Source: Candidatus Limnocylindrales bacterium (GTDB lineage: Bacteria; Chloroflexota; Limnocylindria; Limnocylindrales; CSP1-4). Taken from it: a DNA stretch of 58,241 bases. The stretch's first letter is position 1; the number at the start of each line of letters is the position of its first letter. The stretch spans positions 1 to 58,241 of the forward strand of contig DATBSD010000091.1 of assembly GCA_036559965.1 (NCBI GenBank). Reading direction: 5' to 3'. Shown one piece after another: positions 1-58,241 of the stretch. Below the pieces are notes generated by a model. That model was not told the DNA's origin and searched no databases. It was given only the letters and a program-made list of their open reading frames with translations. Position numbers and translations under genes: made by a program.

Positions 1-249
1 GACGTCGCACTGGTCGTCACCACGCTCGTCCTGGCGACGACGTTCACGCCCATCAAGACGTGGCTCGAGGCGAAGGTCAAGGACCGGCGCGGCGTCATCC
101 ACGATCCCGCGCTGCCCGCCGAGCGGCCCGCGGACCTCGAGTCGGAGCGCATCGCCGAGCGGGCGGCGGCCATCGTGATGGAACGACTGGCGGCGGGTCC
201 GCGCGCGACTGCGCCACCGCCCCCGCCCGAACGCGCGACGGTAGAATGA
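1..249 (+). CDS. partial CDS, C-terminal end of an unidentified membrane-associated protein (5' end lies outside the window)
   Basis: Frame 1 is open from the window edge to TGA 247-249, with strong G/C third-position bias. The translation starts DVALVVTTLVLATTFTPIKTW (hydrophobic helix) and continues into a charged/Pro-rich tail. No family recognised. Absent from the ORF track because the window holds no start codon for it. Confidence 0.35.
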   Translation, partial: DVALVVTTLVLATTFTPIKTWLEAKVKDRRGVIHDPALPAERPADLESERIAERAAAIVMERLAAGPRATAPPPPPERATVE

Positions 250-339
250 CCGTGGGCTGCCGGGAGACGCCTGCGCGCACGCGCCCGGGATCCGCTCCAC
301 GCATGCCGACCACGCCGCACCCGAGCGCATGAGGATCGC

Positions 340-696
340 GTGACTGGACTCTGGTACGTCCTCGGCTTCGCCTTCGCCGGGTTCACGTTCGTGTTCATCA
401 CCATCGGCGCCAGCTGGCTGCTGACGCATCGCAGCCGTGGCGACCTTCACAAGGGCCTGCCCTACGAGTCGGGCATCGACACCTTCGGCGACACGTGGGG
501 CCGCTTCGGGCTCAGCTTCTACATCTACGCCCTGCTCTTCGTGGCCTTCGACATCGAGGTCATCTTCGTCTTCCTCTGGGCGCTCGTGTTCAAGGACATC
601 CTCGTCGGCGGCTTCCTGTCGATGCTCCTCTTCGTGCTCATCCTGCTCATCGGCCTGGGCTACGCCTGGCGGAAGGGCGTGCTGACGTGGAAGTGA
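340..696 (+). CDS. nuoA: NADH-quinone oxidoreductase subunit A
   Basis: GTG 340 is preceded by GAGGA. The product is 118 aa with three hydrophobic helices and the ND3/NuoA core LPYESGID...FDIEVIFVFLW. First gene of a tightly packed nuo operon. Confidence 0.9.
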   Translation: MTGLWYVLGFAFAGFTFVFITIGASWLLTHRSRGDLHKGLPYESGIDTFGDTWGRFGLSFYIYALLFVAFDIEVIFVFLWALVFKDILVGGFLSMLLFVLILLIGLGYAWRKGVLTWK

Positions 697-1442
697 CGCC
701 CGAGCGCCCGGCGGACGAAGCAGCTGGCGGCCAGGCGGCCGACGCTGCCACGCCGGACCCGACCGAGCCAGTGGGCGTCGTCGCCACCGCGGGGTCAGTG
801 GCCGTCAGCGAGCCGATCCGCGTCGCCAACACCGTCTGGACGCCGGCTGACCCGCAGGCGTATCTCGGCGGCCGTGTGCCGACGGTCGCGCACCTGGCCG
901 AGATCGAGGCCGACTACGACCGATCGGACAACGCCCGCTGGTCGGGGGCGCTCGAGGTCATCCCCACGACGGCCGACTATGTGCTCGATCTCATCCGCGT
1001 CAACAGCCTCTGGCCGCTCCTCTCCGGCCTGGCGTGCTGCGCGATGGAGATGATGTCGGCGGCCACGTCGGTCAACGACATGGACCGCTTCGGCATGTTC
1101 CCCTTCCGGGCCAGCCCCCGCCAGGCCGACGTGCTCATCGTGGCGGGCACGTTGACGACCAAGATGGCCGGCCCGCTCATCCGGCTCTGGGAGCAGATGC
1201 CGGAGCCCAAGTGGTGCGTGGCGATGGGCGACTGCACCTGCTCGGGCGGCCGCTACAAGCGCTCCTACGCGACGATCCAGGGCATCGATCGCGTGATGCC
1301 CGTCGACGTCTACGTGCCCGGCTGCCCGCCCCGGCCGGAGGGCCTCATCTACGGCATGCTCAAGCTCCAGCAGCTGATCATGGAGCGTCGCGGCCACTGG
1401 CGCGATCGGGTCATCGGACCGACCGTCCCGGACGGCGTCTGA
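687..1442 (+). CDS. nuoB: NADH-quinone oxidoreductase subunit B (N2 cluster subunit) with a long N-terminal extension
   Basis: Lies in the 3' part of track ORF 495..1442. GTG 687 (or 693) overlaps the nuoA stop. Conserved motifs GLACCAMEM, GDCTCSGG and VPGCPPRPE are present. About 95 aa of Ala/Pro/Thr-rich sequence precede the conserved core, so the exact start is uncertain. Confidence 0.85.
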   Translation: MEVTPERPADEAAGGQAADAATPDPTEPVGVVATAGSVAVSEPIRVANTVWTPADPQAYLGGRVPTVAHLAEIEADYDRSDNARWSGALEVIPTTADYVLDLIRVNSLWPLLSGLACCAMEMMSAATSVNDMDRFGMFPFRASPRQADVLIVAGTLTTKMAGPLIRLWEQMPEPKWCVAMGDCTCSGGRYKRSYATIQGIDRVMPVDVYVPGCPPRPEGLIYGMLKLQQLIMERRGHWRDRVIGPTVPDGV

Positions 1443-1584
1443 GCAGGCGGAAGGAGCCCCGGCCATCGACACCGCGCTCAAGCGCCGCCTGGAGACCGCT
1501 TTCGCTGCGCAGCTGGCGGGCCCCGTCACGCAGCGCCACGACACGACCGAGATCCGCGTCACGGCCGGCGATGCCGCACAGGTC

Positions 1585-2013
1585 ATGCGCACGCTCCACG
1601 ACGACCCGACGTTCCGCTTCCGCCTGCTGGCTGACATCAGCGGCGTGGATACGGGCACGACGATGCAGGTCGTCTACCACGTCTGGTCCGACACGACGCC
1701 CGACTGGCTGCGCGTCATCGTCGTCGACCTCGAGCGCGACGACCCGCGCTGTCCCTCGATCACCTTCCTCTGGAAGGGCGCCGAGTGGGGCGAGCGCGAG
1801 GCCTACGACATGTTCGGCATCATCTTCGAGGGCAACCGCGACCTGCGCCGCATCTACATGCCGCCCGACTACGTGAGCTTCCCCCTGCGCAAGGACTTCC
1901 TGCTGCCGGACGACGCGTCGCGCTCGCCGGGCATGGGCATCCGACACATGGAGCAGGCTGCGGCGGCACCGTCGACGGCCGGCGCCTCGCTCCGCCAGGC
2001 CAGGACGGACTGA
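1585..2013 (+). CDS. nuoC: NADH-quinone oxidoreductase subunit C (30-kDa subunit); true start probably upstream at a non-canonical codon
   Basis: Motifs FRFRLLADISGVD, WKGAEWGEREAYDMFGIIFEGN and LRRIYMP are present. The first ATG/GTG (1585) leaves only about 10 aa before the FRF..L.D..GVD motif. The in-frame upstream translation (IDTALKRRLETAFAAQLAGPVTQRHDTTEIRVTAGDAAQV) resembles the missing N-terminal strands. AAGGAG lies at 1451-1456. Confidence 0.7.
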   Translation: MRTLHDDPTFRFRLLADISGVDTGTTMQVVYHVWSDTTPDWLRVIVVDLERDDPRCPSITFLWKGAEWGEREAYDMFGIIFEGNRDLRRIYMPPDYVSFPLRKDFLLPDDASRSPGMGIRHMEQAAAAPSTAGASLRQARTD

Positions 2014-2015
2014 CC

Positions 2016-3242
2016 ATGGCGACCGAGCCGCAGACGCGCATCCGCTCGCTCGACGACCCGCTGCTCATGGTCGACACGCCGGCGACCATCTACGACGCCG
2101 TCCCGCCCTACCCGCCGCGAACGGAGCGCGAGGCCGAGTTCTACCACCTGCGCGAAGGCGAGATGCTCGTCAACCTCGGGCCGCAGCATCCCTCGACGCA
2201 CGGCGTCCTGCGTGTCGTGCTGAAGATCGACGGCGAGCGCGTCGTGGATCTCGATCCCGTCCTCGGCTACCTCCACCGGGGCGTCGAGAAGATCTGCGAG
2301 AACAGCGACTGGCATATGGTCGTCAGCCACTGTGACCCGCTCGAGTACATCGCCTCGATGTTCAGCGAGCTGGTGCCGGTCATGGCCGCCGAGCAGCTGC
2401 TCGATGTCAAGGTGCCCCGCCGCGCCGAGTACATCCGCGTCCTGGCCTGCGAGCTCAACCGCATCTCCAGCCATGCCTTGTTCATGGGCTGGCTGGCCCT
2501 CGACCTGGGCGGCCTGACGCCCATCCTCTACGGCTTCATCGAGCGCGACGAGATCGTCGAGATGCTGGCCGCGCTGACGGGCCAGAAGCTGCTCTTCAAC
2601 TACATGCGCATCGGCGGCGTCAACGGCGATCTGAACCACGAGTTCCTGAGCCGGCTGGGCGACTGGATGAGCCACGCCGGCCAGCGCATCGAGGACAGCC
2701 AGACGCTCATCAACGAGAACGAGATCTTCGTCAAGCGCACGCGCGGCCTGGGCGTCGTCGACCGCGAGACGGCGCTCCGCATGTGCCTCACCGGGCCGCC
2801 CCTGCGTGCCACAGGCATCCCCTACGACGTCCGCCGGGCCCATCCCTACGGCGCCTACCCGGAGCTCGAGTTCGAGATCCCGACCCGCGAGGAAGGCGAC
2901 TCCTACGCCCGCTATCTGCTTCACCTCGACGAGATCAAGCAGAGCATCCACATCATCGACCAGGTCCTCCACGAGATGCCCGACGGCCCGATCATGGCCA
3001 AGCTGCCGCGCCTCCTGCGGCCGCGGCCGGGCCGGGCATTCGCAGCCATCGAGAGCCCGCGCGGCCAGTCCGCCGTGTACGCCATGAGCGACGGCAGCGA
3101 TCAGCCCTTCCGGCTGCGCATCCACGACCCGTCGTACTTCAACCTCCAGACGGTCGGCCTGCTGACGCCCGGGCACCTCGTCGCCGACACGATGGCCATC
3201 ATGGCCAGCCTCGACCCGATCATGGGCGGCGTCGACAAGTGA
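2016..3242 (+). CDS. nuoD: NADH-quinone oxidoreductase subunit D (49-kDa subunit)
   Basis: ATG 2016 follows the nuoC stop after a 2-nt gap (internal start of track ORF 1785..3242). The product is 408 aa. Motifs include GPQHPSTHGVLR, RVLACELNRISSH and the C-terminal MASLDPIMGGVDK. Confidence 0.92.
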   Translation: MATEPQTRIRSLDDPLLMVDTPATIYDAVPPYPPRTEREAEFYHLREGEMLVNLGPQHPSTHGVLRVVLKIDGERVVDLDPVLGYLHRGVEKICENSDWHMVVSHCDPLEYIASMFSELVPVMAAEQLLDVKVPRRAEYIRVLACELNRISSHALFMGWLALDLGGLTPILYGFIERDEIVEMLAALTGQKLLFNYMRIGGVNGDLNHEFLSRLGDWMSHAGQRIEDSQTLINENEIFVKRTRGLGVVDRETALRMCLTGPPLRATGIPYDVRRAHPYGAYPELEFEIPTREEGDSYARYLLHLDEIKQSIHIIDQVLHEMPDGPIMAKLPRLLRPRPGRAFAAIESPRGQSAVYAMSDGSDQPFRLRIHDPSYFNLQTVGLLTPGHLVADTMAIMASLDPIMGGVDK

Positions 3243-4624
3243 GCGCGCTGTCGCGGCCGTGGAGCCGCCTGACGCTGGCGGGCAAGATCGTCCTGCCGCT
3301 CATGGCGCTGATGGCCGTGCTCACGCTGGCGCTCCTGGCCGGCGTGGCGCTGGGGCCCGTCCCGTTCGTGGTCGACATCGTGGCCGACACCATCGTCGCC
3401 AACCTGGGCATCGTCCGCTTCGTCGGCGCGGTCACGGCCGTGCTCCTGCTGACCGTGCCGACCGCGTTCATCATCATCTTCCTGGAGATGAAGGTCATCG
3501 CCCTGATGAACCTTCGCCTGGGGCCCAACCGGGTCGGCCCGTGGGGCACGCTCCAGTCGGCCATCCACGGCTTCAAGGTGCTGGGCAAAGAGGACTTCAC
3601 GCCGACCGGCGCCGACGTGCCGGTCTTCACCCTCGCGCCGGCGGTGGTCTACCTGGCGAGCGTGATGTGCTTCCTGGTGCTGCCCTTCGCACCGGGCATC
3701 GTGGGCGCTGACATGAACATCGGGCTGCTCTATTTCTTCGCCGTCGGCAGCCTCGGCGTGGTGGGCCTGATGATGGCCGGCTGGTCGAGCTTCAACAAGT
3801 ACAGCCTGCTGGGCGGCCTGCGCGCGGCGGCCCAGATCATCAGCTACGAGATCCCGCTGACGCTCTCGATCGTCGGCGTCGTGCTCCTGGCGGGCACGCT
3901 CAGCCTCAACAGCATCGTGCTCGAGCAGAGCGGCAGCTTCCTCGACTGGTTCATCTTCCGCCAGCCGCTCGGCTTCCTCATCTTCTTCATCGCCGCCACC
4001 GCCGAGGGCGCCCGGACGCCGTTCGACCTGACCGAGGCGGACTCGGAGATCGTGGCCGGCTTCGCGACCGAGTACAGCGGCATGCGCTTCGGCTTCTTCT
4101 TCTTCGCCGAGTACGTCAACGTCTTCCTGCTCTCGGCACTGACGGTCGTCCTCTTCTTCGGCGGCTGGAACGCCCCGCTCGACCTGGGCGGCATGCTCGC
4201 CGCCATCGGCCTCTCGGTCGACCCCACGCTGGCGCCCGGCCAGCTCGGCATCGGGCTGCTCCTGGGCGTCGGCCTCGTGCCGCCCATCGTCATCCTGCTG
4301 CTCGCCCTGCCCATCTGGGCACTCCGCAGCGACGTCAAGTTCTGGCAGGCCCTGGTCATCGGCTTCCTGCTCTTCAACGTGCTCGTGGTCGGCGCCCTCA
4401 TGCTCTGGGCGACGGCCAGCTTCGAGGCCGTCGAGGGCCTCATCTGGTTCTTCGCCAAGACCTACGTCTTCGTGGTCGTCTTCGTGTGGATGCGCGGCAC
4501 GCTGCCACGCGTGCGCATCGATCAGCTCATGGGCTTCGCCTGGAAGTGGCTGCTGCCCGCCGCCCTCATCAACCTCTTCTTGACGGCGGCCGCCATCGTC
4601 GTCGTCGACTCGGTCCGCGGGTGA
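3239..4624 (+). CDS. nuoH: NADH-quinone oxidoreductase subunit H
   Basis: GTG 3239 overlaps the nuoD stop (GTGA). Polytopic membrane protein. ND1/NuoH motifs LRLGPNRVGPWGTLQS, GWSSFNKYSLLGGLRAAAQ.ISYE and ATEYSGMRFGFFFFAEY are present. There is an extra N-terminal helix; an alternative ATG lies at 3302. Confidence 0.85.
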   Translation: MSALSRPWSRLTLAGKIVLPLMALMAVLTLALLAGVALGPVPFVVDIVADTIVANLGIVRFVGAVTAVLLLTVPTAFIIIFLEMKVIALMNLRLGPNRVGPWGTLQSAIHGFKVLGKEDFTPTGADVPVFTLAPAVVYLASVMCFLVLPFAPGIVGADMNIGLLYFFAVGSLGVVGLMMAGWSSFNKYSLLGGLRAAAQIISYEIPLTLSIVGVVLLAGTLSLNSIVLEQSGSFLDWFIFRQPLGFLIFFIAATAEGARTPFDLTEADSEIVAGFATEYSGMRFGFFFFAEYVNVFLLSALTVVLFFGGWNAPLDLGGMLAAIGLSVDPTLAPGQLGIGLLLGVGLVPPIVILLLALPIWALRSDVKFWQALVIGFLLFNVLVVGALMLWATASFEAVEGLIWFFAKTYVFVVVFVWMRGTLPRVRIDQLMGFAWKWLLPAALINLFLTAAAIVVVDSVRG

Positions 4625-4628
4625 GGCC

Positions 4629-5462
4629 ATGAACATGCTGCCGGGCAAGGGCATCTTCAAGGGCATGGCCCTGACGCTCCTGCGCATGGTCCAGCCCAAG
4701 GCGACCATCCAGTACCCCGAGGTCGTCAACGACATCTCGCCCAGGCACCGTGGCCGGCTGCAGCTGCTCTACGACGAGCACGGCACGCTCAAATGCGAGA
4801 CCTGCTTCCAGTGCGCCCAGGCCTGTCCCATCGAGTGCATCGACATGGGCGGCGTCGACACCAAGGACCGCTTCCACATCCACTGGGGCGCACCGGAGCA
4901 GTACGCCGAGCGGCGCGAGGAATCCGCCCTGCGGCGATCCGGACGGCCGGTGCCCGATCGCTCGTTCGACCCCTTCCTGGGCATCGACACGGCGGCGCTC
5001 GATCGGATCCTCGACGAGGAGGGCTACGACCCGGCGCGCATGCTGACCATCCTGACGCGCACCCAGGAAGCCTACGGCCACCTGCCGGTCGCCGCGCTCA
5101 AGCACATCAGCCACGCGACAGGTGCCTGGTACGCCGAGATCTACGGCACCGCCAGCTCCTACGACCACTTCCGCCTCGACCCACCGAGCGGCCACGTCTT
5201 CGGCGTCTGCCGCTGTCCCGCGTGCCAGTTCCGCGGCAGCGGCCGGATCGTGGCCGCCCTGGAGGACGCGCTCGCCACGACGCTCGGCCAGAGCAGCCCG
5301 GAAGGCGCCGTGCGGCTCGAGGCGATCGACTGCCACGGCGAGGCCGGGACGCAGCCGCTCGTGCTGCTCGACGGTGAGCGGGTCGCCGACGCCTCACCAG
5401 CCGCCGTCGTCGCCAGCGCCACCGCGCTGCGTGCCGCCCACGCCGAGGCGGGGCACGCATGA
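4629..5462 (+). CDS. fusion protein: NuoI-like N-terminal half (single CxxCxxCxxxCP motif) joined to a NuoE-like thioredoxin-fold domain
   Basis: The N-terminus KATIQYPEVVNDISPRHRGRLQLL...CETCFQCAQACPIECIDM matches NuoI up to and including the first ferredoxin motif; the second motif is absent. The C-terminal half ARMLTILTRTQEAYGHLPVAALKHIS...VFGVCRCPACQFRGSGRIVAALED...LEAIDCHGEAGTQPLVLLDG matches the NuoE/24-kDa 2Fe-2S fold, with an altered Cys pattern. Confidence 0.8.
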   Translation: MNMLPGKGIFKGMALTLLRMVQPKATIQYPEVVNDISPRHRGRLQLLYDEHGTLKCETCFQCAQACPIECIDMGGVDTKDRFHIHWGAPEQYAERREESALRRSGRPVPDRSFDPFLGIDTAALDRILDEEGYDPARMLTILTRTQEAYGHLPVAALKHISHATGAWYAEIYGTASSYDHFRLDPPSGHVFGVCRCPACQFRGSGRIVAALEDALATTLGQSSPEGAVRLEAIDCHGEAGTQPLVLLDGERVADASPAAVVASATALRAAHAEAGHA

Positions 5463-6778
5463 CGACTCGCGTCCTGGCGGGCGACAAGTCCTGGCCCCGC
5501 GTCCTGCTCGGCCGGACCTACGATCCCGATGCCGGCCTCGCCGCTGCCGAGCGAGCGGGCGCCTGGAAAGCGTGGCGGACGGCTGCCGCCGACCTCGGGC
5601 CGGAGGCGCTCATCCGCCTCGTCGGCGAATCCGGCCTCCGCGGTCGTGGCGGCGGCGGCTATCCGACGGCCGACAAGTGGCGGACCTGTCGCGCGCAGCC
5701 GTCCCCGACGCGCTACGTCGTCGCCAACGGCTACGAGGCCGACCCCGGCTCGGCGACCGATCGGACGCTCATGGCGAGCGACCCACACGGTGTGCTCGAA
5801 GGCGTCGCCCTGGCCGCCTACGCCGTCGGGGCACGGCGTGCCATCGTCGCCGTCCGAGCCGACGCGACGGTCGCCATCCGGCGTCTCGCGGCCGCCCTGC
5901 GGGAGGCCGAGGAGGCCGGCCTCATCGGCAGCGACGGGCTGGCCCGTGGCATCGACATCCACATCGAGCTGCGCGAGCTGCAGGGCGCCTTCGTGGTCGG
6001 CGAGGAGACGGTCCTGCTGCGCGCCATCGAGGGCAAGCGCGCGATGCCCGACCAGCGACCGCCCTATCCCGCCGAGCGCGGCCTGTGGGATGAGCCGACC
6101 GTCGTCAACAACGTGGCCACGCTGGCGGCCGTGCCCTGGATCGTGACCAACGGCGCCGGCGCCTTCCGCAAGCTGGGCGCCGCCGAGGAGCCCGGCACGA
6201 CGCTCGTCCACGTCAGCGGTGCGGTCAAGGAACCAGGCATCCTCGAGGTGCCCACCGGCACGACGCTCAAGGCCATCATCAAGGCGGCCGGCGGCGCGAC
6301 CGGGACGACCAAGGCGATCCTCGTCGGCGGCCCGTCGGGCGGCTTCCTGCCGGCCGATGCGCTCTCGACCGTCTACGGCCGGGCGGCCCTCCACGAGGCC
6401 GGCGCCATCGTCGGGTCGGGCAGCATCCTGGTCGTCGACCAGTCCGCCTGCATCGTCGAGCTGGCCACGATGCTCGAGCGCTTCATGAGCGACGAGTCGT
6501 GCGGCAAGTGCATCCCCTGCCGCATCGGGACGCGGCGACTGGTCGAGATCGGCGAGCGCTTCACCGGCGGCCGGCCACGACCGACCGACGTGCAGCTGCT
6601 GGCCGACCTGTCGGCCGACGTCCGCGACGGCTCGCTCTGCGGTCACGGCATCACGGCGCCCAATCCGCTGACCAGCGGGATGCGATACTTCGGCGCGGAG
6701 TTCGACGCTCACATCACCCGGAGCACCTGCCCGGCCGGCATCTGCTCGCCGCTGCGCGTCGCCGGAGGCATCGCCTGA
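5459..6778 (+). CDS. nuoF: NADH-quinone oxidoreductase subunit F-like (FMN/NADH-binding 51-kDa subunit)
   Basis: The start is an ATGA overlap with the upstream gene. Motifs include GLRGRGGGGYPTADKW, a central SLBB-like region, ESCGKCIPCRIGTRRL and GSLCGHG (N3 4Fe-4S ligands). Confidence 0.9.
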   Translation: MTTRVLAGDKSWPRVLLGRTYDPDAGLAAAERAGAWKAWRTAAADLGPEALIRLVGESGLRGRGGGGYPTADKWRTCRAQPSPTRYVVANGYEADPGSATDRTLMASDPHGVLEGVALAAYAVGARRAIVAVRADATVAIRRLAAALREAEEAGLIGSDGLARGIDIHIELRELQGAFVVGEETVLLRAIEGKRAMPDQRPPYPAERGLWDEPTVVNNVATLAAVPWIVTNGAGAFRKLGAAEEPGTTLVHVSGAVKEPGILEVPTGTTLKAIIKAAGGATGTTKAILVGGPSGGFLPADALSTVYGRAALHEAGAIVGSGSILVVDQSACIVELATMLERFMSDESCGKCIPCRIGTRRLVEIGERFTGGRPRPTDVQLLADLSADVRDGSLCGHGITAPNPLTSGMRYFGAEFDAHITRSTCPAGICSPLRVAGGIA

Positions 6779-6781
6779 GCC

Positions 6782-9385
6782 ATGGCCGACCTGACGATCC
6801 GCCCCGACGCCGACGCCGCCCAGATGCTCACGTCACCGGCTGACCGCCTGCTCGACGTCCAGGCCCCGCAGCGACCCCTCGCGACGCCGGCCTTCACCAT
6901 CGAGGTCGACGGCCGCCAGGTGACGGGCCGCGAGGGACAGACCATCCTCGAGGTCTGCCGCGACAACGGCATCGAGATCCCGACCCTCTGCTACGAGCCC
7001 AAGCTGCCTGGCTTCGGCGCCTGCCGGATGTGCGTCGTCGAGGTCGAGGGCGAGGACCAGCCGCCCATCAGCTGCTCCCGGGCGTGCGAGCCGGAGATGG
7101 TCGTGCGCACGCAGACACCGCGCATCCGCCAGCTCCGCAAGACGAACCTCGAGCTCATCTTCAGCGACCACAACGCCTACTGCCTGCCGCCCTGCCAGAA
7201 CAAGTGCCCCAGCCACATCGACATCCCGGGCTTCCTGAAGGCCAATGCCGAGGGCGACTTCCGCGAGTCGGCGCGCATCTTCAAGCGCACCATCCCGTTC
7301 CCGAGCGTGCTCGGGCGGGTCTGCCCGGCGCCCTGCGAGGAGCACTGCCGGCGGGACGAGGTCGACGAGGCCATCGCCATCCGCGATACCCACCGTTACG
7401 CCGGCGACCAGGTCCTCAAGGCCCAGACGAAGGGCGTCAAGGCGCCCGTTCCGTTCGCGGTCCAGGCGCCGAGCGGCAAGCGGGCGGCCGTCATCGGCTC
7501 GGGTCCGGCCGGGGCGTCGGCCGCCTACTACCTGGCCATCGCCGGCCACGAGGTGACGATCTACGAGCGCGACCCGGCGCCGGGCGGCATGCTCCGCTAC
7601 GGCATCCCGCAGTACCGCCTGCCGAAGGACGAGGTCCTGGCGGCGGAGTACGAGGGCCTGGCCGACCTTGGTGTGAAGACGGTCTGCGACGCCGAGCTCG
7701 GGCGCGACTTCACCATCGACGACCTCCAGAACCAGGGCTTCGACGCCGTCACCGTCGCCATCGGCTGCTACGACACGAACGAATTGGGCATCCCGGGCGA
7801 GGATGCCGACGGTGTCATCGACGGCCTCGAGTACCTGCGCATCGCGACGCTCGGCCTGCCCTATCCGGGCCACGAGGGCACGCGCGTCGTGGTCATCGGC
7901 GGCGGCTTCACGTCGATGGACTGCACGCGCACCTCGGTCCGCCAGGGAGCCCGCGAGGTGACCCTCGTCTATCGCCGCGACATGAAGGACATGCCCGCCG
8001 CCAACGAGGTCCACGAGGCCATCGAGGAGGGCGCGCGGGCGATCTTCCAGGCCGCGCCGACGCGCGTCGTGACCGACGACCAGAACCGCGTCACGGGCGT
8101 CGAGTTCCAGCGCATGCGCATGGGCGCGCCGGATGCCTCCGGTCGGCGGCGGCCGGAGCCCCAGCCAGGCACCGAGTTCGTCATCGACTGCGATCGCGTC
8201 CTGCTGGCCATCGGCCAGGGTCCCGAGCTGGGTTGGCTGGCCAACGGCGCGGCCGGGGTCACGGCCAGCAAGCAGAAGCGACTGCAGGCCGACGGCGTGA
8301 CCTTCGCCACCGGGCGACCCGGCGTCTTCGGCAGCGGCGACGTGCGCATCGGCGCGGCGACCGTGGTCGAGGCAGTCGCCGAGGGCCGTCGCGCGGCCTA
8401 CGCCGTCGACGCCTACCTCCAGGGCCTCGACCTCGAGGCCATCCGCACGCGCCAGACGCTGGCCGAGCCGCAGCCCGAGTTCCTGTCCATCGTGCCCTAC
8501 ACCCAGGAGCTCAAGGAGCCCCGCATCCGGCTCCAGGCGATGCCCGCCGACGTGCGCAACCAGAGCTACGTCGAGTACGAGATCCCGTACACCCAGCAGG
8601 AGGCGATGGAGGAGTCCAAGCGCTGCCTCCAGTGCACCTGCGAGGCGATCGGCTTCTGCGATCTGCGGCGCCAGGGGATCGAGTACGGGACGACGCTCGA
8701 GACGCTCGAGCCCGCTCGCACGGGGATGTCGTTCCGGAGCGTCAGCGAGAACCGCTTCACGGGCGACAACCACGACTACATCCGCGACGACAGCCACGCC
8801 TTCATCCTGCGCGAGCCGTCACGCTGCATCGACTGCGGCCGCTGCGCCAACGTCTGCAAGGAGGTCGTTGGCGCCGCCTGCTACGACTTCATGCGCAGCG
8901 GCTTCGACACGCTCGTCACCACGCCGCTCGACATGAGCCTCAACACGACGCCGTGCGTCTCGTGCGGGCGGTGCGCCGAGACCTGCCCGACCGGCGCACT
9001 GATGCCCAAGCCACGCGTGCTCGAGAAGTACGAGGTCGACGAGAGCCGCTGCATCCTGTGCGGCATCTGCGTCGACGCCTGTCCCTACGACGCCCTTCGA
9101 TGCGGGCCGGACTTCGAGCTCGCCCACGAGAGCCGCGAGGAGCCGATGATCGACCTCATCGCCCTGGCGGCCATGGAGCGCGACACGGAGATGACCTACG
9201 TGCGCCGAGAGCGCGACTGGCTGGAGCGCGCCCAGGCCTCCGGTCGCCTGCTCGATCCCGGCCGCCTGCTGCCGATGTTGCCGCCGGGCGTGAACGGCAA
9301 CGGCCACGGCGACGGGCACCGCCACGACGGCGACGGCCACGGCGGCAACGGCCATGCCGGCGGCGGCCACGCCCATGCCCGTTAG
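6782..9385 (+). CDS. chimeric Fe-S flavoprotein: NuoG-type N-terminal 2Fe-2S domain, then a GltD-like NAD(P)H/FAD oxidoreductase module, then NuoG-type 4Fe-4S and ferredoxin motifs, then a His/Gly/Asp-rich tail; no molybdopterin-like domain
   Basis: 2Fe-2S domain: [53 protein letters not shown]. GltD-like module: [104 protein letters not shown]. 4Fe-4S region: [15 protein letters not shown]...[17 protein letters not shown] and [17 protein letters not shown]. Confidence 0.8.
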
Positions 9386-9397
9386 GGCGGTCGTCGC

Positions 9398-9940
9398 GTG
9401 ACGCTGCCGGAGACCATCCCGCTGCTCGGCTGGACCTGGAACGACCTGCTCTTCCTGATCCTCGCCGGCACGCTCGTGGGCACGGCGCTGATGGTCGTCC
9501 TGGGCCGCAACATCATCCGCTCGGGGCTCTGGCTCATCCTCTGCTTCGCGACGCTGGCCGGCCTCTACGCGCTGCTTGGCAACGCCATCGTGGCCGTCGC
9601 GCAGGTGCTCGTCTACATGGGCGCCATCGCCGTGCTCATCCTTTTCGCCATCATGCTCACCCAGACGAAGGGTGGACCGGCCGCGCTCGTCTTCCACCAC
9701 CAGGCCTGGGCGGCGGCGATCGCCGCCATCGTGATCGGCGGCCTGCTGGCCATCGTCGACGGCGCCAGCGGCTGGCCGCTGGCGGGCGAGTTCATGCGCA
9801 CGAGCACCGAGGCCGTGGCGGCGCTGCTCTTCGGCGACTACGTCCTGGCCTTCGAGATCGTCGGGGTGCTGCTGCTGGCGGCCGTCATCGGTGGTGTCTT
9901 CCTGGCCAAGCGCGACGACAGCCCGGAGACGCCTGGGTGA
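9398..9940 (+). CDS. nuoJ: NADH-quinone oxidoreductase subunit J
   Basis: GTG start. The product is 180 aa with five hydrophobic helices. The conserved segment [23 protein letters not shown] is present. Confidence 0.85.
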
Positions 9941-10248
9941 GCCAGACGCTGGAGTCATACCTCGCTCTGTCGGCCATCCTCTTCGCCATCGGCACCTTCG
10001 GCTTCCTCGCCCGCCGCAACGCCATCGCGATGCTCATGTCGATCGAGCTGATGCTCAACGCGGTCAACCTCTCGATCATCGCGTTCGGCGCCTTCATCCC
10101 GGAGCTCAACGGCGACGCAGCCGTCATCGCCCTCATGGTCATGGCCGTGGCGGCCGCCGAGGCGACCGTCGGGCTGGCCATCGTCATCGCCATCTACCGC
10201 AACCGCCGCACACCGCTGGTCGACGAGTACACGCAGATGCGGGAGTAG
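9937..10248 (+). CDS. nuoK: NADH-quinone oxidoreductase subunit K
   Basis: GTG 9937 overlaps the nuoJ stop (GTGA). The product is 103 aa: [45 protein letters not shown]...[12 protein letters not shown]. It is only the 3' end of the long track ORF 7030..10248. Confidence 0.9.
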
Positions 10249-10253
10249 CCGTG

Positions 10254-12224
10254 ATGGGCATGCCCACGCTCGTCACGCTGCTGCTCGTGCTGCCCATGGT
10301 GGGCTTCGTGCTGACCGCCCTCGTCGGACGGCGGCTGGCGACCCGGGCGGGCATCATCGCGGTGCCCATCATCGTGCTCACCTGGCTCATCGCGATGATC
10401 GTCGTCTACACCGCCCTGAGCGGCGGCTTCGGCGAGGAAGGCCTCCACTTCACGCTCTACGAGTGGATCCCGGCCGGCGAGTTCCGAGTGCCCTTCAGCC
10501 TCGCTGTCGACAACCTGACCGCATGCCTGCTCATCGTGGTCACGACCGTGGGCATGCTGGTGCATGTCTACTCGGTCGGCTACATGGCCCACGACCCGGG
10601 CCGCTGGCGCTTCTTCGCCTACCTCAACCTGTTCATGTTCAGCATGTTGCTGCTCGTCCTGGCGGGCAACTTCCTGCTCCTCTTCGCGGCCTGGGAGCTG
10701 GTCGGCCTGTCGAGCTACCTGCTCATCGGCTTCTGGTACCCCCGGCGCAGCGCGGCCATCGCGGCCAAGAAGGCGTTCCTCGTCAACCGCGTCGGTGACG
10801 TCGGCTTCGCGCTCGGCATCATGGCCATCTGGACGACCGTCGGGACACTCGAATTCGGCGAGGTCTTCGAGCTCCTGCCCGAGCAGTTCCACGCCGGCGA
10901 GATCGCGCCCTGGATGCTCTTCGGCATCGCGCTGCTGCTCTTCTGCGGCGCGGTCGGCAAGAGCGCCCAGTTCCCGCTCCACGTCTGGCTGCCGGACGCG
11001 ATGGAAGGCCCGACCCCGGTCAGCGCCCTCATCCATGCCGCGACGATGGTCAACGCGGGCGTCTACTTCGTGGCCCGCGCCAACCCCATCTTCAGCCTCT
11101 CACCGGCAGCCATGACGCTGGTCGCCGCCATCGGCATCTTCACGGCCATCCTGGCCGCCTCGATCGCGCTGACCCAGAAGGACATCAAACGCGTGCTGGC
11201 CTACTCGACGCTCAGCCAGCTGGGCTACATGTTCGCGGCCCTTGGGGTCGGCGCCTACATCGCGGCCATCTTCCACCTCATGACCCACGGCTTCTTCAAG
11301 GGCCTCCTGTTCCTCGGATCGGGGTCGGTCATCCACGCCGTCCATGAGGAGCAGGACATGGACCGCATGGGCGGCCTGTGGCGGAAGATCCCGGTGACCC
11401 ACTGGACGATGCTCATCGGTGCCCTGGCCATCGCCGGCATCCCGCCGCTGGCCGGCTTCTTCAGCAAGGACGAGATCCTCGGGGGCGCCTTCGAGAACGG
11501 CTTCTATCTGGTCTGGCTCATCGGGGCCTTCGTCGCCTTCCTGACGGCCTTCTACATGTTCCGCCTGATGGGCAAGACCTTCTACGGCCCGAGCCACGTC
11601 GATCCGACGGTCGAGCCCAAGATCCACGAGTCATCGCGCTGGATGACCATCCCACTCGTCCTGCTGGCCATCCCGTCCATCGCGCTGGGCATGGTCCTCG
11701 GGTTGCCGCTCGGGGAGGGCCTCATCGACCAGTGGCTGGAGCCGGTCTTCGAGCACGCCCAGGAGAACCTCGGCCTGACCCACGAGCCGGTCCAGCTGTT
11801 CGGCATCGACGGCCTGATCATCATCGGCAGCACCGCCGTCGCAGCATTCGGCATCGCCATCGCCATCCGCCTCTTCGGCTTCCACTGGCCGCTTCGCGGG
11901 AGCGACACGGCGCCGCGGCCGGAGCGGGTGGCGGAGCTCACGCAGCGCGCGCCCGCCCTCTATCGCGCGTCGTTCCATAAGTGGTGGTTCGACGACCTCA
12001 ACCACGTCCTGTTCGTGGTCATCGGCGGGCGCATCGCCAACGGCCTCTGGTGGTTCGACCGGGCCATCGTCGACGGCACCGTGAATGGCGTCGGCGACGT
12101 CGTCCAGGGCGCCGGACGCGACCTGCGCCGGATCCAGACCGGCCGGGTGCAGAACTACGCGCTGGGCATCGCCGTCGCCCTCATCGTCGTGGCCGTCTAC
12201 TTCGTGATCGCGGTCGCCGGCTGA
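10254..12224 (+). CDS. nuoL: NADH-quinone oxidoreductase subunit L
   Basis: ATG 10254 (GTG 10251 is an alternative) follows GGGAG. Antiporter-like subunit motifs: WELVGLSSYLLIGFWY, GKSAQFPLHVWLPDAMEGPTPVSALIHAATMV. A long C-terminal region is consistent with the lateral helix. Confidence 0.9.
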   Translation: MGMPTLVTLLLVLPMVGFVLTALVGRRLATRAGIIAVPIIVLTWLIAMIVVYTALSGGFGEEGLHFTLYEWIPAGEFRVPFSLAVDNLTACLLIVVTTVGMLVHVYSVGYMAHDPGRWRFFAYLNLFMFSMLLLVLAGNFLLLFAAWELVGLSSYLLIGFWYPRRSAAIAAKKAFLVNRVGDVGFALGIMAIWTTVGTLEFGEVFELLPEQFHAGEIAPWMLFGIALLLFCGAVGKSAQFPLHVWLPDAMEGPTPVSALIHAATMVNAGVYFVARANPIFSLSPAAMTLVAAIGIFTAILAASIALTQKDIKRVLAYSTLSQLGYMFAALGVGAYIAAIFHLMTHGFFKGLLFLGSGSVIHAVHEEQDMDRMGGLWRKIPVTHWTMLIGALAIAGIPPLAGFFSKDEILGGAFENGFYLVWLIGAFVAFLTAFYMFRLMGKTFYGPSHVDPTVEPKIHESSRWMTIPLVLLAIPSIALGMVLGLPLGEGLIDQWLEPVFEHAQENLGLTHEPVQLFGIDGLIIIGSTAVAAFGIAIAIRLFGFHWPLRGSDTAPRPERVAELTQRAPALYRASFHKWWFDDLNHVLFVVIGGRIANGLWWFDRAIVDGTVNGVGDVVQGAGRDLRRIQTGRVQNYALGIAVALIVVAVYFVIAVAG

Positions 12225-13762
12225 TGGATGGCGTGCCGATGCTGACCCTCATCCTCCTGGCACCGCTGCTCGGTGCCCTGATCATCGCCTTCCTGCCGCG
12301 CCGCTACCCCGACCTCATCCGCGGCACGGCGCTCCTCGCGGCGCTCGTCGCCTTCGCGCTCTCGCTGGCGCTGCTCTCGGCCTTCGACCCCGAGGCGACC
12401 GGCGTGGGCGGCTTCACCTTCGTCGAGAGCGTGCCCTGGATCCCATCCTTCGGCATCACCTACACCCTGGGCATCGACGGCATCAGCCTCGTGCTCGTGG
12501 TCCTGACCACGCTGCTGACCTGGATCAGCATCCTCGCCAGCGTCCGGCCGATCACCGATCGCGTCAAGGAATACATGATCTCGTTCCTCATCCTCGAGGT
12601 CGGCATGCTCGGCGTGTTCATGGCCCTCGACCTCTTCCTGTTCTACGTCTTCTGGGAGATCGTGCTCGTGCCGATGTACCTCATCATCGGCATCTGGGGC
12701 GGGCCGAACCGCATCTACGCGACGCTCAAGTTCGTGCTCTACACCCTCGTCGGCTCGCTGCTCATGCTCGTCGCCATCCTGGCCACGGCCTATGCCTACG
12801 CCTCGACGACGGGCTCGTGGCAGGGTGCCTTCGACTACCTGACCCTGCGCGGCTTCGGCTTCGACACCGCCCTCCAGGTGGGCGCCTTCCTGGCCTTCTC
12901 GCTGGCCTTCGCCATCAAGGTGCCCATGTGGCCGTTCCACACCTGGCTGCCCGACGCGCACGTCGAAGCGCCGACGGCCGGCTCGGTCATCCTCGCCGGC
13001 GTGCTCCTGAAGCTGGGCGGCTACGGCTTCCTGCGCTTCGCGCTGCCGCTCTACCCCGACGCGGCACAGACGTTCGCACCGCTCATCGTCGTGCTCTCGC
13101 TCATCGCCATCATCTATGGCGCCATCGTCTCGATCGTCCAGCCCGACCTCAAGAAGCTGGTCGCCTACAGCTCGGTCAGCCACATGGGCTTCGTGACGCT
13201 GGGCATCTTCGTCTTCCAGCAGCAGGCCATGGACGGGGCCATCCTCCAGATGGTCAACCACGGCCTCATCACCGGCGCCCTGTTCCTGTGCGTGGGCGTC
13301 ATCTACGAGCGGACGCACGACCGGACCATCGCCCGCATGGGCGGCCTGGCGGCGCACACCCCGGCCTATGCCGCCGCCTTCGGCTTCTTCATGCTCGCCA
13401 GCGTCGGGCTGCCGGGCCTGGCCGGCTTCGTCGGTGAGTTCCTCGTCTTCGTCGGCACGTTCGCGGTCAGCCCGCTGGCCGCCGCCATCGCCGCCCTGGT
13501 CATGGTCTTCGGCGCGGTCTACCTGCTCTGGATGTTCCAGCGCGTGGCCTTCGGTCCGCTCTCCGAGTTCCTCAAGGGCCTCGGGCACCACCTCACCGAC
13601 ATGCGCCCGATCGAGGTCCTGACGCTCGCGCCGCTGGCCGGCCTGACCGTCATCTTCGGCCTCTTCCCGGGCCTTCTGCTCGACCTCATCCAGGGGCCGG
13701 TGGACGGCATCATCGCCGGGTTGACCGCGAGCGACGCGGTCGCCTGGCTGCCGTGGCGTTGA
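12224..13762 (+). CDS. nuoM: NADH-quinone oxidoreductase subunit M
   Basis: ATG 12224 overlaps the nuoL stop by 1 nt. Motifs: FYVFWEIVLVPMYLIIGIWG, KVPMWPFHTWLPDAHVEAPTAGSVILAGVLLKLGGYG. Confidence 0.9.
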   Translation: MDGVPMLTLILLAPLLGALIIAFLPRRYPDLIRGTALLAALVAFALSLALLSAFDPEATGVGGFTFVESVPWIPSFGITYTLGIDGISLVLVVLTTLLTWISILASVRPITDRVKEYMISFLILEVGMLGVFMALDLFLFYVFWEIVLVPMYLIIGIWGGPNRIYATLKFVLYTLVGSLLMLVAILATAYAYASTTGSWQGAFDYLTLRGFGFDTALQVGAFLAFSLAFAIKVPMWPFHTWLPDAHVEAPTAGSVILAGVLLKLGGYGFLRFALPLYPDAAQTFAPLIVVLSLIAIIYGAIVSIVQPDLKKLVAYSSVSHMGFVTLGIFVFQQQAMDGAILQMVNHGLITGALFLCVGVIYERTHDRTIARMGGLAAHTPAYAAAFGFFMLASVGLPGLAGFVGEFLVFVGTFAVSPLAAAIAALVMVFGAVYLLWMFQRVAFGPLSEFLKGLGHHLTDMRPIEVLTLAPLAGLTVIFGLFPGLLLDLIQGPVDGIIAGLTASDAVAWLPWR

Positions 13763-13767
13763 CGGGC

Positions 13768-15246
13768 ATGGAGACGACCGGCCTGCTGGCCCTGGCGCCG
13801 CTCATCGTCGTCATCGGCGTCGCCATCCTGGTCGTCATCGTGGACATGATCCGGCCGGGCGACGACCGCCTGGCGGGCGTGGTCGGGACCGTCGGCCTGA
13901 TCGTCGCATTGGCGATGGTCGTCGGTGTCGGCTCGGGCGATGTCCCGGTCATGGGCGGGACCTACATCCGCGACCCGCTGACCGCCCTGCTGGACGCCAT
14001 CTTCATCGTCGTCGCCATCCTGACCATCCTCACCGCCCCGGCCTACCTCCGGCCGCGCGGCCTGCCACTGGGCGAATTCACGGCCACGCTCCTGTTCGCC
14101 ATCGCCGGGGCCATGGTCATCGCCGGCGCGCGCGACCTGCTCATCCTCTTCCTGGGTCTCGAGCTGCTCGTGCTGCCGGGCTACATGCTGGCCGGCTACG
14201 CCAAGCGCGACGGCTACTCGACCGAGGGCGCCATCAAGTACTTCCTGCTGGGCTCGTTCAGCTCGGCCATCTTCCTGTTCGGCCTCGCCTACACGTGGGG
14301 CTATACGGGCACGACGAACATCTCGGCCGTCGCCGACGCGCTCGGCCAGGTGACCGCCATCTCGCCCGCCCTGGCCATGGGCCTCGCCCTGCTGACGGTC
14401 GGCGTGGCCTTCAAGATCGCCGCCGTGCCCTTCCACTACTGGACACCCGACGCCTACCAGGGCTCGCCGACGCCGGTCACCGGCTACCTCAGCGTGGGGC
14501 CCAAGGTGGCCGCCTTCGCGCTCATCCTGCGCCTCTTCGTGGAGGCGCTGGGGCCGCTCCAGGGCGACATCGTCAACGTCGTCATCGTGCTCTCGACGCT
14601 CACGATGACGCTCGGCAACCTGGTCGCCATCACGCAGGACAACATCAAGCGGATGCTGGCCTACAGCTCGATCGCGCACACCGGTTACATGCTCGTCGGG
14701 CTGGCCGCGTATGGGGCGGCGCCGGCCGGCTCGCCGGCCGCCGAGCAAGGCCTCCAGGGGCTGCTCTTCTACAGCGTCGCCTACGCCTTCATGAACATCG
14801 GCGCCTTCGCTGTCGTGACCGCCCTCCAGGGCGTGCCCGGCGTGACCAGTCAGATCGCCTCGTTCTCGGGCCTCGGCCGGCGAGCGCCGGTGGCCGGAGC
14901 GGTGATGACCCTGTTCCTGCTTTCGCTGACCGGCATCCCGCCGACCGCTGGCTTCTTCGCCAAGGCACTCGTCATCCTCTCGGCCGTCGAGGCGGGCGGC
15001 TGGGCGAGCGTGCTGGCCGTCATCGCCGTGCTCAACGCCGCCATCGCCGCCTTCTACTACCTGCGCGTCGTCGTCTACATGTACATGCGCGACGCGCCCG
15101 GCGATGCCAAGCCACTCTCCGACTCGTGGCCGCTGCGCCTGGGCCTCGGCCTGGCCGCCGTGGCGACCATCCTCTTCGGCATCATCCCCGGCCTCATCCT
15201 GCCGACCACTCAGGCCGCCGCCCAGGTCCTGCTGCTCGCGCCGTAG
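13768..15246 (+). CDS. nuoN: NADH-quinone oxidoreductase subunit N
   Basis: ATG 13768; the alternative GTG 13753 would overlap nuoM by 10 nt. Motifs: LGLELLVLPGYMLAGY, KIAAVPFHYWTPDAYQGSPTPVTGYL, KRMLAYSSIAHTGYML. Confidence 0.85.
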   Translation: METTGLLALAPLIVVIGVAILVVIVDMIRPGDDRLAGVVGTVGLIVALAMVVGVGSGDVPVMGGTYIRDPLTALLDAIFIVVAILTILTAPAYLRPRGLPLGEFTATLLFAIAGAMVIAGARDLLILFLGLELLVLPGYMLAGYAKRDGYSTEGAIKYFLLGSFSSAIFLFGLAYTWGYTGTTNISAVADALGQVTAISPALAMGLALLTVGVAFKIAAVPFHYWTPDAYQGSPTPVTGYLSVGPKVAAFALILRLFVEALGPLQGDIVNVVIVLSTLTMTLGNLVAITQDNIKRMLAYSSIAHTGYMLVGLAAYGAAPAGSPAAEQGLQGLLFYSVAYAFMNIGAFAVVTALQGVPGVTSQIASFSGLGRRAPVAGAVMTLFLLSLTGIPPTAGFFAKALVILSAVEAGGWASVLAVIAVLNAAIAAFYYLRVVVYMYMRDAPGDAKPLSDSWPLRLGLGLAAVATILFGIIPGLILPTTQAAAQVLLLAP

Positions 15247-15310
15247 GTCGCCGGAACCGGCCGCGCGCCCGACGACCACCCCGCGATGCCTCCGGCGCCT
15301 CGCGCGCGCC

Positions 15311-15486
15311 ACTGTTCCTGTGGGGAACGTAACCGACCAGATCGGCGGCTGGCGTGCCGACTTCGTTCCCCCACAGAACGCCAACGGCGAGTCGGGCACG
15401 GATCGGTCGACTTCGTTCCCCCACGGAACAGGAGGGGCCGGAACTCGCGGCGCCTCGTCGCTTGCGTTCCCCTGGGGAACGCGCCG
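15311..15486. repeat. array of four 15-nt palindromic units (GTTCC-N5-GGAAC type) spaced 50-51 bp apart in the nuoN/otsB convergent spacer
   Basis: The units are GTTCCTGTGGGGAAC (15314-15328), GTTCCCCCACAGAAC (15365-15379), GTTCCCCCACGGAAC (15415-15429) and GTTCCCCTGGGGAAC (15466-15480). Units 2 and 3 share an identical 17-mer, CGACTTCGTTCCCCCAC. Confidence 0.75.
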
Positions 15487-15516
15487 GACGGCAGGCACGA
15501 CCCAAGGGCGCTGGGC

Positions 15517-16383
15517 CTACCCCGCAGCCCGCAAGCCACGCTCGAACGCGGCCAGGAAGCGGGCGGTCTCGTGCGGTGAGTCGAGCACCGCGTCGGATGT
15601 CTCGGCGACCAGCGCCGGGACGTCGTGCAGCGCCTGGACCCCGAGCGCCGATCCGGCGACTCGGCCGGCGTCGCGTTCGGCCCGCAACACGGCGAACGCC
15701 TCGGCATCGCTGACGTCGTCGCCGATGAGCAGCACGGCGGCCGGCCGTCGGTCGCGCAGCAGCCAGGCGAAGGCGTCGCGCTTGGCGGTCGCGCCCGGTG
15801 GCCGCAGCTCCAGATACCGCTTGCCGGGGAAGCGCTCGAAACGCTCGTGCGGGTCGAGCCGGTCGACGATCGCCCGGACCCGGCGGGCGGCATCGGAGAT
15901 GTCCGGCGCGGCGCGATACCAGAACGTGAGGGCCGGGAACTTCGGCTCGACGATGAGCCACGGCTCACCGATCTCGGCCGGCACCGCCTCGGCCAGGGCA
16001 CGACTCTCGGCCAGATGGCCGTCGTGGCTGGGGTCCGCGACGACCGCCATCGACGCCGCCCGCGCACCCCGCGCCAGCTGCCCCACCTCGAGGCCGTGGT
16101 TGCCGAGGTAGGTCGCGCCGCCGACGCGCACCCGTCCGGCGAGGTCGACCGCCGTGCGGCCCGAGAGGAGCACCACCTCGACGCCGGGCAGGCCGGCCAT
16201 GCGGCGGAGCGACCGCTGGGCGAGCGGCTCGGGCACGGCGCCCCACGGATCGAGGCCGATGCGCGAGATCGTGCCGTCGAAGTCGCTGACCACGAGCCAC
16301 GGCCGCAGCGCCAGGGCCCTGGGAGGGAGCAGACCCATCGCCACGCGAGCGCCGACGGTCTCGCCGCGCGGCGCCACGGTCAT
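15517..16383 (-). CDS. otsB: trehalose-6-phosphate phosphatase-like HAD-IIB hydrolase
   Basis: HAD motif I VVSDFDGTIS is present, along with LLSGR, a GKRYLELRP-type cap region and the C-terminal LIGDDVSDAEAF. The ATG overlaps the upstream gene's stop (ATGA). Confidence 0.7.
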   Translation of the reverse strand: MTVAPRGETVGARVAMGLLPPRALALRPWLVVSDFDGTISRIGLDPWGAVPEPLAQRSLRRMAGLPGVEVVLLSGRTAVDLAGRVRVGGATYLGNHGLEVGQLARGARAASMAVVADPSHDGHLAESRALAEAVPAEIGEPWLIVEPKFPALTFWYRAAPDISDAARRVRAIVDRLDPHERFERFPGKRYLELRPPGATAKRDAFAWLLRDRRPAAVLLIGDDVSDAEAFAVLRAERDAGRVAGSALGVQALHDVPALVAETSDAVLDSPHETARFLAAFERGLRAAG

Positions 16384-17105
16384 GGCGACGCGCTGGGGGC
16401 CGTCGACGGGCTGGTGGGGTCGGGCGGAGGGCTGGCGGGATCGATCGACGAACCAGGATCGCCCGATGCGGCGGGTGCGTCGAAGTCGGGCATCTGCGCC
16501 TCGGGCAAGATGGTCTTCAGCCCGGCCAGCATCTGCTCGGGCCCTGGCCCACCGTAGATGTACTCGCGCACGATGCCGTCTCGATCGACGAAGTAGTGGA
16601 CGGGCAGCGCGTAGGCGTTCCAGGCCAGCTGCGCCTGACCGTCGAGGTCGAGCCCGACCGGCATCGTGATGGCCGTCGAGTCGACCAGCGCCTGGACGAC
16701 GTCGGCCGGCTCCTTGACGTCGATGACGAGGATGGCGACCTCGGGGTTGGCCAGCGCGAAGCGCTCCATCATGCCCAGCTCGTCACGACAGGTCGGGCAC
16801 CAGGACGCGGTGAAGTTGACCCAGACCGGCGATCCGGCGAGGGCCGCCAGGTCGATGTCGCTCTCGCCCAGCCCGCCGACCAGGAGAGCGGGCGCCCGAT
16901 CGCCGAGGCCCACGCCGGTGCTCGGGCTCGGGGCCTCTGACGCGGCCACGCTCGGACCCGGGCTCGGTGTCGGTGGCTCGGTCGGCGCGAGGGTCGGGCG
17001 GGTCGGCGTGATGGCGACCGGCTCGAGCATGGTCAGGCTGGCGCCGATGGCCAGGGCGGCGACAAGCAGGCCGGCGATGACGCCGAGGACGAGGGCGATG
17101 CGCAT
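16380..17105 (-). CDS. membrane-anchored TlpA/ResA-like thiol-disulfide oxidoreductase
   Basis: N-terminal anchor MRIALVLGVIAGLLVAALAIG, then a Pro/Thr/Ser-rich linker, then the thioredoxin motif FTASWCPTCRDE. The start is taken at ATG 17105; the track ORF extends to GTG 17126. Confidence 0.8.
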   Translation of the reverse strand: MRIALVLGVIAGLLVAALAIGASLTMLEPVAITPTRPTLAPTEPPTPSPGPSVAASEAPSPSTGVGLGDRAPALLVGGLGESDIDLAALAGSPVWVNFTASWCPTCRDELGMMERFALANPEVAILVIDVKEPADVVQALVDSTAITMPVGLDLDGQAQLAWNAYALPVHYFVDRDGIVREYIYGGPGPEQMLAGLKTILPEAQMPDFDAPAASGDPGSSIDPASPPPDPTSPSTAPSASP

Positions 17106-17182
17106 CGCGCGGCAGTGTAGCGGCACGGTGCCAGGGACGGATGCGCAGGCTCTCGGGCGATCCTTGCTAGCATCCGCGCGGC

Positions 17183-17905
17183 ATGGACCGCATCCGCAGC
17201 TTCGTCGATCGCCTGCTGCCCGCCGTCATCGCGGCAGGGGGAGTGGCGCTGCTCGCGGCGGGCCTGCTGACCGTCCTCGACCCGGCGGCCGTGCAGGCCG
17301 AGCTCGATGCCAGTCCATCGGTCGCGGTCGCCTCGCGGTCGCCCGCTCCGACCGCATCGGCCGCGCCGTCCGACTCGCCGTCGCCGTCGGCATCGGCCTC
17401 GCCGAGCGGCGGCCCTGAGCCCTCGATCGCCAGCCGCGTCGTCGTGCCCGCGCTCGACATCGACCTGCCTATCGTCGCCCAATCGTTCGGGCCGGGCCGC
17501 GGCTCATACCCGCTGTGCGACGTCGCCCAGTACCTCGAGATCTTCGGCCAGCCGTCGCAGGAGGGCACGACCTACGTCTACGCCCACGCCCGGGAGGGCA
17601 TGTTCCTGCCTCTCCTGCGCGCGTCCGAGCGCAACAACGGCCGGGGCATCATCGGCGACCTCGTCCAGGTCTACACGGCAGACGGGCACCTCTACCTGTA
17701 CGAGATCTTCCAGGTCAAGCGCCACTCGCGGAACTTCGCGCTGGCTGACAAGGTGCCCGAGGGCGAGCATCGGCTCATCCTCCAGACGAGCGAAGGGCCC
17801 AAGGGCACCGTGCCCAAGCTCCAGGTCGCGGCCCGCCTGCTGAGCGTCGACGAGGTGCCGCTCGCCGAGGCCAACCCGAAGCCCAAGCCGCGGGACTGCC
17901 GCTAG
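17183..17905 (+). CDS. exported sortase-fold-like protein with Ser in place of the catalytic Cys (tentative)
   Basis: N-terminal TM anchor, then an S/P/A-rich linker. The pattern VVPALDIDLPIV...TTYVYAHAREGMF..L......GDLVQVYTADGHLYLYEIFQV...HRLILQTSEGP...VAARLL parallels the sortase His / TLxTC / Arg layout but reads LQTSE. Confidence 0.45.
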   Translation: MDRIRSFVDRLLPAVIAAGGVALLAAGLLTVLDPAAVQAELDASPSVAVASRSPAPTASAAPSDSPSPSASASPSGGPEPSIASRVVVPALDIDLPIVAQSFGPGRGSYPLCDVAQYLEIFGQPSQEGTTYVYAHAREGMFLPLLRASERNNGRGIIGDLVQVYTADGHLYLYEIFQVKRHSRNFALADKVPEGEHRLILQTSEGPKGTVPKLQVAARLLSVDEVPLAEANPKPKPRDCR

Positions 17906-17921
17906 GCCCTGCCGCTCCGCA

Positions 17922-18995
17922 TCACAGCCAGCCGATGCGCCGGAACCAGGCGATGGCCACGAGCGCCGCCAGGAACAGCCCGCCGGTGATGACCCAGAAT
18001 CCCCACGCCGACCCGACCGCGGGGATGGCCTCGCTCATGCCGAAGACGCCGGCCACGGCGGCGATGCCGGCCAGGATGCAGGTCACGGCGGTGAGCCGCT
18101 TCATGATGTCCGAGAGGTTGTTGTTGACCGTCGAGAGGTACGCGTCGAGAGTCGTGCTCACCAGCTCGCGGTAGCTGTCCAGCTCGTCCGTCAGGCGGAG
18201 GAGGTGGTCGTAGACGTCGCGGAAGTAGATGATCCGCGCCGGCGCGATGAGCGGCTCGTCGCGATTCGTGAGCTGGTTGAAGATCTCCCGCTGCGGGCTG
18301 ACCGCGTGGCGGATGGCGATGAGGTCGCGTCGGACCTGGAAGAGCCGCTCGACGACCCACTTCGTGGGCCGGCTGATGACGTCCGCCTGGAGGTCGTCGA
18401 TCTCGTCGCCCAGGCGGTCGAAGACCGGGAAGTAGCCATCGACGAGGCCGTCGACGATGCCCCACAGGAGGTAATCGGGCCCGTCGGCCAGGAGCTCCTC
18501 CGGGCCGCGCCGGAGGCTCGACAGCGCGTATGGGTCGAAGCCGCGCCCGTGGCCGGTCAGCAGGAAGCGCCGCCCGAGCACGATGTCGACCTCGTCCTCC
18601 TCGAGTCCGCCGTCATAGGCGAGGGCGAACATGACGATGTGGAGCGTGTCCTCGGTGCGCTCGATCTTGGCCCGCTGGTTGCGCTCGAGGATGTCCTCGG
18701 CCACGAGATGGTGGATGCCAAGGCACTCCGCCAGCTCATCGACGAGCGCGACGTCGCCGTCCACGATGTCGACCCAGATGCGCGTCTCCGGGTCACCCAG
18801 GGCGGCGCGCAGCTCGGCCATGTCGGTCGTCTCGCGGCTGCCGCTCGGGGTGACGACGAGGGCGCGCATGCGCGCCGCGGGCTGATGCGTCCCGGTCGCG
18901 GCGGTCGTCGGTTCCGAGGACCCTGGCACCTCACGCGTCGCGTCGCCCTCAGAGGGCGAGGGCGGGTTCGTCGTCGCCGGCTGCGGCGCGCTCAT
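17922..18995 (-). CDS. corA: CorA-family divalent cation channel with GMS instead of the GMN signature
   Basis: The C-terminus has two TM helices flanking VAGVFGMSEAIP (GMS at 18033-18041). The cytoplasmic N-domain is typical of CorA. The start is uncertain: 18995 overlaps the MFS gene by 47 nt, and an alternative ATG lies at 18869. Confidence 0.75.
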   Translation of the reverse strand: MSAPQPATTNPPSPSEGDATREVPGSSEPTTAATGTHQPAARMRALVVTPSGSRETTDMAELRAALGDPETRIWVDIVDGDVALVDELAECLGIHHLVAEDILERNQRAKIERTEDTLHIVMFALAYDGGLEEDEVDIVLGRRFLLTGHGRGFDPYALSSLRRGPEELLADGPDYLLWGIVDGLVDGYFPVFDRLGDEIDDLQADVISRPTKWVVERLFQVRRDLIAIRHAVSPQREIFNQLTNRDEPLIAPARIIYFRDVYDHLLRLTDELDSYRELVSTTLDAYLSTVNNNLSDIMKRLTAVTCILAGIAAVAGVFGMSEAIPAVGSAWGFWVITGGLFLAALVAIAWFRRIGWL

Positions 18996-20577
18996 CGCTG
19001 CCGATGGTAGACGACGCCGGGGCCGCCGACGAGGCGCGCGACCGGCGCATGGCGAGAGCGGGCACGATGGCCACGAGCATGACCACGGCCGCGACGGCCA
19101 TCAGCCCGGCCAGGATGCCGGCTGCCTGCCCCGCCGCCCACGTCTCGAGCGCGTCGACCACGAAGGGATCCTGGAGCGGCCGACCCTGGAGGTCGGGCGG
19201 CAGGACCGCGTCGCGCGCGACCTGGTCGACGAGCACGACCGAGAGCGCCTCGATGCGATTCGACCCGAGGCCCGTGAGGATGGCCAGCCCGACGCCCATG
19301 CCCAGCATGCGCGCGACCGTCACCGCCGCCGCGGCAGCCCCGTATGCCCCCCGCCCGAGTGCCTCCATGGCCGCCGTCGAGCGCGGCGTGACCGAGAGCC
19401 CGAATCCGAGCCCGAAGGCCGCCAGGGCCGCGGCATAGGCCGTCAGGGCCGTCTCGGGCGTGGCCTGGGCCAGGAGGCCCAGGCCAGCCGCGCCAAGGAG
19501 CAGGCCGGCGACGCTCACGGGCACGATGCCCAGTCGTCGGACGACGAAGCCCGAGACGAGCGCGCCGACGGCCATCATGCCCGCCAATGCCCCGAGCGCC
19601 ACCTGCTGCTCTTCCGGCCCGCCGTACCGCACACGGTCGACGAACACGGCCGCGCCCACGATGGCCGTCGCGAGGGCGTAGCCGGTCAGCAGGCTGACCA
19701 GCACGGCGGAGCTGAAGACCCGGTCGCGGAACGCGCGCAGATCGAGGAACGGCTCGGGCGTCCGCAGGCAGCGGACGACGGTCGCGATGGCCGCAACGAG
19801 CGCGACCATGGCGGCGATGGGCAGGCCGGTGCCGCCTGGTCCGGCCTCGGTGCCCAGCCACGTCAGCGCCAGCAGTGTGGCGGACAGCGCGGTCGTGAAC
19901 AGGGCCGCGCCCAGCACGTCCAGGCGACCGCGTCGATGGACGTCCTGCCAGCCCGGTGCCGCTGCCCAGACGACAAGGGCGACGACGAGCGCGAGCGGTG
20001 CGCCGAGGTAGAAGACCCAGCGCCAGGCGGGCGCCAGGAAGGCCGCGCCGACCGATGTCGCAGCGCCGGCGGCATCGAAGACCGGCCCGAGCTCGAAGCC
20101 GACCAGCACGACGGCGCCGGCGAACGGCCCCAGTGCCATGCCCAGGAAGGTGGCCGCCCCGACGAAGCCCAGGGCGCGCGATCGAGCGTGGCCGTCGTAG
20201 AGGTGCCCGGCACCGGCCGTCGCGAGCGGCACGACCATGCCGCCGCCGAGCCCCTGGACGACGCGCGCGGCGACCAGCCATGCCAGCCCCTGAGCCGCGC
20301 CCGCGAGCAACGACCCGACCGCGAAGAGCACGAGGCCACCGATGAGCAGCCGTGGCAGGCCGAACTGGTCGGCCGCCCGTCCGGCCAGCGGCATGGCCGC
20401 GATATAGGCAAGCAGGTAGGCGTTCACGATCCAGCTCGCCTCGCGCAGCTCCGTCCAGCCGGCGATGTCGTTGATGATCGCCGGCAGCGCGACCGCCGTG
20501 ATCATCAGCTCCGCGCCGACGAGCAGGGCGCCGATCGAGAATGCGCCCAGCAGCACGGCTCGCGTCGAGGCGGTCAC
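18949..20577 (-). CDS. MFS transporter, 14-TM DHA2 (EmrB/QacA)-like
   Basis: The product is 542 aa and polytopic. The N-terminus is AELMITAVALPAIINDIAGW, and the motif-A-like sequence MPLAGRAADQFGLPRLL is present. Confidence 0.8.
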   Translation of the reverse strand: MTASTRAVLLGAFSIGALLVGAELMITAVALPAIINDIAGWTELREASWIVNAYLLAYIAAMPLAGRAADQFGLPRLLIGGLVLFAVGSLLAGAAQGLAWLVAARVVQGLGGGMVVPLATAGAGHLYDGHARSRALGFVGAATFLGMALGPFAGAVVLVGFELGPVFDAAGAATSVGAAFLAPAWRWVFYLGAPLALVVALVVWAAAPGWQDVHRRGRLDVLGAALFTTALSATLLALTWLGTEAGPGGTGLPIAAMVALVAAIATVVRCLRTPEPFLDLRAFRDRVFSSAVLVSLLTGYALATAIVGAAVFVDRVRYGGPEEQQVALGALAGMMAVGALVSGFVVRRLGIVPVSVAGLLLGAAGLGLLAQATPETALTAYAAALAAFGLGFGLSVTPRSTAAMEALGRGAYGAAAAAVTVARMLGMGVGLAILTGLGSNRIEALSVVLVDQVARDAVLPPDLQGRPLQDPFVVDALETWAAGQAAGILAGLMAVAAVVMLVAIVPALAMRRSRASSAAPASSTIGSDERAAAGDDEPALAL

Positions 20578-20695
20578 CAGGCCAGTCTATCGACGCCGCT
20601 CCCGTGGCCGCGGGTGCCGGTCCGTTGCTCGACCCGCGCGGGCGTCGCGCCCGTCGAGCGCCCCCGATCTCTCGCGGTCGCACGAGGACGCCGCG

Positions 20696-21334
20696 CTAGG
20701 AGAGCGGCGGTGGCGTGGCCCCGGTGATGATCCAAGCCACAACCGCCACGGCCGGCAGTGTCCAGGCAAGGGCGAGCCACGCGAACGACCGACGACTGGC
20801 ACGCAGGACGGCGACCGTGACGACCCCGATAGACGCCGTGATGGGCAGCGCCAGGACGGTGGCGTAGAGCGTGATGACGAAGACCACGACCACCACACCC
20901 AGGATGGCGCCCGGCAGCTCCGCAAGGTCGATCGTCGGACGCTCGACGAACGTGGTCACGGCAGACGGCAGCCCGCCGCCGACGAAGACGAGCACACCCA
21001 TGAGCATCGCCACCACGCCGAGCCCCGCCCCGACGAGCAATGGCCGGCGTGTGGCCATCACGCGGGGCGCGGCGACGAAACCGATGACGGCCCCGATGAT
21101 CACGCCCTGTCCGGCGACGCTGGCCACGAAACCGGCATCGAGCAGCTCGGCCCCGACGGCCACGAGGCCGCAGATCCCGGCCGCGACGAACGCGCCGCGA
21201 AGCCGGATGACCAGGCCGGCGCGACGGGCCGCGCCGGGTCGATCCGAGGACTCCGCCGTGGCAGCCCCTCGATCCGAGGGGCGATCGGTGGGCCCGCCTG
21301 TCGCGAGTCGGACGCTCGCCATGGCTCGCTCCAT
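20696..21334 (-). CDS. hypothetical polytopic membrane protein
   Basis: 212 aa with strong GC3 bias and four or five Gly/Val/Ala-rich hydrophobic segments. No family recognised. Confidence 0.5.
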   Translation of the reverse strand: MERAMASVRLATGGPTDRPSDRGAATAESSDRPGAARRAGLVIRLRGAFVAAGICGLVAVGAELLDAGFVASVAGQGVIIGAVIGFVAAPRVMATRRPLLVGAGLGVVAMLMGVLVFVGGGLPSAVTTFVERPTIDLAELPGAILGVVVVVFVITLYATVLALPITASIGVVTVAVLRASRRSFAWLALAWTLPAVAVVAWIITGATPPPLS

Positions 21335-21454
21335 AACGTGCTAGTTGCCGCTAGCACTATCTTTCACCGGTTTCTCGCTCCTGTCAAGTAGCACGCACGT
21401 CGGTGCGCCACGGCGCCGGGATCTGTGCCACGCGCCGGTAACCAGTTCGGGTCA

Positions 21455-21961
21455 TCATTCCGCGCTGGCCAGCACCACGTCGAGCTGGTCGAACTGCTCG
21501 GGGAAGGCGCCGGTGCTGTCCGAGGCGAGGGCGGCGTCGAGGGCGTCCTTGCTGGGATACAGGTCGTGGAGCACGAGATGGGTCTTGCCGTCCTTTTCCT
21601 CGAAGGTGACGGTGGTGACCGAGCCGTCGTCGGTCTCCTCGTTGGTCCAGACGAGGCGCTTGGGCGGCGTCACTTCGAGATATCTGCCGAAAAAGGCCGC
21701 GGGCTCGGGCTGACCGGGCACGTCGAAGACGAAGCGGTAGCGCCCGCCGGTGCGGGCATCGACCTCGCAGCCGACGAGGTTGATGCCGAAGGATTCGGGC
21801 ACCCACCAGCGCATCAGCAGTTCGGGCGTGGTCCAGGCCTTGAAGACCAGATGGACCGGGCCGTTGAAGGTGCGGGTGATGACCAGTTCGCGGTCGGAGG
21901 TGCGCTCCGTCGTGGTGCCGTCCCTGACGTCGGCGGGGTCATTCGCCTGTGTCGCGTCCAT
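21455..21961 (-). CDS. SRPBCC / Aha1-domain (AHSA1-like) protein
   Basis: Internal ATG of track ORF 21455..22099. The pattern ELVITRTFNGPVHLVFKAWTTPELLMRWW...GGRYRF...RLVWT is typical of the Aha1/START-like family commonly paired with ArsR regulators. Confidence 0.75.
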   Translation of the reverse strand: MDATQANDPADVRDGTTTERTSDRELVITRTFNGPVHLVFKAWTTPELLMRWWVPESFGINLVGCEVDARTGGRYRFVFDVPGQPEPAAFFGRYLEVTPPKRLVWTNEETDDGSVTTVTFEEKDGKTHLVLHDLYPSKDALDAALASDSTGAFPEQFDQLDVVLASAE

Positions 21962-22301
21962 CGGCTTTCTCCTGTCGCTTGAGTTCTTCGACGATCGTGT
22001 CGAGCGCGTTGAAACGTTCGGCCCAGAGCTGGCGATAGCGTTCGATCCAGGCTGCCTCGTCGGCCAGGGTGCGTGCACCAAGCCGGCAGGTGCGGACACG
22101 ACCGACCTTCCGGGTGGCGACGAGGCCCGCCTGCTCCAGCACGCTCACATGCTTCTTCATGCCGGTGAGCGTCATGCCGAAGCGGTCGGCGAGTTGCGTG
22201 ATCGACGCGTCCGACCGCACCAGTTGTTCGAGCACGCCGCGCCGTGTCGCGTCAGACAGGGCGGCGAACGAAGCGTCGAAGTGAGACTGATACTGAACCA
22301 T
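21939..22301 (-). CDS. ArsR/SmtB-family transcriptional regulator
   Basis: Internal ATG 22301 of track ORF 21939..22385. Winged-HTH sequence LSDATRRGVLEQLVRSDASITQLADRFGMTLTGMKKHVSVLEQAGLV. Overlaps the downstream SRPBCC gene by 23 nt. Confidence 0.8.
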   Translation of the reverse strand: MVQYQSHFDASFAALSDATRRGVLEQLVRSDASITQLADRFGMTLTGMKKHVSVLEQAGLVATRKVGRVRTCRLGARTLADEAAWIERYRQLWAERFNALDTIVEELKRQEKADGRDTGE

Positions 22302-22313
22302 ATAGTTCAGTAT
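22290..22313. promoter_or_regulatory. perfect 9-6-9 inverted repeat (ATACTGAAC-catata-GTTCAGTAT) spanning the start codon of the minus-strand ArsR gene; candidate auto-operator
   Basis: Read directly: arms at 22290-22298 and 22305-22313, with the start codon (CAT on the plus strand) at 22299-22301. It is an AT-rich island in GC-rich DNA. Confidence 0.55.
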
Positions 22314-22366
22314 ACGCAAGGACTGGCTGTTGGCAAGGGGTGAACTTCCACGAGCACCAACGACCC

Positions 22367-22396
22367 TTGACACGGCCTGTGCCACGCGCGTAGTAT
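22367..22396 (+). promoter_or_regulatory. sigma-70-like promoter (TTGACA, 18-nt spacer, TAGTAT) for the ArsR-led PI/PIM operon
   Basis: TTGACA at 22367-22372 and TAGTAT at 22391-22396, about 50 nt upstream of GTG 22446. Confidence 0.55.
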
Positions 22397-22403
22397 CAAC
22401 GGA

Positions 22404-22417
22404 GATTTATATAAATC
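22404..22417. promoter_or_regulatory. perfect 14-bp AT-rich palindrome GATTTATATAAATC just downstream of the -10 box; candidate ArsR-type operator
   Basis: Read directly. It starts 8 nt downstream of the -10 hexamer and is highly atypical in composition for this genome. Confidence 0.55.
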
Positions 22418-22445
22418 CCTGCTAGTAGGTCCATCGATCCAACCC

Positions 22446-22778
22446 GTGCCGACACCTGCCCGCATCCGCAACACGCTGGCCACCATCACCGCTCCGCCAG
22501 AGGAGCTGCGTGAGCTGCGCGCCTACCACAAGGCCCTTGCGGATGTCACGCGCCTGCGCATCCTCGAGCGCCTCGCGGAGTCGCCGGCGACGGTGACCGA
22601 GCTCATCGAGCACGTCGACCTGTCGCAGCCGCTCGTGAGCTGGCACCTGCGAACGCTCAAGGCCATCGGGCTCGTCGAGACCCGACGCCAGGGCCGCGAG
22701 GTCATCTGCTCGCTGCGCGCCGACGAGATCGACCGCTACACCCGCCGCGAGCGTCGCATGCTCGGGCTGGCGGGCTAG
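22446..22778 (+). CDS. ArsR/SmtB-family transcriptional regulator (no obvious metal-site Cys/His motifs)
   Basis: LADVTRLRILERLAESPATVTELIEHVDLSQPLVSWHLRTLKAIGLVETRRQGREV. There is no ELCVCDL-type motif. Lies 7 nt upstream of the PIP synthase gene on the same strand. Confidence 0.85.
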   Translation: MPTPARIRNTLATITAPPEELRELRAYHKALADVTRLRILERLAESPATVTELIEHVDLSQPLVSWHLRTLKAIGLVETRRQGREVICSLRADEIDRYTRRERRMLGLAG

Positions 22779-22785
22779 GGCGATC

Positions 22786-23442
22786 ATGAGCGACGGCTCA
22801 CTGCTCTCGAACGAGAAGCGCAACCGGTTCCGCGCCATCGTCCAGCCCTACGCGGCCGGGCTGGCAAAGCTCGGTCTGACACCCAACATGCTGACGCTCA
22901 TCGGCTTCGGCATCGCCATCGCCTCGGCTGTCCTCGCCGGCCTCGAGCTGTGGGTCGCGGCCGGCATCGTGAGCGTCGTGGCCGGGTCGTTCGACATGCT
23001 CGATGGCGCCGTGGCGCGCGCGACCGGCCAGACGTCGAAGTTCGGCGCCTTCATGGACTCGACGTTCGACCGCTGGGGCGAGGGCGTCATCTACGTCGGC
23101 ATCGTGGCCGGCGCCGCGGCCGCTGCCAACCAGGCGACGGCCATCCTGGCCGTGCTTGCCGCCGTGTGCGCCTTCATGGTCAGCTACACGCGAGCCAAGG
23201 CCGAGGGTCTCGGCTTCAGCGGCGAGGTCGGCATCGCGCCGCGACCCGAGCGCATCGTCATCCTTGGCGTCGGGCTCGTCGCCAGCGGCCTGACCGGCGG
23301 CCCGGCGGCATCGCCCTGGCTCCAGATCGCCCTCGGCGCCATCGTCGTGCTGACGACCATCACCATCATCCAGCGCATCCTTCACGTCCGCCGCCAGGCC
23401 AGCCAGGCGGCCATCGAACCAGCATCCACGTCCAGCGAGTAG
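22786..23442 (+). CDS. CDP-alcohol phosphatidyltransferase, phosphatidylinositol-phosphate synthase type (PgsA1-like)
   Basis: Family motif DMLDGAVARATGQTSKFGAFMDSTFDRWGE (D-x2-DG-x2-AR...G-x3-D-x3-D). About six TM helices. Assigned to the inositol-phosphate branch by context (ino1, PimA and acyltransferases downstream). Confidence 0.8.
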   Translation: MSDGSLLSNEKRNRFRAIVQPYAAGLAKLGLTPNMLTLIGFGIAIASAVLAGLELWVAAGIVSVVAGSFDMLDGAVARATGQTSKFGAFMDSTFDRWGEGVIYVGIVAGAAAAANQATAILAVLAAVCAFMVSYTRAKAEGLGFSGEVGIAPRPERIVILGVGLVASGLTGGPAASPWLQIALGAIVVLTTITIIQRILHVRRQASQAAIEPASTSSE

Positions 23443-23466
23443 CCAGAGGAACAGGGAGAACCCATC

Positions 23467-24702
23467 GTGAGCAAGAACGGCAAGAACGGCGCCAACGCGT
23501 CGACCGAGACCACCTGGGCCGGCGCGGGGCGCCGCGGAGACGGCAAGATCCGGGTCGCCATCGTCGGCGTCGGCAACTGCGCGTCGAGCCTCGTCCAGGG
23601 TCGCTACTACTACGAGAACGCCAAGGCCGACGACTTCGTGCCCGGCCTGATGCACGTCGACCTGGGCGGCTACCACGTCCGCGACATCGAGTTCGTGGCC
23701 GCCTTCGACGTCGACAAGAACAAGGTCGGCCGAGATCTTTCGGAGGCCATCTACACGAAGCCCAACAACACCTACGTCTTCCAGCAGGTACCGCACCTCG
23801 ACGTGCGCGTCGAGCGGGGCATGACCCACGACGGCCTGGGCAAGTACCTCAGCCAGGTCATCACCAAGGCGCCCGGCCCGACCGCCGACGTGGTCGGCAT
23901 CCTCAAGGAGCGCGAGGTCGACGTCATGGTCTCCTACCTGCCCGTCGGCAGCGAGCAGGCGACCAAGTGGTACGTCGAGCAGGCCCTGGCGGCCGGCGTC
24001 GGCTTCATCAACGCCATCCCCGTCTTCATCGGCCGGGAGCCCTACTGGCAGCGACGCTTCGCCGATCGCGGCCTGCCGGTCATCGGTGACGACATCAAGA
24101 GCCAGGTCGGCGCGACCATCAGCCACCGCGTGCTGACCCGCCTGTTCATGGATCGCGGCGTCCGCCTCGATCGGACGTACCAGCTCAACTTCGGCGGCAA
24201 CACCGACTTCCTGAACATGCTCGAGCGCGAGCGCCTGGAGTCGAAGAAGATCTCCAAGACGAACGCCGTGACGTCGATGCTCGACTACGACCTCGACCCC
24301 GACGACGTCCACGTCGGCCCCAGCGACCACGTGCCGTGGCTGCTCGACCGCAAGTGGTGCTACATCCGGATGGAGGGCACGACCTACGGCGACGTGCCGC
24401 TCAACGCCGAGCTCAAGCTCGAGGTCTGGGACAGCCCCAACAGCGCGGGCGTCATCACCGATGCCATCCGCTGCCTCAAGCTGGGCCTCGACCGCGGCCT
24501 CAAGGGCACCCTCGTGGCGCCCTCGAGCTACTTCATGAAGAGCCCGCCGATGCAGATCCACGACGACATCGCCTTCAACCGCGTCGAGGCGTTCATCCGC
24601 GGCGAGGACAGCGAGACACTCGTCGGCACGGAGATCCTGCCGACCAAGAAGGTGCGCAAGCTGGCGGGGTCGCGCGCCAAGGTCGCCGCCGGCGCCCAGT
24701 AG
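23467..24702 (+). CDS. ino1: myo-inositol-1-phosphate synthase
   Basis: The product is 411 aa. N-terminal Rossmann fold [18 protein letters not shown], plus [14 protein letters not shown] and [17 protein letters not shown], typical of bacterial/archaeal MIPS. Confidence 0.88.
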
Positions 24703-24721
24703 CGCCGGCGGCACGGTCGCG

Positions 24722-25780
24722 ATGACCGAGCAGTCGAGTGAGGAGATCGTCCGCGGCGATCGACCGGCCACGAGCCGGCCGGTGGGGGGCCTCGCGCACG
24801 GCCCCCTGAAGCGCACGTCGCAAGGGTCGTGGGTCGGCCGCGCCCTCGTCCGCCTGACCGAGCGCGCCGTCGTGCTGGGCTATCGTTTCGCCTCCTGGCT
24901 GCTCGGCGTCGTGCCGCTCGGCATCAGCCTGCCGCTCGCCGGCGGCGCGATGCGCGTGGCCTGGGTCGTCTGGCCGGCCAAGCGACGAGTCATCCTCGCC
25001 AACGCGTCGCACATCCTCGGCCGCCCGACCGACGACCCCGCCGTGCGTCGCCTCGCGGGGCGCGTCTATCAGACCTATGGTCGCTACATCGTCGAGCTCA
25101 TGCGCCTGCCGTCGCTGCCGCCGGAGGCACCGGCGGCGATGATGGATTCGCGCGGCGAGCGCGGAGTCGATGCCTTCGCCGAGCTCTGGGCGAGGCTGGA
25201 GGCCGAGGGCCGGGGCATCATCGCCCTGTCCATCCACATCGGCAGCATCGAGACGCTCATCGCCGCCATGGCCGCACGCGGCTTCCCGACGTACGGCCTG
25301 GCCGACGACTCGTCGTATCCCGAGCTCTACGCCCTGCTCCAGGCCCAGCGCAAGCGCTGGGGCGTCGACGTCTTCCCGTGGAAGCAGCTCCGTCGCGTCT
25401 ATGCCGTCCTGCGCCAGCCGGCGTTGCTCGGCCTGCTCGTCGACTGGGGCTACCGCGCCGACGGCATCCCGGTGCGGCTGTTCGGCGACTGGACGACGCT
25501 GCCGGCCGGCCCGGCCGTGCTGGCAGCCAAGACGAACGCGGTCATCGTGCCCATCGTCTGCCGTCGGCTGCCCGGCGGCCGATTCAGTGCCGAGTGGCTC
25601 GACCCGATCGAGGTCGTCGACGACGATCCGGCGACGATCAGCGCCGCCACGCAGGCCGTCGCCCACGCCCTCGAGGGGATGGTCCGGCCGGCGCCGGAGC
25701 AGTGGTACACGTTCAAGCCCATCTGGCCGACATCGGTCGATGAGGCCGCCGAGCTCGCGGCACGGGTGACGTCGTCGTGA
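24722..25780 (+). CDS. LpxL/HtrB-family lysophospholipid acyltransferase (PIM acyltransferase PatA-like), copy 1
   Basis: H-x4-E motif in LSIHIGSIE. LABLAT-family layout (Y..YGRYIVE...LLVDWGY...GPAVLA). Sits in the position that patA occupies in pgsA1-patA-pimA operons. Confidence 0.75.
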   Translation: MTEQSSEEIVRGDRPATSRPVGGLAHGPLKRTSQGSWVGRALVRLTERAVVLGYRFASWLLGVVPLGISLPLAGGAMRVAWVVWPAKRRVILANASHILGRPTDDPAVRRLAGRVYQTYGRYIVELMRLPSLPPEAPAAMMDSRGERGVDAFAELWARLEAEGRGIIALSIHIGSIETLIAAMAARGFPTYGLADDSSYPELYALLQAQRKRWGVDVFPWKQLRRVYAVLRQPALLGLLVDWGYRADGIPVRLFGDWTTLPAGPAVLAAKTNAVIVPIVCRRLPGGRFSAEWLDPIEVVDDDPATISAATQAVAHALEGMVRPAPEQWYTFKPIWPTSVDEAAELAARVTSS

Positions 25781-26715
25781 CAGCGGGGCAGCGCGGCAAG
25801 CTGGCGGCCTTGCGTGCCGTGACCTGGCTCGCCTGCCATCTGCCGGAGCGGCCGCTCCATCGCTGCTTCGCGGCCATCGGCGCCGCGCTCTACCTCGTCG
25901 ACGGCACGCGGCGCGACCTGGCGCGCCGCAATCTGACCCGGATCTGCGCCTGGCTGGTGGCCGAGGGCCGGGCCACGCCGCGGGTCGCCCGGGCGGCGCG
26001 AGACCGACGCGCGATGGACCGCCTCGTCAGGTCGGCGTTCAGCCACCACGCCCGCTACTACCTCGAGGTCCTGCGCATCTCGACCCTCACCGGCGCCTAT
26101 CTCGAGGCGCGCCTCGACTTCGGGGACTGGGAGCCCATCAGGGCAGGCTTCCGCGCCGTTACCGAGAAGCGCGGCCTGATGTACATCGGCATGCACTACG
26201 CGTCGATGGAGGTCCCCGCCCGGTACGCCATCCTCCAGACCGGGGCCATCGCCCTGACGCCCATGGAGACCGTCGACGATCCGGCCATCCAGGCCTGGGC
26301 CGAGGAGCAGCGGCAGCCCATCGGACTCGAGATCATCGACCCGGCACGTGGCGGCCGGCGCATGCTGGCCTACGCCCGCGAGGGCGGCCTGCTGACCGTC
26401 GTCGGCGACCGGCCGCTGGCCGGGACCGCGCGTCCCGTCGAGCTCTTCGGCGCGCCGGCCATGCTGCCCGTCGGCCCGGCGCTGGTCGCGGTCGAGACGG
26501 GCATCACCTGCCAGATCGCCGTCTCGCGCCGGACGGGGCTGGGCACGTATGAGATCGACCTCCACGAGCTGGCTGTCCCGGCTCCCGGCGGACCGCTGCG
26601 CGAGCGCATGGCGACCTTCATGGCCGCTGAGGCGCGTGCCATGGAAGGCATCGTCGCGGTCGCCCCCGAGCAGTGGTGGACGTGCATGTACCCGATCTGG
26701 GATGACATCCGATGA
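25777..26715 (+). CDS. LpxL/HtrB-family acyltransferase, copy 2 (paralog of the preceding gene)
   Basis: The start is a GTGA overlap with copy 1. H-x4-E motif in IGMHYASME, plus LTVVGDRP and MLPVGPALVAVETG. Confidence 0.7.
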   Translation: MTAGQRGKLAALRAVTWLACHLPERPLHRCFAAIGAALYLVDGTRRDLARRNLTRICAWLVAEGRATPRVARAARDRRAMDRLVRSAFSHHARYYLEVLRISTLTGAYLEARLDFGDWEPIRAGFRAVTEKRGLMYIGMHYASMEVPARYAILQTGAIALTPMETVDDPAIQAWAEEQRQPIGLEIIDPARGGRRMLAYAREGGLLTVVGDRPLAGTARPVELFGAPAMLPVGPALVAVETGITCQIAVSRRTGLGTYEIDLHELAVPAPGGPLRERMATFMAAEARAMEGIVAVAPEQWWTCMYPIWDDIR

Positions 26716-27527
26716 GCGCGTCAGGCCCGGGGTCGGTCGGTCGCGCCGACCTCCACATCCACTCCGCCGCGTCCGATGGCGTGGCCGGCGTTGACGCCAT
26801 CCTGCGTCATGTCCAGGAGCAGACCGACCTCGACGTCATCGCCATCACCGACCACGAGCGCATCGACGCCGCCCTGGCGGCGCAGGCCATGGCTGCCGAT
26901 CGCGGCGCACGCTTCGAGGTCATCGTCGGCGAGGAGGTCACCACTCGCAGCGGTCACCTGCTCGGCCTCTTCCTGCGTCAGCCCGTGCCGCCGCTGCGAT
27001 CGCTGCGCTGGAGCATCGCGGCCATCCACGAGCAGGGCGGCCTGGCCATCCCCGCACATCCGCTCGTGCCGGTGCCGATGAGTACGTCGGCACGTCGCAT
27101 CCGAGCGCTGCTCGACGATGCCGACCGCGCGGTCCAGCCGGACGCGCTCGAGGTCTTCAACCCGACGACCGTCGGCCGGCGCTGGCATCCGCGCGTGGTC
27201 GCCTTCGCCGCCCAGCACGGCCTGCCCGGCGTGGGCAACAGCGATGCCCACCTGCCGGCGCACATCGGCCAGGTCACGACCGGCTTCGAGGGCCACACCG
27301 CAGAGGACCTGCGCCGCGCCATCGAGGCCGGCACGACGACCTGGCAGGGCGACTTCTACCCGCCGCTCGCCCAGGTCGGCATGTTCGGGCACCAGGTCCG
27401 CAAGTACGCTCGCGACGTGCGCGACGAAGTGCGCGGCAAGCTGCTGCGTGACGGCACGGGACGTGACCTGGGCTATCCGGGTGGGCGGCAGCGACCGCCG
27501 CGCTTCGAGATCGACCGGCGGCCATGA
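26712..27527 (+). CDS. PHP-domain metal-dependent phosphoesterase
   Basis: ATGA overlaps at both ends. PHP motifs ADLHIHSAASDG, IAITDHERID, GEEVTT..GHLLG, IPAHPL and NSDAH. Confidence 0.8.
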   Translation: MSASGPGSVGRADLHIHSAASDGVAGVDAILRHVQEQTDLDVIAITDHERIDAALAAQAMAADRGARFEVIVGEEVTTRSGHLLGLFLRQPVPPLRSLRWSIAAIHEQGGLAIPAHPLVPVPMSTSARRIRALLDDADRAVQPDALEVFNPTTVGRRWHPRVVAFAAQHGLPGVGNSDAHLPAHIGQVTTGFEGHTAEDLRRAIEAGTTTWQGDFYPPLAQVGMFGHQVRKYARDVRDEVRGKLLRDGTGRDLGYPGGRQRPPRFEIDRRP

Positions 27528-28708
27528 AGATCGGCCTCGTCACGCCGTATGTCTATCCGCTGCCCGGCGGCGTCAACGAGCACGTCCGCTACCTCTACGA
27601 CGGCCTCCTCGAGCGGGGCCACGAGGTGCGCATCATCAGCAGCACGCACGGCCTCCAGCGCGCCGCCGAGGGCGATGTCATCCGACTCGGGCGTGGCTTC
27701 AGCGTGCCGACCAACGGTTCGATGGGCACGGTCACCGTCTCGCCCCGCTACCTGTCTCAGATCAGCCGCCTGCTCGATCGCGAGCGCTTCGACGTGCTCC
27801 ATTTCCACGAGCCGTTCGTGCCGCTCCTGTCGCCATTCCTGCTCCGCGAGTCGAACAGCGTCAACGTGGCCACGTTCCATGCGTACGCCGGCTGGAGCCC
27901 GTCGTACGAGCTAGGCAGCCGGTTCATGGGCCGGCTCGCCGCGCGCCTGCACGGCCGCGTCGCGGTCAGCGCCGCCGCCCGCCACTTCATCGATCGCTAC
28001 TTCCCGGGCGACTACAAGGTCATCCCCAACGGCGTCGACCTGGGTCGCTTCGGCGACCTCGAGCCCATCGAGCAGTGGCGCGACGGGACGGCCAACCTGC
28101 TCTTCGTCGGCCGCTTCGAGCAGCGCAAGGGCCTGCTCGTGCTGCTCCGCGCGTTCCGAGCCCTGCGGCGTTCCGGTCGCGACTGCCGCCTGCTCGTCGT
28201 GGGTCGCGGGCCGCAGGAGCGCGAGGCGCGACGCTACATCGCCACGCGCGGCCTGACCGGCGTCCATCTGCTCGGGCGGGTGAGCGACCAGGAGAAGGCG
28301 CGCCTGTTCGCGACCGCCGACGTCTACGTCTCGCCGGCCACCGGCCAGGAGTCGTTCGGCATCGTGCTGCTCGAGGCGATGGCCGCCGGCACGGCCATCG
28401 TGTGCAGCGACATCCACGGCTACAAGGGCGTCGTCCGACGCGGTCAGCAGGCGCTCCTCGTGCCGCCGCGCGACCCCGTCGAGCTGGCCGAGGCCATCGG
28501 CAGCCTGCTCGACGACCCGGCGCTTCGGGCTCGCATGGGCGCCTCCGGACGACAGCGGGCCGAGCAGTTCTCGTGGCCGAGCATCGCGGCCAAGGTCGAC
28601 GACTACTACGGCTTCGTCATCCGCCGACTCGCGAACCAGGGCGCGCTGCCGGCAGATTTTCGGTCGGACGTGCCGGCCGCGCCACGGCCTCCCCGAGCGG
28701 TGGCCTGA
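27524..28708 (+). CDS. pimA: GT4 (GT-B) GDP-mannose-dependent phosphatidylinositol alpha-mannosyltransferase PimA-like
   Basis: The N-terminus MKIGLVTPYVYPLPGGVNEHVRYLYDGLLERGHEVRIIS closely parallels the PimA N-terminus. The C-terminal E-x7-E region is GQESFGIVLLEAMAAGTAIV. Confidence 0.8.
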   Translation: MKIGLVTPYVYPLPGGVNEHVRYLYDGLLERGHEVRIISSTHGLQRAAEGDVIRLGRGFSVPTNGSMGTVTVSPRYLSQISRLLDRERFDVLHFHEPFVPLLSPFLLRESNSVNVATFHAYAGWSPSYELGSRFMGRLAARLHGRVAVSAAARHFIDRYFPGDYKVIPNGVDLGRFGDLEPIEQWRDGTANLLFVGRFEQRKGLLVLLRAFRALRRSGRDCRLLVVGRGPQEREARRYIATRGLTGVHLLGRVSDQEKARLFATADVYVSPATGQESFGIVLLEAMAAGTAIVCSDIHGYKGVVRRGQQALLVPPRDPVELAEAIGSLLDDPALRARMGASGRQRAEQFSWPSIAAKVDDYYGFVIRRLANQGALPADFRSDVPAAPRPPRAVA

Positions 28709-28719
28709 ACGTCAGGTCG

Positions 28720-29550
28720 TCAGGGCCGGATGAACAGCGAGCGGGACCACTCGCCGACGTTGCCCTTCTTGTCCCGCGCCCTGATCCGATACTCGTAGAG
28801 TTGGCCCTTGAGCAGGCGGCGGACCATGCCGTCGCGGGTGGTCGCGCTGTAGACCGTCGTCCAGGCGGTCACGCCGGGGCGGCGCTTCTGGACCTGGTAG
28901 CTGGCGAAGCCGGCGGTCAGCACCTGGAGTCGGCGGTCTGCGCCCTTCCACTCGATGCGCACCCGACGCCGGGCGCCGCTGCTCGCCGTCGAGACCGTGT
29001 CGGCGCTGGCGTTGCTGTCGGTCCGGAACTTGGCCCACGCGCCGGTGCGGTCAGGGCCCTTCATGAAGATGGCCGTCCAGATCTTCTTGCCGCTCCCGTC
29101 GACCGCCAGGCCGATGCCGAAGTAGTTGTAGTCGGCGCTCGTCAGCAGCTTGTAGTGACCGGACGAGTCATGCCACTGGCGGCTGACCGCGCTGGCCGAC
29201 TCGCTCAGCGTGCCGTGCGTGTTCCAGGCGATGTTCTCGCCCGCCCCGAACCACCGGATGCCGGCGTCGCTCATGAGGTCCCAGGCCCAGTCGCCATCGG
29301 GCTCCTGGTGGGAGAAGTAGCCCTTCGAGGCCATGTCCTCCGACCGACCTCGAGCGATGGCGGCCAGCCTGGCGTCGCGGCGGAGCACGACGCGGCCGAT
29401 GGCCTGGCGCTGGTCGTTGAGCAGGCCAGCGACCTTGGCCTCGGCCCCGGCGACGGTCAGATCGTCGGCGGCAGCGACGATGGGGACGATGGTGGCGAGC
29501 AGCAGGGCGGCCAGGGCGATCGGGCCCAGGCGTCGGGCGATGGTCATCAT
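28720..29550 (-). CDS. secreted CAP/SCP (PR-1-like) domain protein with a C-terminal FN3-like beta domain
   Basis: Internal ATG of track ORF 28720..29610. Signal-like MMTIARRLGPIALAALLLATIVPIVAAA. CAP motifs MASKGYFSHQ, GENIAW and SSGHYKLL. The C-terminus (VRIEWKG...YQVQKRR.G...W..V...T......L.KGQLYEYRIRARD..GN.GEWS) looks FN3-like. Confidence 0.7.
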   Translation of the reverse strand: MMTIARRLGPIALAALLLATIVPIVAAADDLTVAGAEAKVAGLLNDQRQAIGRVVLRRDARLAAIARGRSEDMASKGYFSHQEPDGDWAWDLMSDAGIRWFGAGENIAWNTHGTLSESASAVSRQWHDSSGHYKLLTSADYNYFGIGLAVDGSGKKIWTAIFMKGPDRTGAWAKFRTDSNASADTVSTASSGARRRVRIEWKGADRRLQVLTAGFASYQVQKRRPGVTAWTTVYSATTRDGMVRRLLKGQLYEYRIRARDKKGNVGEWSRSLFIRP

Positions 29551-29700
29551 CGTCCCCTGGCGTGGCAACGGACCGGGACCTCCGGCGCGGACCGCCAGTC
29601 TCCCCGGCAACGGCCGCCGACTCCATAGCCAAGCGGTCCCATGGCCGCCCGACCCGGTGGTACGGGCGGGCGGTGCGCGGATGCACCATCGACCGAGCGC

Positions 29701-32700
29701 TCAGGCCGTCGCGGAGCCGCCTTCTGTGGGGTCCTCGTCGGGCCCGGGGGCCCAGCCGCCGGAACGCCAGACGGCGGCTGCGTACATCGCCGCACCGGCC
29801 AGACAGGCGACCATCGCAGTCAGGGCCACCGACTCGAGGCTCAGGAAGCTCGTCTCGGTCGCGCCGGCTGTGTTGACCGCGAACTGGAAGTCGTAGTTGT
29901 AGGTCGAGAGCGGCAACGTCTGGAACAGCCGCGCCAGGCCGGTCGGCACGGGCAGTGCCGCGATCGTCGGCTGGAAGGCGACGAACCAGATGATCATGGC
30001 GCCGAACGTGCCGATGATGAAGCGGCGCGGATCGCGCGCCCCGATGACCAGCCAGGCGGCGACGGCGAGCGGCAGGCCGAGCAGCAGCGCACCGACGTAC
30101 GGCCCGATGTCGCCGATGGGTGCGGTCACGAGCGGTGTCTCGGCGAAGCGCGACTGGACGATGGCCACGGCCACGCCCGTCGTGACCGCCGTGATGAGCA
30201 GCCAGATGGCGCCCGGCGGCAGCCTGCCACCCGGCGTCGCCTCGAAGTCGGAGCGCCGCCGGCGGAGACCGAGCGTGTGCGCCTGCCAGGCCAGGATGAC
30301 GATGCCGACGAGCACGATGAGCAGCGACACGGCGGCCCGCTCGGTGAGCACGAACGCCTCGCTCACGTAGCCGCATGCCTGCGAGCCCGGATTGACCTGG
30401 GCGACGCCCGAGACCGCGCAGAGCGGCACGCGCAGCAGCCAGAGCAAGGGCACCGCGACGAGCATGGCCGCGACCGACACGCGTGCCAGCAGCCAGGTCC
30501 GTGCCGAAGGACCGTGCCACAGCTCGGCCAGGAAGTAGGCCAGGCCGATGATCACGAACGGCAGGCTCGTGTAGTAGTGGTACTGGAAGGTCGCCCGGTC
30601 GATGCGCGCCCAGGGCAGCCACTGGCAGGCGAAGCCGATGAGCACCAGCGCGAGGGCCAGGCTGCGGCGGTGCCAGGCGGTGAAGGCGAGCCAGATCATG
30701 GCCGGCACCGAGAGCCAGAAGAGGACGAGGTTGCCGGCGTCGTAGATGACCGCCGTCCACCCCTCCGCCAGGTTGCCCAGGTAGAACCAGACCGGCTTGA
30801 GATCGAAGGGCCAGGCCCACCACGGCGACGATGCGGCGTGCGTCGCGCGCAGGTTGTCGTGGTACTCGTACATCTGGATCTGGAGCGCGAGCAGGGTCTG
30901 GCCTTCGTTGCCGGCCGGGAACGACTCGATCCAGCGGTTGCCGAGCTCCACCCAGGGAGCGAAGCTGATGACGTAGACGACGACCGGGATGGCCAGCACG
31001 CAGCCCAGCGCCCACAGCCAGGGCAGCCCGAAGCGCCAGCCGGGTCGCAACCAGCCACGCGGCGGTTGACCGGCCGGCAGGCCTCCCGCGGGCTCGATGG
31101 TGACCGTTGGGGCCAGGGGTCCACGGCCGCGCGACGCGGCCATCGCCAGGCCGATGTAGGCCAGGACCCCGACCGCGACGAGGCCGAGCGAGGCCGCCAG
31201 GAGGGTCGTGGGATCGACCATGCCCTCGCTCGGCAGGCTCGAACTCGCGGCCACGAGCAAGAGCGTGCCCACGATGCCCAGCACGACGGGCGCGGCCACC
31301 GCGAAGCGTGCCTCGTCGCGCGACCAGCGGACCGGCCGCAGGACGATGGCCACGGCCAGCAGCAGGGTGACCGCGAGCGTGATGACCACGAACACGCCAT
31401 TGCCCTTGACGCTCACCAGGATCGGCGCCGCGACGGCCGCGAAGACAAGGCCGACGAGGAGGACCGTCCTGCCTGCCCGGGAGACATGCAGGACGAGACC
31501 GGTGAGCAGCATCGCCAGGATGGTCACCACGATCGTGCCCACGACGTCCGGCGTGCTCGACGTCGGCGAGCTGATGGCCACCCAGCCCAACACGCCGGTC
31601 ATGGCGATGAGCGCGGCCAGGGCGATGAGCCTGCCGACCGCCGAGCGGATGAGGATGAGCAGGACGATGCCACCGATGGCGTATAGCCCGACCCATTTGG
31701 CGGCCAGCGCGAGGCCCAGGATGACGCCCAGCAACGGCAGGCCCACGAGCAGGGCGCTCCAGCCACGCCAGCGCCCGAGCCAGAGCAGGGCGAAGACGAG
31801 GTAGGCGGCGGCGATGAAGGCGCCGACATAGACATCGTTCATGCCGATGCGCGACTGGGCGAACATCATGCCGTCGACGAGCACCAGCCCGGCCACGGCC
31901 AGCCCGACCGTCCGACGGCGGATGAGGACGCGCGCCAGGAGGTAGATGAGCGCCGCCGTGAGGGCGCCCAGGATGACGCCCGGCAGCCGCCACCCGAAGG
32001 CGTTGCGGCCGGTCTCGACGACGGCCACCTGGCCATCGGCCGCGATGGTCAGCAGCTGTTGGCGATCCTGGCTCGGGCGATCGGCATCGGCATCGAGCGC
32101 CCATGCGACCGGCGGCGCCGGCAGCAGCGCGTCGGCATAGACGGCGTTGGCGTGCGGCTCGACGACGTAGACCGTCGAGGCGTCGCCGTCCGGTGTCCGC
32201 CCGAGCACGTGGAGCATCTGGGTCGCGGAGTCGTACACGAGGTCGTACACGGCCGCGGGCATCCAAACGTCATCGCGCTTGACCGGCGCCTGACCCTTCT
32301 TGACTTCGACCCGCAGCAGCCGCTCGCCGGTCGTGCCATAGAGCGTCGGCTCGGCGGGACCCTCGACGTGAACGACCGATGTCACCGGCGCATCCGTGGC
32401 GATGGCATCGACGCGAGCCAGGGTGGCCGCGTCGAGCAGCACGAGGCCCTCCGTCGCGGCGACGGCCACGAGGTCGCCGCTCTCGATCGTCGTGCCCGGC
32501 AGCTCGCCTTGGTCGAGCGCCTCCTGGATGTTGATGGCCTCGTCCTGTTCGAGGTTCGAGACGACGGTCACGACGCCCTCGGCACCGACCAGCAGTGCAC
32601 GGATCCGCGTGGCGTCGTCGGCCAGGATGCCGGCCAGCGTCTCGGCCAGGCTGCCGGGCTCGTCGACCGCGCCGACGTCGACGACGAGGCGCTGGCCGCC

Positions 32701-35253
32701 GGTCGTGGCCGCAGCGTCCGCCGCCCCAGGCACCGCCGCCTCGGCAAGGATGGTGCCGTCGGCCAGGTCGACGATGGCGACACGGCCGTCGTCGAGCACG
32801 GCGGTCAGGCGCTCGCCGGTGTCGTCGACGATCATCGCCTGGACGGGCGCGCCGAGGTCGCCGAGTCGATCGGCCGACGGCACGATGGTCGGGTCATCGC
32901 CGGCCCGGACGTCGTCGAGGTAGCGCGTGTCGAGCGTCCAGAGTCCGCCGGACATGTCGCTGATGACGAGCCGGTGGCTGGTCTCGTCGATGGCCAGCGC
33001 CTTGGGCTGGGCGCCATCGAGCTGGAGCTCGGTCACGAGCTGCCGGCCGGCGAGGTCGAACGCGCGCACACCGCCGTCACCCGAGACGTAGAGCCGGTCG
33101 CCGGCGCGGCCGGCCGTCGATGCCACGGCGTCCCAGCGTCGCTCGATGACGGCATCGCGTGGCGCGAAGCCGAGCGCGGAGGTCGCGCTGACCTCGTCGT
33201 CACCGAAGAGCACGATGCCGGCGGCCATGAGGTACTTGGCCAGGTGCGGGTGCGTGTACTCGTAGATGGCATGCGGCTCGCCGTACCGCCAGTGCTGGAG
33301 GAACTCGGTCGCGGTACGAGCGTGGTAGACCTCGTCGAAGTACATGTCGTAGGGCTCCTCGACGCGCCAGCCCCGCAGGGTCAGCGCCGAGACGAGCAGC
33401 AGCAGGGCGACGAAGACGTCGAGACGATCGATCCGGCCGGGCGGCTCACCGGCCAGCTCGGCGCTCCGATCGCGGCGTCGGAGGCCGCTGCCGACCTGGC
33501 GGCGGACGGCCGACCGAAGGCCGGCCAGCAGCGGCGCATCGTCGCCCTCGTCGTCGTGCTCCGCGGACCCTGCCGGATCTCCGCCCATGGTCACGACCGC
33601 GGCGGCACGCGTTGCGGTCGCCTCGCGGTCGGACGGGGCAAGGGCCACGGGCTCGGGTCGCGGCCGAACCTCCTCCAGCCAAGGCGCGTCGACGACCGCG
33701 CCAAGTGCTGCCAGCCCGGTCGGATCCGGCACCCGCGCAGGTTCGTCGCGCGACGGGCTGGGCGCGGTCATGGGGTCGGGCGCGTCGAGCGCGGCCGGCT
33801 CCATGTCGACGAGGGGCGTCGCGATCACGCTGGCGTCGGTCCGCAGCGTCGCCCGAACGACCTGCCAGAGCAGGAACAGGAAGACACCGGTCGTGACGAA
33901 GACGCTGCCGAGCAGGACCGGCGTCGCCCGGAAGTCCGGGCCGAAGAAGAAGTCGTCGAGGTTCGGGGTGGCCCAGATGGGCGAGCTCAGCACCGCGTGC
34001 AGGTTGACGAAGGTCGAGATGGCCAGGATGACGGTCGCCACGAGGTAGCGCCGATCGAGGATGGCGAGCAAGGGCAGCAGCGAGAAGACCGGGAACAGGT
34101 AGCGCTCGTGGACGCGCGTCGGCAGCATGAAGAAGGCGAGGCAGAGGTAGGCGGCGGCGAGCAGGATCGTCAGGCGCTCGTCGCGCCGGACGAGCAGCGC
34201 CAGCCCGACCACGAAGCCGCCCACCAGAAGCACCGTCCCGATGACGACCCCGGGCACGGGTCCGATGAGCCCGATCGTGTCCGACGGCCAGCGCCCCAGG
34301 CCCGCCTCGACCATCGCGCTCTGATCGCCCGAGCCCACCAGCGCCCAGGGGTTGAGGGCGTTGACGGTCAGGTAGGCGTACGTGCCGGCGGCCCGGCCGT
34401 ACTGGATGATGAGACCGGGCATATCGAGGCCGAACGGCGCCACGACGACGACCAACAGGCTGGCGCCGACGGCCGCCGATGAGACCAGGCGCCAGATGCC
34501 GGTCTCGTGCTCACACCATCGCCGATACCACGATGGCCCGGCCGTCACCCGCGGACCGCTGCCCGGGAGCAGCAGGTGCCGGCGCAACAGCACGACGGCC
34601 AGCAGGGGCACGAGGACCACGCCGTACTGCGGTTTCGCGAGGCCGGCCAGCACGGTCACCGCCGTGGCTGCCTCCTCGTGGCCCTCGACGAGCAGCGCGA
34701 CCATGGCCAGGGTCAGCAGCGCGCCGATCGCGTCGACCTGGCCCCAGATCGCCGAGTCGTACCAGGTCACCGGGTTGAACACGTAGAGCGCGGCGGCGAG
34801 CAGCGCCAGCTGCCCGCCTCGGGGGCGGTCCCCGAACCAGCGCATGGCCACGACGTAGAGCAGCGCGCCGGTCGCGATGTCGGCCAGGATGGGCGGCATC
34901 TTGAGCAGCGCCGTCGTCGTCGCCACGCCGGTGCCGTCGGCGGCACCGATGATCTGGCCGAGTCGCCCCAGGAACCCCAGCACGAGCATGTAGGCGGGCG
35001 GGTAGTCGGACAGGCCGGGCACGTCGTAGAAGCCCGCAGCGCCGACCTCGACCATCCGGAATGCCCAGGCGGTGAAGGTCCCAAGGTCCGACTCGAAGCC
35101 GGACTTTGGCAGCAGGACGTATGCGATGATGAGCCGGAGGGCCAGGGCGGCCAGCAGCAGGATCGTCAGGGCTGGGACGGCCGATGGCGCCCGGACCGAG
35201 CGAGTCGACGCTCCGAGGCCCCGATCGGGCGCACCCGCCCCGGGCGTCGTCAA
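29701..35253 (-). CDS. roughly 1850-aa polytopic fusion glycosyltransferase: N-terminal PIG-V/Gpi18-like GT-C module, acidic/Pro-rich linker, then a PMT (GT39) protein-O-mannosyltransferase-like GT-C module interrupted by a roughly 400-aa repeat-rich soluble insertion, plus an extended C-terminal TM region
   Basis: Lies in the 3' 5.5 kb of track ORF 29701..36072. The start is taken at TTG 35253, with GGAGG 11 nt upstream; an alternative TTG lies at 35271. There is no in-frame ATG/GTG before the first TM helix. Module 1: LPKSGFESDLGTFTAWAF...GLSDYPPAYMLVL. Module 2: YDMYFDEVYHARTA...YTHPHLAKYL, FGWRLPGVILGALTAALIYLLAR, SRIGMNDVYV, SSPWWAWPF, GNLVLFW, ATFQYHYY. Confidence 0.75.
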   Translation of the reverse strand: MTTPGAGAPDRGLGASTRSVRAPSAVPALTILLLAALALRLIIAYVLLPKSGFESDLGTFTAWAFRMVEVGAAGFYDVPGLSDYPPAYMLVLGFLGRLGQIIGAADGTGVATTTALLKMPPILADIATGALLYVVAMRWFGDRPRGGQLALLAAALYVFNPVTWYDSAIWGQVDAIGALLTLAMVALLVEGHEEAATAVTVLAGLAKPQYGVVLVPLLAVVLLRRHLLLPGSGPRVTAGPSWYRRWCEHETGIWRLVSSAAVGASLLVVVVAPFGLDMPGLIIQYGRAAGTYAYLTVNALNPWALVGSGDQSAMVEAGLGRWPSDTIGLIGPVPGVVIGTVLLVGGFVVGLALLVRRDERLTILLAAAYLCLAFFMLPTRVHERYLFPVFSLLPLLAILDRRYLVATVILAISTFVNLHAVLSSPIWATPNLDDFFFGPDFRATPVLLGSVFVTTGVFLFLLWQVVRATLRTDASVIATPLVDMEPAALDAPDPMTAPSPSRDEPARVPDPTGLAALGAVVDAPWLEEVRPRPEPVALAPSDREATATRAAAVVTMGGDPAGSAEHDDEGDDAPLLAGLRSAVRRQVGSGLRRRDRSAELAGEPPGRIDRLDVFVALLLLVSALTLRGWRVEEPYDMYFDEVYHARTATEFLQHWRYGEPHAIYEYTHPHLAKYLMAAGIVLFGDDEVSATSALGFAPRDAVIERRWDAVASTAGRAGDRLYVSGDGGVRAFDLAGRQLVTELQLDGAQPKALAIDETSHRLVISDMSGGLWTLDTRYLDDVRAGDDPTIVPSADRLGDLGAPVQAMIVDDTGERLTAVLDDGRVAIVDLADGTILAEAAVPGAADAAATTGGQRLVVDVGAVDEPGSLAETLAGILADDATRIRALLVGAEGVVTVVSNLEQDEAINIQEALDQGELPGTTIESGDLVAVAATEGLVLLDAATLARVDAIATDAPVTSVVHVEGPAEPTLYGTTGERLLRVEVKKGQAPVKRDDVWMPAAVYDLVYDSATQMLHVLGRTPDGDASTVYVVEPHANAVYADALLPAPPVAWALDADADRPSQDRQQLLTIAADGQVAVVETGRNAFGWRLPGVILGALTAALIYLLARVLIRRRTVGLAVAGLVLVDGMMFAQSRIGMNDVYVGAFIAAAYLVFALLWLGRWRGWSALLVGLPLLGVILGLALAAKWVGLYAIGGIVLLILIRSAVGRLIALAALIAMTGVLGWVAISSPTSSTPDVVGTIVVTILAMLLTGLVLHVSRAGRTVLLVGLVFAAVAAPILVSVKGNGVFVVITLAVTLLLAVAIVLRPVRWSRDEARFAVAAPVVLGIVGTLLLVAASSSLPSEGMVDPTTLLAASLGLVAVGVLAYIGLAMAASRGRGPLAPTVTIEPAGGLPAGQPPRGWLRPGWRFGLPWLWALGCVLAIPVVVYVISFAPWVELGNRWIESFPAGNEGQTLLALQIQMYEYHDNLRATHAASSPWWAWPFDLKPVWFYLGNLAEGWTAVIYDAGNLVLFWLSVPAMIWLAFTAWHRRSLALALVLIGFACQWLPWARIDRATFQYHYYTSLPFVIIGLAYFLAELWHGPSARTWLLARVSVAAMLVAVPLLWLLRVPLCAVSGVAQVNPGSQACGYVSEAFVLTERAAVSLLIVLVGIVILAWQAHTLGLRRRRSDFEATPGGRLPPGAIWLLITAVTTGVAVAIVQSRFAETPLVTAPIGDIGPYVGALLLGLPLAVAAWLVIGARDPRRFIIGTFGAMIIWFVAFQPTIAALPVPTGLARLFQTLPLSTYNYDFQFAVNTAGATETSFLSLESVALTAMVACLAGAAMYAAAVWRSGGWAPGPDEDPTEGGSATA

Positions 35254-35286
35254 CAGGCGACCGGCCTCCAAAGAACGAGCGACGAG

Positions 35287-36723
35287 GTGGAGGGGAGTAT
35301 AGCAACGGCGCCTGCCGACACCCGTTCGGCCGATCCAGCCGCTGCGGCCCCCGGCGACGGCATCGCCGGCCGCCTCGGACGCCTCGATCCCCGCTGGCTG
35401 ACGATCGGTTTCGTGGTCCTTGGCATCGTCGTCTACATCGTCAGCAACCCCAGCCGCCAGAACTTCTACAACCACTTCGTGTGGCAGGCCGACGCCTTCC
35501 TCCAGGGCCGCGCCTGGATCCCCTGGCCGCTGACCGATGGTCAGTTCCAGAACGGCTACTTCCAGGACGTCTTTCCCATCGGGGACGGGCGTGGCCTGCT
35601 GCCGTTCCCGCCACTGCCCGCCATCGCGTTGCTGCCGTTCGTGGCCGCGTTCGGGCTGGGCACGGACGCCGCTCTCGTGGCGGCCGTGCTCGGCGGCATC
35701 AACCTCGGGCTTGCCCATCGGATGGTCCGGCGCCTCACGAGCGATGCCCTGGTAGCCATCCTGGCCGCGCTCTTCTACGGCTTCGGGACGGTCGCCTGGT
35801 ATGCCGCCATGCTCGGCAGCACCTGGTTCCTGGCACATGTCGTCGCGTCGACGTTCCTGCTGCTGGCCATCACCGGCGCCCTCGACGCCGACCGCCGCTC
35901 CGCTCGCGAGGCGGCTGCCGTCGCGGCCGAGGACGAGGGCGCCGGATGGCGACGTGCCTGGCCGCCCGATGGGCGCCAGGTCATTGCCGGGCTGCTGTTC
36001 GGCATGGCGGCGGCGGCGCGCCTGACGACGCTCCTGGCGGCGCCCTTCTTCGTCTTCGTCGGCGGCGGCCACTCGGCGCTCCGTCGCGGCCTGTCAGCGG
36101 GCATCGGCGCGGTCATCCCGGTGCTCCTGCTGCTGGCCTACAACGTGGCCACCAGCGGCCAGCTCTTCCACCCCGGGTACGAGCACCTCTACCAGACCGA
36201 GTACACGCCCGTCCCGTCGGGCCTGCTCGCTCAGCTCGTGCCGGCCCTTGAGGGCATCACCTATCACCCCGGGGAGTGGGCCCTCCAGGACCCCCGCTAC
36301 GTGCCGCAGAACCTGCTCATCCTCCTGGCCTGGCTGCCCGAGGTCCACACCGAGTGCGGTTTGGCACTGCTCGACCAAGGCTGCGCGTTGATCCGACCCG
36401 ATAGGTTGGGCATGAGCGTCCTGCTCACCAGCCCCGCCTGGCTGCTGGGGCTGCCCGTCGTGCTGCGCGAGTGGCGCCGGCGGATCGTGCTCGGGTCGGC
36501 GCTCGCGGTCGGCGCGGTCACGCTCGTCAACCTCATGCACTTCAGCCAGGGCTGGGTCCAGTTCGGATATCGCTTCAGCAACGACGCCGCGCCATTCGCC
36601 CTGCTCCTCGTGACGCTCGGGCTGGCGCGCTACGGCGTGCGCTGGTGGACGGCCGGCCTGGTGCTGCTCTCGATCGTCATCAACGCCTGGGGCGTCTACT
36701 GGGGCGTCGTCCTCGGCTGGTGA
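35287..36723 (+). CDS. GT-C fold membrane glycosyltransferase (ArnT/PMT_2-like), paralog A
   Basis: GTG 35287 is an internal start of track ORF 34507..36723; the upstream part of that ORF is antisense to the giant gene. After TM1 comes the loop motif WQADAFLQGRAWIPWP...LPFPPLPAIALLPFVAAFG. The C-terminal motif VQFGYRFSNDAAPF is shared with the next gene. Confidence 0.7.
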   Translation: MEGSIATAPADTRSADPAAAAPGDGIAGRLGRLDPRWLTIGFVVLGIVVYIVSNPSRQNFYNHFVWQADAFLQGRAWIPWPLTDGQFQNGYFQDVFPIGDGRGLLPFPPLPAIALLPFVAAFGLGTDAALVAAVLGGINLGLAHRMVRRLTSDALVAILAALFYGFGTVAWYAAMLGSTWFLAHVVASTFLLLAITGALDADRRSAREAAAVAAEDEGAGWRRAWPPDGRQVIAGLLFGMAAAARLTTLLAAPFFVFVGGGHSALRRGLSAGIGAVIPVLLLLAYNVATSGQLFHPGYEHLYQTEYTPVPSGLLAQLVPALEGITYHPGEWALQDPRYVPQNLLILLAWLPEVHTECGLALLDQGCALIRPDRLGMSVLLTSPAWLLGLPVVLREWRRRIVLGSALAVGAVTLVNLMHFSQGWVQFGYRFSNDAAPFALLLVTLGLARYGVRWWTAGLVLLSIVINAWGVYWGVVLGW

Positions 36724-36729
36724 GGGGCC

Positions 36730-37968
36730 TCAGAAGCTGACGAAGTCGAGGACCGTGATGACGTAGATGCCGTAGGCGTGGACGAGGATGCCGATGAGGA
36801 TCGCGAGGCGCGCGGGCAGGGAGATGCGGCGCACGAAGAGCATGCCCAGCATGATCCACAGGATGGGCGCCACGTCGAGGCTGAACCGGTAGCCGAACTG
36901 TGTCTCGCCGACATTGCCGTGGGTCACGATGGGGATGAGCGCGCAGAGGATGGCGACCCAGCCGAAGACCACGAACGGCTCGCGCCGGCGGAGCTTGATG
37001 AGCCAGAAGTAGATCGGCGTCGTGAACGTCAGCGCGAGGCCGGTCCAGTTGGGCCGGAACCAAGGGAAGCCGTCGGCGAAGTCGAAGCCGCGGACGAAGA
37101 TCGTGTGCAGGTGCCTCGGGATGTAGCTGATGGACAGGATGCCATCGCGATACCAGGGCTCTAGGAGCACGCCGGGGATCCTTTCGTAGCCGAAGTCGAA
37201 GGGGCTGCCGAAGCGAGCGATGTTGTAGAGCGCGACGAGCACCGCCGGCACGGCCAGGCCGACGACGAACAGCCCCGCGTCGGCGAGGCGGCGCCGATCG
37301 GGGATGGCGAGGCGCGGCGCGACCTGCACCCCGGCGTACAGCGCGAGGTAGAGCGGCAGGGTCAACCCGACCGGCAAGCGTGAAGCGGCGGCCGCTCCCA
37401 GGCACAGCCCGGCAACGACCGGCCAGCGCCGATCGAGCGCCAGCCAGAGCGCGAGCAGGGACCAGAAGACACCGTTGACGCCGGCGAACAGCCACGACGT
37501 GCCCATGCCGGCCGCCCACCAGAGCACGCTGCCGACGGCGAACGCGGCCGTCAGGGAGCGTCGCGGCAGCGGCGCCACGCCCAGTCGTCCCAGGATCGTC
37601 CACAGGATGGCGACGCTCAGGCCGCCCAGGATGGCCGCCGCGTAGCCCTGGTCGAAGCCGGCCCCGAAGACGGCCACGAAAGGCAGCACCGAGATGGCCG
37701 GCATGGGCGGATAGGGCACGTACCAGCTGCCATCGGGCCGGTCGACATGCTCGATCCAGGGCATCGGCTCGATGATGTGGAGCCGGCCGTGGAGGAAGGC
37801 GTCGGCGAGCGGCACGAAGGCGTCCAGGCCGACCGGCTTGGGACCGGTCCACCAGTAGAGCAACGCGGCGCCGGCGGCGATGAGGGCGAAGGTCGTCAAC
37901 GCACGCCACGCGCTAAGGCCCTCGTCGGGTGTCGCCGAGGCGTCCGCCGCGGCGGGGGCAGCGGCCAT
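36730..37968 (-). CDS. GT-C fold membrane glycosyltransferase (ArnT/PMT_2-like), paralog B
   Basis: The product is 412 aa. Motifs: LADAFLHGRLHIIEPMPW...VPYPPMPAISVLPFVAVFG and TQFGYRFSLDVAPI. Converges on paralog A with a 6-nt gap. Confidence 0.75.
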   Translation of the reverse strand: MAAAPAAADASATPDEGLSAWRALTTFALIAAGAALLYWWTGPKPVGLDAFVPLADAFLHGRLHIIEPMPWIEHVDRPDGSWYVPYPPMPAISVLPFVAVFGAGFDQGYAAAILGGLSVAILWTILGRLGVAPLPRRSLTAAFAVGSVLWWAAGMGTSWLFAGVNGVFWSLLALWLALDRRWPVVAGLCLGAAAASRLPVGLTLPLYLALYAGVQVAPRLAIPDRRRLADAGLFVVGLAVPAVLVALYNIARFGSPFDFGYERIPGVLLEPWYRDGILSISYIPRHLHTIFVRGFDFADGFPWFRPNWTGLALTFTTPIYFWLIKLRRREPFVVFGWVAILCALIPIVTHGNVGETQFGYRFSLDVAPILWIMLGMLFVRRISLPARLAILIGILVHAYGIYVITVLDFVSF

Positions 37969-37989
37969 GGCCCCGACTATACTGCCGCG

Positions 37990-38805
37990 ATGTCCGTCCC
38001 CGCCGCCTCAACGACCACGGCGACGGCGCCTGCCCAGGATGCCGGATCGAGTCGTGTCGCCGCCCTGACCTACTTCTTCCCGGCGCACAACGAGGCCGAG
38101 AACATCGAGGCGCTCGTGGCTGAAGCGCTGGAGTCGCTGCCGGCCCTGGCCGAGACGTTCGAGATCATCGCCGTCGACGACGGCAGCAAGGACGGCACGG
38201 CGGCCATCGCCGATCGCCTCGCCGAGCAGCACCCCGGCGTCGTCCGCGTGGTCCATCACCCGGTCAACCGTGGCTACGGCGCCGCACTGCGGAGTGGTTT
38301 CGCGGCCGCCGGTCACCCGCTCATCGCCTTCACCGACGGCGACCGGCAGTTCCGCGTCGCCGACATCGGCCGCCTGCTGGCTCGGTCGGCTGCAGCCGAC
38401 GCGCCCGACGTCGTCGTCGGCTACCGCCTCCGACGCGCCGACCCGACCATCCGCCTGGTCTACGCCAGGGCATATCGCTTCTGTCTCCGGCTGTTCTACG
38501 GGCTGCCGGTGCGCGACGTGGATTGTGCCTGCAAGCTCTTCCGTCGCGAGGCCCTCGAGGGCATCCGCCTCGAGTCGGGCGGCGCCTTCCTGTCGGCCGA
38601 GCTGCTGATCAAGGTTCGCGCCCGTGGGCGCAGCATCGGCGAAGTCGGCGTGCCCCACCATCCGCGCACGGCCGGCCAGGCATCGGGCGCCGATCCGCGC
38701 GTCGTGGCGCGTGCCATCCGCGACTTCTGGCGGCTGCGGCTGCGGCTCTGGTTTCGACGTGGCCCCGCACTCGAGCGCGGCGAACCGGTGCTCGGTCCGT
38801 CCTAG
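37990..38805 (+). CDS. GT2 polyprenol-phosphate sugar synthase (Ppm1/DPM1/GtrB-like)
   Basis: Internal ATG 37990 of track ORF 37747..38805. Motifs: YFFPAHNEAENIE, IIAVDDGSKDGT, NRGYGAALRSGF, AFTDGDRQF, CACKLFRRE. Confidence 0.8.
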   Translation: MSVPAASTTTATAPAQDAGSSRVAALTYFFPAHNEAENIEALVAEALESLPALAETFEIIAVDDGSKDGTAAIADRLAEQHPGVVRVVHHPVNRGYGAALRSGFAAAGHPLIAFTDGDRQFRVADIGRLLARSAAADAPDVVVGYRLRRADPTIRLVYARAYRFCLRLFYGLPVRDVDCACKLFRREALEGIRLESGGAFLSAELLIKVRARGRSIGEVGVPHHPRTAGQASGADPRVVARAIRDFWRLRLRLWFRRGPALERGEPVLGPS

Positions 38806-39293
38806 TCGGATCGGCGGCCGGGCTCGTCGTCGAGCGAGTTGACGAACTCGCGGAAGACCGACAGCTTCTCGTCCTCGTCGGGCTCCGGCGTCACACCGGC
38901 GCGGTCGAGCACGATGTCGGTGGCGAAGATGGGCACCCCGACGCGGATGGCCAGGGCGATGGCGTCGGATGGTCGCGCGTCGATGTCGACGGTCCGCTCC
39001 CCGACCTCGAGGATGAGCCTCGCTCGATAGGTCTCGTCGGAGAGGTCCGAGACGATGACCTGCTTGACGACCACCCCGAGCTCCTCGAGCGTCGTCGCGA
39101 ACAGGTCGTGGGTCAGCGGTCGCTCGGGCGTGATGCCCTGGAGCCGGCGGGCGATGGCGTCGGCCTCGTTGACGCCGATCCAGATGGGCAGGTAGAGGTC
39201 GCGATCGACGTCCTTGAGGATGACCACATGCTGTGACGAGTGCATGTGCACGCGCACGCTCTCGACGACCATCTCTTTCAGCCCGTGCGCCAT
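38802..39293 (-). CDS. bifunctional nuclease (DUF151/BFN) domain protein
   Basis: Internal ATG 39293 of track ORF 38802..39428. Motifs: VVILKDVDRDLYLPIWIGVNEADAIA, RPLTHDL, DARPSDAIALAIRVGVPIF. Confidence 0.75.
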   Translation of the reverse strand: MAHGLKEMVVESVRVHMHSSQHVVILKDVDRDLYLPIWIGVNEADAIARRLQGITPERPLTHDLFATTLEELGVVVKQVIVSDLSDETYRARLILEVGERTVDIDARPSDAIALAIRVGVPIFATDIVLDRAGVTPEPDEDEKLSVFREFVNSLDDEPGRRSD

Positions 39294-39327
39294 GTCGCGA
39301 TTATCCCACGGGCCTACGGCCGCGCCA

Positions 39328-41592
39328 TCAGGGCTTCGGCTTCTTGGTCGGCTTCGGCGTCTTGGTCGGCTCGGGGCTGACCGAAGGCGATGCGTCCGGC
39401 GACGGGGACGCGGCGACCTCGGTAGCATCGGTCAACGGGCTGGCCAGCAGGCGCCCGGCGTCGGCCCAGACGAGGACCTTGGGCTGGCCAGCCTCGGCGC
39501 CCTCGACCACGAACATACCGCGCAGATCGTCGAGCGGCTCGCCGCCTTCGATGCCCACGAACTGCTCGAGGTAGTCACCGCTCGACTTCTCCATGGCCAG
39601 GATGCGGTCGTGCTCGCCGTCCCAGAGCCAGGTTCGGCCCTCGCGCCGGAAGGGGTCGATGGCGAAGAGTCGGTAGTCGTGGCCGGGTCGGACGTCGCCG
39701 TCGTCGGGTGGCAGCTCGAGCTCGTAATCATCCGCCCGACCGCTCTGGTACCGCGTCACGCCATCCCGCGTCAGGGCGTACGCGTCACCGTCGATGAGCA
39801 GGCCGCGGAACGCCGCCACGTCGCTCGGCGTGGCCAGATACTCCGCCGGGTCGCCCGGGTAGCCGCTGCCGTCGGCGGTCGGCGGATAGCGCAGGATCTG
39901 CTTCGAGCTGGGATCGACGACGTAGAAGAAGTAGAGGCCGGAGTCGGCGTTCCGGGCATAGGTCGCCGTGTCCCTGATGTCATCGCCCAGCGCCGTGTCG
40001 CCGCCGAGGCGCAGCTTGGCCAGCGTGCCACGGCCCTTGGCGTCGGACGGTCGCCAGCGCCAGAGCGTCCCGGCACGGTCGAGGATGAGCAGGTCGGGCC
40101 CGCCGAGCGTCATGAGCCATGGCTCGCCGATGCCCTTGCCCGGCCCGTCGCCGGCCTTGACCACGGCCGACGCGCTCTGCTTGGCGAGGTCGATGCGGAT
40201 GATCGACTTCGTGCTCGCGTCGATGACATAGGCGGCGCCATCGGGTCCGCGCGCGACGTCGATGATGTCCGCCTCCGGCGACAGCTCTGCAGTCAGATCG
40301 AACACGACCGAGCTGGCGACCGGCTTGACGAGGTTGATCCGATCGAGGCCATCGGAGACCTCGCTGCGAAGCGGTCGCAGGACCGCCGCCGAGACACCCA
40401 GCCCATCCGCCTTCTCGAGCTCCGCCCACGCCTCGCGCAGCAGGCGCTGCGCCTTGACCACATCGCCGGCGATGAGATCGCCCTCGCCGAAGACCTGATC
40501 GATGCGTTCCTGAGCCAGCGCGAGCGCCTGGTCGCCGGCGTTGACATCGCTGATCTGGTCGTCCCGGCCGGGCAGCGCCCCGCCGACCAGCCAGAGCCCC
40601 ACTCCGAGGGCGACGACCACGCCCAGGAAGGCGAGCGCCGCGAAGCCGGCCCGGCGCTGCGAATCACGTTTCGAGGCGAGCGGCGTGACGCGCCGATAGC
40701 GCGACCGGCGGCGGGGCATGAACCCGATGAGGCGATCGATGATCGAGGCTCCGGCGAGCCCGATCCCGAGGCGCAGGTCGTTGGCCCGCTGGCCGACCGC
40801 CCCAGCGGCGCCGGCGATGGGATCGGCGAGCGGGATGGGCGATCGATCGGGGGCGCCGGCCAGCGGCTCGGCCGGCCGCACCGGCACCAGCTTGTGCTCG
40901 GCGCGCGTGGCCGGGACCTCGGACGCCTCGAGCGCCAGGATGGCGTCCGAGCCGCTGCCCTTGGCAGCCACGAAGAGGTGATGGAGGTGCTCCACGGCGG
41001 ACTGCGGATGAAGCGTCACGAGGGCGTCCTTGAACTCCTCCGTGCCGACCATCCGGGTCACGTTGCCCGACACCAGGAGCAGCGAATCGCCGACGGCGAT
41101 CTCACCCCGCCAGACATCGACGTGCAGCTCGTCGACGGTCGGCAGCCCCTCGCCGCGATCGTCTTCCGGGAGCGTCAACAGGCGAGCCTGGCGGACGAGA
41201 TAGGCGTCGGCATCGCCGATGGTCGCCACGTAGAGCTCGTGGCCGCGCACGACGGCCACGCAGGCCCCGATGGCGCCGGCAGCCAGGCCGTGGCTCTCGC
41301 GTGCCTGGCGAAGCAGCTGGTTGGCCGCCCGGACCGACTTCTCGAGGCAGATCGGGATGCCCGCGGACTCGTCGTAGTAGTAGCGGTCACGGACGGCGTC
41401 GGCCACCAGCCGGGCGGCCTCGGCCGGCTTGCCACCGCTCCGCGGGCGGACGGTCACGACGCCGTAGAGGTTGCCCTTCGAGCGGCTCGTCGAGCCGATG
41501 GTCGGCTCGTGGTGGATGACCTGATCGGGAGACGTCGACAGGCGGTCGGCTCCGGGCACGAGGCCGATCTTGAGGTGCAGTCGGACGGCCAT
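39328..41592 (-). CDS. membrane protein with a cytoplasmic PP2C/PPM-like (possibly degenerate) domain, one TM helix and a large extracytoplasmic repeat (beta-propeller-like) domain with a PT-rich tail
   Basis: PPM-like segments ACVAVVRGHELYVATIGDADAYLVRQARLLTL, VGDSLLLVSGNV and GSGSDAILAL are present; the canonical DG.GG segment reads VRPRSGG. TM helix: AALAFLGVVVALGVGLWLVGG. The C-terminal tail is SPSPDASPSVSPEPTKTPKPTKKPKP. Confidence 0.6.
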   Translation of the reverse strand: MAVRLHLKIGLVPGADRLSTSPDQVIHHEPTIGSTSRSKGNLYGVVTVRPRSGGKPAEAARLVADAVRDRYYYDESAGIPICLEKSVRAANQLLRQARESHGLAAGAIGACVAVVRGHELYVATIGDADAYLVRQARLLTLPEDDRGEGLPTVDELHVDVWRGEIAVGDSLLLVSGNVTRMVGTEEFKDALVTLHPQSAVEHLHHLFVAAKGSGSDAILALEASEVPATRAEHKLVPVRPAEPLAGAPDRSPIPLADPIAGAAGAVGQRANDLRLGIGLAGASIIDRLIGFMPRRRSRYRRVTPLASKRDSQRRAGFAALAFLGVVVALGVGLWLVGGALPGRDDQISDVNAGDQALALAQERIDQVFGEGDLIAGDVVKAQRLLREAWAELEKADGLGVSAAVLRPLRSEVSDGLDRINLVKPVASSVVFDLTAELSPEADIIDVARGPDGAAYVIDASTKSIIRIDLAKQSASAVVKAGDGPGKGIGEPWLMTLGGPDLLILDRAGTLWRWRPSDAKGRGTLAKLRLGGDTALGDDIRDTATYARNADSGLYFFYVVDPSSKQILRYPPTADGSGYPGDPAEYLATPSDVAAFRGLLIDGDAYALTRDGVTRYQSGRADDYELELPPDDGDVRPGHDYRLFAIDPFRREGRTWLWDGEHDRILAMEKSSGDYLEQFVGIEGGEPLDDLRGMFVVEGAEAGQPKVLVWADAGRLLASPLTDATEVAASPSPDASPSVSPEPTKTPKPTKKPKP

Positions 41593-41604
41593 GGGTCGCC
41601 TAGT

Positions 41605-41958
41605 CTACGTCGGTGGGGGTGGTCGGTCGCCCGTCGCCGGGCGGTCCCGCTGCACGACGACCCGGATGCCCGTGATGTTGCGCGCCGCCGGGGTCCGGAC
41701 GAGCGCCTCGAGCAGCTCCGTGGCGCGAAGCCGGAGCTCCTGGGCGACGGCTGGGTCGGCCGTCCCGACGACGACCCCGCGCTCCTCGACACTCACGAGA
41801 TGACTTCCCCCGGCCGCCGCCGGGACGTGCTCCGCGACCGTCCGCTCCCAGGCAGCCGCCAGGCGCGCCCGCTGGAGATCGGCCTCGATGCCCAGCTCGG
41901 CGGCGGCCTCCGGCAGCAGCTCGCTCAGGCGACGCATCGGGCGGCGCCGTTCGACCAT
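41605..41958 (-). CDS. dciA: DUF721 protein (DciA-type putative replicative-helicase operator)
   Basis: 117 aa, immediately downstream of recF. The sequence L.AAWERTVAEHV......LVSVEERGVVVGTADPAVAQELRLRATELLEAL is typical of DUF721. Confidence 0.7.
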   Translation of the reverse strand: MVERRRPMRRLSELLPEAAAELGIEADLQRARLAAAWERTVAEHVPAAAGGSHLVSVEERGVVVGTADPAVAQELRLRATELLEALVRTPAARNITGIRVVVQRDRPATGDRPPPPT

Positions 41959-41967
41959 CGTGTCTCC

Positions 41968-43116
41968 TCAGGCGCCCACGCGAGCCGCGCCCGGCCGCAC
42001 GGCATTCTCGCGCACATGCCACGTCGACGACGCCGCGACGAGCGCCGGGTCGAGGTCGTCGAGGGCGGTCGTGGTGACGATGGCCTGGGGCAGGTCCAGG
42101 ATGCGTCGCACGAGGTGCGCCCGACGGTCGGGGTCGAGCTCGCTGAAGACGTCGTCGAGGAGGAGCAGCGGCCGCTCGTCGGTCGTCGGATCGGCCAGCA
42201 GGTCCAGCTCCGCCAGCTTGAGCGAGAGGATGGCCGTGCGCTGCTGCCCGCGCGAGGCGAACGTGGTCATGTCGCGGCCGTCGAGCTCGAAGGTGACGTC
42301 GTCGCGGTGAGGGCCGACGAGGGTGGCGCCGTTCCAGACCTCGCGCTCGGCGGTCTCCGCCAGCCGCCGTGCGATGGCCTCGGCCGGCGACTCGGCAGCG
42401 AGCGCCGGGGCGTTGGTCAGGTAGCGCAGCTCGAGGACCGGCTCGCTGGGGGCGATCTGGCGATGCGCGTCGGCGACCAGCGGTCGGAGTCGCTCGAGCA
42501 GCTCGAGGCGCCCGGCGACGATGGCGCCGCCCTCGGCGGTGACGATGCCATCCCAGTAGGGCAGCTGATCGCGGTCGGCCTCGCCCTCGCGGATCCGGCG
42601 CAGCAGGCTGTTGCGCTGCTGGAGCGCCCGCCCGTAGGTCGAGAGCGCCCGCCCGTAGGCCGGCGAGCCGGCGCTCGCCATGGCGTCGATGGCGCCCCGC
42701 CTGAGCGACGGCGGCCCGACCACGAGCAGCATCTCCTCTGGCGCGAAGAGCACCACGCGGAGGGCCTCGGCAAGCCCGGAGGCTCGGCGCGGCACGCCGT
42801 CGACACGGAGCCGCTTGCGGGCGCCCGCGCCCAGCGGCCCGCTGCGCTCGAGCGCGACGTCGACGTGGTCGGTGCCGCGGGCGCCGCCATGATCGATGGC
42901 CGCCTCGACCCTGGCCACGGTGTCGCCCCAACGCACGAGCTCGGCGTCGCTCGAGGTGCGATGCGAGGAACCGCGCGCGAGCAGGACGATGGCCTCGACG
43001 AGGTTCGTCTTGCCGGCGGCGTTGTCCCCGACGACGATCTGGGGGCCGGGCCCGAGCCGCAGCTCGAGTGCCTCGTACGAGCGGAAGGACGTCAGCGAGA
43101 GCTGCTCGACGCGCAC
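41968..43116 (-). CDS. recF: DNA replication and repair protein RecF
   Basis: N-terminus LSLTSFRSYEALELRLGPGPQIVVGDNAAGKTNLVEAI (Walker A). Signature-like SRGQQRT. Walker B LLLLDDVFSELD. Confidence 0.92.
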   Translation of the reverse strand: MRVEQLSLTSFRSYEALELRLGPGPQIVVGDNAAGKTNLVEAIVLLARGSSHRTSSDAELVRWGDTVARVEAAIDHGGARGTDHVDVALERSGPLGAGARKRLRVDGVPRRASGLAEALRVVLFAPEEMLLVVGPPSLRRGAIDAMASAGSPAYGRALSTYGRALQQRNSLLRRIREGEADRDQLPYWDGIVTAEGGAIVAGRLELLERLRPLVADAHRQIAPSEPVLELRYLTNAPALAAESPAEAIARRLAETAEREVWNGATLVGPHRDDVTFELDGRDMTTFASRGQQRTAILSLKLAELDLLADPTTDERPLLLLDDVFSELDPDRRAHLVRRILDLPQAIVTTTALDDLDPALVAASSTWHVRENAVRPGAARVGA

Positions 43117-43141
43117 GTGCCGGGTCGGCCGCGGCAGCCGC

Positions 43142-44254
43142 TCAGGACGGCGTTCGGACCGGCATGATGACGTGCACGTAGTCGTCGTCGCCGACCGGCT
43201 TGAGCACGCCAGGCGACAGCGGGCCCTGGAATTCGAGAGCGAGCTGGGTCGTCCCGAGGTTCGCCAGCGCCTCCTGGAGATAGCGTGCGTTGAATGCCAC
43301 GGTCAATGCCTCGCCCTCGGTCTGGGCGTCGACGTGACCCTCCGTCTCGCCGACGTCGGCAGCTGCGGCCACGGTGATGCCGGACTCGGGCTCGATGCGC
43401 AGGCGGACGACGTTGGCCGACGAGCTGGCGATGAGCGCGGACAGCCGGACGGCCTTGAGCAGCTCCTCGCGATCGGTCACGGCGCGCGTCGTGTGGGCCG
43501 TCGGCAGGACCTGGTTGTAGTTCGGGAATTGGCCGTCGATGAGCCGACTGACAAGGTCGATGCCCTCGAGGTGGAAGACGATCTGATTCTTCGACTGCGC
43601 GAGCACGACATCGATCGCGTCGTCGGTGTCGCTGAGCACGCGCTCGACCTCGTGGTACGACCGTGCGGGCACGACGATGGCCGTCTCCTCGACCGGCGCC
43701 AGGGTCGTCAGCGTCTTGACCGCGATGCGGTAGTTGTCGGCCGCCGCGAGCGTCAGGCGGTCGCCCTCGAAGCGAGTCAGGACGCCGGTCAGGATGGGCC
43801 GCGCCTCATCGGAAGCGGCTGCGAAGACGACCTCCGAGAGGGCCTGCTTGAGGACCCGCTGGCTGATGCGCGTCGTCGGCCGCTCGCCGGCCGATGGGAT
43901 GACCGGGAACTCGTCAGCATCGATGCCGCGCAGCTGAGCTCGCTGGCGGCCGCACTGGATGTTCAGCGTCGCCGCCCCATCGGCCTCGAGGTCGACGCGC
44001 TCGCCCGGTGGCAGCGAGTTGACGACGTCGGTGATGAGCCGTGCCGGGACGGTCAGGCTGCCATCGTTCTCGATCTTGCCCGGCACCCAGTAGGAGATGC
44101 CGATCTCGAGGTTGGTGGCCGTCAGCCTCAGGCCCGCATCCTCCGTCCGGAGCAGGACGTTGGCCAGCACCGGCAGGGTGCTGCGCGAGCTCACCGCTCG
44201 GCTGACGACCTGGAGGCCGCGGGCCAGGTTCTCCTGCATCACGGATAGCTTCAC
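43142..44254 (-). CDS. dnaN: DNA polymerase III beta sliding clamp
   Basis: The product is 370 aa. The N-terminus is MKLSVMQENLARGLQVVSRAVSSRSTLPVLANVLL, and the C-terminus ends in the typical ...VIMPVR. Confidence 0.92.
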   Translation of the reverse strand: MKLSVMQENLARGLQVVSRAVSSRSTLPVLANVLLRTEDAGLRLTATNLEIGISYWVPGKIENDGSLTVPARLITDVVNSLPPGERVDLEADGAATLNIQCGRQRAQLRGIDADEFPVIPSAGERPTTRISQRVLKQALSEVVFAAASDEARPILTGVLTRFEGDRLTLAAADNYRIAVKTLTTLAPVEETAIVVPARSYHEVERVLSDTDDAIDVVLAQSKNQIVFHLEGIDLVSRLIDGQFPNYNQVLPTAHTTRAVTDREELLKAVRLSALIASSSANVVRLRIEPESGITVAAAADVGETEGHVDAQTEGEALTVAFNARYLQEALANLGTTQLALEFQGPLSPGVLKPVGDDDYVHVIMPVRTPS

Positions 44255-44609
44255 GGTCGATCATCTCCCTCGGGTGGCGGTGGGCACGACGCGGACCCGG
44301 GCGCCTGGTCCACGACCGGACGCATGGGTAGGGGTGTTCTTCGTTCCTATCTTCTCACTCCATCGTCATCATCATCAGTGTGTGGACGCTGGGGACGACC
44401 ACGCTCGGCCACGCACGGTCGGTCGGTGGACGACCGGGCCATCGGCCGTCCGTATCGACCGACCGATGGTGGACGAACGAGCCTCGGCCGGGGACGTCTC
44501 GTGGATGACTCCCGACAGCGCAGATGGGCCGTCCCCGACGTCGTCCCCGGTGAGACGCCCGAGAAGGTGCGCTTGCCCACCGCTGGGACGAGGCTGTCCA
44601 CAGCCCGTC
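44255..44609. other. candidate oriC: DnaA-box cluster plus a relatively AT-rich stretch in the dnaA-dnaN spacer
   Basis: Six 9-mers match TTGTCCACA/TTATCCACA or its complement at 7-8 of 9 positions. They are TGGTCCACG (44306), TGTGGACGC (44381), GGTGGACGA (44425 and 44468, identical), CGTGGATGA (44500) and CTGTCCACA (44594). An AT-richer segment lies at 44331-44380 (TTCTTCGTTCCTATCTTCTCACTCCATCGTCATCATCATCA). Confidence 0.6.
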
Positions 44610-45950
44610 TCAGTCGGCGTAGATGAGCTCCCGGACGGCAGCGATGTCGCGCCGCAGGTCCTCGTTCTCCTGGCTCGCCCGGTCGATCTTGTCGCAAGCA
44701 TGGAGCACGGTCGAGTGGTCCCGGCCCCCAAGCTCGGCGCCGATGCGCAGGAGCGAGACGTCCGTCTCGTTGCGCATCAGGTACATCGCCACCTGGCGAG
44801 GCAGGACGATGGCCTTGTCGCGCTTCTGGCCGCGCAGCGTATCGAGGTCGACGCCATAGAACTCGGACACGGCGAGGGCGATGCGCTCGGTCGTCACGCT
44901 CCGACGCTTGGGGTTGTAGAGCACGTTCGAGAGCACCGCCTGCGCGAGGTCGATGGTGATGGGCATGGCGCCCATGCTCGCGTAGGCGACGATGCGGTTG
45001 AGGGCGCCCTCGAGCTCGCGGATGTTGCTGACGACCTTGCGCGCGATGAACTCGAGCACGTCCTGGCCGATGGGCACGCCGTTCTCCTCGGCCTTGGCGC
45101 GCAGGATGGCGATGCGGGTCTCGAGGTCGGGCGCCGTGAGGTCGGCGATGAGGCCCCACTCGAAGCGGCTGCGAAGCCGTTCCTCGAGGGTCAGGATGGC
45201 CTTCGGTGGCCGGTCAGACGAGAGCACGATCTGCTTGCCATCCTCGTGGATGGCATTGAAGGTGTGGAAGAACTCCTCCTGCGTGCGCTCCTTGTCGGCG
45301 ATGAACTGGATGTCGTCGATGAGCAGCAGGTCGATCTTCCGGTAGCGGGCTCGGAAGTCGTCGATGCGGCCCTGCTGGATGCTGGTGATGAACTCGTTGG
45401 TGAACTTCTCACTCGTGGCATAGACGACGCGCTTGCGAGGGAAGCGGGCGATGACCTGGTTGCCGATGGCGTGCATCAGGTGGGTCTTGCCAAGGCCGAC
45501 CCCGCCGTACAGGAAGAGCGGGTTGTAGGCGTGCCCCGGCCGCTCGGCGACCGACAGGCTGGCGGCGTGGGCGAGCCGGTTGGCAGAGCCGACGATGAAG
45601 GTCGAGAAGGTGTAGCGCTGGCTGAGACTGGCCGCCGCCCCCTCGCCGCCGACCCGACCGGGCTCGAGCCTGACGGGCTCGGCCACCTCGTCGGCTTCGG
45701 GCGCCATCTCGCGGACCTCGAAGGCGAGCTGCACGTTGTAGCCCACGACTCGCGCCAGCGTCTGACTGATGAGCGATCGGTAGCGGGTCTCGAGCCAGTC
45801 CTTGGCGAAGCCGTTGGGCACCGCGATGGTGAACGTCGTGTCGGTGACGTCGACGAGCGCGGTGTCCTTCAACCACGTCTCGAAGTTCGCCTGAGAGAGG
45901 GAGACCTGGAGCTCTCCCAGCGCGGCGCGCCAGACCTGCTTCGCGTCCAT
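44610..45950 (-). CDS. dnaA: chromosomal replication initiator protein DnaA
   Basis: Internal ATG 45950 of track ORF 44610..46325. N-terminus MDAKQVWRAALGELQ. AAA+ motifs YNPLFLYGGVGLGKTHLMHAIG and LLLIDDIQF. Domain IV: VLPRQVAMYLMR and LGGRDHSTVLHA. Confidence 0.93.
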   Translation of the reverse strand: MDAKQVWRAALGELQVSLSQANFETWLKDTALVDVTDTTFTIAVPNGFAKDWLETRYRSLISQTLARVVGYNVQLAFEVREMAPEADEVAEPVRLEPGRVGGEGAAASLSQRYTFSTFIVGSANRLAHAASLSVAERPGHAYNPLFLYGGVGLGKTHLMHAIGNQVIARFPRKRVVYATSEKFTNEFITSIQQGRIDDFRARYRKIDLLLIDDIQFIADKERTQEEFFHTFNAIHEDGKQIVLSSDRPPKAILTLEERLRSRFEWGLIADLTAPDLETRIAILRAKAEENGVPIGQDVLEFIARKVVSNIRELEGALNRIVAYASMGAMPITIDLAQAVLSNVLYNPKRRSVTTERIALAVSEFYGVDLDTLRGQKRDKAIVLPRQVAMYLMRNETDVSLLRIGAELGGRDHSTVLHACDKIDRASQENEDLRRDIAAVRELIYAD

Positions 45951-46164
45951 CGATGGCACGACCTGTGTTCGGGGCCCAAGACGATAGATCGGCCATCCGG
46001 GCCCATATGGGCGGCGTCGGATGGCGTTGTCGACACCGGTCGACGAGCGGTCGTCGCGCTGCTCCTCCCGCATCCTGCCGGGTCGTCGGTGGCCGATCGC
46101 CACCTGCGTCCCGGCGCCGGAGGCCTGGGAAGCGTAGCACCGCGGTTGGGGCCTCGCAACGTGA

Positions 46165-46199
46165 ATCCGGCATACTCCCCGGGAGTATCCGTTCCGGAT
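46165..46199. promoter_or_regulatory. nested palindrome upstream of dnaA (ATCCGG..ATACTCCC-C-GGGAGTAT..CCGGAT)
   Basis: Perfect 8-1-8 palindrome at 46172-46188, flanked by ATCCGG (46165-46170) and CCGGAT (46194-46199). Lies about 220 nt upstream of the dnaA start. Confidence 0.4.
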
Positions 46200-46293
46200 C
46201 GCCCATCGGTCCGGGACGGCGGATGATGCCACGTCTCGCGGGCGCCTGCTGGCCGCTCGCGTCGGCGGTCCACCGGCCGGCTGGCGAGCACCT

Positions 46294-46668
46294 TCAGCCG
46301 ACAGGATCGCCCGGCATGGCGCCATCGTCGACGCCCAGGAGCGGGATGCGGCCGTCGGCCGGCAGGGCGCCCAGGACGAGCACCTCGGAGGCGAAGCCGG
46401 CGATGCGGCGAGGCGCGAAGTTGACGACGCAGACGACGAGACGGCCGATCAGCGACGCGGGCTCCGGATAGGTGCCCGGCAGCTGCGCCGACGATCGCCG
46501 CCGGCCGCCCGGGCCGAGGTCGACGACGAGCTTGTAGGCGGGCTTCCTGGCCTCGGGCAACGGCTCCGCGGCGACGATCCGTCCGATCCGCACGTCCAGC
46601 CGGCGCCAGTCGTCGATGCTGGCACTGCCGGGTGGCTGGAAGGACTCGCCGTCGCTGGCTGCGGTCAT
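46294..46668 (-). CDS. tRNA-binding (OB-fold, CsaA/EMAP-II-like) domain protein
   Basis: DVRIGRIVAAEPLPEARKPAYKLVVDLGP...SAQL......LIGRLVVCVVNFAPRRIAGF.SEVLVLG. Confidence 0.75.
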   Translation of the reverse strand: MTAASDGESFQPPGSASIDDWRRLDVRIGRIVAAEPLPEARKPAYKLVVDLGPGGRRRSSAQLPGTYPEPASLIGRLVVCVVNFAPRRIAGFASEVLVLGALPADGRIPLLGVDDGAMPGDPVG

Positions 46669-46691
46669 GGTCGTTCCTTCGTGGAGCGGGT

Positions 46692-46721
46692 TTGACGGGT
46701 CATCGGGGCCCGGCCTATCAT
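46692..46721 (+). promoter_or_regulatory. sigma-70-like promoter (TTGACG, 18-nt spacer, TATCAT) upstream of rpmH
   Basis: TTGACG at 46692-46697 and TATCAT at 46716-46721. This implies a leader of roughly 125 nt before rpmH. Confidence 0.4.
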
Positions 46722-46854
46722 CCCCCGGTTCGACTGGCGTGCCAGGTCGTTTCGTGCTGCGAGACGAACGGGTGCGCTTTCCTACGGGGCAGGCCGTCCG
46801 CCGCCGGACCGCTGACGCTCCTCATCGACCCGGCCAAGGAGCCATCCCCGCGCG

Positions 46855-46989
46855 ATGAAGCAGACCTATCAGCCCAAGAAGCGACACCGCGCGAAGGAGC
46901 ACGGCTTTCGGGCCCGCATGAAGTCCAAGGGTGGTCGTCGGGTGCTGGCCGCCCGACGTGCCAGAGGCCGTCATCGGCTGACCGTCTGA
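46855..46989 (+). CDS. rpmH: 50S ribosomal protein L34
   Basis: Found by manual translation because it is below the track size cutoff: [50 protein letters not shown] lies upstream at 46836-46841. Confidence 0.93.
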
Positions 46990-47014
46990 CGACGGCTGTC
47001 ATCGATCGACGGGC

Positions 47015-47371
47015 GTGACACGGACGCCCGAGATGCTCCGATCCGCGAGGGACTTCGCGGCCGTCGGGCGATCGGAGGTCGTCCGCTCGGACGCTCGCCT
47101 GAGCGCCCGGTTCGCCCGCACCGAGCGCGACGGCATCAGGTTCGGCATCTCGACCAGCCGCCGACTCGGTGGCGCGGTCGTCCGCAATCGGATCAGGCGG
47201 CGGATCCGCGAGAGCCTCAGGGCGTTGGCGCCGCGCTTGGAGCCCGGCTACGACATCCTGCTGGTCGCTCGACCGGCCAGCGCCACCGCCAGCCAGGCGG
47301 AGCTGGCAGCGACACTCGAGCGACTGCTCAGCAGGGGCGGGGCGCTTCACAAGGAGAGGACCGAGGGGTGA
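47015..47371 (+). CDS. rnpA: ribonuclease P protein component
   Basis: Follows rpmH. Motifs: [27 protein letters not shown] and YDILLVARP. Confidence 0.88.
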
Positions 47372-47574
47372 AAAGACTCGGCATCGGCGCCATCCACGTC
47401 TATCGGATCGTGTTCGCCTGGTTGCCGTCATCCTGCCGCTACGAGCCGACCTGCTCGCGCTACACGGAGCAGGCCATCGAGCGCTACGGCCTGCTGCGCG
47501 GCAGCTGGCTGGGCGCCCGCCGCATCGCTCGCTGCCACCCCTGGGCGGCCGGCGGCTACGACCCGGTCCGTTGA
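47368..47574 (+). CDS. yidD: membrane protein insertion efficiency factor YidD
   Basis: The start is a GTGA overlap with rnpA. Motifs: [20 protein letters not shown]...[14 protein letters not shown]. Confidence 0.9.
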
Positions 47575-47599
47575 CGATCGAGCAGCACGGCCAGCCAAC

Positions 47600-48943
47600 G
47601 TGAGCCGAGATCGGCGTACGAAGCTCGGCCTGGTCGCCGTCCTCGCCATCGCGTCGAGCCTGCTCCTTGGCCTGCCTGCGATGGCGGAGACGCAGCGCTC
47701 CGAACCGGTCGCCGCGGCGCCGGAGGCCGGCATCAGCCCGAGCCCCGATGTCGCTGCCAGCCCGGCCCCGACCACATCGACGGCGCCGTGCCCCAACCCG
47801 ACGCCGGCGCCGACGCCGTCGCCCGCCCCGACGCTCGAGGGCGCCGCGCCGCAGCCGACGGCGGTGCCCGAGCCGACGATCCGTCCGAACCTCTGCCCGG
47901 CCGTACCGGGAGCCGACCCGATCAGCACCATCGCCTGGATCTTCACGCCGCTCTTCCAGGCCATCTTCATCGGGCTCGTGCTGGCCTACGACGCCGTCGG
48001 CGCACTGGAGGTCGCGCTCGGCAGCGCCTCGCCGGCGCCCATCGGCGCGGCCATCATCATCGTCACGCTGGTCATCCGGTTCCTGCTCGTGCCCATCTTC
48101 CGGCGGCAGATCGTGTCGTCCCGTCGGATGGTCGCCCTGCAGCCCGAGGTCAAGGCCCTCCAGGCCAAGTACAAGGGCGATCGGGCGAAGATCGCCCAGG
48201 AGCAGCAGCGGCTGTACAGCGAGCGCGGCGTCAGCCCGGCGTCCGGCTGCCTGCCCGCCCTGCTGACGCTCTTCCTGCTCGGCCCGATGTACTACGTCTT
48301 CACGTCCGGCCTCACGGCGCCCGACATCTCCTCGATGCTGACCGTGCTCGGCTTCCAGATCCCGGTCACCTGCCAGCCGGAGGCTGTCACGGGCTACGCC
48401 TCGTGTCTCAACCCGTACATCCCCTGGCTCGGCTTCCTGAGCACCGATCCGCGCGGGCTCAACGCGAGCGTGCCGGAGATCCTGTTCACGCTGCCCGTGC
48501 TCGGCTTCGGGGTCAGCCTGCTGGCGCTCATCGCCGCCTTCCTGCAGCTCATCCAGACGCGCATGTCGCAGATGCCCACGAATGACCCGCAGATGCGCGT
48601 CCAGAACCGGACGATGCTCATCCTGCCGGCCATCTCGATCATCTACGGCGCCTTCCTGCCGGCCGGCCTGTTCGTCTACTGGACCACGACGACCATCTTC
48701 TCCATCGTCCAGCAGTACCTCATCGCGGGCTGGGGTGCCCTCTTCCCGCTCTTCGGCTGGAACCCGTCATTCGCCCGCAACCACACGCCGCGCTATGCCA
48801 TCGCGGCGCCACCACCAGCGCCCAACACGCTCTCCGGCGCCGTCTCCGCTCCGACGCGGCGATCGACGACCGACAGCGCCGCCGGGACCGTCAAACCATC
48901 CAGACAGCGAGCCCGCACAAGCAGGCGGGGGAGACGACGATGA
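47600..48943 (+). CDS. yidC: membrane protein insertase YidC/Oxa1 family with a Pro/Thr/Ala-rich N-terminal region
   Basis: LVIRFLLVPIFRRQIVSSRRMVALQPEVKALQAKYKGDRAKIAQEQQRLYSERGVSPASGCLPALL, plus a basic C-terminal tail. Confidence 0.88.
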   Translation: MSRDRRTKLGLVAVLAIASSLLLGLPAMAETQRSEPVAAAPEAGISPSPDVAASPAPTTSTAPCPNPTPAPTPSPAPTLEGAAPQPTAVPEPTIRPNLCPAVPGADPISTIAWIFTPLFQAIFIGLVLAYDAVGALEVALGSASPAPIGAAIIIVTLVIRFLLVPIFRRQIVSSRRMVALQPEVKALQAKYKGDRAKIAQEQQRLYSERGVSPASGCLPALLTLFLLGPMYYVFTSGLTAPDISSMLTVLGFQIPVTCQPEAVTGYASCLNPYIPWLGFLSTDPRGLNASVPEILFTLPVLGFGVSLLALIAAFLQLIQTRMSQMPTNDPQMRVQNRTMLILPAISIIYGAFLPAGLFVYWTTTTIFSIVQQYLIAGWGALFPLFGWNPSFARNHTPRYAIAAPPPAPNTLSGAVSAPTRRSTTDSAAGTVKPSRQRARTSRRGRRR

Positions 48944-49947
48944 GCGATTACCAGGAGTTCACGGGCAAGTCCGTCGAGGACGCCATCAAGCAGGCCATGA
49001 CCGCCTTCGGCGTCAGCAGCCTCAACGACCTCGACTTCGAGATCCTGACCCACGGCGCCCGCGGCGTCTTGGGCATGGGCGCCGAGCCGGCCCGCATCGT
49101 GGCGGCACCGCGCTCCGCCCTGGGTGGGGCCGCGCCGCGCCGCGAGGCCGCCGCCGCGGTCCCGCTGCCGGCCCCGGCCCGCGACGACCGCCAGCGCGAT
49201 AGCACGCCGGCGGCAACGCCAAGCAGCAGCTCGGCCGGAGACGTCGCCGACCCGCAGGCCGCGGTCGCGGCTCCTGTCGCCGACGTTGCCCCGACCGCCG
49301 AGCAGAGCCAGCGCCGCGAGCGTCGCCCGCGCGACGATCGCGGGCCGCGCGACGATCGTGGCCGACGCGAGAGCCGACCCACGCGCTCGAGCACGCTGAC
49401 CGAGGGGGAGCAGGCGCAGCTCACGGCCGCCCGCCAGTCGTCGGCCACCGATCGCGAGGACATCCAGGCGGCCGAGGCGTCGCCCGAGGCACTGGCGGCA
49501 GGCAAGGAGATCCTCGAGCAGGTCATGGAGCTGCTCGGCTACAAGGTGACGGTGACCATCGAGACCGGCGAGACGTCGCGGCTGAGCGTCATCGGCGACG
49601 ACTCCGAGAAGGAGTCGCTGGGCGCCCTCATCGGGCGCAAGGGCGAACGCCTCTCGGCGCTCCAGCATCTCGTCAACCTCATGCTCTCGAAGCGCATGGG
49701 CGCCTGGACGCGCGTGCTCGTCGACGTCGAGGAGTACCGTGGCCGGCGTGAGCGGCAGCTCAACGAGATCGCCGAGCGGGCGGCGTCGCGCGTCGTCGAG
49801 ACCGGCCGCATGCTCCAGCTCGACCCGATGACCCCGCTCGAGCGCCGCTGGATCCACCTCGCCCTGCGCGCCAATCCCGAGGTGACCACGCAGTCGATCG
49901 GCGAAGAGCCCGATCGCCGCGTCGTCATCCTGCCGCGGAGCGCCTGA
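48940..49947 (+). CDS. jag: Jag/KhpB RNA-binding protein (Jag_N, KH, R3H) with a roughly 130-aa disordered insert
   Basis: The start is an ATGA overlap with yidC. Jag_N: FTGKSVEDAIKQAMTAFG. KH: LIGRKGERLSALQHLVN. R3H: LDPMTPLERRWIHLAL..NPEVTTQSIGEEPDRRVVI. Confidence 0.85.
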   Translation: MSDYQEFTGKSVEDAIKQAMTAFGVSSLNDLDFEILTHGARGVLGMGAEPARIVAAPRSALGGAAPRREAAAAVPLPAPARDDRQRDSTPAATPSSSSAGDVADPQAAVAAPVADVAPTAEQSQRRERRPRDDRGPRDDRGRRESRPTRSSTLTEGEQAQLTAARQSSATDREDIQAAEASPEALAAGKEILEQVMELLGYKVTVTIETGETSRLSVIGDDSEKESLGALIGRKGERLSALQHLVNLMLSKRMGAWTRVLVDVEEYRGRRERQLNEIAERAASRVVETGRMLQLDPMTPLERRWIHLALRANPEVTTQSIGEEPDRRVVILPRSA

Positions 49948-49993
49948 CCTGCCGCTCGGCGCCCGCGCCGCCGCCTGCTAGGATTCGCAGCCC

Positions 49994-51832
49994 GTGACGA
50001 CCGAAAGCATCGCCCTCGCCGGTTCCCAGCCACGCGATCGTGGCTGGCGTTTCGGCGCGCTCGGCTTCGTCGTCGCGCTCGCCTTCGCCGTCGTGCTCGT
50101 GGCCGGCTTCCTGGCCGGCCTGGCGGTCATCTACCAGAACCGGGTGATGCCCGGCGTGACCGTGGCCGGCGTACCGGTCGCGGGCATGGATCGCGCGGCT
50201 GCCGAGGCCGCGCTCCGTGCAGGGCTGCCACCGCTCAGCGATGGCGAGGTCACGCTGACCGTCGACGACGAGACGGTCACCCTGCCCTACGCCTCGGTCG
50301 CCCGCGACTACGACATGGCGGCCATGCTCGACGCGGCCTTCCAGGTCGGTCGCGGCGGCACGGTCGCCGAGCAGTCGCTCGACCGCGTCCGGAGCCTGCT
50401 CCGCGGCAGCCAGGTGACTGCCGTCGCCGGCTACGACCAGGAGCTCGCCCGCAGCCGTCTGCTCGTCCTCGCGACGACGCTCGCGCGCGACCCGGTCGAC
50501 GCGTCCATCAGCCTGCCCGAGGGCAGCATCTTCTTCACCGTCAGCCCGGCCGTCGCCGGCCGAGCGCTCGACGTGCCGGCCACGCTCGCGGTCATCGATC
50601 CCCTGCTCGCCAGCGCCGACGCCGGGGCGGTCACCGCGCCGGCCGTGACCCAGCCGGTCGAGGCCGCCGTGAGCACGCCCGAGGCGCAGGCCGCCGCGAC
50701 ACAGGCCGGCCTGATGACCGCGTCGGACCTGGCACTGACGGCCGAGAAGAAGACGTTCAAGATCAACAACGAGACGCTCCGCACGTGGGTCGCCTTCGGG
50801 GTCGGAGCCGACGGCGCCATCGCGCCGACGCTCGTCGATGCCAAGATCGCCAAGGCCATCAAGGGCATCGCCAAGAAGGTCGATCAGGCCGGCACGAATG
50901 CCCGCTACCGCGTGGTCAACGGACGGCCGAGCACGGTCATCCCGAGCAAGCCCGGCCGCTCCACGGATCAGGCGGCGTCCGTGCTGGCCGTCAAGGCAGC
51001 GTTGAGCGACCCGGCCCTGGCTGCGGCGCCGGTCGCGCTGGCGGTGGCCTCGAGCGAGCCGGCCTTCACGACTGCCGACGCCAAGGCCTGGCGGACCAAG
51101 CTCAAGCCCATCCGACGCGCGCGTTGGACGACGCACTTCCCCCAGGGCGAGCGGAACTTCTTCGGCAAGAACATCTCGATCCCGACCTCGCTCATCAACG
51201 GCTACGTGGTCGCACCCGGCGAGTGGTTCGACTTCTGGGATGTCGTCGGCGAGATCAGCCGGGCACGAGGCTTCGGGCCTGGCGGCGCCATCATCAACGG
51301 CCGCACCGAGCCCACCGGCGCCCTGGCCGGCGGCATCTGCAGCTGCTCGACGACGCTCTTCAACGCGGCCCTGCGCTACGGCCTCGAGATGGGCGACCGG
51401 CGCAACCACTACTACTACATCGACCGCTATCCCCTCGGCCTTGACGCGACCGTGTTCAAGAGCGGAGGCGGCAGTGTCCAGTCGATGAGCTTCAAGAACG
51501 ACACCGAGTCGCCCATCATGATCCGCGGCTGGACGAGCTTCGGCATCGTCAACTTCCAGCTCTGGTCGGTCGACTCCGGACGCCGGGTGAGCTTCTCGCG
51601 ACCGACCGTGCGCAACATCCGGCCGGCCGGCTGGAGCATCCAGTACACCTCTTCGCTGGCGCCCGGTCGTCGCCAGACCGTCGAGTACCCGGCGACAGGC
51701 AAGGACGTCTGGGTCACCCGCTTCGTGCGCGACCGGAACGGCAAGCTGCTCGACAGGCAGACGTTCTACTCGCACTACGCTCGGATCACCGGCATCACGC
51801 TCGTCGGTCGCGGCTCGGCCGACTCCCGCTAG
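49994..51832 (+). CDS. VanW-domain (YoaR-like) cell-envelope protein
   Basis: N-terminal TM anchor, then repeated PG_binding_4-like segments, then the VanW core GYVVAPGEWFDFWDVVGEIS..RGF......ING....ALAGGICSCSTTLFNAALRYGLE...R.NH. Confidence 0.8.
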   Translation: MTTESIALAGSQPRDRGWRFGALGFVVALAFAVVLVAGFLAGLAVIYQNRVMPGVTVAGVPVAGMDRAAAEAALRAGLPPLSDGEVTLTVDDETVTLPYASVARDYDMAAMLDAAFQVGRGGTVAEQSLDRVRSLLRGSQVTAVAGYDQELARSRLLVLATTLARDPVDASISLPEGSIFFTVSPAVAGRALDVPATLAVIDPLLASADAGAVTAPAVTQPVEAAVSTPEAQAAATQAGLMTASDLALTAEKKTFKINNETLRTWVAFGVGADGAIAPTLVDAKIAKAIKGIAKKVDQAGTNARYRVVNGRPSTVIPSKPGRSTDQAASVLAVKAALSDPALAAAPVALAVASSEPAFTTADAKAWRTKLKPIRRARWTTHFPQGERNFFGKNISIPTSLINGYVVAPGEWFDFWDVVGEISRARGFGPGGAIINGRTEPTGALAGGICSCSTTLFNAALRYGLEMGDRRNHYYYIDRYPLGLDATVFKSGGGSVQSMSFKNDTESPIMIRGWTSFGIVNFQLWSVDSGRRVSFSRPTVRNIRPAGWSIQYTSSLAPGRRQTVEYPATGKDVWVTRFVRDRNGKLLDRQTFYSHYARITGITLVGRGSADSR

Positions 51833-51843
51833 CCGGGGTCCCG

Positions 51844-52530
51844 ATGCTCAGCATGATCGCCCGGCTGGCCGCCGTCGGCACGGCCGGCGCGGCCTACGTC
51901 ATCGGGGTCCGGCCGCAGCTCCGAGTGTGGGGCGCCAGCGAGGCCGAGGCGAGCGAGTCGCTGCCGGGCGACGAGCACGTGCCGGCGCCGCGCTTCAGCT
52001 CGACCCGCGCCATCGACATCGCGGCCGCCCCATCGGCCGTCTGGCCGTGGCTCGTCCAGCTCGGCGAGGGCCGGGCCGGGCTCTACAGCTACGAGGCCCT
52101 CGAGCGGCTCATCGGCGCCGACATGCAGAGCAGCGACACCATCGTGCCCGAGCTCCAGGATCTCGCCGTCGACGACACCATCCGTCTGGCACCCATCGGC
52201 GGGCCTGACGGCCTGACCCTGGTCGTCGACCAGCTCGAGGCGCCGGAGTTGCTCGTCCTCGTCGGCCGCCGTCAGGCCGACGACGGTGACTACTTCAATG
52301 GCGCGGTGGCCGTCAGCTGGACGCTCGTGGCGCGCGCCGCCGAGTCCGGGGTGACCCGGCTCATCTCGCGCTGGCGCATGAGCTGGGCGCCCTCGGCCGC
52401 CGCCGACCTGTTCAACGGGGCGCTCGTGGAGCCGTTCCACTTCGCGCTCGACGAGAAGCTTCTGCGCGGCATCCGCGATCGCGCCGAACGACCCGGCGTC
52501 CGCGACGCCGGCGCCACCGGCCAGCGCTGA
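51844..52530 (+). CDS. SRPBCC-like hypothetical protein
   Basis: 228 aa. The sequence SSTRAIDIAAAPSAVWPWLVQLGEGRAGLYSY..LE is typical of START/SRPBCC-superfamily proteins of unknown function. Confidence 0.55.
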   Translation: MLSMIARLAAVGTAGAAYVIGVRPQLRVWGASEAEASESLPGDEHVPAPRFSSTRAIDIAAAPSAVWPWLVQLGEGRAGLYSYEALERLIGADMQSSDTIVPELQDLAVDDTIRLAPIGGPDGLTLVVDQLEAPELLVLVGRRQADDGDYFNGAVAVSWTLVARAAESGVTRLISRWRMSWAPSAAADLFNGALVEPFHFALDEKLLRGIRDRAERPGVRDAGATGQR

Positions 52531-52570
52531 GGCCGACGCCACCACCGGTCGTGGGCCGCCAGGGACCCGC

Positions 52571-53461
52571 TCAGCTCGGCAGCTCGCCGATCAGGACTGG
52601 CGGGCCACCACCGTCGCCGGCGACGGTCTCGAGGCTGACCCCGAAGTGGCCGCCGCGGTCGAGCTCGAGGTCGCCGTAGCGCTCCATCGAACCTGCCCAG
52701 GCGGCGACGTCGCCGTTGAAGTCCATCACACCGATGGGCGTCCGAGCGCCGTCGCGCTCGACCCAGCAGCGATACTCGAGACCCTCGCCGGGTGGCGCCA
52801 GGGCCGCCGACAGGACCACGATCTCCTCGTCCGACCAGGACACCGATCCGGCCGGCTGACCGTCCAGCCCGACCAGGCCGACGACCCAGCTGTGGTCGGC
52901 CTTGAGGACATCGTCGAGGCTCGTGGCGAGGTCGACGAGCTCGGCTGCGCTGGTCCGGGCGGCTTCGGCACGGCGCGCCTGGTCGATGGCCACCGCAGCA
53001 GACCCGAGGATGAGCAGGACGGCGATGACGGCGGCGATGCCCTGCCACGGCCTGACGTCGCGTCCGGCGCCAGGCACCCCGCGTCCCGTACCGGTGGCAG
53101 CCGTTCGGTCGTCCAGGATGACCGGCCGGCGCGGGGATCCCGGCGGGATGCGGGACGATGGCGTGGCCAGGCCCTCGACGGCCGCCCGGAGCTCCGGCGG
53201 CGGCACGTCGGGGCTGCCAGTGGCCGGGTCGTTGCGGCGCTCGCTGGATCCCGGTCGGAGCGGCCCGCCGTCGGTGATGGTCGTCCGGATCGCCTCGTGC
53301 GTCCGACGCCAGGCATCGAGATTGGCCTGGCACGCGGGACAGGCGCGGACGTGGCTCATGAGTGCCGTGGCGTCGGGCGACGGATCGGTCGGCAGGGCGG
53401 CCAGGCCGCCGGGCTCGATGGCCAGGTCGGCGATGCGCTCGCTCGCCTCAGCGTGATCCAT
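52571..53461 (-). CDS. membrane-spanning anti-sigma factor (zf-HC2 N-terminus, RskA-like extracytoplasmic domain)
   Basis: Internal ATG 53461 of track ORF 52571..53716. Motif HVRACPACQANLDAW (H-x3-C-x2-C). TM helix IAAVIAVLLILGSAAVAI. The C-terminus is RskA-like: YRCWVERDG...GHFGVSLE...GGGPPVLIGEL. Confidence 0.75.
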   Translation of the reverse strand: MDHAEASERIADLAIEPGGLAALPTDPSPDATALMSHVRACPACQANLDAWRRTHEAIRTTITDGGPLRPGSSERRNDPATGSPDVPPPELRAAVEGLATPSSRIPPGSPRRPVILDDRTAATGTGRGVPGAGRDVRPWQGIAAVIAVLLILGSAAVAIDQARRAEAARTSAAELVDLATSLDDVLKADHSWVVGLVGLDGQPAGSVSWSDEEIVVLSAALAPPGEGLEYRCWVERDGARTPIGVMDFNGDVAAWAGSMERYGDLELDRGGHFGVSLETVAGDGGGPPVLIGELPS

Positions 53462-54188
53462 CGTCCGACTCCGCTGCCGTGCGCAGATCCGGGATCGGCG
53501 CCAGCAGCTCCCGCAGGCGCGCCATGGCGCGACGCGTGCGGGACTTGACCGTGCCGATGGGCAGCCCGAGCCGGGCTGCGATCTGCGATTGGCTGAGGTC
53601 CTCGTCGTAGGCCAGCACCAGGACCGACCGCTCGTCGGCCGGCATGCCGGCCACGGCCGCTCGGACGACCGCTTGCGTCCAGCGCCGCTCGAGGCTCGGT
53701 CCCGGTTGTGCGTCAACGGACGCCGTGCCGCCGATCGTCGGCTCCGACCAGCGCGCAGACCGGTCGTCGATGCCGTCCGCGATGGCGACCAGGCGCGGGC
53801 GACGAGCTTCGGCCCGCAGCCGATCGAGCGCGCGATGACGCGCCACGCTGAGCAGCCATGTGCGCAGGCTGCCGGCGTCCGCTCGGTAGGACGCCGCGCG
53901 CTGCCAGAGGGCGAGGTACGTCTCCTGGACGACCTCGGCCGCCGCCTCCCGATCGCCCAGGAAGCGGGTCATGACGCCGAACAGGACGACCACGTGGGCG
54001 TCATACGCCTCCATGAAGGCCGGTTCGTCACCGGCCGCGATGAGCGTTGCGATGGCAGCGTCGGACCGCCGCTCGGGCGGGTCGCCGGATCGTCGCGCCG
54101 GTGGCTCCACGGGCTCGATGGTCGTACGCCGGGTCGTTTTCGTCCAGCACCGCCTATGGGGTGGCGGCCGGCGAGGCGCCGCCGCCAC
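53448..54188 (-). CDS. ECF (group IV) RNA polymerase sigma factor
   Basis: Region 2: VQETYLALWQRAASYR...LRTWLLSVARHRALDRLR. Region 4: ERSVLVLAYDEDLSQSQIAARLGLPIGTVKSRTRRAMARLR. The stop overlaps the anti-sigma start by 14 nt. The start is uncertain (GTG 54188 or GTG 54110). Confidence 0.8.
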   Translation of the reverse strand: MAAAPRRPPPHRRCWTKTTRRTTIEPVEPPARRSGDPPERRSDAAIATLIAAGDEPAFMEAYDAHVVVLFGVMTRFLGDREAAAEVVQETYLALWQRAASYRADAGSLRTWLLSVARHRALDRLRAEARRPRLVAIADGIDDRSARWSEPTIGGTASVDAQPGPSLERRWTQAVVRAAVAGMPADERSVLVLAYDEDLSQSQIAARLGLPIGTVKSRTRRAMARLRELLAPIPDLRTAAESDDGSR

Positions 54189-54732
54189 GCGAGTAGTCGT
54201 CGTCGCCCGGCGTCGCCGACGCGTCCGTCCCGCCGCCCGAGCTCGAGCCGGTCGGCGGGACGACGAACCAGACGTCGTTGACCCCCTGGCCCGTCACGTC
54301 GCCGGCCTTGGCGTCGGCGGCGAAGTAGTAGAGCGGCTTGCCGTCATAAGTCACCTGAAGCGCGCCATCTTCACGCGTGATCGTCGCCAGGACGCCGGGA
54401 ACGCCCTCGCCACCGACCACGCTGGCCCCGGCAGCGATGACGAACGGCGGCCAGGACGCCGCGCAATCGCCGCTGCAGACGCTCGTGCCGCCTGTGTCCT
54501 TGGTGAACAGGTAGAGCGTCTTGCCGCCCTCGCCGACGAGGATCGGCCCGAGCGTCGCGTCGGTTGCCGTGGTCACCTCGACCGTCTCGCCGACCGGTGA
54601 CTCGGACGCGGGAGCCGCCGACGGCGACGGCGACGGCGACCCGCCGGTCGTGGCACAGCCGGCGAGGAGCACGGCGACCCCCGCCACGGCCACGAGCGAT
54701 CGTCGACCACGGATGAGACGTACGCGCATCAC
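54154..54732 (-). CDS. lipoprotein with tandem Y-x-[FY]-x2-D repeats (PF03640/COG4315-like)
   Basis: Lipobox LLAGCATT. Repeats: GKTLYLFTKDTGGTSVCSGDCAASWPPF and GKPLYYFAADAKAGDVTGQGVNDVWFVV. Confidence 0.75.
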   Translation of the reverse strand: MMRVRLIRGRRSLVAVAGVAVLLAGCATTGGSPSPSPSAAPASESPVGETVEVTTATDATLGPILVGEGGKTLYLFTKDTGGTSVCSGDCAASWPPFVIAAGASVVGGEGVPGVLATITREDGALQVTYDGKPLYYFAADAKAGDVTGQGVNDVWFVVPPTGSSSGGGTDASATPGDDDYSRGGGASPAATP

Positions 54733-54739
54733 AAGGAGA

Positions 54740-54779
54740 CCTCCATCAGCAGCCAGCCGCGTGGCTGGCTGCGTGGAGG
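54740..54779 (-). promoter_or_regulatory. 16-bp interrupted stem-loop whose 3' arm contains the GGAGG ribosome-binding site of the lipoprotein gene; it could alternatively be a terminator for the upstream gene
   Basis: On the minus-strand RNA: CCUCCA-c-GCAGCCAGCC-acgc-GGCUGGCUGC-uga-UGGAGG, followed 7 nt later by GTG 54732 and ATG 54729. Confidence 0.5.
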
Positions 54780-54838
54780 TACGTCCGTGCGAGCCGATCG
54801 GATCTCGCCATCAGCGTCGAGAGCTCGTCGAGCGAAGA

Positions 54839-55255
54839 TCAGACGTTGAGCGTCGCCCGGCAGATCTCACCACTCTTGACGTTGACCGCTTTGGCCTTGA
54901 TGGTGTCGGTACCCGCCCGGTTCGCGATGCGGCGCTCCAGGGAGAAGGAGCCACTCGGCGGTGCGGTCCATCGATAGCCGCTGAACACGCGGATGCCGTC
55001 GTCCCAGAGCTTGACCCGCCACTGCTGCCGGTTGCGGTTCTGGTCGACTTCGAACTCGACCTCGATCCGGCCGTCGTCGTGCTTGGCCTTGAGCTTGCTG
55101 GTGCTGTGCCCGCTGCACGAGCCGGTCACGCGGATGGCGTCACCGCCTTTGGCGGCCGCGGTCGCCGGCATGATCATGGCGCCGAGCGCGAGGCTGAGGG
55201 TCAGCGCGCCGGCGGCCAGGAGCCGCGACGGGATGTGGGATGTGGGGAGTGGCAT
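54839..55255 (-). CDS. small secreted hypothetical protein
   Basis: Internal ATG 55255 of track ORF 54839..55396. Signal-like MPLPTSHIPSRLLAAGALTLSLALGAMIMPATAAA, followed by a roughly 100-aa beta-rich domain with two Cys. No family recognised. Confidence 0.5.
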   Translation of the reverse strand: MPLPTSHIPSRLLAAGALTLSLALGAMIMPATAAAKGGDAIRVTGSCSGHSTSKLKAKHDDGRIEVEFEVDQNRNRQQWRVKLWDDGIRVFSGYRWTAPPSGSFSLERRIANRAGTDTIKAKAVNVKSGEICRATLNV

Positions 55256-55453
55256 CGGGGTTCTCCTTGTCGAGCTTGTCGTCCGAGCGGTCGCCGCTGC
55301 GCTGCGGTCCGATCCGTCTCGACGCTTAGCCTCGGTGGGCGGACCCATCGAGGACAACGGGCCTCGGTCGAGAACGGCATCCGACCTTGGTCTCATCCGA
55401 GCAGCGACCTACGGCCGTATCGGCCGCGACGAGGCCCGGCGTACGATGGGTCG

Positions 55454-56956
55454 ATGGCCACGTCCACACCGCCCATCGCGGCCCCATCGTCGCCGCCAGA
55501 CGTCCGCCACGACAGGTCGGCGACGTCGTTCGGCCGAAGGCGATCAACCGCGCCTGGCCCTCGCCTGACCCTGGCGCGTCGATTCCTGGCGGCGAACCTC
55601 GTCATCCTCGTCGTCGCCGGCGTGGTGGTCGGAGTCTGGATCGGCGACACGCTCGAACGAGGCATCGTCGATCGGACGGCAGCCGTCACGGCGCTCTACG
55701 TCGAGAGCTTCGTCGAGCCACATCTGCAGGCCGCTTCGGCGGATGGTTCGATCCCTGCCGCCAGCGCCGAGCAGCTCGACCGGCTGCTGCAGAGTGGACC
55801 GCTCGGCGATCTCGTGGTCTCGCTTCGCGTCTGGTCGCCGTCGGGCACCATCGTCTACGGCTCGATCGGCGAGTTGGTCGGGCAAACGTTCCCGGTCGAG
55901 GGTGAGTTGGCGGAGGCCTTCGATGGGCGTGTCACGGCGCAGCTGAGCGACCTGACCGGGACCGAGAATGCGGTCGAGCGTCGCGATTGGGCCCGCCTGC
56001 TCGAGATGTACGTCCCCGTCCGCCACGGCGGTTCGGACGAGGTCGCATCGGTGGTCGAGTTCTACCTGCTGCCGGACGCCATCGACCGCGAGGTCTGGCA
56101 GGCCCGGATGCTGTCCTGGCTCCTCGTGGCGGCCGCCATCGGCGTCTCGCTCTTGCTCCTTTACGGCATCGTCAAGCAGGGCAGCGACACGATCGGCCGG
56201 CAGGAGGCGGAGCTGGAGGGCCAGGTTCGAGAGCTCTCCTCGCTCCTCGCCCAGAACGAGGCCCTGAGCGACAAGGTGCGAGCGGCCGCAGAACGGACCA
56301 CGACACTCAACGAGCGGTCGCTGCGTCGCATCAGCGCCGACCTGCACGATGGTCCGGGCCAGACGATGGCGCTGGCGCTGTTACGCCTGGACGCATTGCG
56401 AGGATCGGCTGGAGGCCACGGTGCGACAGCGCCGGAGGTGACCGAGGTCGAGGGAGCGCTCCAGGATGCGCTTCGAGACATGCGCGCCATCGCTGCCGGG
56501 CTGCGCATGCCCGAGCTCGCAAGCCTGGACGCCGGCCAGGTCGCCCTGCGCGCCGTCCAGGACCATGTGCGTCGAACCGGGATGGCCGTCGAGACGCACA
56601 TCCGGGACGACCTGCCGACCGTTTCGCTGCCCATCAGGATCGCCCTCTACCGCGCGATCCAGGAGCTGCTCTCGAATGCCTTTCGGCACGCTAACGGCGT
56701 CGGCGTGCGGGTGACGGTCGATGTCGCGGACCACGACCTGCTGCTCGATGTCGCCGACGCTGGCCCCGGAATCGATGCCGCGCTGCTACAGGCAGAGCGT
56801 GGGCTCGGGCTGGCAGGCATGCGCGAACAGGCCGAGCTGCTGGGCGGTGACTTCGACCTGATGTCGGAGCGCGGGCATGGCACGACGGTCTCGCTGCGAT
56901 GGCCGATCCATCCTGAGCAGCCCATGATCCACGCCAGCACATCTGGTGACGCATGA
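55454..56956 (+). CDS. sensor histidine kinase, HisKA_3 (NarX/LiaS/DesK-like) class
   Basis: Internal ATG 55454 of track ORF 54521..56956. Two TM helices flank a roughly 160-aa sensor domain. H-box RISADLHDGPGQTM. N-box LLSNAFRHA. G-boxes DAGPGI and GLGLAGMRE. Confidence 0.85.
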   Translation: MATSTPPIAAPSSPPDVRHDRSATSFGRRRSTAPGPRLTLARRFLAANLVILVVAGVVVGVWIGDTLERGIVDRTAAVTALYVESFVEPHLQAASADGSIPAASAEQLDRLLQSGPLGDLVVSLRVWSPSGTIVYGSIGELVGQTFPVEGELAEAFDGRVTAQLSDLTGTENAVERRDWARLLEMYVPVRHGGSDEVASVVEFYLLPDAIDREVWQARMLSWLLVAAAIGVSLLLLYGIVKQGSDTIGRQEAELEGQVRELSSLLAQNEALSDKVRAAAERTTTLNERSLRRISADLHDGPGQTMALALLRLDALRGSAGGHGATAPEVTEVEGALQDALRDMRAIAAGLRMPELASLDAGQVALRAVQDHVRRTGMAVETHIRDDLPTVSLPIRIALYRAIQELLSNAFRHANGVGVRVTVDVADHDLLLDVADAGPGIDAALLQAERGLGLAGMREQAELLGGDFDLMSERGHGTTVSLRWPIHPEQPMIHASTSGDA

Positions 56957-57606
56957 CCGAGACCATCCGTCTCGTGGTCGCGGACGACCACCCGATGTTC
57001 CGGGCCGGTGTGGTCGCTTCATTGGACGCGGCACCAGACCTCGAAGTCGTTGCCCAGGCGACCGATGCCGCGAACGCGGTCGAGCTTGCGCGCGAGCTCC
57101 TGCCCGACGTCGTGCTCATGGACATCGCCATGCCCGGAGGTGGCATCTCGGCCGCACGGGACATCAGCACCGCGTGCCCCGCGACACGAGTCGTGATGTT
57201 GACCGTGTCCGAAGACGAGGACGACCTCCTTGCCGCCATGAAGGCAGGGGCCTCTGGCTACGTCCTCAAGGGCGCCGGTGCGACCGAGCTCATCGGTGTC
57301 ATCCGCGCCATCCACGCGGGCCAGGTCTATGTCGCGCCGGCGCTCGCCTGGGGCCTCCTGCGCGAGATGTCGAAGCCCCGCACCTCGCCCTTCGACGAGC
57401 TGACGACGAGGGAGCGCGAAGTCCTCGAGCTCGTCGCTTCGGGCCTCGGAAACCAGGAGATCGCCGACCGCCTCGGCCTGTCGGAGAAGACGATCAAGCA
57501 CCACATGACGAACATCCTGGGCAAGCTTCGCGTCCGGAGTCGAGTGGAGGCTGCGCTGCTCGCCGCGCGCGAAGGGCTTGGCACTCCGGCGGATGGCGTG
57601 CGCTGA
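56953..57606 (+). CDS. NarL/LuxR-family response regulator
   Basis: The start is an ATGA overlap with the kinase. Receiver domain RLVVADDHPMFR..., DVVLMDIAMPG, with the conserved Lys in GYVLKG. HTH: LTTREREVLELVASGLGNQEIADRLGLSEKTIKHHMTNILGKL. Confidence 0.9.
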   Translation: MTETIRLVVADDHPMFRAGVVASLDAAPDLEVVAQATDAANAVELARELLPDVVLMDIAMPGGGISAARDISTACPATRVVMLTVSEDEDDLLAAMKAGASGYVLKGAGATELIGVIRAIHAGQVYVAPALAWGLLREMSKPRTSPFDELTTREREVLELVASGLGNQEIADRLGLSEKTIKHHMTNILGKLRVRSRVEAALLAAREGLGTPADGVR

Positions 57607-57663
57607 GTGTTCGCCGGGTGCCCAAGCGCCCTGTCTCCCGTCGATCGGCCGCTGGAGCGCGAA

Positions 57664-57695
57664 GAAGCGGCGCTCCGGCGGGAGAGCGCCGCTTC
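57664..57695. terminator. perfect 12-bp GC-rich hairpin between the response regulator gene and the 3' end of ssrA (probable bidirectional terminator)
   Basis: GAAGCGGCGCTC (57664-57675), an 8-nt loop, then GAGCGCCGCTTC (57684-57695). On the minus strand it is followed by a short TTCTTC run. Confidence 0.6.
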
Positions 57696-57706
57696 GAGGT
57701 GAGTGC

Positions 57707-58078
57707 TGGTGGAGATGGGGGAGGGTCGAACTCCCCGTCCAGAACCTTCAGCCGGAGACATGCTACGAGCGTGTCCGATGCTTTGTCGTCGACCGGACGG
57801 ACGGCCATCGGCAGTCTGCCGTCCGGTCCAGTCACGTCCCCTTGCGGGCTTTGCTCCGGACTACGTGACGCTCATCCGGGGCGCATCCCCGCTGGATGAC
57901 GCTTCCACAGCCCGCGGGGAGGAGGCTGCTTCCACGCTCACCTTACCGCCTAAGCGGCGAGGGCGAGAGCAGGCTGGCGGTTGCCAGTTACTTCGTTTTG
58001 CCGCCGGTTTAACGAGGCCTGACGGCACCTCGGCTCGCGTTCCCCGGGGATCCGGCCCTGTCGAAACCACGCATCCCC
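57707..58078 (-). ncRNA. ssrA: transfer-messenger RNA (tmRNA), one-piece, 372 nt, encoded CCA end
   Basis: 5' end: GGGGAUGCGUGGUUUCGACAGGG. 3' end: GGACGGGGAGUUCGACCCUCCCCCAUCUCCACCA. The acceptor stem has the G3-U wobble required for alanylation. The tag reading frame GGC AAC CGC CAG CCU GCU CUC GCC CUC GCC GCU UAG (57985-57950) gives GNRQPALALAA. smpB lies directly upstream. Confidence 0.9.
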
Positions 58079-58140
58079 AGATGGCCCGGACCGCGTCCGG
58101 ACCACGCTATCGTAGCACCAGGTCCGCGAGCGACCCTGCC

Positions 58141-58241
58141 TTAGCGGCCGCGACGGGCGTCCGCCAGCTCGCGGTCGAGGTCTCGCCTTGCGTCGCGCTC
58201 CGCGATCGATCGGCGCTTGTCATGGAGCTGCTTGCCGCGGG
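58141..58241 (-). CDS. smpB: SsrA-binding protein SmpB, C-terminal fragment (5' end lies outside the window)
   Basis: Minus-strand translation from the window edge gives RGKQLHDKRRSIAERDARRDLDRELADARRGR, ending at TAA (58143-58141). This is a typical basic SmpB tail, in the position immediately upstream of ssrA. Confidence 0.7.
   Translation of the reverse strand, partial: RGKQLHDKRRSIAERDARRDLDRELADARRGR

Follow-up and report, generated by a model that had tools for sequence, protein, structure and literature searches.

Whether one bacterial polypeptide can join two different families of GT-C glycosyltransferase, and what two such sites would do in a single chain, were the questions raised by a minus-strand gene (29701-35253) encoding a membrane protein of 1850 residues in a member of the Chloroflexota. 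The gene lies in a stretch of DNA of 58,241 nucleotides, which was analysed as a whole and is called the window here, and forms part of an ORF of 2123 codons (29701..36072, minus strand). The original prediction had the real coding part begin near 35253, and several lines of evidence agreed with it. The third-position G+C was 0.85-0.94 from 35253 downstream; the 273 codons before the start, which are antisense to a neighbouring plus-strand gene, gave 0.72 and an atypical pattern. A GGAGG site preceded the start, and an identical 1850-aa product (P0001) was found in the protein database. The TTG at 35253 was favoured over the TTG at 35271 because the homologues P0009 and P0010 begin with M/L-TTPGA..DRSLGAS. 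The sequence motifs quoted in the prediction were all recovered, and the Asp-Glu codons of the PMT motif (33331-33336) corresponded to residues 640-641. The features of the gene and its neighbourhood were collected in Table 1.

Table 1. Positions in the window of the fused gene, its parts and the neighbouring genes (feature, positions, strand, basis or content).
Whole coding sequence, 1850 codons + stop	29701..35253	(-)	TTG start 35253-35251, stop 29701-29703
GGAGG ribosome-binding site	35265..35269	(-)	11 nt upstream of the TTG start, read from sequence
Module 1, GT-C fold membrane domain, 12 helices, aa 25-470	33844..35181	(-)	AlphaFold2, Foldseek, profile match to PIG-M
Linker, Pro/Asp/Ala-rich, predicted cytoplasmic, aa 471-605	33439..33843	(-)	third-position G+C 0.85 in frame
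PMT helix 1 and two loop-1 helices, aa 606-687	33193..33438	(-)	Pfam PMT profile positions 3-64
Beta-propeller inserted in PMT loop 1, aa 688-1080	32014..33192	(-)	AlphaFold2 all-beta, Foldseek
PMT helices 2-7, aa 1081-1228	31570..32013	(-)	Pfam PF02366
Extra helices and disordered Arg-rich cytoplasmic loop, aa 1229-1405	31039..31569	(-)	AlphaFold2 helices, charge distribution
Sixth extra helix, loop 4 and four C-terminal PMT helices, aa 1406-1610	30424..31038	(-)	Pfam PF16192
C-terminal extension, aa 1611-1850	29704..30423	(-)	five helices, outside loop
Convergent block	22639..28708	(+)	PIP-synthase-like gene, inositol-1-phosphate synthase, two PatA-like acyltransferases, PHP phosphoesterase, PimA orthologue
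GT2 gene, candidate polyprenyl-phosphate-sugar synthase	37990..38805	(+)	Pfam Glycos_transf_2

The integrity of the frame was assessed in related loci from GTDB genomes. In 72 of the 79 loci, the PTRVHERY motif of module 1 and the FDEVYH motif of the PMT module were located within one uninterrupted ORF, and 60 of these 72 ORFs were at least 1570 codons long. Where the ORFs were shorter, they were cut off by the end of the contig or by scattered frameshifts, in no case at the linker. Additionally, the protein database contained over 120 matching proteins with lengths of 1560-1902 aa and 41-70% identity, mostly over 87-100% of the length. Both modules were kept in one frame in the 72 loci, and the single polypeptide that had been predicted is therefore not the product of a missed stop or frameshift. 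These results confirmed that the fusion of two different lipid-linked-sugar transferases in one conserved protein is real. The possibility that the long ORF is an assembly or high-G+C artefact, with two genes split by an undetected stop or frameshift in the linker or with an internal start for module 2, is close to refuted. High-G+C DNA yields long spurious ORFs, several of which overlap this gene in other frames, and the linker is poorly conserved, but the 72 loci are independent and derive from different assemblies and sequencing technologies, the observed frame breaks are scattered outside the linker, and the linker itself keeps the third-position G+C listed in Table 1 without any in-frame start that has a ribosome-binding site. 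The sole in-frame start with a ribosome-binding site for module 2 was M637, which lies past PMT helix 1, and an internal start was rejected.

The mean identity was 53% in module 1 and 64-69% in the PMT cores, and both modules are under comparable constraint. As anticipated, the two modules were separated by a Pro/Asp/Ala-rich segment. This tether was poorly conserved, with a mean identity of 18% and 36% gaps in 42 homologues, and was closed by a conserved RRDRS motif directly before PMT helix 1.

The AlphaFold2 model of module 1 was confident (pLDDT 86.8, pTM 0.89), and its top Foldseek match was yeast ALG6 (6snh_X, E 1.2e-5, TM 0.62/0.63, 487 columns), with PIG-U in second place (8imx_U, E 1.2e-4) and PimE in fourth (E 6.9e-4). 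The best 19 matches were all GT-C proteins, including ALG6, PIG-U, STT3, PimE, PIG-M, ALG3, ALG9, AglB, EmbB and PglB. When PDB sequences were searched, the family profile of module 1 matched PIG-M alone and the single sequence gave no match. In the Pfam search of module 1 no family scored above threshold, nor was any curated family threshold passed; Alg6_Alg8 (PF03155) gave 15.8 bits over the HERY region, below its cut-off of 25. Among 36 relatives, PF03155 matched 11 at E up to 0.01 (best 1.8e-7), PIG-U (PF06728) matched 7, and GT87 (PF09594), which gave no match to the window protein, matched 5, and the weak Pfam signals of the family were spread over Alg6_Alg8, PIG-U, PMT_2 and GT87. The confident model and the GT-C identity of every significant Foldseek match supported module 1 as a GT-C fold enzyme of a family different from that of module 2. 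This part of the prediction stood, and the proposed PIG-V/Gpi18 family (GT76), which has the GT-C superfamily in common with module 1, was not supported: PF04188 gave no match to module 1 at E up to 10 and, with E limited to 0.01, matched 0 of the 36 family members, no PIG-V structure was among the Foldseek matches, and the nearest structure was ALG6. In all, 12 helices were obtained in the topology model of module 1 instead of about 11 transmembrane segments.

In the alignment of 42 homologues, 48 residues of module 1 were invariant. Loop 1 contained the near-invariant D56 (35086-35088) and DYPP at 83-86, and an invariant PTRVHERY was found at aa 378-385, with the HERY codons at 34099-34110. 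The invariant motifs in the predicted outside loops were D56, W164..D174, KPQ 207-209 and HERY 382-385. D56, H382, E383 and R384 were also invariant in the fused protein and 35 stand-alone relatives, and we take these residues to sit where GT-C enzymes have the catalytic base and the phosphate-binding residues. Module 1 could instead be a non-catalytic, PIG-U-like scaffold that binds a lipid, either the inositol glycolipid or the polyprenyl donor, and offers it to the PMT module. The second rank of PIG-U in the structural search, the PIG-U Pfam matches in 7 of 36 family members and the inositol lipid that the locus would make speak for such a scaffold. We regard this as improbable, given the invariance of the four residues and the fact that ALG6, PimE, PIG-M and ALG3, all of them enzymes, match as well or better.

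For module 2, both Pfam domains scored above their cut-offs (PF02366, 48.9 bits vs 22.7; PF16192, 47.3 bits vs 32.4). The loop-1 motif F639-D640-E641-x-Y643-H644 was invariant, and D640 and E641 were invariant in 43 sequences. A total of 29 invariant residues were located within aa 606-687 and 45 within aa 1406-1610, the latter including HAASSPWWAWP. According to the sequence profile, helices 2-7 aligned to residues 138-251 of yeast Pmt1, and the invariant R1089 and K1186 aligned with Pmt1 R138 and the Lys of SSKWVG. These sequence matches supported module 2 as a PMT/GT39-type enzyme, in agreement with the prediction. The PMT identity was drawn from Pfam and the sequence profile; Foldseek with the 1200-residue model of module 2 was swamped by propeller matches and was therefore uninformative on the membrane part. 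The score for the actinobacterial Pmt equivalog of NCBIfam (NF058602) was 37.3 bits vs a cut-off of 800, and the layout of module 2 departed from the canonical 11 helices with a short loop 1.

The motifs and the C-terminal PMT block of module 2 were in place as predicted, and a propeller and six extra helices that had gone unmentioned were found in addition. The propeller occupies about 390 residues between HPHLAKYL and FGWRLPG, contains a small helical sub-insert and is predicted to be extracytoplasmic. Every one of the top 50 Foldseek matches of the module 2 model was a propeller of the WD40 or BamB type, with a target-normalised TM reaching 0.79, the profile matched the YVTN propeller of an M. 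mazei S-layer protein (1l0q, E 6.9e-4), and a weak YncE match was detected in the same region. Six extra helices precede loop 4, five of them in aa 1229-1405 and the sixth at the opening of aa 1406-1610; the segment of aa 1229-1405 showed 31% mean identity and is absent from canonical PMTs. Beyond the PMT block, about 240 residues with five helices were found, fewer than the approximately 300 further residues of transmembrane helices that had been expected. This conserved extension had no family match and contained the invariant C1612 and C1627 in an outside loop and a conserved outside motif, TYNYDFQFAVN.

Based on the AlphaFold2 helices and the charge bias of the loops, we infer a topology of 34 helices, in which both catalytic loops would be outside and the variable linker cytoplasmic. 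Lys and Arg made up 16% of the residues that flank inside loops vs 6% for outside loops, and the position of the two invariant cysteines in an outside loop agreed with the model. In both modules the model places a conserved acidic residue (D56; D640/E641) in the first loop beyond helix 1 on the extracytoplasmic side, which is a trait of GT-C enzymes.

Compared to yeast Pmt1-Pmt2 (6P25) and the M. tuberculosis PMT, module 2 shares the PMT and PMT_4TMC domains and the loop-1 Asp-Glu; with GT39 PMTs it also has in common the helix-2 Arg, the Lys of KWVG, the loop-4 SSPWWAWP and an N terminus predicted inside, and it lacks a MIR domain, like the PMTs of other bacteria. It differs from GT39 PMTs in the loop-1 propeller, in the six extra and five C-terminal helices, and in being fused behind another GT-C enzyme. 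Yeast ALG6 (GT57, 6SNH) was the best structural match to module 1, but the identity was 17%. Module 1 presumably shares with ALG6/ALG8 the loop-1 acid, the DYPP motif and the H-E-K/R motif. According to one review, ALG6 and ALG8 appear unique to eukaryotes (PMC4973528). PimE (GT87, 9DM5) is a mannosyltransferase of the pathway to phosphatidylinositol mannosides (PIMs) and lipomannan and depends on polyprenyl-phosphate-mannose. It has the GT-C fold in common with module 1 and was a weaker structural match than ALG6; the PimA, PatA-like and inositol-lipid neighbours here would fit an enzyme that extends PIMs outside the membrane, but the host belongs to the Chloroflexota and not to the actinobacteria, and GT87 did not match the window protein.

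Pmt1-Pmt2 and EmbA-EmbB are non-covalent GT-C pairs, with two catalytic units side by side in one particle, whereas the fused protein joins different families covalently. In EmbA/B/C, AftD, TMTC and TMEM260, soluble extracytoplasmic domains help hold the acceptor. In those enzymes the soluble domain is C-terminal or part of loop 4, whereas the propeller of the fused protein is inside loop 1. Emb structures were also present among the Foldseek matches of module 1.

The gene neighbourhood was annotated from two homologue loci and Pfam scans of the window ORFs. The conserved block consisted of GT2, two membrane paralogues, the fused gene, PimA, PHP, two acyltransferases, Ino1 and the PIP-synthase-like gene, and all of it was present in the window as well as in the two homologue loci that were examined. 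Within 6-kb flanks the neighbours recurred in 62-70 of 82 loci: the GT2 gene was present in 70, and in 62 the GT4 gene of the convergent block came immediately after the fused gene. The PimA orthologue matched 2gej over its full length (E 1.2e-60, 209 bits), and the Ino1 Pfam domain was present in the convergent block. The PIP synthase model NF045883 scored 156.7 vs a cut-off of 170, and the PIM acyltransferase model PRK07920 was the best match of both acyltransferases, below its cut-off. The best solved relatives of the GT2 protein were ArnC and the Pyrococcus Dol-P-Man synthase; its best NCBIfam matches were polyprenyl-phosphate glycosyltransferases, all below cut-off and ambiguous as to the sugar.

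Because the pimA block converges on the fused gene, the two are separate transcripts. The region adjoins dnaA-dnaN-recF, near which the gene order may be kept for other reasons. The neighbourhood suggests that inositol-mannoside glycolipids are made by Chloroflexota; such lipids are usually treated as an actinobacterial trait, and the literature searched on PIMs or PimA in Chloroflexi yielded nothing relevant. For the two upstream membrane paralogues as candidate GT-C enzymes, the PDB profile search gave no match and hhalign against the module 1 family gave 15% probability. Weak hints of such an identity were a match to the LA_3751/2 family and a TMEM260_N match on the homologue in locus L002.

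The reading that we favour, with moderate confidence, is a covalent two-site GT-C enzyme, both sites of which serve one pathway on the outer face of the membrane. The fusion, both folds and families, the conserved catalytic residues and the gene neighbourhood are established by the data, and we infer donor, acceptor and how the two sites are coupled as follows. A single inner-membrane protein of 34 helices would hold two GT-C modules on a variable cytoplasmic tether, the acidic loop-1 residue of each facing the outside of the membrane. Both modules would most likely draw the sugar, probably mannose by analogy, from a polyprenyl-phosphate carrier; the candidate for charging this carrier is the GT2 enzyme, whose gene lies three genes away. 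The PMT-type module would transfer sugar to a hydroxyl acceptor, probably held by the loop-1 propeller, and the ALG6/PimE-like module would transfer onto a sugar, with initiation and then extension as the two steps of one pathway. The acceptor may be secreted or membrane proteins, or a phosphatidylinositol-mannoside-type glycolipid from the adjacent pimA block. To our knowledge, protein O-mannosylation is the sole activity described for the PMT family, and a glycolipid as acceptor of the PMT module would thus be unprecedented. Consecutive action of both modules on one acceptor is a plausible hypothesis, and it gains plausibility because the same two families are recurrently fused in other architectures, with other lectin-like inserts (CBM4_9 and F5/8C in P0234, F5/8C in P0253).

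Alternatively, both modules might be active glycosyltransferases on separate acceptors; the PMT module could act on proteins, for instance, and module 1 on a glycolipid or a polysaccharide. The fusion, a covalent counterpart of the frequent GT-C dimers, would then secure only co-expression, co-localisation or a shared lipid-linked donor. Stand-alone relatives of module 1 are numerous (3940 matches, many of 440-560 aa); in the two loci examined they occur in unrelated contexts without an adjacent PMT gene, and the two activities are therefore not obligatorily coupled. One genome holds a fused and a stand-alone copy (loci L006 and L025), and GT-C enzymes do pair, as do Pmt1-Pmt2 and EmbA-EmbB, both of which are among the structural or profile matches. 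We consider different acceptors rather unlikely, though a serious contender, as a shared pathway would account more readily for the repeated fusion of these two families in different architectures.

The single-pathway enzyme can be given a more specific form, which is possible but doubtful: Limnocylindria-type Chloroflexota may build a PIM-anchored lipoglycan or a defined O-glycan through a single-chain two-site GT-C assembly line, in which the propeller is the acceptor clamp and the acceptor is handed between the sites on the outer face of the membrane. We know of no PIM/lipomannan-type pathway described outside Actinobacteria, and if the assembly line is true, it would be the first, as far as we know, as well as the first covalent GT-C tandem with a demonstrated division of labour. 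Inositol-mannosides in Chloroflexota would also bear on the relation of monoderm and diderm envelopes in Terrabacteria.

In the literature searched, GT-C enzymes are single catalytic units, sometimes paired non-covalently, and neither a description of tandem GT-C enzymes nor a relevant account of 'Gpi18-like' or COG5542 proteins was found; within that literature, the statement that no described protein combines two such families holds. A covalent tandem conserved across a large uncultured lineage could serve as a 'Rosetta stone' for cooperating GT-C activities, and the fused protein is an attractive subject for structural studies of how a substrate is handed over. With its propeller, loop 1 would be a new location in a PMT for a putative acceptor-binding domain. 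No description of this unusual architecture was found in the searched literature, yet it is common in metagenome databases, where fused proteins are automatically annotated with both family names. 'Gpi18-like mannosyltransferase' is the JGI automatic name on homologues.

Long spurious ORFs were plentiful in the window because of its G+C content of about 71%. In the 2123-codon ORF (29701..36072, minus strand), the last 1850 codons were genuine coding sequence; third-position G+C was 0.85-0.94 in each segment of the fused gene downstream of 35253, and the 273 codons upstream of it, antisense to a plus-strand gene, showed 0.72 and an atypical pattern. The gene started from TTG 35253-35251 with GGAGG at 35269-35265, 11 nt ahead. 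The N termini of homologues (M/L-TTPGA...DRSLGAS) agreed with this start, and an identical 1850-residue product was contained in the protein database.

Modules 1 and 2 formed one polypeptide, and the fusion was genuine and conserved. The whole-protein search yielded over 120 proteins, 1560-1902 residues long and 41-70% identical, most of them spanning 87-100% of the query. One genome per GTDB species was then scanned with the module-1 family profile and at least 585 relatives were detected, the best 80 loci belonging to Chloroflexota metagenome-assembled genomes labelled Limnocylindrales/Limnocylindria, 'Chloroflexia' or Anaerolineaceae, with one labelled Alphaproteobacteria. Among the 79 loci containing the module-1 motif PTR[VI]HERY, 72 carried the PMT motif F[DE]E[VI]YH in the same uninterrupted ORF, which reached at least 1570 codons in 60 of them. 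The shorter ORFs terminated at contig ends or at frameshifts scattered over query positions 388, 646, 690, 945 and so on, none of which fell at the linker, and only L025 and L075 appeared to be true stand-alone module-1 copies. The single fused chain of the original prediction was thus borne out by the orthologues. An artefactual ORF was essentially excluded by this retained frame, together with the coding-type composition of the linker and the lack within it of any in-frame start codon behind a ribosome-binding site. Among the long-read 'MFD' Chloroflexota genomes, several had an orthologue interrupted by one or more frameshifts, the positions of which varied (loci L021, L024, L027, L029, L037, L038, L045, L059, L064 and L082); these breaks are probably sequencing indels rather than marks of pseudogenes.

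Module 1 (aa 25-470) had been assigned to the PIG-V/Gpi18-like mannosyltransferases. No Pfam or NCBIfam family passed its threshold on this module, and the sole signal was Alg6_Alg8 at aa 340-422 (15.8 bits, cut-off 25). An exhaustive phmmer search (E up to 0.001) collected 3940 relatives, among them many stand-alone proteins 440-560 residues long and many fused ones of 1500-2390 residues. When module 1 and 35 stand-alone relatives were scanned individually, Alg6_Alg8 matched 11 members, PIG-U 7, PMT_2 7, GT87 5, Mannosyl_trans4 2 and STT3 1, and PIG-V (PF04188) matched none of the 36; the PIG-V/Gpi18 identity was therefore not upheld, and 'Gpi18-like' is a JGI automatic name on homologues that the family test did not back. 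Against solved structures, the family profile matched GPI mannosyltransferase I (PIG-M, E 1.8e-5). The AlphaFold2 model was confident (pLDDT 86.8, pTM 0.89), and its first Foldseek match was yeast ALG6 (6snh, E 1.2e-5, TM 0.62/0.63, 487 columns), followed by PIG-U, STT3, PimE, PIG-M, ALG3, ALG9, AglB, EmbB and PglB, with exclusively GT-C proteins down to rank 19. Family-wide invariant residues included D56 in loop 1, P86 of the DYPP motif, Q172, K207, Q209, W303, D325 and T379/H382/E383/R384/Y385. Since no family passed, the structural matches were all GT-C with ALG6 first and these residues were invariant, module 1 is assigned on its modelled fold to an uncurated bacterial GT-C family structurally nearest ALG6, in keeping with the GT-C part of the original assignment. 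ALG6 and ALG8 were described as apparently unique to eukaryotes in a 2016 analysis (PMC4973528). A non-catalytic, PIG-U-like role of module 1 is possible, but the loop-1 Asp and the His-Glu-Arg motif are both invariant, which argues against it.

Module 2 (aa 606-1850) was the PMT/GT39-type unit originally proposed, scoring above the cut-offs of Pfam PMT (PF02366, 48.9 bits vs 22.7) and PMT_4TMC (PF16192, 47.3 bits vs 32.4); every motif quoted for the protein was found, with the Asp-Glu codons at 33331-33336, and F639, D640, E641, Y643 and H644 were invariant. A profile of 43 homologues matched yeast Pmt1 (6p25_A, E 1.7e-5) and a second PMT (9i5k, E 5.7e-4), and the invariant R1089 and K1186 aligned with Pmt1 R138 and the Lys of SSKWVG. 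The protein is a PMT-family member, but with only 37 bits on the NCBI actinobacterial Pmt equivalog model (cut-off 800) it is not orthologous to the bacterial enzyme that has been characterised. Positions 3-64 of the Pfam PMT profile aligned to aa ~615-683 and positions 79-199 to aa 1082-1203, and therefore about 400 residues were inserted in loop 1. In the AlphaFold2 model (aa 603-1802, pLDDT 83.5, pTM 0.84), helix 1 and two loop-1 helices were followed by an all-beta domain (aa ~688-1080) that included a small helical sub-insert. The 50 best PDB matches of this model in Foldseek were all WD40-type or BamB-type beta-propellers (target-relative TM up to 0.79), and the sequence profile matched the YVTN propeller of a Methanosarcina S-layer protein (1l0q, E 6.9e-4). 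After helices 2-7 came six helices without counterpart in canonical PMTs, then loop 4 with SSPWWAWP, four C-terminal PMT helices and a conserved extension comprising five helices and an outside loop with two invariant cysteines; no family matched this extension. The propeller and the six extra helices were absent from the original prediction. Bacterial PMTs were described in 2025, in a study of the M. tuberculosis enzyme, as compact 11-helix enzymes without soluble domains (PMC12331936).

From predicted helices and the positive-inside rule, 34 helices (12 in module 1, 17 in the PMT module and 5 in the extension) are predicted with the N terminus inside, and Lys + Arg made up 16% (32/199) of the residues flanking inside loops and 6% (17/278) of those flanking outside loops. 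D56, the W164-D174 loop, KPQ, HERY, the Asp-Glu motif, the propeller, loop 4 and the cysteine pair would lie outside and the linker, including its conserved RRDRS end, inside; because the helix count of module 1 is even, the PMT module would keep its normal orientation. Mean identity to 42 homologues was 64-69% in the PMT core segments, 53% in module 1 (48 invariant residues), 42% in the C-terminal extension, 40% in the propeller, 31% in the six-helix insert and 18% in the linker (36% gaps). By these values, purifying selection on both catalytic modules is strong, whereas the linker behaves as a tether.

Other proteins also combined a member of the module-1 family with PMT. These included P0161, P0166 and P0214 (2012-2390 residues) and P0234 (1297 aa, cluster of 183 members), ordered CBM4_9, module 1, F5/8 type C and PMT; P0234/P0280 (L085 9001-12894) lay in an ffh-rpsP-trmD housekeeping region, not a PIM-type block. 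P0253 was ordered GT87-like, F5/8 type C and PMT, and P0199 (836 aa) joined an ALG3-like domain to a module-1 relative. On two long contigs examined, the unrelated loci L083 (5634-7867) and L084 (10337-12505), melibiase/GH36 (alpha-galactosidase) genes and no PMT gene adjoined the stand-alone module-1 relatives, bacA also being a neighbour in one of them; these genes are a possible hint at the sugar handled by the stand-alone enzymes.

Both modules are GT-C and each retains its signature residues, and both active sites are predicted to face outward. The fusion recurs, and a lectin-like domain often separates the modules or is embedded in them; this recurrence suggested that both sites belong to a single pathway. 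The main rival explanation is that they act independently, the fusion being a covalent form of GT-C dimers; GT-C enzymes commonly form dimers. The polyprenyl-phosphate sugar that both sites are predicted to use would come from the nearby GT2. In a shared pathway, the PMT-type site would initiate a glycan at a hydroxyl, and the ALG6/PimE-like site would lengthen it. As a rough split, proteins come close to an even chance of being the acceptor, a PI-glycolipid is a somewhat less probable candidate and something else is unlikely. In the literature searched, no description was found of a tandem GT-C protein or of a PMT with a loop-1 propeller, nor any report of PimA or PIMs in Chloroflexota. The claim that no such protein had been described stood to that extent, but the fused architecture was abundant among public metagenome proteins, with both automatic names already attached.

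Features of the fused gene and its neighbourhood (window coordinates)
Feature	Position	Strand	Remark
Candidate PIM-type block: PIP-synthase-like, Ino1, two PatA-like acyltransferases, PHP phosphoesterase, PimA orthologue	22639-28708	+	downstream of and convergent with the fused gene
PHP-domain phosphoesterase	26706-27527	+	between acyltransferases and PimA
CAP (cysteine-rich secretory protein) + fibronectin-III (fn3) protein	28720-29700	-	small, secreted; directly downstream of the fused gene, same strand
C-terminal five-helix extension	29704-30423 (aa 1611-1850)	-	invariant outside motif T-x4-FQF (TYNYDFQFAVN)
Two polytopic membrane paralogues	35377-36720; 36730-37968	+; -	28% identical
754-residue conserved protein	39328-41592	-	weak N-terminal PP2C match
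dciA, recF, dnaN, dnaA	41605-46448	-	

At a distance of about 9 kb from the fused gene lay dnaA-dnaN-recF-dciA, which places the replication-origin region of the chromosome within the window. The order from dnaA to the inositol-lipid genes, with the full block, was conserved in both homologue loci examined, and the part from the PP2C-like gene to the fused gene, with the PimA-like GT4, in 62-70 of 82 loci (neighbour A 70, GT2 70, PimA-like GT4 62). The GT4 gene matched M. smegmatis PimA (2gej) over its full length (E 1.2e-60, 209 bits; next GT4 structure, 80 bits), and such similarity marks a clear PimA orthologue. The best NCBIfam model of the two acyltransferases was PIM acyltransferase, below cut-off; the block also held an inositol-1-phosphate synthase and a CDP-alcohol transferase whose score with the phosphatidylinositol-phosphate synthase model, 156.7 bits, fell short of the cut-off of 170. 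Together these genes form a contiguous candidate block for phosphatidylinositol mannoside synthesis in a Chloroflexota genome. Speculatively, the PHP phosphoesterase could convert PIP to PI as a phosphatase; at L001 (17654-19447), its C-terminal PHP part was fused to one of the two acyltransferases.

Upstream of the fused gene were two paralogous polytopic proteins and the GT2 enzyme. Because its nearest solved relatives were ArnC and archaeal Dol-P-Man synthase, the latter is classed as a putative polyprenyl-phosphate-sugar synthase. The paralogues shared the motifs ADAFLxGR and PFPPLPA, had no Pfam family, weakly matched the LA_3751/LA_3752 putative glycosyltransferase family and were conserved in about 65-70 of 82 loci; in L002, the O-mannosyltransferase domain TMEM260_N was present on the counterpart of the second. 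The pair may represent additional GT-C-like enzymes acting in the same pathway as the fused protein. The CAP + fn3 gene, found in only 4 of 82 loci, possibly encodes a substrate or partner of the fused protein. The 754-residue PP2C-like protein, present in 62 of 82 loci, had one membrane helix, a large domain at the C-terminal side and, at its end, a tail rich in Ser/Thr/Pro/Lys of the sort that PMTs glycosylate.

Follow-up and report, generated by a model that had tools for sequence, protein, structure and literature searches.

A predicted seven-bladed β-propeller in the first extracytoplasmic loop of a GT39 module fused to a second GT-C module in Limnocylindria

A gene of a Candidatus Limnocylindrales bacterium (assembly GCA_036559965.1) encodes, in a single chain, an N-terminal module with a predicted GT-C fold, a linker, and a protein O-mannosyltransferase (PMT, GT39) module whose first extracytoplasmic loop harbors a predicted seven-bladed β-propeller. 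With moderate confidence, we regard this protein as a single-chain, polyprenyl-phosphate-mannose-dependent glycosylation machine, in which the propeller would cap the active site and hold or select the acceptor. The window, i.e. the whole stretch of DNA that was analysed, comprises 58,241 nucleotides of contig DATBSD010000091.1. All features described below are located on its minus strand, and amino acid numbers refer to the listed open reading frame (ORF) 29701–36072, including its over-extended 5′ part.

Gene limits and overall architecture

The listed ORF reaches too far upstream. High GC3 begins only at about aa 295, and aa 1–260 display GC1>GC3, the mark of an antisense gene. A TTG codon at aa 274 (nt 35253) is preceded by a GGAGG motif 11 nt upstream and coincides with the start of the homologues P0033, P0060, P0085 and P0117. 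Since the first ~273 codons are the antisense of a divergent gene, this TTG is likely the start codon, which gives a predicted protein of 1850 aa with the insert at residues ~684–1083. The re-delimited gene spans positions 29701–35253 (1850 codons plus stop) and comprises the N-terminal GT-C module, the linker and the GT39/PMT module with the propeller insert.

The over-extended 5′ end and the many fragmented or frameshifted relatives in the databases could point to an artefact, namely a chance GC-rich repeat, a mis-assembly or two genes merged by a sequencing error. However, GC3 is evenly high throughout the gene, and the same unbroken architecture recurs in dozens of assemblies obtained independently; from stop to stop, the complete ORFs of related genomes mostly measure ~1650–2010 aa. 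A related-loci search with a four-sequence alignment that included the FDEVYHART flank detected the architecture in no fewer than 554 species genomes, of which almost all belong to Limnocylindria. Together with the confident fold model of the insert described below, these observations refute an artefact, which is vanishingly improbable.

The GT39 module

The C-terminal part of the protein scores above threshold with the Pfam families PMT (PF02366; 48.4 bits, cut-off 22.7) and PMT_4TMC (PF16192; 49.7 bits, cut-off 32.4; positions 30418–30897), and homologues show the same pattern of PMT matches. DSSP analysis of the model places TM1 at aa 883–901, JM1 at aa 914–930 and JM2, with HPHLAKY, at aa 943–957 (together 33202–33435), upstream of the insert; the remaining module, from TM2 onward, occupies positions 29704–32007 (aa 1356–2123).

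Mutagenesis of MtPMT has defined the roles of the DE motif, the aspartate of the EL2 motif Rx4-6D (D176 in MtPMT, D189 in ScPmt1) and the EL5 motif Rx2[Y/F] (R441/Y444 in MtPMT, R649/F652 in ScPmt1) (PMC12331936). In the protein described here, D913-E914 (33331–33336) is situated at the start of JM1, and F912-D913-E914 is aligned with F77-D78 of Pmt1; the aspartate is found in 33/33 and the glutamate in 32/33 family members. The EL2 motif R1408-IGMN-D1413 (R1408-x4-D1413; 31834–31851) brings D1413, conserved in 32/33 members, into register with the aspartate of Pmt1 'SRYILLD', i.e. D189. In EL5, R1826-x2-F1829 (30586–30597; 'DRATFQYHY') corresponds to R649/F652 of Pmt1 ('QRQMFLHHY'), with the arginine present in 33 and the phenylalanine in 31 of the 33 members; this stretch alone stays below threshold, the whole-protein matches to Pmt4 and Pmt1 having E-values of 3e-4 to 7e-4. 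By alignment, all four putative catalytic determinants of PMTs are conserved in 31–33 of 33 full-length relatives.

With the NCBIfam Pmt equivalog model (NF058602) the score is only 35.5 bits, far from the cut-off of 800, so that there is no ortholog-level match to a characterised Pmt; the module represents a divergent GT39 subfamily and not an ortholog of actinobacterial Pmt. As a single sequence the PMT module found no match among PDB sequences, and profiles were needed.

Position and fold of the insert

From the letters of the DNA alone, an insertion of roughly 400 residues had been proposed to separate the HPxLxKY helix from the FGWR motif of the PMT module. Its limits (32005–33204) correspond exactly to aa 957–1356, with HPHLAKY at 941–947 and FGWR at 1359–1362. 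The flanking segments are the homologous DE/JM2 and TM2 elements of PMTs, as judged from two observations. The Pfam PMT match is split into two stretches, the second of which (aa 1355–1476) picks up at profile position 79, and a family profile aligns FDEV with residues 77–80 and the post-insert segment with residues 138–251 of yeast Pmt1. Because of these alignments, the spacing between the DE motif and TM2 can be given as ~448 aa, compared with ~60 aa in yeast Pmt1, leaving ~390 extra residues.

No TM-like hydrophobic segment is found in the insert, in keeping with a soluble domain. AlphaFold2, supplied with a 66-sequence alignment, modelled it with a pLDDT of 91.6 and a pTM of 0.90, and DSSP assigns about 30 β-strands in groups of four. 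A Foldseek search against the PDB returned 1697 matches at E≤0.001; the recognisable top ones are G-beta, Tup1, TLE1, PRPF19 and Lp49, which we take to be seven-bladed propellers, with TM-scores to the top propellers of 0.65–0.73 (on target). Profile-profile comparison with hhalign linked the blades in register (B1–B3, B1–B4, B1–B5, B2–B3, B3–B4, B3–B7 and B5–B6; probabilities 26–84%), which indicates that the blade repeat is genuine and not a product of chance. The predicted structure is thus ordered and repetitive by model, structural search and blade-to-blade profiles, rather than disordered or non-repetitive.

In the strand map of the model, the predicted propeller (32008–33201; aa 958–1355) consists of blades B1 (33019–33171), B2 (32851–33018), B3 (32725–32850), B4 (32695–32724 plus 32392–32478), B5 (32257–32391), B6 (32119–32256) and B7 (32008–32118), with an N-terminal strand (33175–33192; aa 961–966) closing blade 7. 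This strand and the C-terminal strands (aa 1339–1353) adjoin the junctions in sequence. All seven recurring units quoted in the sequence-only reading were recovered (aa 993–1013, 1033–1048, 1087–1109, 1200–1221, 1243–1257, 1286–1306 and 1339–1355), and each represents the B–C hairpin of a blade. The seven hairpins, the seven-bladed structural matches and the homologous inserts of 311–328 aa (~7 x 45) that lack the sub-insert described below all favor the seven blades originally suggested, and on DSSP and alignments seven appears to be the best reading.

No named propeller family (WD40, PQQ/BamB, YncE/YVTN and others) reached threshold for the insert in Pfam or NCBIfam. The NCBIfam model 7_blade_YncE gave a weak match (E 1.3e-4; 20.9 bits, cut-off 400), and matches of homologous inserts to THOC3, EML, PQQ_2 and DUF5074 all fell under the cut-off. 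Hence no existing Pfam or NCBIfam family model describes the insert, which constitutes an annotation gap.

An α/β sub-insert in blade 4

The insert is propeller, as had been supposed, but not over its entire length: between strands A and B of blade 4, about 72 residues (32479–32694; aa 1127–1198) form an α/β sub-insert with the predicted secondary structure β-α-α-β-α-β. It is absent in 5 of 17 aligned homologues, and a sixth lacks most of it; homologues with inserts of 311–361 aa are devoid of it. An alternative count of eight blades, with aa 1127–1198 as a blade of its own, was rejected: the segment has the β-α-α-β-α-β pattern, resembles none of the blades by profile comparison (≤0.9%) and is missing from the short-insert homologues, and those of the best structural matches that could be recognised have seven blades.

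Profile matches of the sub-insert lead to class B penicillin-binding proteins (PBPs), namely residues 78–164 of 4ovd_A (E 1e-6 and 9e-6), SpoVD (7rcz; 4e-4) and PBP3 (4ye5; 8e-3). A Pfam scan of the sub-insert gave no family match beyond scattered chance-level ones, and PBP_dimer was not matched in the sub-insert of any of 24 members. The sub-insert may thus resemble an element of the non-catalytic N-terminal pedestal module of class B PBPs.

Membrane side and conserved surface of the propeller

The linkers that connect the propeller to JM2 (3 residues) and to TM2 (2 residues) both display high pLDDT values. Since the propeller is held between JM2 and TM2 by only 2–3 linker residues, it should reside on the outer face of the membrane, beside the DE motif. 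This placement follows the topology of PMTs and the positive-inside residues: an Arg-rich stretch is situated directly before TM1 of the PMT module, and an Arg-rich flank also follows TM2. By chain connectivity, the propeller would be positioned over the active site.

Conservation of the propeller peaks in blades 6–7, adjoining the TM2 junction. The most conserved surface (32062–32217; aa 1286–1337) follows the pattern HxLG...TxYVxEP...D...D...P..DR, in which H1288, L1290, G1291, T1300, Y1302, V1303, E1305, P1306, L1317, D1327, P1333, D1336 and R1337 are at least 94% conserved. E1305, P1306 and R1337 occur in 33/33 family members, and in a more diverse set of homologues E349 and P316 (insert numbering) do not vary.

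The N-terminal GT-C module and the linker

The N-terminal module (33793–35190; aa 295–760) is predicted to adopt a multi-helix membrane fold similar to ALG6, PimE and PIG-U. A profile of the module found nothing meaningful among PDB sequences, and the fold was identified via AlphaFold2 (pLDDT 83, pTM 0.85) and Foldseek only. ALG6 (6snh) is the best structural match (E 2e-6, TM 0.62/0.68), and further matches include PIG-U, ALG3 and, at rank four, PimE (9dm5; GT87; E 5e-4, TMt 0.60). Across 33 members, weak Pfam matches are spread over Alg6_Alg8 (20/33), GT87 (13/33; best E 3.6e-6) and PIG-U (11/33), and one relative bears the IMG name 'Gpi18-like mannosyltransferase / ...protein mannosyltransferase'. 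The module thus appears to be a GT-C fold of ambiguous family, closest to ALG6 in structure and weakly matched by GT87 in Pfam. Residues D329, D356-Y357, D398, D439 and D447 and the stretch TRVHERY (652–658) are at least 94% conserved.

The linker (33436–33792; aa 761–879) is rich in Ala, Pro, Arg and Asp. Its mean column conservation is 0.28, and pLDDT values fall under 50 where the N-module model reaches its C-terminus. It is predicted to be disordered and presumably cytoplasmic.

Distribution and alternative roles of the propeller

Among the best 150 of 1.84 billion representatives (175 matches at E≤1e-30), the propeller occurs only in the context of PMT loop 1, and no stand-alone copies are seen among these 150. 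Three candidates for propellers without PMT flanks (P0233, P0170 and P0226) were rejected as frameshifted copies of the same gene.

The propeller could also be a mainly architectural element that, on the outer side of the membrane, docks one GT-C module onto the other, or one protein copy onto a second, without contacting the acceptor. Such a role would fit the rigid two-residue junctions, the high pTM and the location of the most conserved propeller face next to the membrane junction, and it would agree with PMTs being dimers and with the mycobacterial Pmt/GT87-like pair, which is reported to interact only modestly and to need a bridging protein (bioRxiv 10.64898/2026.07.15.738315). However, apparent PMT-only forms carry the propeller without an N-module, so that it is not strictly tied to the fusion; examples are P0243 and P0145, the latter with 1439 aa and encoded on a contig of 228 kb. 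Moreover, the propeller of the mycobacterial model caps the active site and does not bridge the GT-C proteins (bioRxiv 10.64898/2026.07.15.738315). A purely docking propeller therefore seems unlikely.

Gene neighbourhood and the nature of the acceptor

In 49–64 of 80 related loci, the gene is arranged tail-to-tail with genes for a CDP-alcohol phosphatidyltransferase, an inositol-1-P synthase, two PatA/HtrB-type acyltransferases and a GT4 enzyme, and in the same loci it also adjoins another GT-C-like gene. This neighbourhood is a phosphatidylinositol-mannoside-like (PI/PIM-like) lipid cluster with fixed synteny, which occupies positions 22639–36723 of the window. A DivIVA-like component was not seen among the neighbouring genes scanned. 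As a separate observation, Limnocylindria retain the gene in syntenic position within a region for envelope biogenesis close to the replication origin.

The lipid cluster raises the question whether the acceptor is a glycolipid or lipoglycan of the PIM or lipomannan type, with the propeller binding carbohydrate or envelope material and so keeping the nascent glycan in position. Besides the synteny, the likeness of the N-module to lipid-glycan mannosyltransferases of the PimE, ALG6 and PIG-M type, with its acidic residues conserved, would be compatible with this acceptor, and the PBP-pedestal-like sub-insert hints at an envelope context. On the other hand, the GT39-specific Pfam families score above threshold and the acceptor-peptide and donor-phosphate residues of PMTs are kept; moreover, no GT39 enzyme with a lipid acceptor is known to us. 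The synteny could also reflect nothing but a shared need for polyprenyl-phosphate-mannose. We consider a glycolipid acceptor quite improbable, and slightly more so its most specific form, a GT39-derived, propeller-guided synthase of PI-anchored mannan without any protein O-mannosylation, in which the propeller would hold a lipoglycan while first the N-module and then the GT39 module modify it. Were this form true, Limnocylindria would possess an actinobacterial-style lipoglycan pathway carried out by one polypeptide, and GT39 would gain a non-protein acceptor.

Discussion

Beyond the sequence-only reading, the present analysis reveals the sub-insert of blade 4, the fused N-terminal GT-C module, and the wide conservation and synteny of the gene. 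In the reading we prefer, an acceptor-handling glycosylation machine, one chain would combine a GT-C module of the ALG6/PimE class with a GT39 module whose catalytic residues are intact, the two being joined by a disordered linker in the cytoplasm. The propeller, rigidly attached within the first extracytoplasmic loop of the GT39 module, would most likely cap the active site, with an unfolded stretch of an exported protein that contains Ser/Thr as the probable acceptor. The role of the propeller might then be that of the eukaryotic MIR domain, of the WW-like element of M. tuberculosis Pmt and of the role proposed for Rv3212/ML0810c, while the fused N-terminal GT-C would correspond to the GT87-like partner, with the covalent linker replacing the bridging subunit.

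If correct, this reading describes a single-chain version of a multi-subunit bacterial protein-mannosylation machine. It would lend 'Rosetta-stone' support to the association of GT39, a second GT-C and an extracytoplasmic propeller, which until now is based on one preprint, and would show that the design is not confined to Actinobacteria but also occurs in a lineage that is abundant in soil and freshwater yet uncultured. A polypeptide of fixed stoichiometry would also be a simpler structural target for studying how a propeller presents the acceptor to a GT-C active site.

Comparison with known systems

A literature search found no description of a GT39/PMT protein with a propeller insert in EL1, nor of mannosyltransferases from Limnocylindria. 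The closest counterpart is the mycobacterial Pmt complex, composed of Pmt (Rv1002c, GT39), the GT87-like Rv0051, the propeller protein Rv3212/ML0810c and the DivIVA-like Rv1209, for which pull-down, phenotype correlation and, in part, AlphaFold3 models have been reported in a preprint (bioRxiv 10.64898/2026.07.15.738315). There the periplasmic propeller is placed over the DE site of Pmt and has been proposed to be a MIR-like gatekeeper, and the GT87-like partner is described as catalytically dead (bioRxiv 10.64898/2026.07.15.738315). Both systems appear to combine GT39 with a second GT-C related to GT87 or ALG6 and with a propeller outside the cytoplasm, beside the DE site. However, three of the four parts, separate subunits in mycobacteria, are united in one chain here; the propeller is spliced into EL1, whereas the mycobacterial one is a protein of its own that is anchored in the membrane; the modules are connected by a linker of ~120 aa, which would stand in for a DivIVA-like subunit; and the host belongs to Chloroflexota, not Actinobacteria. 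As compared by description, Rv3212/ML0810c has eight blades, whereas the propeller described here apparently has seven plus the α/β sub-insert, and the two may therefore be analogous rather than homologous. Similarly, the second GT-C keeps its conserved acidic residues while the mycobacterial partner is dead, so that the correspondence may be architectural only. With these reservations, the propeller and the N-module would be the equivalents of the mycobacterial subunits, and the precedent supports, but does not prove, a MIR-like recognition of the acceptor from a different place in the chain, as suggested in the sequence-only reading.

Covalent joining of GT39 to a second GT-C is also found in the translational GT39-GT87 fusions of Paenibacillus (UniProt V9WAU2), for which, as far as the description in the preprint allows comparison, no propeller is mentioned (bioRxiv 10.64898/2026.07.15.738315). 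M. tuberculosis Pmt, likewise a bacterial GT39 enzyme with the same catalytic residues, employs a small extracytoplasmic element for acceptor selectivity; this WW-like element comprises ~40 aa in EL4 (PMC12331936), in contrast to the ~400-aa propeller in EL1. Eukaryotic PMT1, PMT2 and PMT4 share the GT39 core, the DE motif, the EL2 aspartate and the EL5 Rx2[Y/F] motif, and a soluble luminal domain aids acceptor recognition; this MIR domain is a β-trefoil in loop 5, whereas the protein described here has a propeller in loop 1 and no MIR. More generally, a GT-C core combined with a non-cytoplasmic soluble domain that handles the acceptor is found in TMTC1-4 (O-mannosyltransferases of the GT-C/PMT clan with TPR domains), STT3/PglB, EmbA-C, AftD and AftB (propeller partner), where, unlike here, the domain either lies at the C-terminus or forms a subunit of its own, and is of TPR, CBM or mixed α/β type.

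Results

The segment 32005–33204 (minus strand) corresponds exactly to residues 957–1356 of a 2123-codon ORF at 29701–36072, which encodes a GT-C module, a linker and a GT39/PMT module and whose numbering is used here. It is flanked by HPHLAKY (residues 941–947) and FGWR (residues 1359–1362). The insert of about 400 residues which the sequence-only reading had placed between the HPxLxKY and F/WGWR motifs is exact in its coordinates. All seven repeat units quoted there were likewise found (residues 993–1013, 1033–1048, 1087–1109, 1200–1221, 1243–1257, 1286–1306 and 1339–1355). The G+C content of the window is about 71%, and long spurious ORFs are therefore to be expected. GC1 exceeds GC3 in the ~260 codons at the start of the listed ORF, so this part is assigned to the antisense of another gene; from about codon 295 on, GC3 is 0.9–1.0. 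Codon 274 is a TTG (nt 35253) preceded by a GGAGG 11 nt upstream, and several homologues begin at this very residue. Both point to a real gene of ~29701–35253 (1850 codons) with this TTG as the likely start codon and with the insert at residues ~684–1083. The over-extension of ~273 codons (35254–36072, minus strand) is the antisense frame of a divergent GT-C-like gene, with GC1>GC3.

The premise that the flanks are homologous PMT elements is right in substance. The Pfam model PMT (PF02366; 48.4 bits, cut-off 22.7) matches in two stretches, the second of which (residues 1355–1476) restarts at profile position 79, and PMT_4TMC (PF16192; 49.7 bits, cut-off 32.4) matches residues 1726–1885. With a profile of 66 relatives, TM1 through FDEV aligns with residues 51–80 of yeast Pmt1, and the segment from the post-insert R-LPGV on with residues 138–251. 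The spacing between the DE site (D913-E914) and the next membrane helix, TM2, amounts to ~60 residues in yeast Pmt1 versus ~448 here, a net insertion of ~390 residues. In the structural model, the juxtamembrane helix JM1 (914–930) of the first extracytoplasmic loop (EL1, loop 1) begins at D913-E914, a second one, JM2 (943–957), is opened by HPHLAKY, and TM2 starts at residue 1356.

Mutagenesis of M. tuberculosis Pmt has defined four catalytic determinants, D74, D176, R441 and Y444 (PMC12331936). Each has a conserved counterpart in the PMT module, as seen in a family of 33 relatives: D913 (33/33), D1413 within R1408-x4-D1413, aligned with Pmt1 D189 (32/33), and R1826 (33/33) and F1829 (31/33), aligned with Pmt1 R649 and F652. 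Judged by these residues, the module looks catalytically competent. Its score against the NCBIfam Pmt equivalog, 35.5 bits, is far below the threshold of 800.

Most of the insert in loop 1 folds into a β-propeller. An AlphaFold2 model of residues 880–1420, based on a 66-sequence alignment, reached a mean pLDDT of 91.6 and a pTM of 0.90 with no stretch below 50, and DSSP assigned ~30 β-strands with a four-strand periodicity; the region is thus predicted to be ordered and repetitive. Searching the PDB with Foldseek gave 1697 matches with E≤0.001, the top ones having E-values of 1e-10 to 1e-13 and target-normalised TM-scores of 0.65–0.73. Those named among them include Tup1, TLE1, G-beta, PRPF19 and the Lp49 propeller, which we take to be seven-bladed propellers. 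From DSSP and alignments, strands A, B, C and D were assigned to residues 971–977, 993–998, 1001–1006 and 1012–1016 in blade 1 (B1); 1023–1029, 1034–1039, 1043–1048 and 1068–1072 in B2; 1077–1082, 1088–1093, 1097–1102 and 1108–1113 in B3; 1119–1123, 1201–1206 (past a sub-insert), 1209–1214 and 1220–1225 in B4; 1230–1236, 1243–1248, 1251–1256 and 1264–1270 in B5; and 1275–1281, 1286–1292, 1299–1305 and 1310–1316 in B6. In B7, strands A–C comprise residues 1321–1327, 1339–1344 and 1348–1353, and strand D is the N-terminal strand 961–966, which closes the ring. This assignment suggests seven blades, in agreement with the propeller postulated by the sequence-only reading, and the seven units quoted there are the B–C hairpins of these blades. 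The repeat is also detectable in sequence, since profile–profile comparison matched B1–B3, B1–B4, B1–B5, B2–B3, B3–B4, B3–B7 and B5–B6 in register with probabilities of 26–84%. Matches to propeller families were all sub-threshold (YncE-type seven-bladed; in homologues THOC3, EML, PQQ_2/BamB and DUF5074), and Pfam and NCBIfam scans yielded no existing family model describing the insert.

Blade 4 accommodates, between its strands A and B, residues 1127–1198 (32479–32694, minus strand), according to DSSP a β-α-α-β-α-β unit, which in profile–profile comparison resembles none of the blades (≤0.9%). Profiles containing it match the pedestal region at the N-terminus of three class B PBPs, 4ovd_A (residues 78–164, E 1e-6), SpoVD (7rcz) and PBP3 (4ye5), and a profile of the sub-insert by itself retrieves the same three (9e-6, 4e-4 and 8e-3, respectively). 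No Pfam model matches the sub-insert as PBP-like, and the likeness to the PBP pedestal may serve as a lead. The unit is present in 32/32 intact full-length relatives examined, with one more locus frameshifted at that place; it is optional among homologues, being missing where the insert measures 311–361 rather than ~400 residues. In the related protein P0145, the corresponding region contains a Ser/Thr/Pro-rich low-complexity stretch; such stretches are typically O-glycosylated.

A database search with residues 870–1500 retrieved 172 relatives, mostly 38–48% identical and the closest 66–80%. Every relative spanning the region carries an insert of 311–426 residues between the conserved segments YE[WYF]THPHLAKY and F[AG]WRLPGV. 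Scanning one genome per GTDB species revealed at least 554 loci, nearly all in MAGs labelled Limnocylindria, Limnocylindrales or Chloroflexota. Stop-to-stop ORFs at related loci mostly span ~1650–2010 residues, so the fusion is real. The confident AlphaFold2 model, the ≥554 loci and the continuous ORFs in related genomes exclude that the insert is an artefact.

When 1.84 billion representatives were searched exhaustively with a profile, 175 matched at E≤1e-30, and in the best 150 of these the propeller always resides in PMT loop 1. Three apparent stand-alone propellers (P0233, P0170 and P0226) were rejected as frameshifted copies of the same gene. Together with P0112, P0032 and one related locus, L017, they are among many database copies that are fragments or frameshifted; since such copies are common, public gene calls of 400–1100 residues under-represent the true protein of ~1850 residues. 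A few proteins, such as P0145 (1439 residues) and P0243, are propeller-bearing PMTs apparently without the N-terminal GT-C module. The propeller might mainly be a scaffold between modules or protomers, but its retention in such PMT-only forms makes it unlikely that it serves for bridging alone.

The PMT module is preceded by a polytopic N-module of 466 residues (295–760) and, after it, a poorly conserved linker rich in Ala, Pro, Arg and Asp (761–879). Pfam gave no match above threshold for the N-module of the window protein; among 33 relatives, matches were to Alg6_Alg8 (20), GT87 (13), PIG-U (11) and Mannosyl_trans4 (4). Its AlphaFold2 model (pLDDT 83, pTM 0.85) is closest in Foldseek to ALG6 (E 2e-6, TM 0.62/0.68), followed by PIG-U, STT3A in a human OST complex (8b6l, poor superposition) and PimE (GT87, E 5e-4), with ALG3 and GPI mannosyltransferase I at lower ranks. 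By this ranking of the predicted structure, the N-module belongs to the ALG6/PimE class of GT-C enzymes. Conservation among relatives reaches at least 94% at D329, D356-Y357, D398, D439, D447 and TRVHERY (652–658). One relative is labelled 'Gpi18-like mannosyltransferase / ...protein mannosyltransferase' in IMG.

Synteny around the gene is strong, being kept in 49–65 of 80 loci. One flank comprises recF, genes for a PP2C-like protein and a bifunctional nuclease and, just upstream of the large gene, a multi-TM GT-C-like gene transcribed divergently from it (~35380–36723, plus strand), which adjoins in 64/80 loci. Only the closest relatives have a further multi-TM gene that is a paralogue of the latter (36730–38007, minus strand; 27–31% identical), and neither has a significant Pfam match. 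With dnaA, dnaN and recF (41968–46448, minus strand) ~6–10 kb away, the locus lies near the origin of the chromosome. The left part of the window contains a run of complex I (nuo) genes and one for an Fe-S flavoprotein (4584–15246, plus strand). Directly downstream, a secreted CAP-domain protein (28720–29700, minus strand) with a signal peptide and a weak fn3-like C-terminus is confined to the closest relatives (six loci) and is possibly a substrate or an unrelated passenger.

The other side holds, tail-to-tail, a phosphatidylinositol-mannoside-like set (22639–28708, plus strand; syntenic in 49–64/80 Limnocylindria loci) that encodes a GT4 glycosyltransferase, a PHP-domain protein, a pair of PatA/HtrB-type acyltransferases, a myo-inositol-1-phosphate synthase and a CDP-alcohol phosphatidyltransferase. 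An actinobacterial-style PI/PIM pathway in Chloroflexota would be notable on its own. This conserved neighbourhood and the intact appearance of the N-module allow for a glycolipid or lipoglycan as acceptor; for the C-terminal module, the GT39-specific motifs tell against it.

Discussion

To our knowledge, EL1 and the DE motif are universally extracytoplasmic in PMTs. Because of this topology, the Arg-rich stretches that precede TM1 and follow TM2, and the lack of hydrophobic segments in the insert, the propeller is placed on the extracytoplasmic side. It is joined to JM2 by three and to TM2 by two residues, both junctions being modelled with high confidence, which argues for a propeller rigidly seated beside the catalytic loop on the outer membrane face rather than tethered. 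From this chain connectivity, a position over the active site is predicted. The most conserved propeller residues (H1288, T1300-x-YV-x-E1305-P1306, D1314, D1327 and D1336-R1337) sit in blades 6 and 7, which adjoin the junction. The propeller would cap the active site and would hold or select the acceptor.

In a July 2026 preprint, mycobacterial Pmt is reported to co-purify with three partners and to track them phenotypically: Rv0051, a GT87-like GT-C; Rv3212/ML0810c, a periplasmic propeller with eight blades; and a small DivIVA-like protein. Its AlphaFold3 model places the propeller directly above the DE site, where the authors propose a MIR-like gatekeeper, and Paenibacillus GT39-GT87 fusions are noted (bioRxiv 10.64898/2026.07.15.738315). 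Full-text literature searches turned up neither a GT39/PMT bearing a loop-1 propeller nor the Limnocylindria GT-C/PMT/propeller protein. As a concept, a propeller serving Pmt is known solely from this preprint, as a separate subunit. Whereas the mycobacterial propeller is a subunit of its own with eight blades, a single chain holds GT-C, GT39 and a probably seven-bladed propeller here, and the differing blade number hints at convergence. By analogy, with a GT-C of that class, GT39 and propeller united in one chain, we propose that the protein represents a single-chain version of the mycobacterial Pmt assembly, in which the modules may be equivalent to the mycobacterial subunits and the linker would stand in for the bridging subunit.

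Follow-up and report, generated by a model that had tools for sequence, protein, structure and literature searches.

Three genes lie side by side within the window analysed here, a 58,241-nucleotide stretch of DNA from a Candidatus Limnocylindrales bacterium. The first (P1, 35287-36723, plus strand) starts at a GTG codon and encodes a polytopic, GT-C-fold protein of 478 aa from an unnamed family; the second (P2, 36730-37968, minus strand), recognized by translation and BLASTP, encodes a P1 homologue of 412 aa; and the third (P0003, 37990-38805, plus strand) encodes a GT2 enzyme of 271 aa, a predicted polyprenyl-phosphate hexose synthase. P1 and P2 are convergent and separated by a 6-nt gap, and P2 and the GT2 gene are divergent with a 21-nt spacer. 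A plot of third-position GC shows the coding frame switching near position 35200, below which it follows the minus-strand frame of a giant gene; from there it tracks the plus frame over 35287-36723, the minus frame over 36730-37968 and the plus frame over 37990-38805. Together with the translations, this places all three genes where a sequence-only reading of the same DNA had put them.

The giant gene (29701-35190, minus strand) is divergent from P1 and encodes a product of about 1830 aa, in which an N-terminal polytopic module is followed by a PMT/GT39 module; the product matches PF02366 (49 bits) and PF16192 (47 bits) and contains the sequence FDEVYH, a loop-1 Asp-Glu motif. A mechanically called ORF (29701-36072, minus strand) is too long, running beyond the point at which the giant gene really starts, and so does not conflict with P1. 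As a count, the four GT-C modules within 9 kb of the sequence-only reading are correct, two in the giant gene (the PMT module and the N-terminal polytopic one) and one each in P1 and P2, between 29701 and 37968. The giant gene is functionally linked context that lies outside the coordinates of the finding itself. Further upstream is an inositol-lipid operon (22639-28708, plus strand) that, according to its Pfam and NCBIfam matches, encodes a PIP synthase, Ino1, two PatA-like acyltransferases, a PHP phosphoesterase and a GT4 enzyme; the best matches are to PIP synthase (156.7 bits, cut-off 170), Ino1 and, twice, the PIM acyltransferase PRK07920. The block adjoins recF, dnaN and the origin region.

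P1 and P2 align end to end with 29% identity over 426 columns (BLASTP, E 6e-24), and every motif that had been quoted for the pair is found in the translations: ADAFLQGRAWI at P1 residues 68-78 with its P2 counterpart ADAFLHGRLHI, the segment PFPPLPAI..LPFVAAFG of P1 with PYPPMPAI..LPFVAVFG of P2, and a C-terminal motif that reads QFGYRFSNDAAP in P1 and QFGYRFSLDVAP in P2. The proposal that the two are paralogs holds with respect to homology, which is far above chance, but not in the sense of a local duplication. Their family comprises 4408 clusters at 50% identity, one member of which carries the UniRef name 'RgtA/B/C/D-like domain-containing protein', and in a FastTree tree P1 and P2 fall into separate clades, subfamilies A and B; the deep A/B split rests on the same run in which the grouping of P1 with candidate-phyla-radiation members has weak support (83). 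Judged from the sequences, the two genes appear to come from two old subfamilies, with no recent duplication.

The AF2 model of P1 (pLDDT 91, pTM 0.92) bears out the GT-C fold suggested for the small proteins, as its 16 best PDB matches with a Foldseek probability of at least 0.8 are GT-C proteins throughout, including ArnT, ALG12, Pmt4, PIG-U, PimE, PglB, STT3, ALG9, ALG3 and Emb. These matches are moderate (Foldseek E 2e-3 to 0.3, TM 0.39-0.48). A profile search of PDB sequences found nothing, and neither protein matched any Pfam family at E<0.1, the sole exception being a sub-threshold match to Ost5. The sequence-only reading could not name the subfamily, and after profile searching of Pfam and NCBIfam P1 and P2 still belong to no named family. 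Taken together, the modelled fold and a conserved loop-1 acid place them within the GT-C superfamily.

Several known families were considered as a home for the pair. ArnT (GT83, PDB 5f15) heads the structural matches of P1 (TM 0.48, Foldseek probability 1.00) and shares with P1 and P2 a polytopic architecture, an N terminus in the cytoplasm and short helices in a long first outer loop; however, P1 and P2 are much shorter (about 390-480 aa), lack the C-terminal periplasmic domain and have a motif set of their own (A-x-A-F-L-x-G-R, P-F-P-P-x-P-A and Q-F-G-Y-R-x-x-x-D). Assignment to GT39/PMT or to PMT_2/ArnT-like proteins was rejected, since there is no match to PF02366, PF13231 or PF16192 at E<0.1, the PDB sequence search was empty and loop 1 has no DE motif. 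PimE, the polyprenyl-phosphate-mannose-dependent PIM mannosyltransferase (GT87, PDB 9dm5), is likewise a moderate fold match (probability 0.99, TM 0.39-0.46) and resembles the pair in its GT-C fold, its length of about 400 aa, the lack of a large soluble domain and the presence of PI/PIM-type genes in the genome, but identity in the structural alignment is 15-16%, there is no match to PF09594, and a gene link to PMT and TMEM260-like proteins is a feature of the P1/P2 family and not of PimE. The PMT (GT39) and TMEM260 (DUF2723, PF11028) families are the most constant genomic partners of the P1/P2 family, in divergent or overlapping arrangements and one fusion. Pmt4 is among the fold matches of P1, and when the family is aligned by hhalign with 37 TMEM260-like sequences, the first helices match weakly (probability 27%, E 7e-4) but with consistent topology. 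Nevertheless, P1 and P2 have no PF11028 match and carry no MIR, TPR or propeller domain; they are also without the loop-1 DE or WD(T/S)xE motif of PMT and TMEM260, an insertion of about 26 residues splitting the W-D-T/S-x-E-F-Q motif and the position of its Asp being variable. Among curated models, NCBIfam NF047440 (LA_3751/LA_3752, putative glycosyltransferases of Leptospira) alone is matched repeatedly by members of the family, with alignments spanning most of the protein and E values of 1e-5 to 2e-11; its name indicates that it, too, covers adjacent genes. With 26.6 bits for the remote match to P1, no match to P2 and 20-43 bits for distant members, where the cut-off is 200, the relationship is one at the superfamily level only, and membership of that family was rejected on the same cut-off. 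No mention of the uncharacterised LA_3751/LA_3752 family was found in the literature collection searched.

The pattern of conserved residues bears on whether P1 and P2 are enzymes. The loop-1 Asp singled out in the sequence-only reading, D69 of P1, is indeed encoded at 35491-35493 (plus strand), but it varies within the family: the column has D 21, E 4, Q 3 and M 1 as the four commonest residues among 30 P1-type sequences, D 17, N 4 and E 1 among 22 P2-type sequences, and D 52, E 17, Q 14, N 9, R 7 and Y 7 among 140 diverse representatives. The sole universally acidic position in this loop, which the K+R distribution predicts to be outside, is D94 (35566-35568, plus strand), a candidate catalytic acid that is D in 30/30 P1-type sequences, E in 22/22 P2-type sequences and D or E in 136 of the 140 representatives; by the numbering of the BLASTP alignment its P2 counterpart is E73 (37750-37752, minus strand), in the column that is invariantly E across the 22 P2-type sequences. 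Position 62, the hhalign equivalent of the catalytic Asp of TMEM260-like proteins, is Asn in P1 and variable across the family, so the case for D94 is an argument from conservation and not from structural superposition. In the secondary structure of the model, residues 229-257 form a short helical hairpin with R245 (36019-36021, plus strand) at its tip; this Arg, retained in 52/52 close homologues and 137 of the 140 representatives, is a candidate ligand of the donor phosphate. The motif Q425-F-G-Y-R429-F-S-N-D433 (36559-36585, plus strand) lies in a loop that connects the last helices and is predicted to be extracytoplasmic; of the 140 sequences, 131 keep Q425, 136 keep R429 and 130 keep D433. 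The near-invariant polar residues of the family thus comprise D/E94, R245, Y285, N286, Y298, Q425, R429 and D433, and all bar R245 fall in predicted extracytoplasmic loops or helix ends according to K+R counts and positive-inside analysis. To judge from the alignments, this set reflects functional selection and has the look of an active site rather than of a scaffold.

The third gene was thought to encode a GT2 enzyme of the Ppm1/DPM1/GtrB type, and both structure and sequence agree that P0003 is of the polyprenyl-phosphate carrier type. It matches PF00535 with 96 bits (cut-off 23.3), the 18 best Foldseek matches of its AF2 model (pLDDT 89) are all ArnC, GtrB or DPMS (TM about 0.70), and a profile search of the PDB recovers ArnC (E 9e-16) and DPMS (E 1e-13), so that its closest structures are not those of a soluble polysaccharide synthase. 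The best NCBIfam matches (PpgS, Dol-P-hexose transferase and ArnC) extend across the full catalytic domain, whereas other GT2 families mostly match the N-terminal part only; every equivalog cut-off is missed, with PpgS at 59 bits against 370 and ArnC at 56 against 529. P0003 shares with DPMS/Ppm1, GtrB, ArnC and PpgS the GT-A fold, the DDGS and DxDxQ motifs and an Arg-rich acceptor region; its DDGS and D116-G-D118-R-Q120 align to DDGS and DADLQ of ArnC, and D116-G-D118 is invariant in 43 orthologues. No transmembrane helices were found in its sequence or model, unlike ArnC and GtrB, which have a C-terminal transmembrane hairpin, and archaeal DPMS, which has four helices; the protein ends instead in an amphipathic Arg/Trp-rich helix (residues 236-262). 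Such an ending would be compatible with the type of mycobacterial Ppm1 and PpgS, which are not known to have transmembrane helices. Identity is about 22% alike to mannose-, glucose- and Ara4FN-specific enzymes. Going by the partner enzymes (PMT and TMEM260-like), whose donor is Dol-P-Man or polyprenyl-phosphate-mannose, the hexose would most likely be mannose, taken from GDP-mannose. Dol-P-Man is the donor for both PMT and TMEM260 (PMC10214176; bioRxiv 10.64898/2026.07.15.738315).

Among Limnocylindria, each of 80 loci has an orthologue of P1; in 77 of them it adjoins the giant PMT gene, in 74 the GT2 gene, and most of the missing cases are at contig ends. It is this context, a carrier-type GT2 in 74/80 loci, that suggests a lipid-phosphate-linked sugar donor for P1 and P2. 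The place that P2 takes here, with P1 on one side and the GT2 gene on the other, is filled by a TMEM260-like GT-C in 62 of the 74 loci; P2 itself is found there only in the close relatives L001, L002 and L087, and P1-P2 adjacency is limited to a sub-lineage. Transcription of P1 leads away from the PI operon, and in most relatives P1 is in the same operon as the TMEM260-like gene; the PI operon itself is kept upstream wherever the flanks reach that far (GT4 in 59 loci, Ino1 in 41). Elsewhere, P2 orthologues with 61-62% identity adjoin a PIG-V-family GT-C (PF04188, 30 bits, cut-off 22.4) and a PAP2 phosphatase. Because gene order is so strongly conserved across the 80 loci, the idea of a dedicated extracytoplasmic glycan-building pathway gains support.

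The association with PMT and TMEM260-like genes recurs outside Limnocylindria. A contig from Beckwithbacteria (L084) has a family member overlapping a TMEM260-like gene by 7 nt; in a second contig (L089) a family member, followed by a TMEM260-like gene, is transcribed divergently from PMT and a weak GT87-like gene; and in a third (L086) a tandem of one subfamily-A and one subfamily-B member is divergent from genes for PMT and DUF2298 proteins. No inositol-lipid genes are visible near the family members in these three candidate-phyla-radiation contigs, and across phyla the PMT/TMEM260-like linkage is more consistent than that to the inositol-lipid operon. The sole fusion seen, P0331 (2012 aa), joins the architecture of the giant gene to a C-terminal P2-type module. 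In 3/3 candidate-phyla-radiation-type contigs examined, a LytR-CpsA-Psr gene is found no more than a few kb from the family member, and more distant members belong to polysaccharide clusters whose other genes include WecA/MraY-like, Bac_transf, GT2 and GT4.

It is somewhat better than an even bet that the three genes form a lipid-carrier glycosylation unit, with P0003 as donor synthase and P1 and P2 as GT-C transferases. From these observations we infer which sugar and acceptor are used, in what order the enzymes act and what individual residues do, as follows. P0003, as a peripheral membrane protein at the cytoplasmic face, would load polyprenyl phosphate with a hexose taken from a nucleotide sugar; the loaded carrier would be flipped across the membrane; and P1 and P2, as catalytically competent GT-C transferases, would consume it at the outer face, with an active site presumably built from loop-1 D/E94, R245, Y285-N286, Y298 and the Q-F-G-Y-R-x-x-x-D loop. 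In this reading the P1/P2 pair belongs to a wider, conserved multi-GT-C module centred on the PMT-type protein O-mannosyltransferase and, in most relatives, the TMEM260-like GT-C. As acceptor, a secreted protein or the O-mannose installed on it by PMT is preferred over the inositol lipid of the upstream operon, at slightly less than an even chance; on such an acceptor P1 and P2 could extend the chain or serve a separate class of site.

The inositol lipid deserves consideration nonetheless, as P1 and P2 might extend a PI-anchored glycolipid made by the upstream operon, drawing on polyprenyl-phosphate-mannose from P0003 in the manner of PimE, MptA, MptB and MptC in actinobacterial lipomannan synthesis. 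A PI/PIM-type operon (22639-28708) is present in the same locus, its position ahead of the giant gene and P1 is conserved, P2 orthologues stand beside the PIG-V-family GT-C and PAP2 phosphatase, and PimE is among the fold matches of P1. We regard this as unlikely, because the candidate-phyla-radiation contigs keep the PMT/TMEM260-like link with no visible inositol-lipid genes nearby, the sole fusion partner is a PMT-containing protein and not a PIM enzyme, and P1 points away from the PI operon and in most relatives shares an operon with the TMEM260-like gene; moreover, beside recF, dnaN and the origin, conserved order may reflect a stable chromosomal neighbourhood instead of shared function.

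Less probable still is an acceptor elsewhere in the envelope, with P1 and P2 glycosylating or polymerising a cell-wall glycopolymer (later ligated to peptidoglycan by LCP) or another envelope polysaccharide. In favour are the LytR-CpsA-Psr genes and polysaccharide clusters noted above, and many GT-C families (Emb, Aft and O-antigen-type enzymes) do act on polysaccharides, but within the window there is no LCP, polymerase, flippase or chain-length gene near the locus, and the steadiest neighbours across phyla are PMT and TMEM260-like proteins, all characterised members of which glycosylate proteins (PMC10214176; bioRxiv 10.64898/2026.07.15.738315). That one or both small proteins are non-catalytic scaffolds or regulators of the PMT enzyme is very improbable, given about 10 near-invariant polar residues on the predicted outer face in 140 very diverse members, including the always-acidic loop-1 position and the Arg/Asp motif. 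A partner role of this kind would fit the Asn of P1, variable in the family, at the TMEM260-like catalytic position, and the fusion to a PMT-containing protein, which implies physical association; there is also a precedent for a GT-C partner subunit in a mycobacterial Pmt complex reported recently to contain a second GT-C protein (Rv0051) besides Pmt (bioRxiv 10.64898/2026.07.15.738315).

Since the family of P1 and P2 also adjoins enzymes that mannosylate proteins in distant bacterial phyla, it probably belongs, as a component not yet studied, to a system for cell-surface glycosylation that is widespread.

At about 71% G+C the window carries long spurious open reading frames on both strands, and coding frames were assigned from a per-frame plot of third-position GC. 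On this plot the minus-strand coding frame of the giant gene with the PMT/GT39 module (29701-35190, -) ends near 35200 and is followed by coding frames at 35287-36723 (+), 36730-37968 (-) and 37990-38805 (+), and by a BFN-domain gene at 38802-39428 (-). The three middle frames encode the polytopic proteins P1 (478 aa, from a GTG start) and P2 (412 aa) and the GT2 enzyme P0003 (271 aa). A mechanically called frame at 29701-36072 (-) continues for about 880 nt beyond where the giant gene truly starts and runs antisense to the 5' half of the P1 gene; it follows from the frame plot that there is no conflict between the two genes. The overrun is a high-GC artefact of a kind that could mislead gene callers. 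The motifs that the sequence-only reading had quoted from P1 and P2 were all found in the translations where it had placed them, with the codon of P1 D69 at 35491-35493, and the paralogy that it proposed is real, as an end-to-end alignment of the two proteins shows 29% identity (E 6e-24).

Both proteins belong to a large family that has escaped classification. Neither matched any Pfam family at E<0.1 except for a sub-threshold match to Ost5, which was discounted as it involved hydrophobic segments, and the single match of P1 in NCBIfam was a weak one to NF047440, the 'LA_3751/LA_3752 family putative glycosyltransferase' (26.6 bits against a cut-off of 200). Close homologues number in the thousands, and those that bear names are all 'hypothetical protein' entries; they come from Chloroflexota metagenome-assembled genomes assigned to Candidatus Limnocylindria or Limnocylindrales and carry no precomputed Pfam domain. 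When a profile built from 52 homologues was searched against 1.84 billion representative proteins, it recovered 4408 clusters at E<=1e-3 and 946 at E<=1e-30, most members being 380-430 aa long. Distant members matched NF047440 alone, weakly yet over most of their length; one of them, from Candidatus Beckwithbacteria, carries the UniRef name 'Glycosyltransferase RgtA/B/C/D-like domain-containing protein'. A search of the literature found nothing on LA_3751 or on the P1/P2 family.

Neither the P1 sequence nor the family profile retrieved anything meaningful among PDB chains. The AlphaFold2 model of P1, computed from the family alignment, was confident (pLDDT 91, pTM 0.92), and its 16 best Foldseek matches in the PDB (probability >=0.8) were all GT-C proteins, among them ArnT, ALG12, Pmt4, PIG-U, PimE, PglB, STT3, ALG9, ALG3 and EmbA/B; unrelated transporters came next, at a probability below 0.1. 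The scores were moderate (E 2e-3 to 0.3; TM 0.39-0.48), and we conclude that P1 and P2 have a GT-C fold that lies outside every solved or curated GT-C family.

A quick FastTree phylogeny of 104 sequences recovered a P1-type clade with a support of 100 and a P2-type clade with a support of 99, which are not sisters. P1 groups weakly (support 83) with members that precede TMEM260-like genes, here called subfamily A, and P2 falls within a larger group, subfamily B; support deep in the tree is weak. The idea that P1 and P2 arose by a recent tandem duplication was rejected because the two fall into different deep clades, and it is also countered by the restriction of their pairing to relatives in which P2 identity is about 70% or more.

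D69, the loop-1 aspartate singled out in the sequence-only reading, is not conserved in the family. The column was found to be variable in the 52 homologues and then in 140 further, diverse representatives, and D69 was rejected as the catalytic aspartate: the four commonest residues are D 21, E 4, Q 3 and M 1 among 30 P1-type sequences, the 22 P2-type sequences have D 17, N 4 and E 1, and the 140 representatives include D 52, E 17, Q 14, N 9, R 7 and Y 7. By hhalign (probability 27%, E 7e-4), it is position 62 of P1 that aligns with the invariant Asp of the W-D-T-x-E-F-Q motif of TMEM260-like proteins; this position is Asn in the window's P1 and varies in the family (D 36, N 25, Q 18, K 13). 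The sole loop-1 site that is always acidic is position 94, which is Asp in 30/30 P1-type and Glu in 22/22 P2-type sequences, and Asp or Glu in 136 of the 140 representatives. Also near-invariant among these 140 are R245 (137), Y285 (131), N286 (134), Y298 (127), Q425 (131), R429 (136) and D433 (130), and a proline-rich segment, P-F-P-P-x-P-A, is likewise conserved.

Topology was assessed by counting Lys and Arg in the loops between the model helices across 192 sequences. The short loops of P1 at 149-153, 201-228, 395-398 and 450-452 are rich in these residues and are thus assigned to the cytoplasm, which places outside loop 1 (54-127), a large loop at 291-377 and the loop that carries the motif (418-434). 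A helix at 110-125 within loop 1 was read as an interface helix. The model would have D/E94, Y285/N286, Y298 and the Q-F-G-Y-R-x-x-x-D loop all facing outward; R245 lies within the membrane, where it forms the tip of a short hairpin (229-257). An extracytoplasmic GT-C active site that binds phosphate through an Arg would be expected to show such a pattern, the roles of the individual residues being putative.

P0003, the product of the third gene, matches PF00535 (96 bits), and its best NCBIfam matches, which cover the whole catalytic domain and score far under the equivalog cut-offs, are PpgS, a haloarchaeal Dol-P-hexose transferase and ArnC. Searched against the PDB, a profile of 43 orthologues found ArnC (9e-16), DPMS (1e-13) and GtrB (2e-13), and in the ArnC alignment DDGS falls on DDGS and D116-G-D118-R-Q120 on DADLQ. 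The 18 best structural matches of the P0003 model (pLDDT 89) were solely ArnC, GtrB and DPMS, at a TM of about 0.70 and an rmsd of about 3 A. These profile and structure matches uphold the earlier assignment to the polyprenol-carrier type and speak against a soluble polysaccharide synthase. P0003 has no transmembrane helix and ends in an amphipathic Arg/Trp-rich helix (236-262); carrier synthases without transmembrane segments have been characterised, namely mycobacterial Ppm1 and PpgS.

The gene order around P1 was compared in 80 Limnocylindria loci, which were collected with the family profile and searched by tblastn using every gene of the window as a query. It is highly conserved and runs as follows: on the plus strand Ino1, two acyltransferases, PHP and GT4, then the giant PMT gene (-), P1 (+), a variable slot, the GT2 gene (+), and then BFN, PP2C, recF and dnaN on the minus strand. 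The giant gene was found near P1 in 77 of the 80 loci and the GT2 gene in 74, most of the misses being due to contig ends. Within the inositol-lipid operon, the PHP-family phosphoesterase (window 26712-27527, +) occupies the same place in 57 related loci and is a candidate for the phosphatidylinositol-phosphate phosphatase step. In two loci, L048 and L053, the BFN-domain gene that follows the GT2 gene has the reverse orientation to that seen at every other locus, pointing to a local inversion.

The slot could be scored in 74 loci that had both flanks. It holds a TMEM260-like GT-C gene (PF11028, 92-93 bits) in 62, as at L010:11311-12927 (+), where it is flanked by the P1 orthologue and by the GT2 gene, is empty in ten, and holds a P2 orthologue on the opposite strand in two (L001 and L002), which are the closest relatives. 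One further locus, L087 (P2 identity 71%), has the layout of the window. P2 orthologues at 61-62% identity are located elsewhere, beside a PIG-V-family GT-C gene (PF04188, 30 bits; cut-off 22.4) and a PAP2 phosphatase gene; in L083 (8770-9975, -, and 11260-11946, +), and likewise in L088, the P2 orthologue is divergent from the PF04188 gene, and the phosphatase gene follows. Neither PIG-V-like, PAP2 nor TMEM260-like genes were found within the window. In its own assembly (2.44 Mb, 90% complete) P1 and P2 are the only family members and there is no PF11028 gene, so that in this sub-lineage a B-type protein sits where most relatives have a TMEM260-like enzyme.

Beyond the Chloroflexota, family members were again found next to PMT or other GT-C genes. 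In L084 (Beckwithbacteria) a 387-aa member precedes a 538-aa TMEM260-like gene, with a GT4 gene nearby. In L089 a 386-aa member overlaps a TMEM260-like gene, after which come a PMT_2 gene and an LCP gene; on the other side of the member, in divergent orientation, are an 855-aa PMT gene and a 421-aa gene that matches GT87 weakly (E 2e-4). In L086 two members (385 and 384 aa) that overlap each other are divergent from an 806-aa PMT gene and a DUF2298 gene, and the second member is nearest to subfamily-B representatives (42-44% identity); thus an A-plus-B pair beside PMT recurs on an unrelated low-GC contig. The overlap between the member and the next GT-C gene is exactly 7 nt in all three of these contigs, which are the candidate-phyla-radiation-type contigs examined, and each has a LytR-CpsA-Psr ligase gene within a few kb of the family member. 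By BLASTP, the N-terminal module of the giant gene had no significant similarity to the DUF2298 or GT87-like genes beside PMT in such contigs. More distant members occur in other contexts, such as among TPR proteins or in polysaccharide clusters.

Fusions were also observed. The 2012-aa protein P0331 is a triple-GT-C fusion that joins the architecture of the giant gene (N-terminal module, PMT with insert) to a C-terminal P2-type module. In P0313, a protein of 925 aa, an N-terminal P2-type module is joined to another polytopic domain, about 450 aa long, for which Pfam gave no match. The 1008-aa P0341 was rejected as a true fusion: it is an Arg/Pro/Ala-rich, out-of-frame read-through across a P1 orthologue and a TMEM260-like gene, evidently a miscalled frame on a high-GC contig.

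The most secure part of the reading is that the three genes form a predicted lipid-carrier glycosylation unit, with a putative carrier-sugar synthase at the cytoplasmic face and two extracytoplasmic GT-C transferases, set within a conserved multi-GT-C module. The most economical guess for the donor sugar is mannose, since the constant partners PMT and TMEM260 have used Dol-P-Man or polyprenyl-phosphate-mannose in every characterised case (PMC10214176; bioRxiv 10.64898/2026.07.15.738315). As to the acceptor, we prefer a protein over an inositol lipid, at a confidence that falls just short of even, because the family's link to PMT and TMEM260-like genes is maintained across phyla, includes a fusion, and persists in candidate-phyla-radiation contigs where no inositol-lipid genes were seen. 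On a protein, P1 and P2 would extend the O-mannose installed by PMT or act on other acceptor sites. An inositol-lipid acceptor, by which the two would build a lipoglycan, is unlikely in our estimate and still a serious rival, given the PI/PIM-type operon adjacent to the module (22639-28708, +) and the PIG-V-family gene that neighbours P2 orthologues. Less likely readings are that the acceptor is a wall polymer, or that P1 and P2 are non-catalytic partners.

Taking the protein acceptor further, one might tentatively, and with some doubt, propose that A (P1 type) and B (P2 type) serve, as dedicated subunits or as successive enzymes, in an ancient multi-GT-C machine for protein O-mannosylation that comprises PMT, a GT87-like partner, a TMEM260-like enzyme, A and B. 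Such a machine would have been conserved all the way from candidate-phyla-radiation bacteria to Chloroflexota; its products would be oligomannose O-glycans attached to secreted proteins, and TMEM260-like and B-type proteins would be interchangeable in the donor-synthase operon. On the same proposal A and B would represent a new family of glycosyltransferases, whose catalytic motif, the loop-1 D/E together with Q-F-G-Y-R-x-x-x-D, would also be new.

Most extracytoplasmic glycans are built by GT-C enzymes, and the P1/P2 family comprises thousands of sequence clusters, yet it has no Pfam model, no sequence-detectable solved relative and no studied member. That it recurs in linkage with, and is occasionally fused to, PMT and TMEM260-like enzymes, from Chloroflexota to Patescibacteria, suggests that bacterial protein O-mannosylation is wider than the actinobacterial paradigm and may involve more enzymes. 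If the acceptor is instead an inositol lipid, P1 and P2 would be the first candidates for lipomannan-type elongation enzymes outside the Actinobacteria. With a protein or a lipid acceptor alike, a function would be assigned to a large family of 'hypothetical proteins' in abundant soil and freshwater bacteria.
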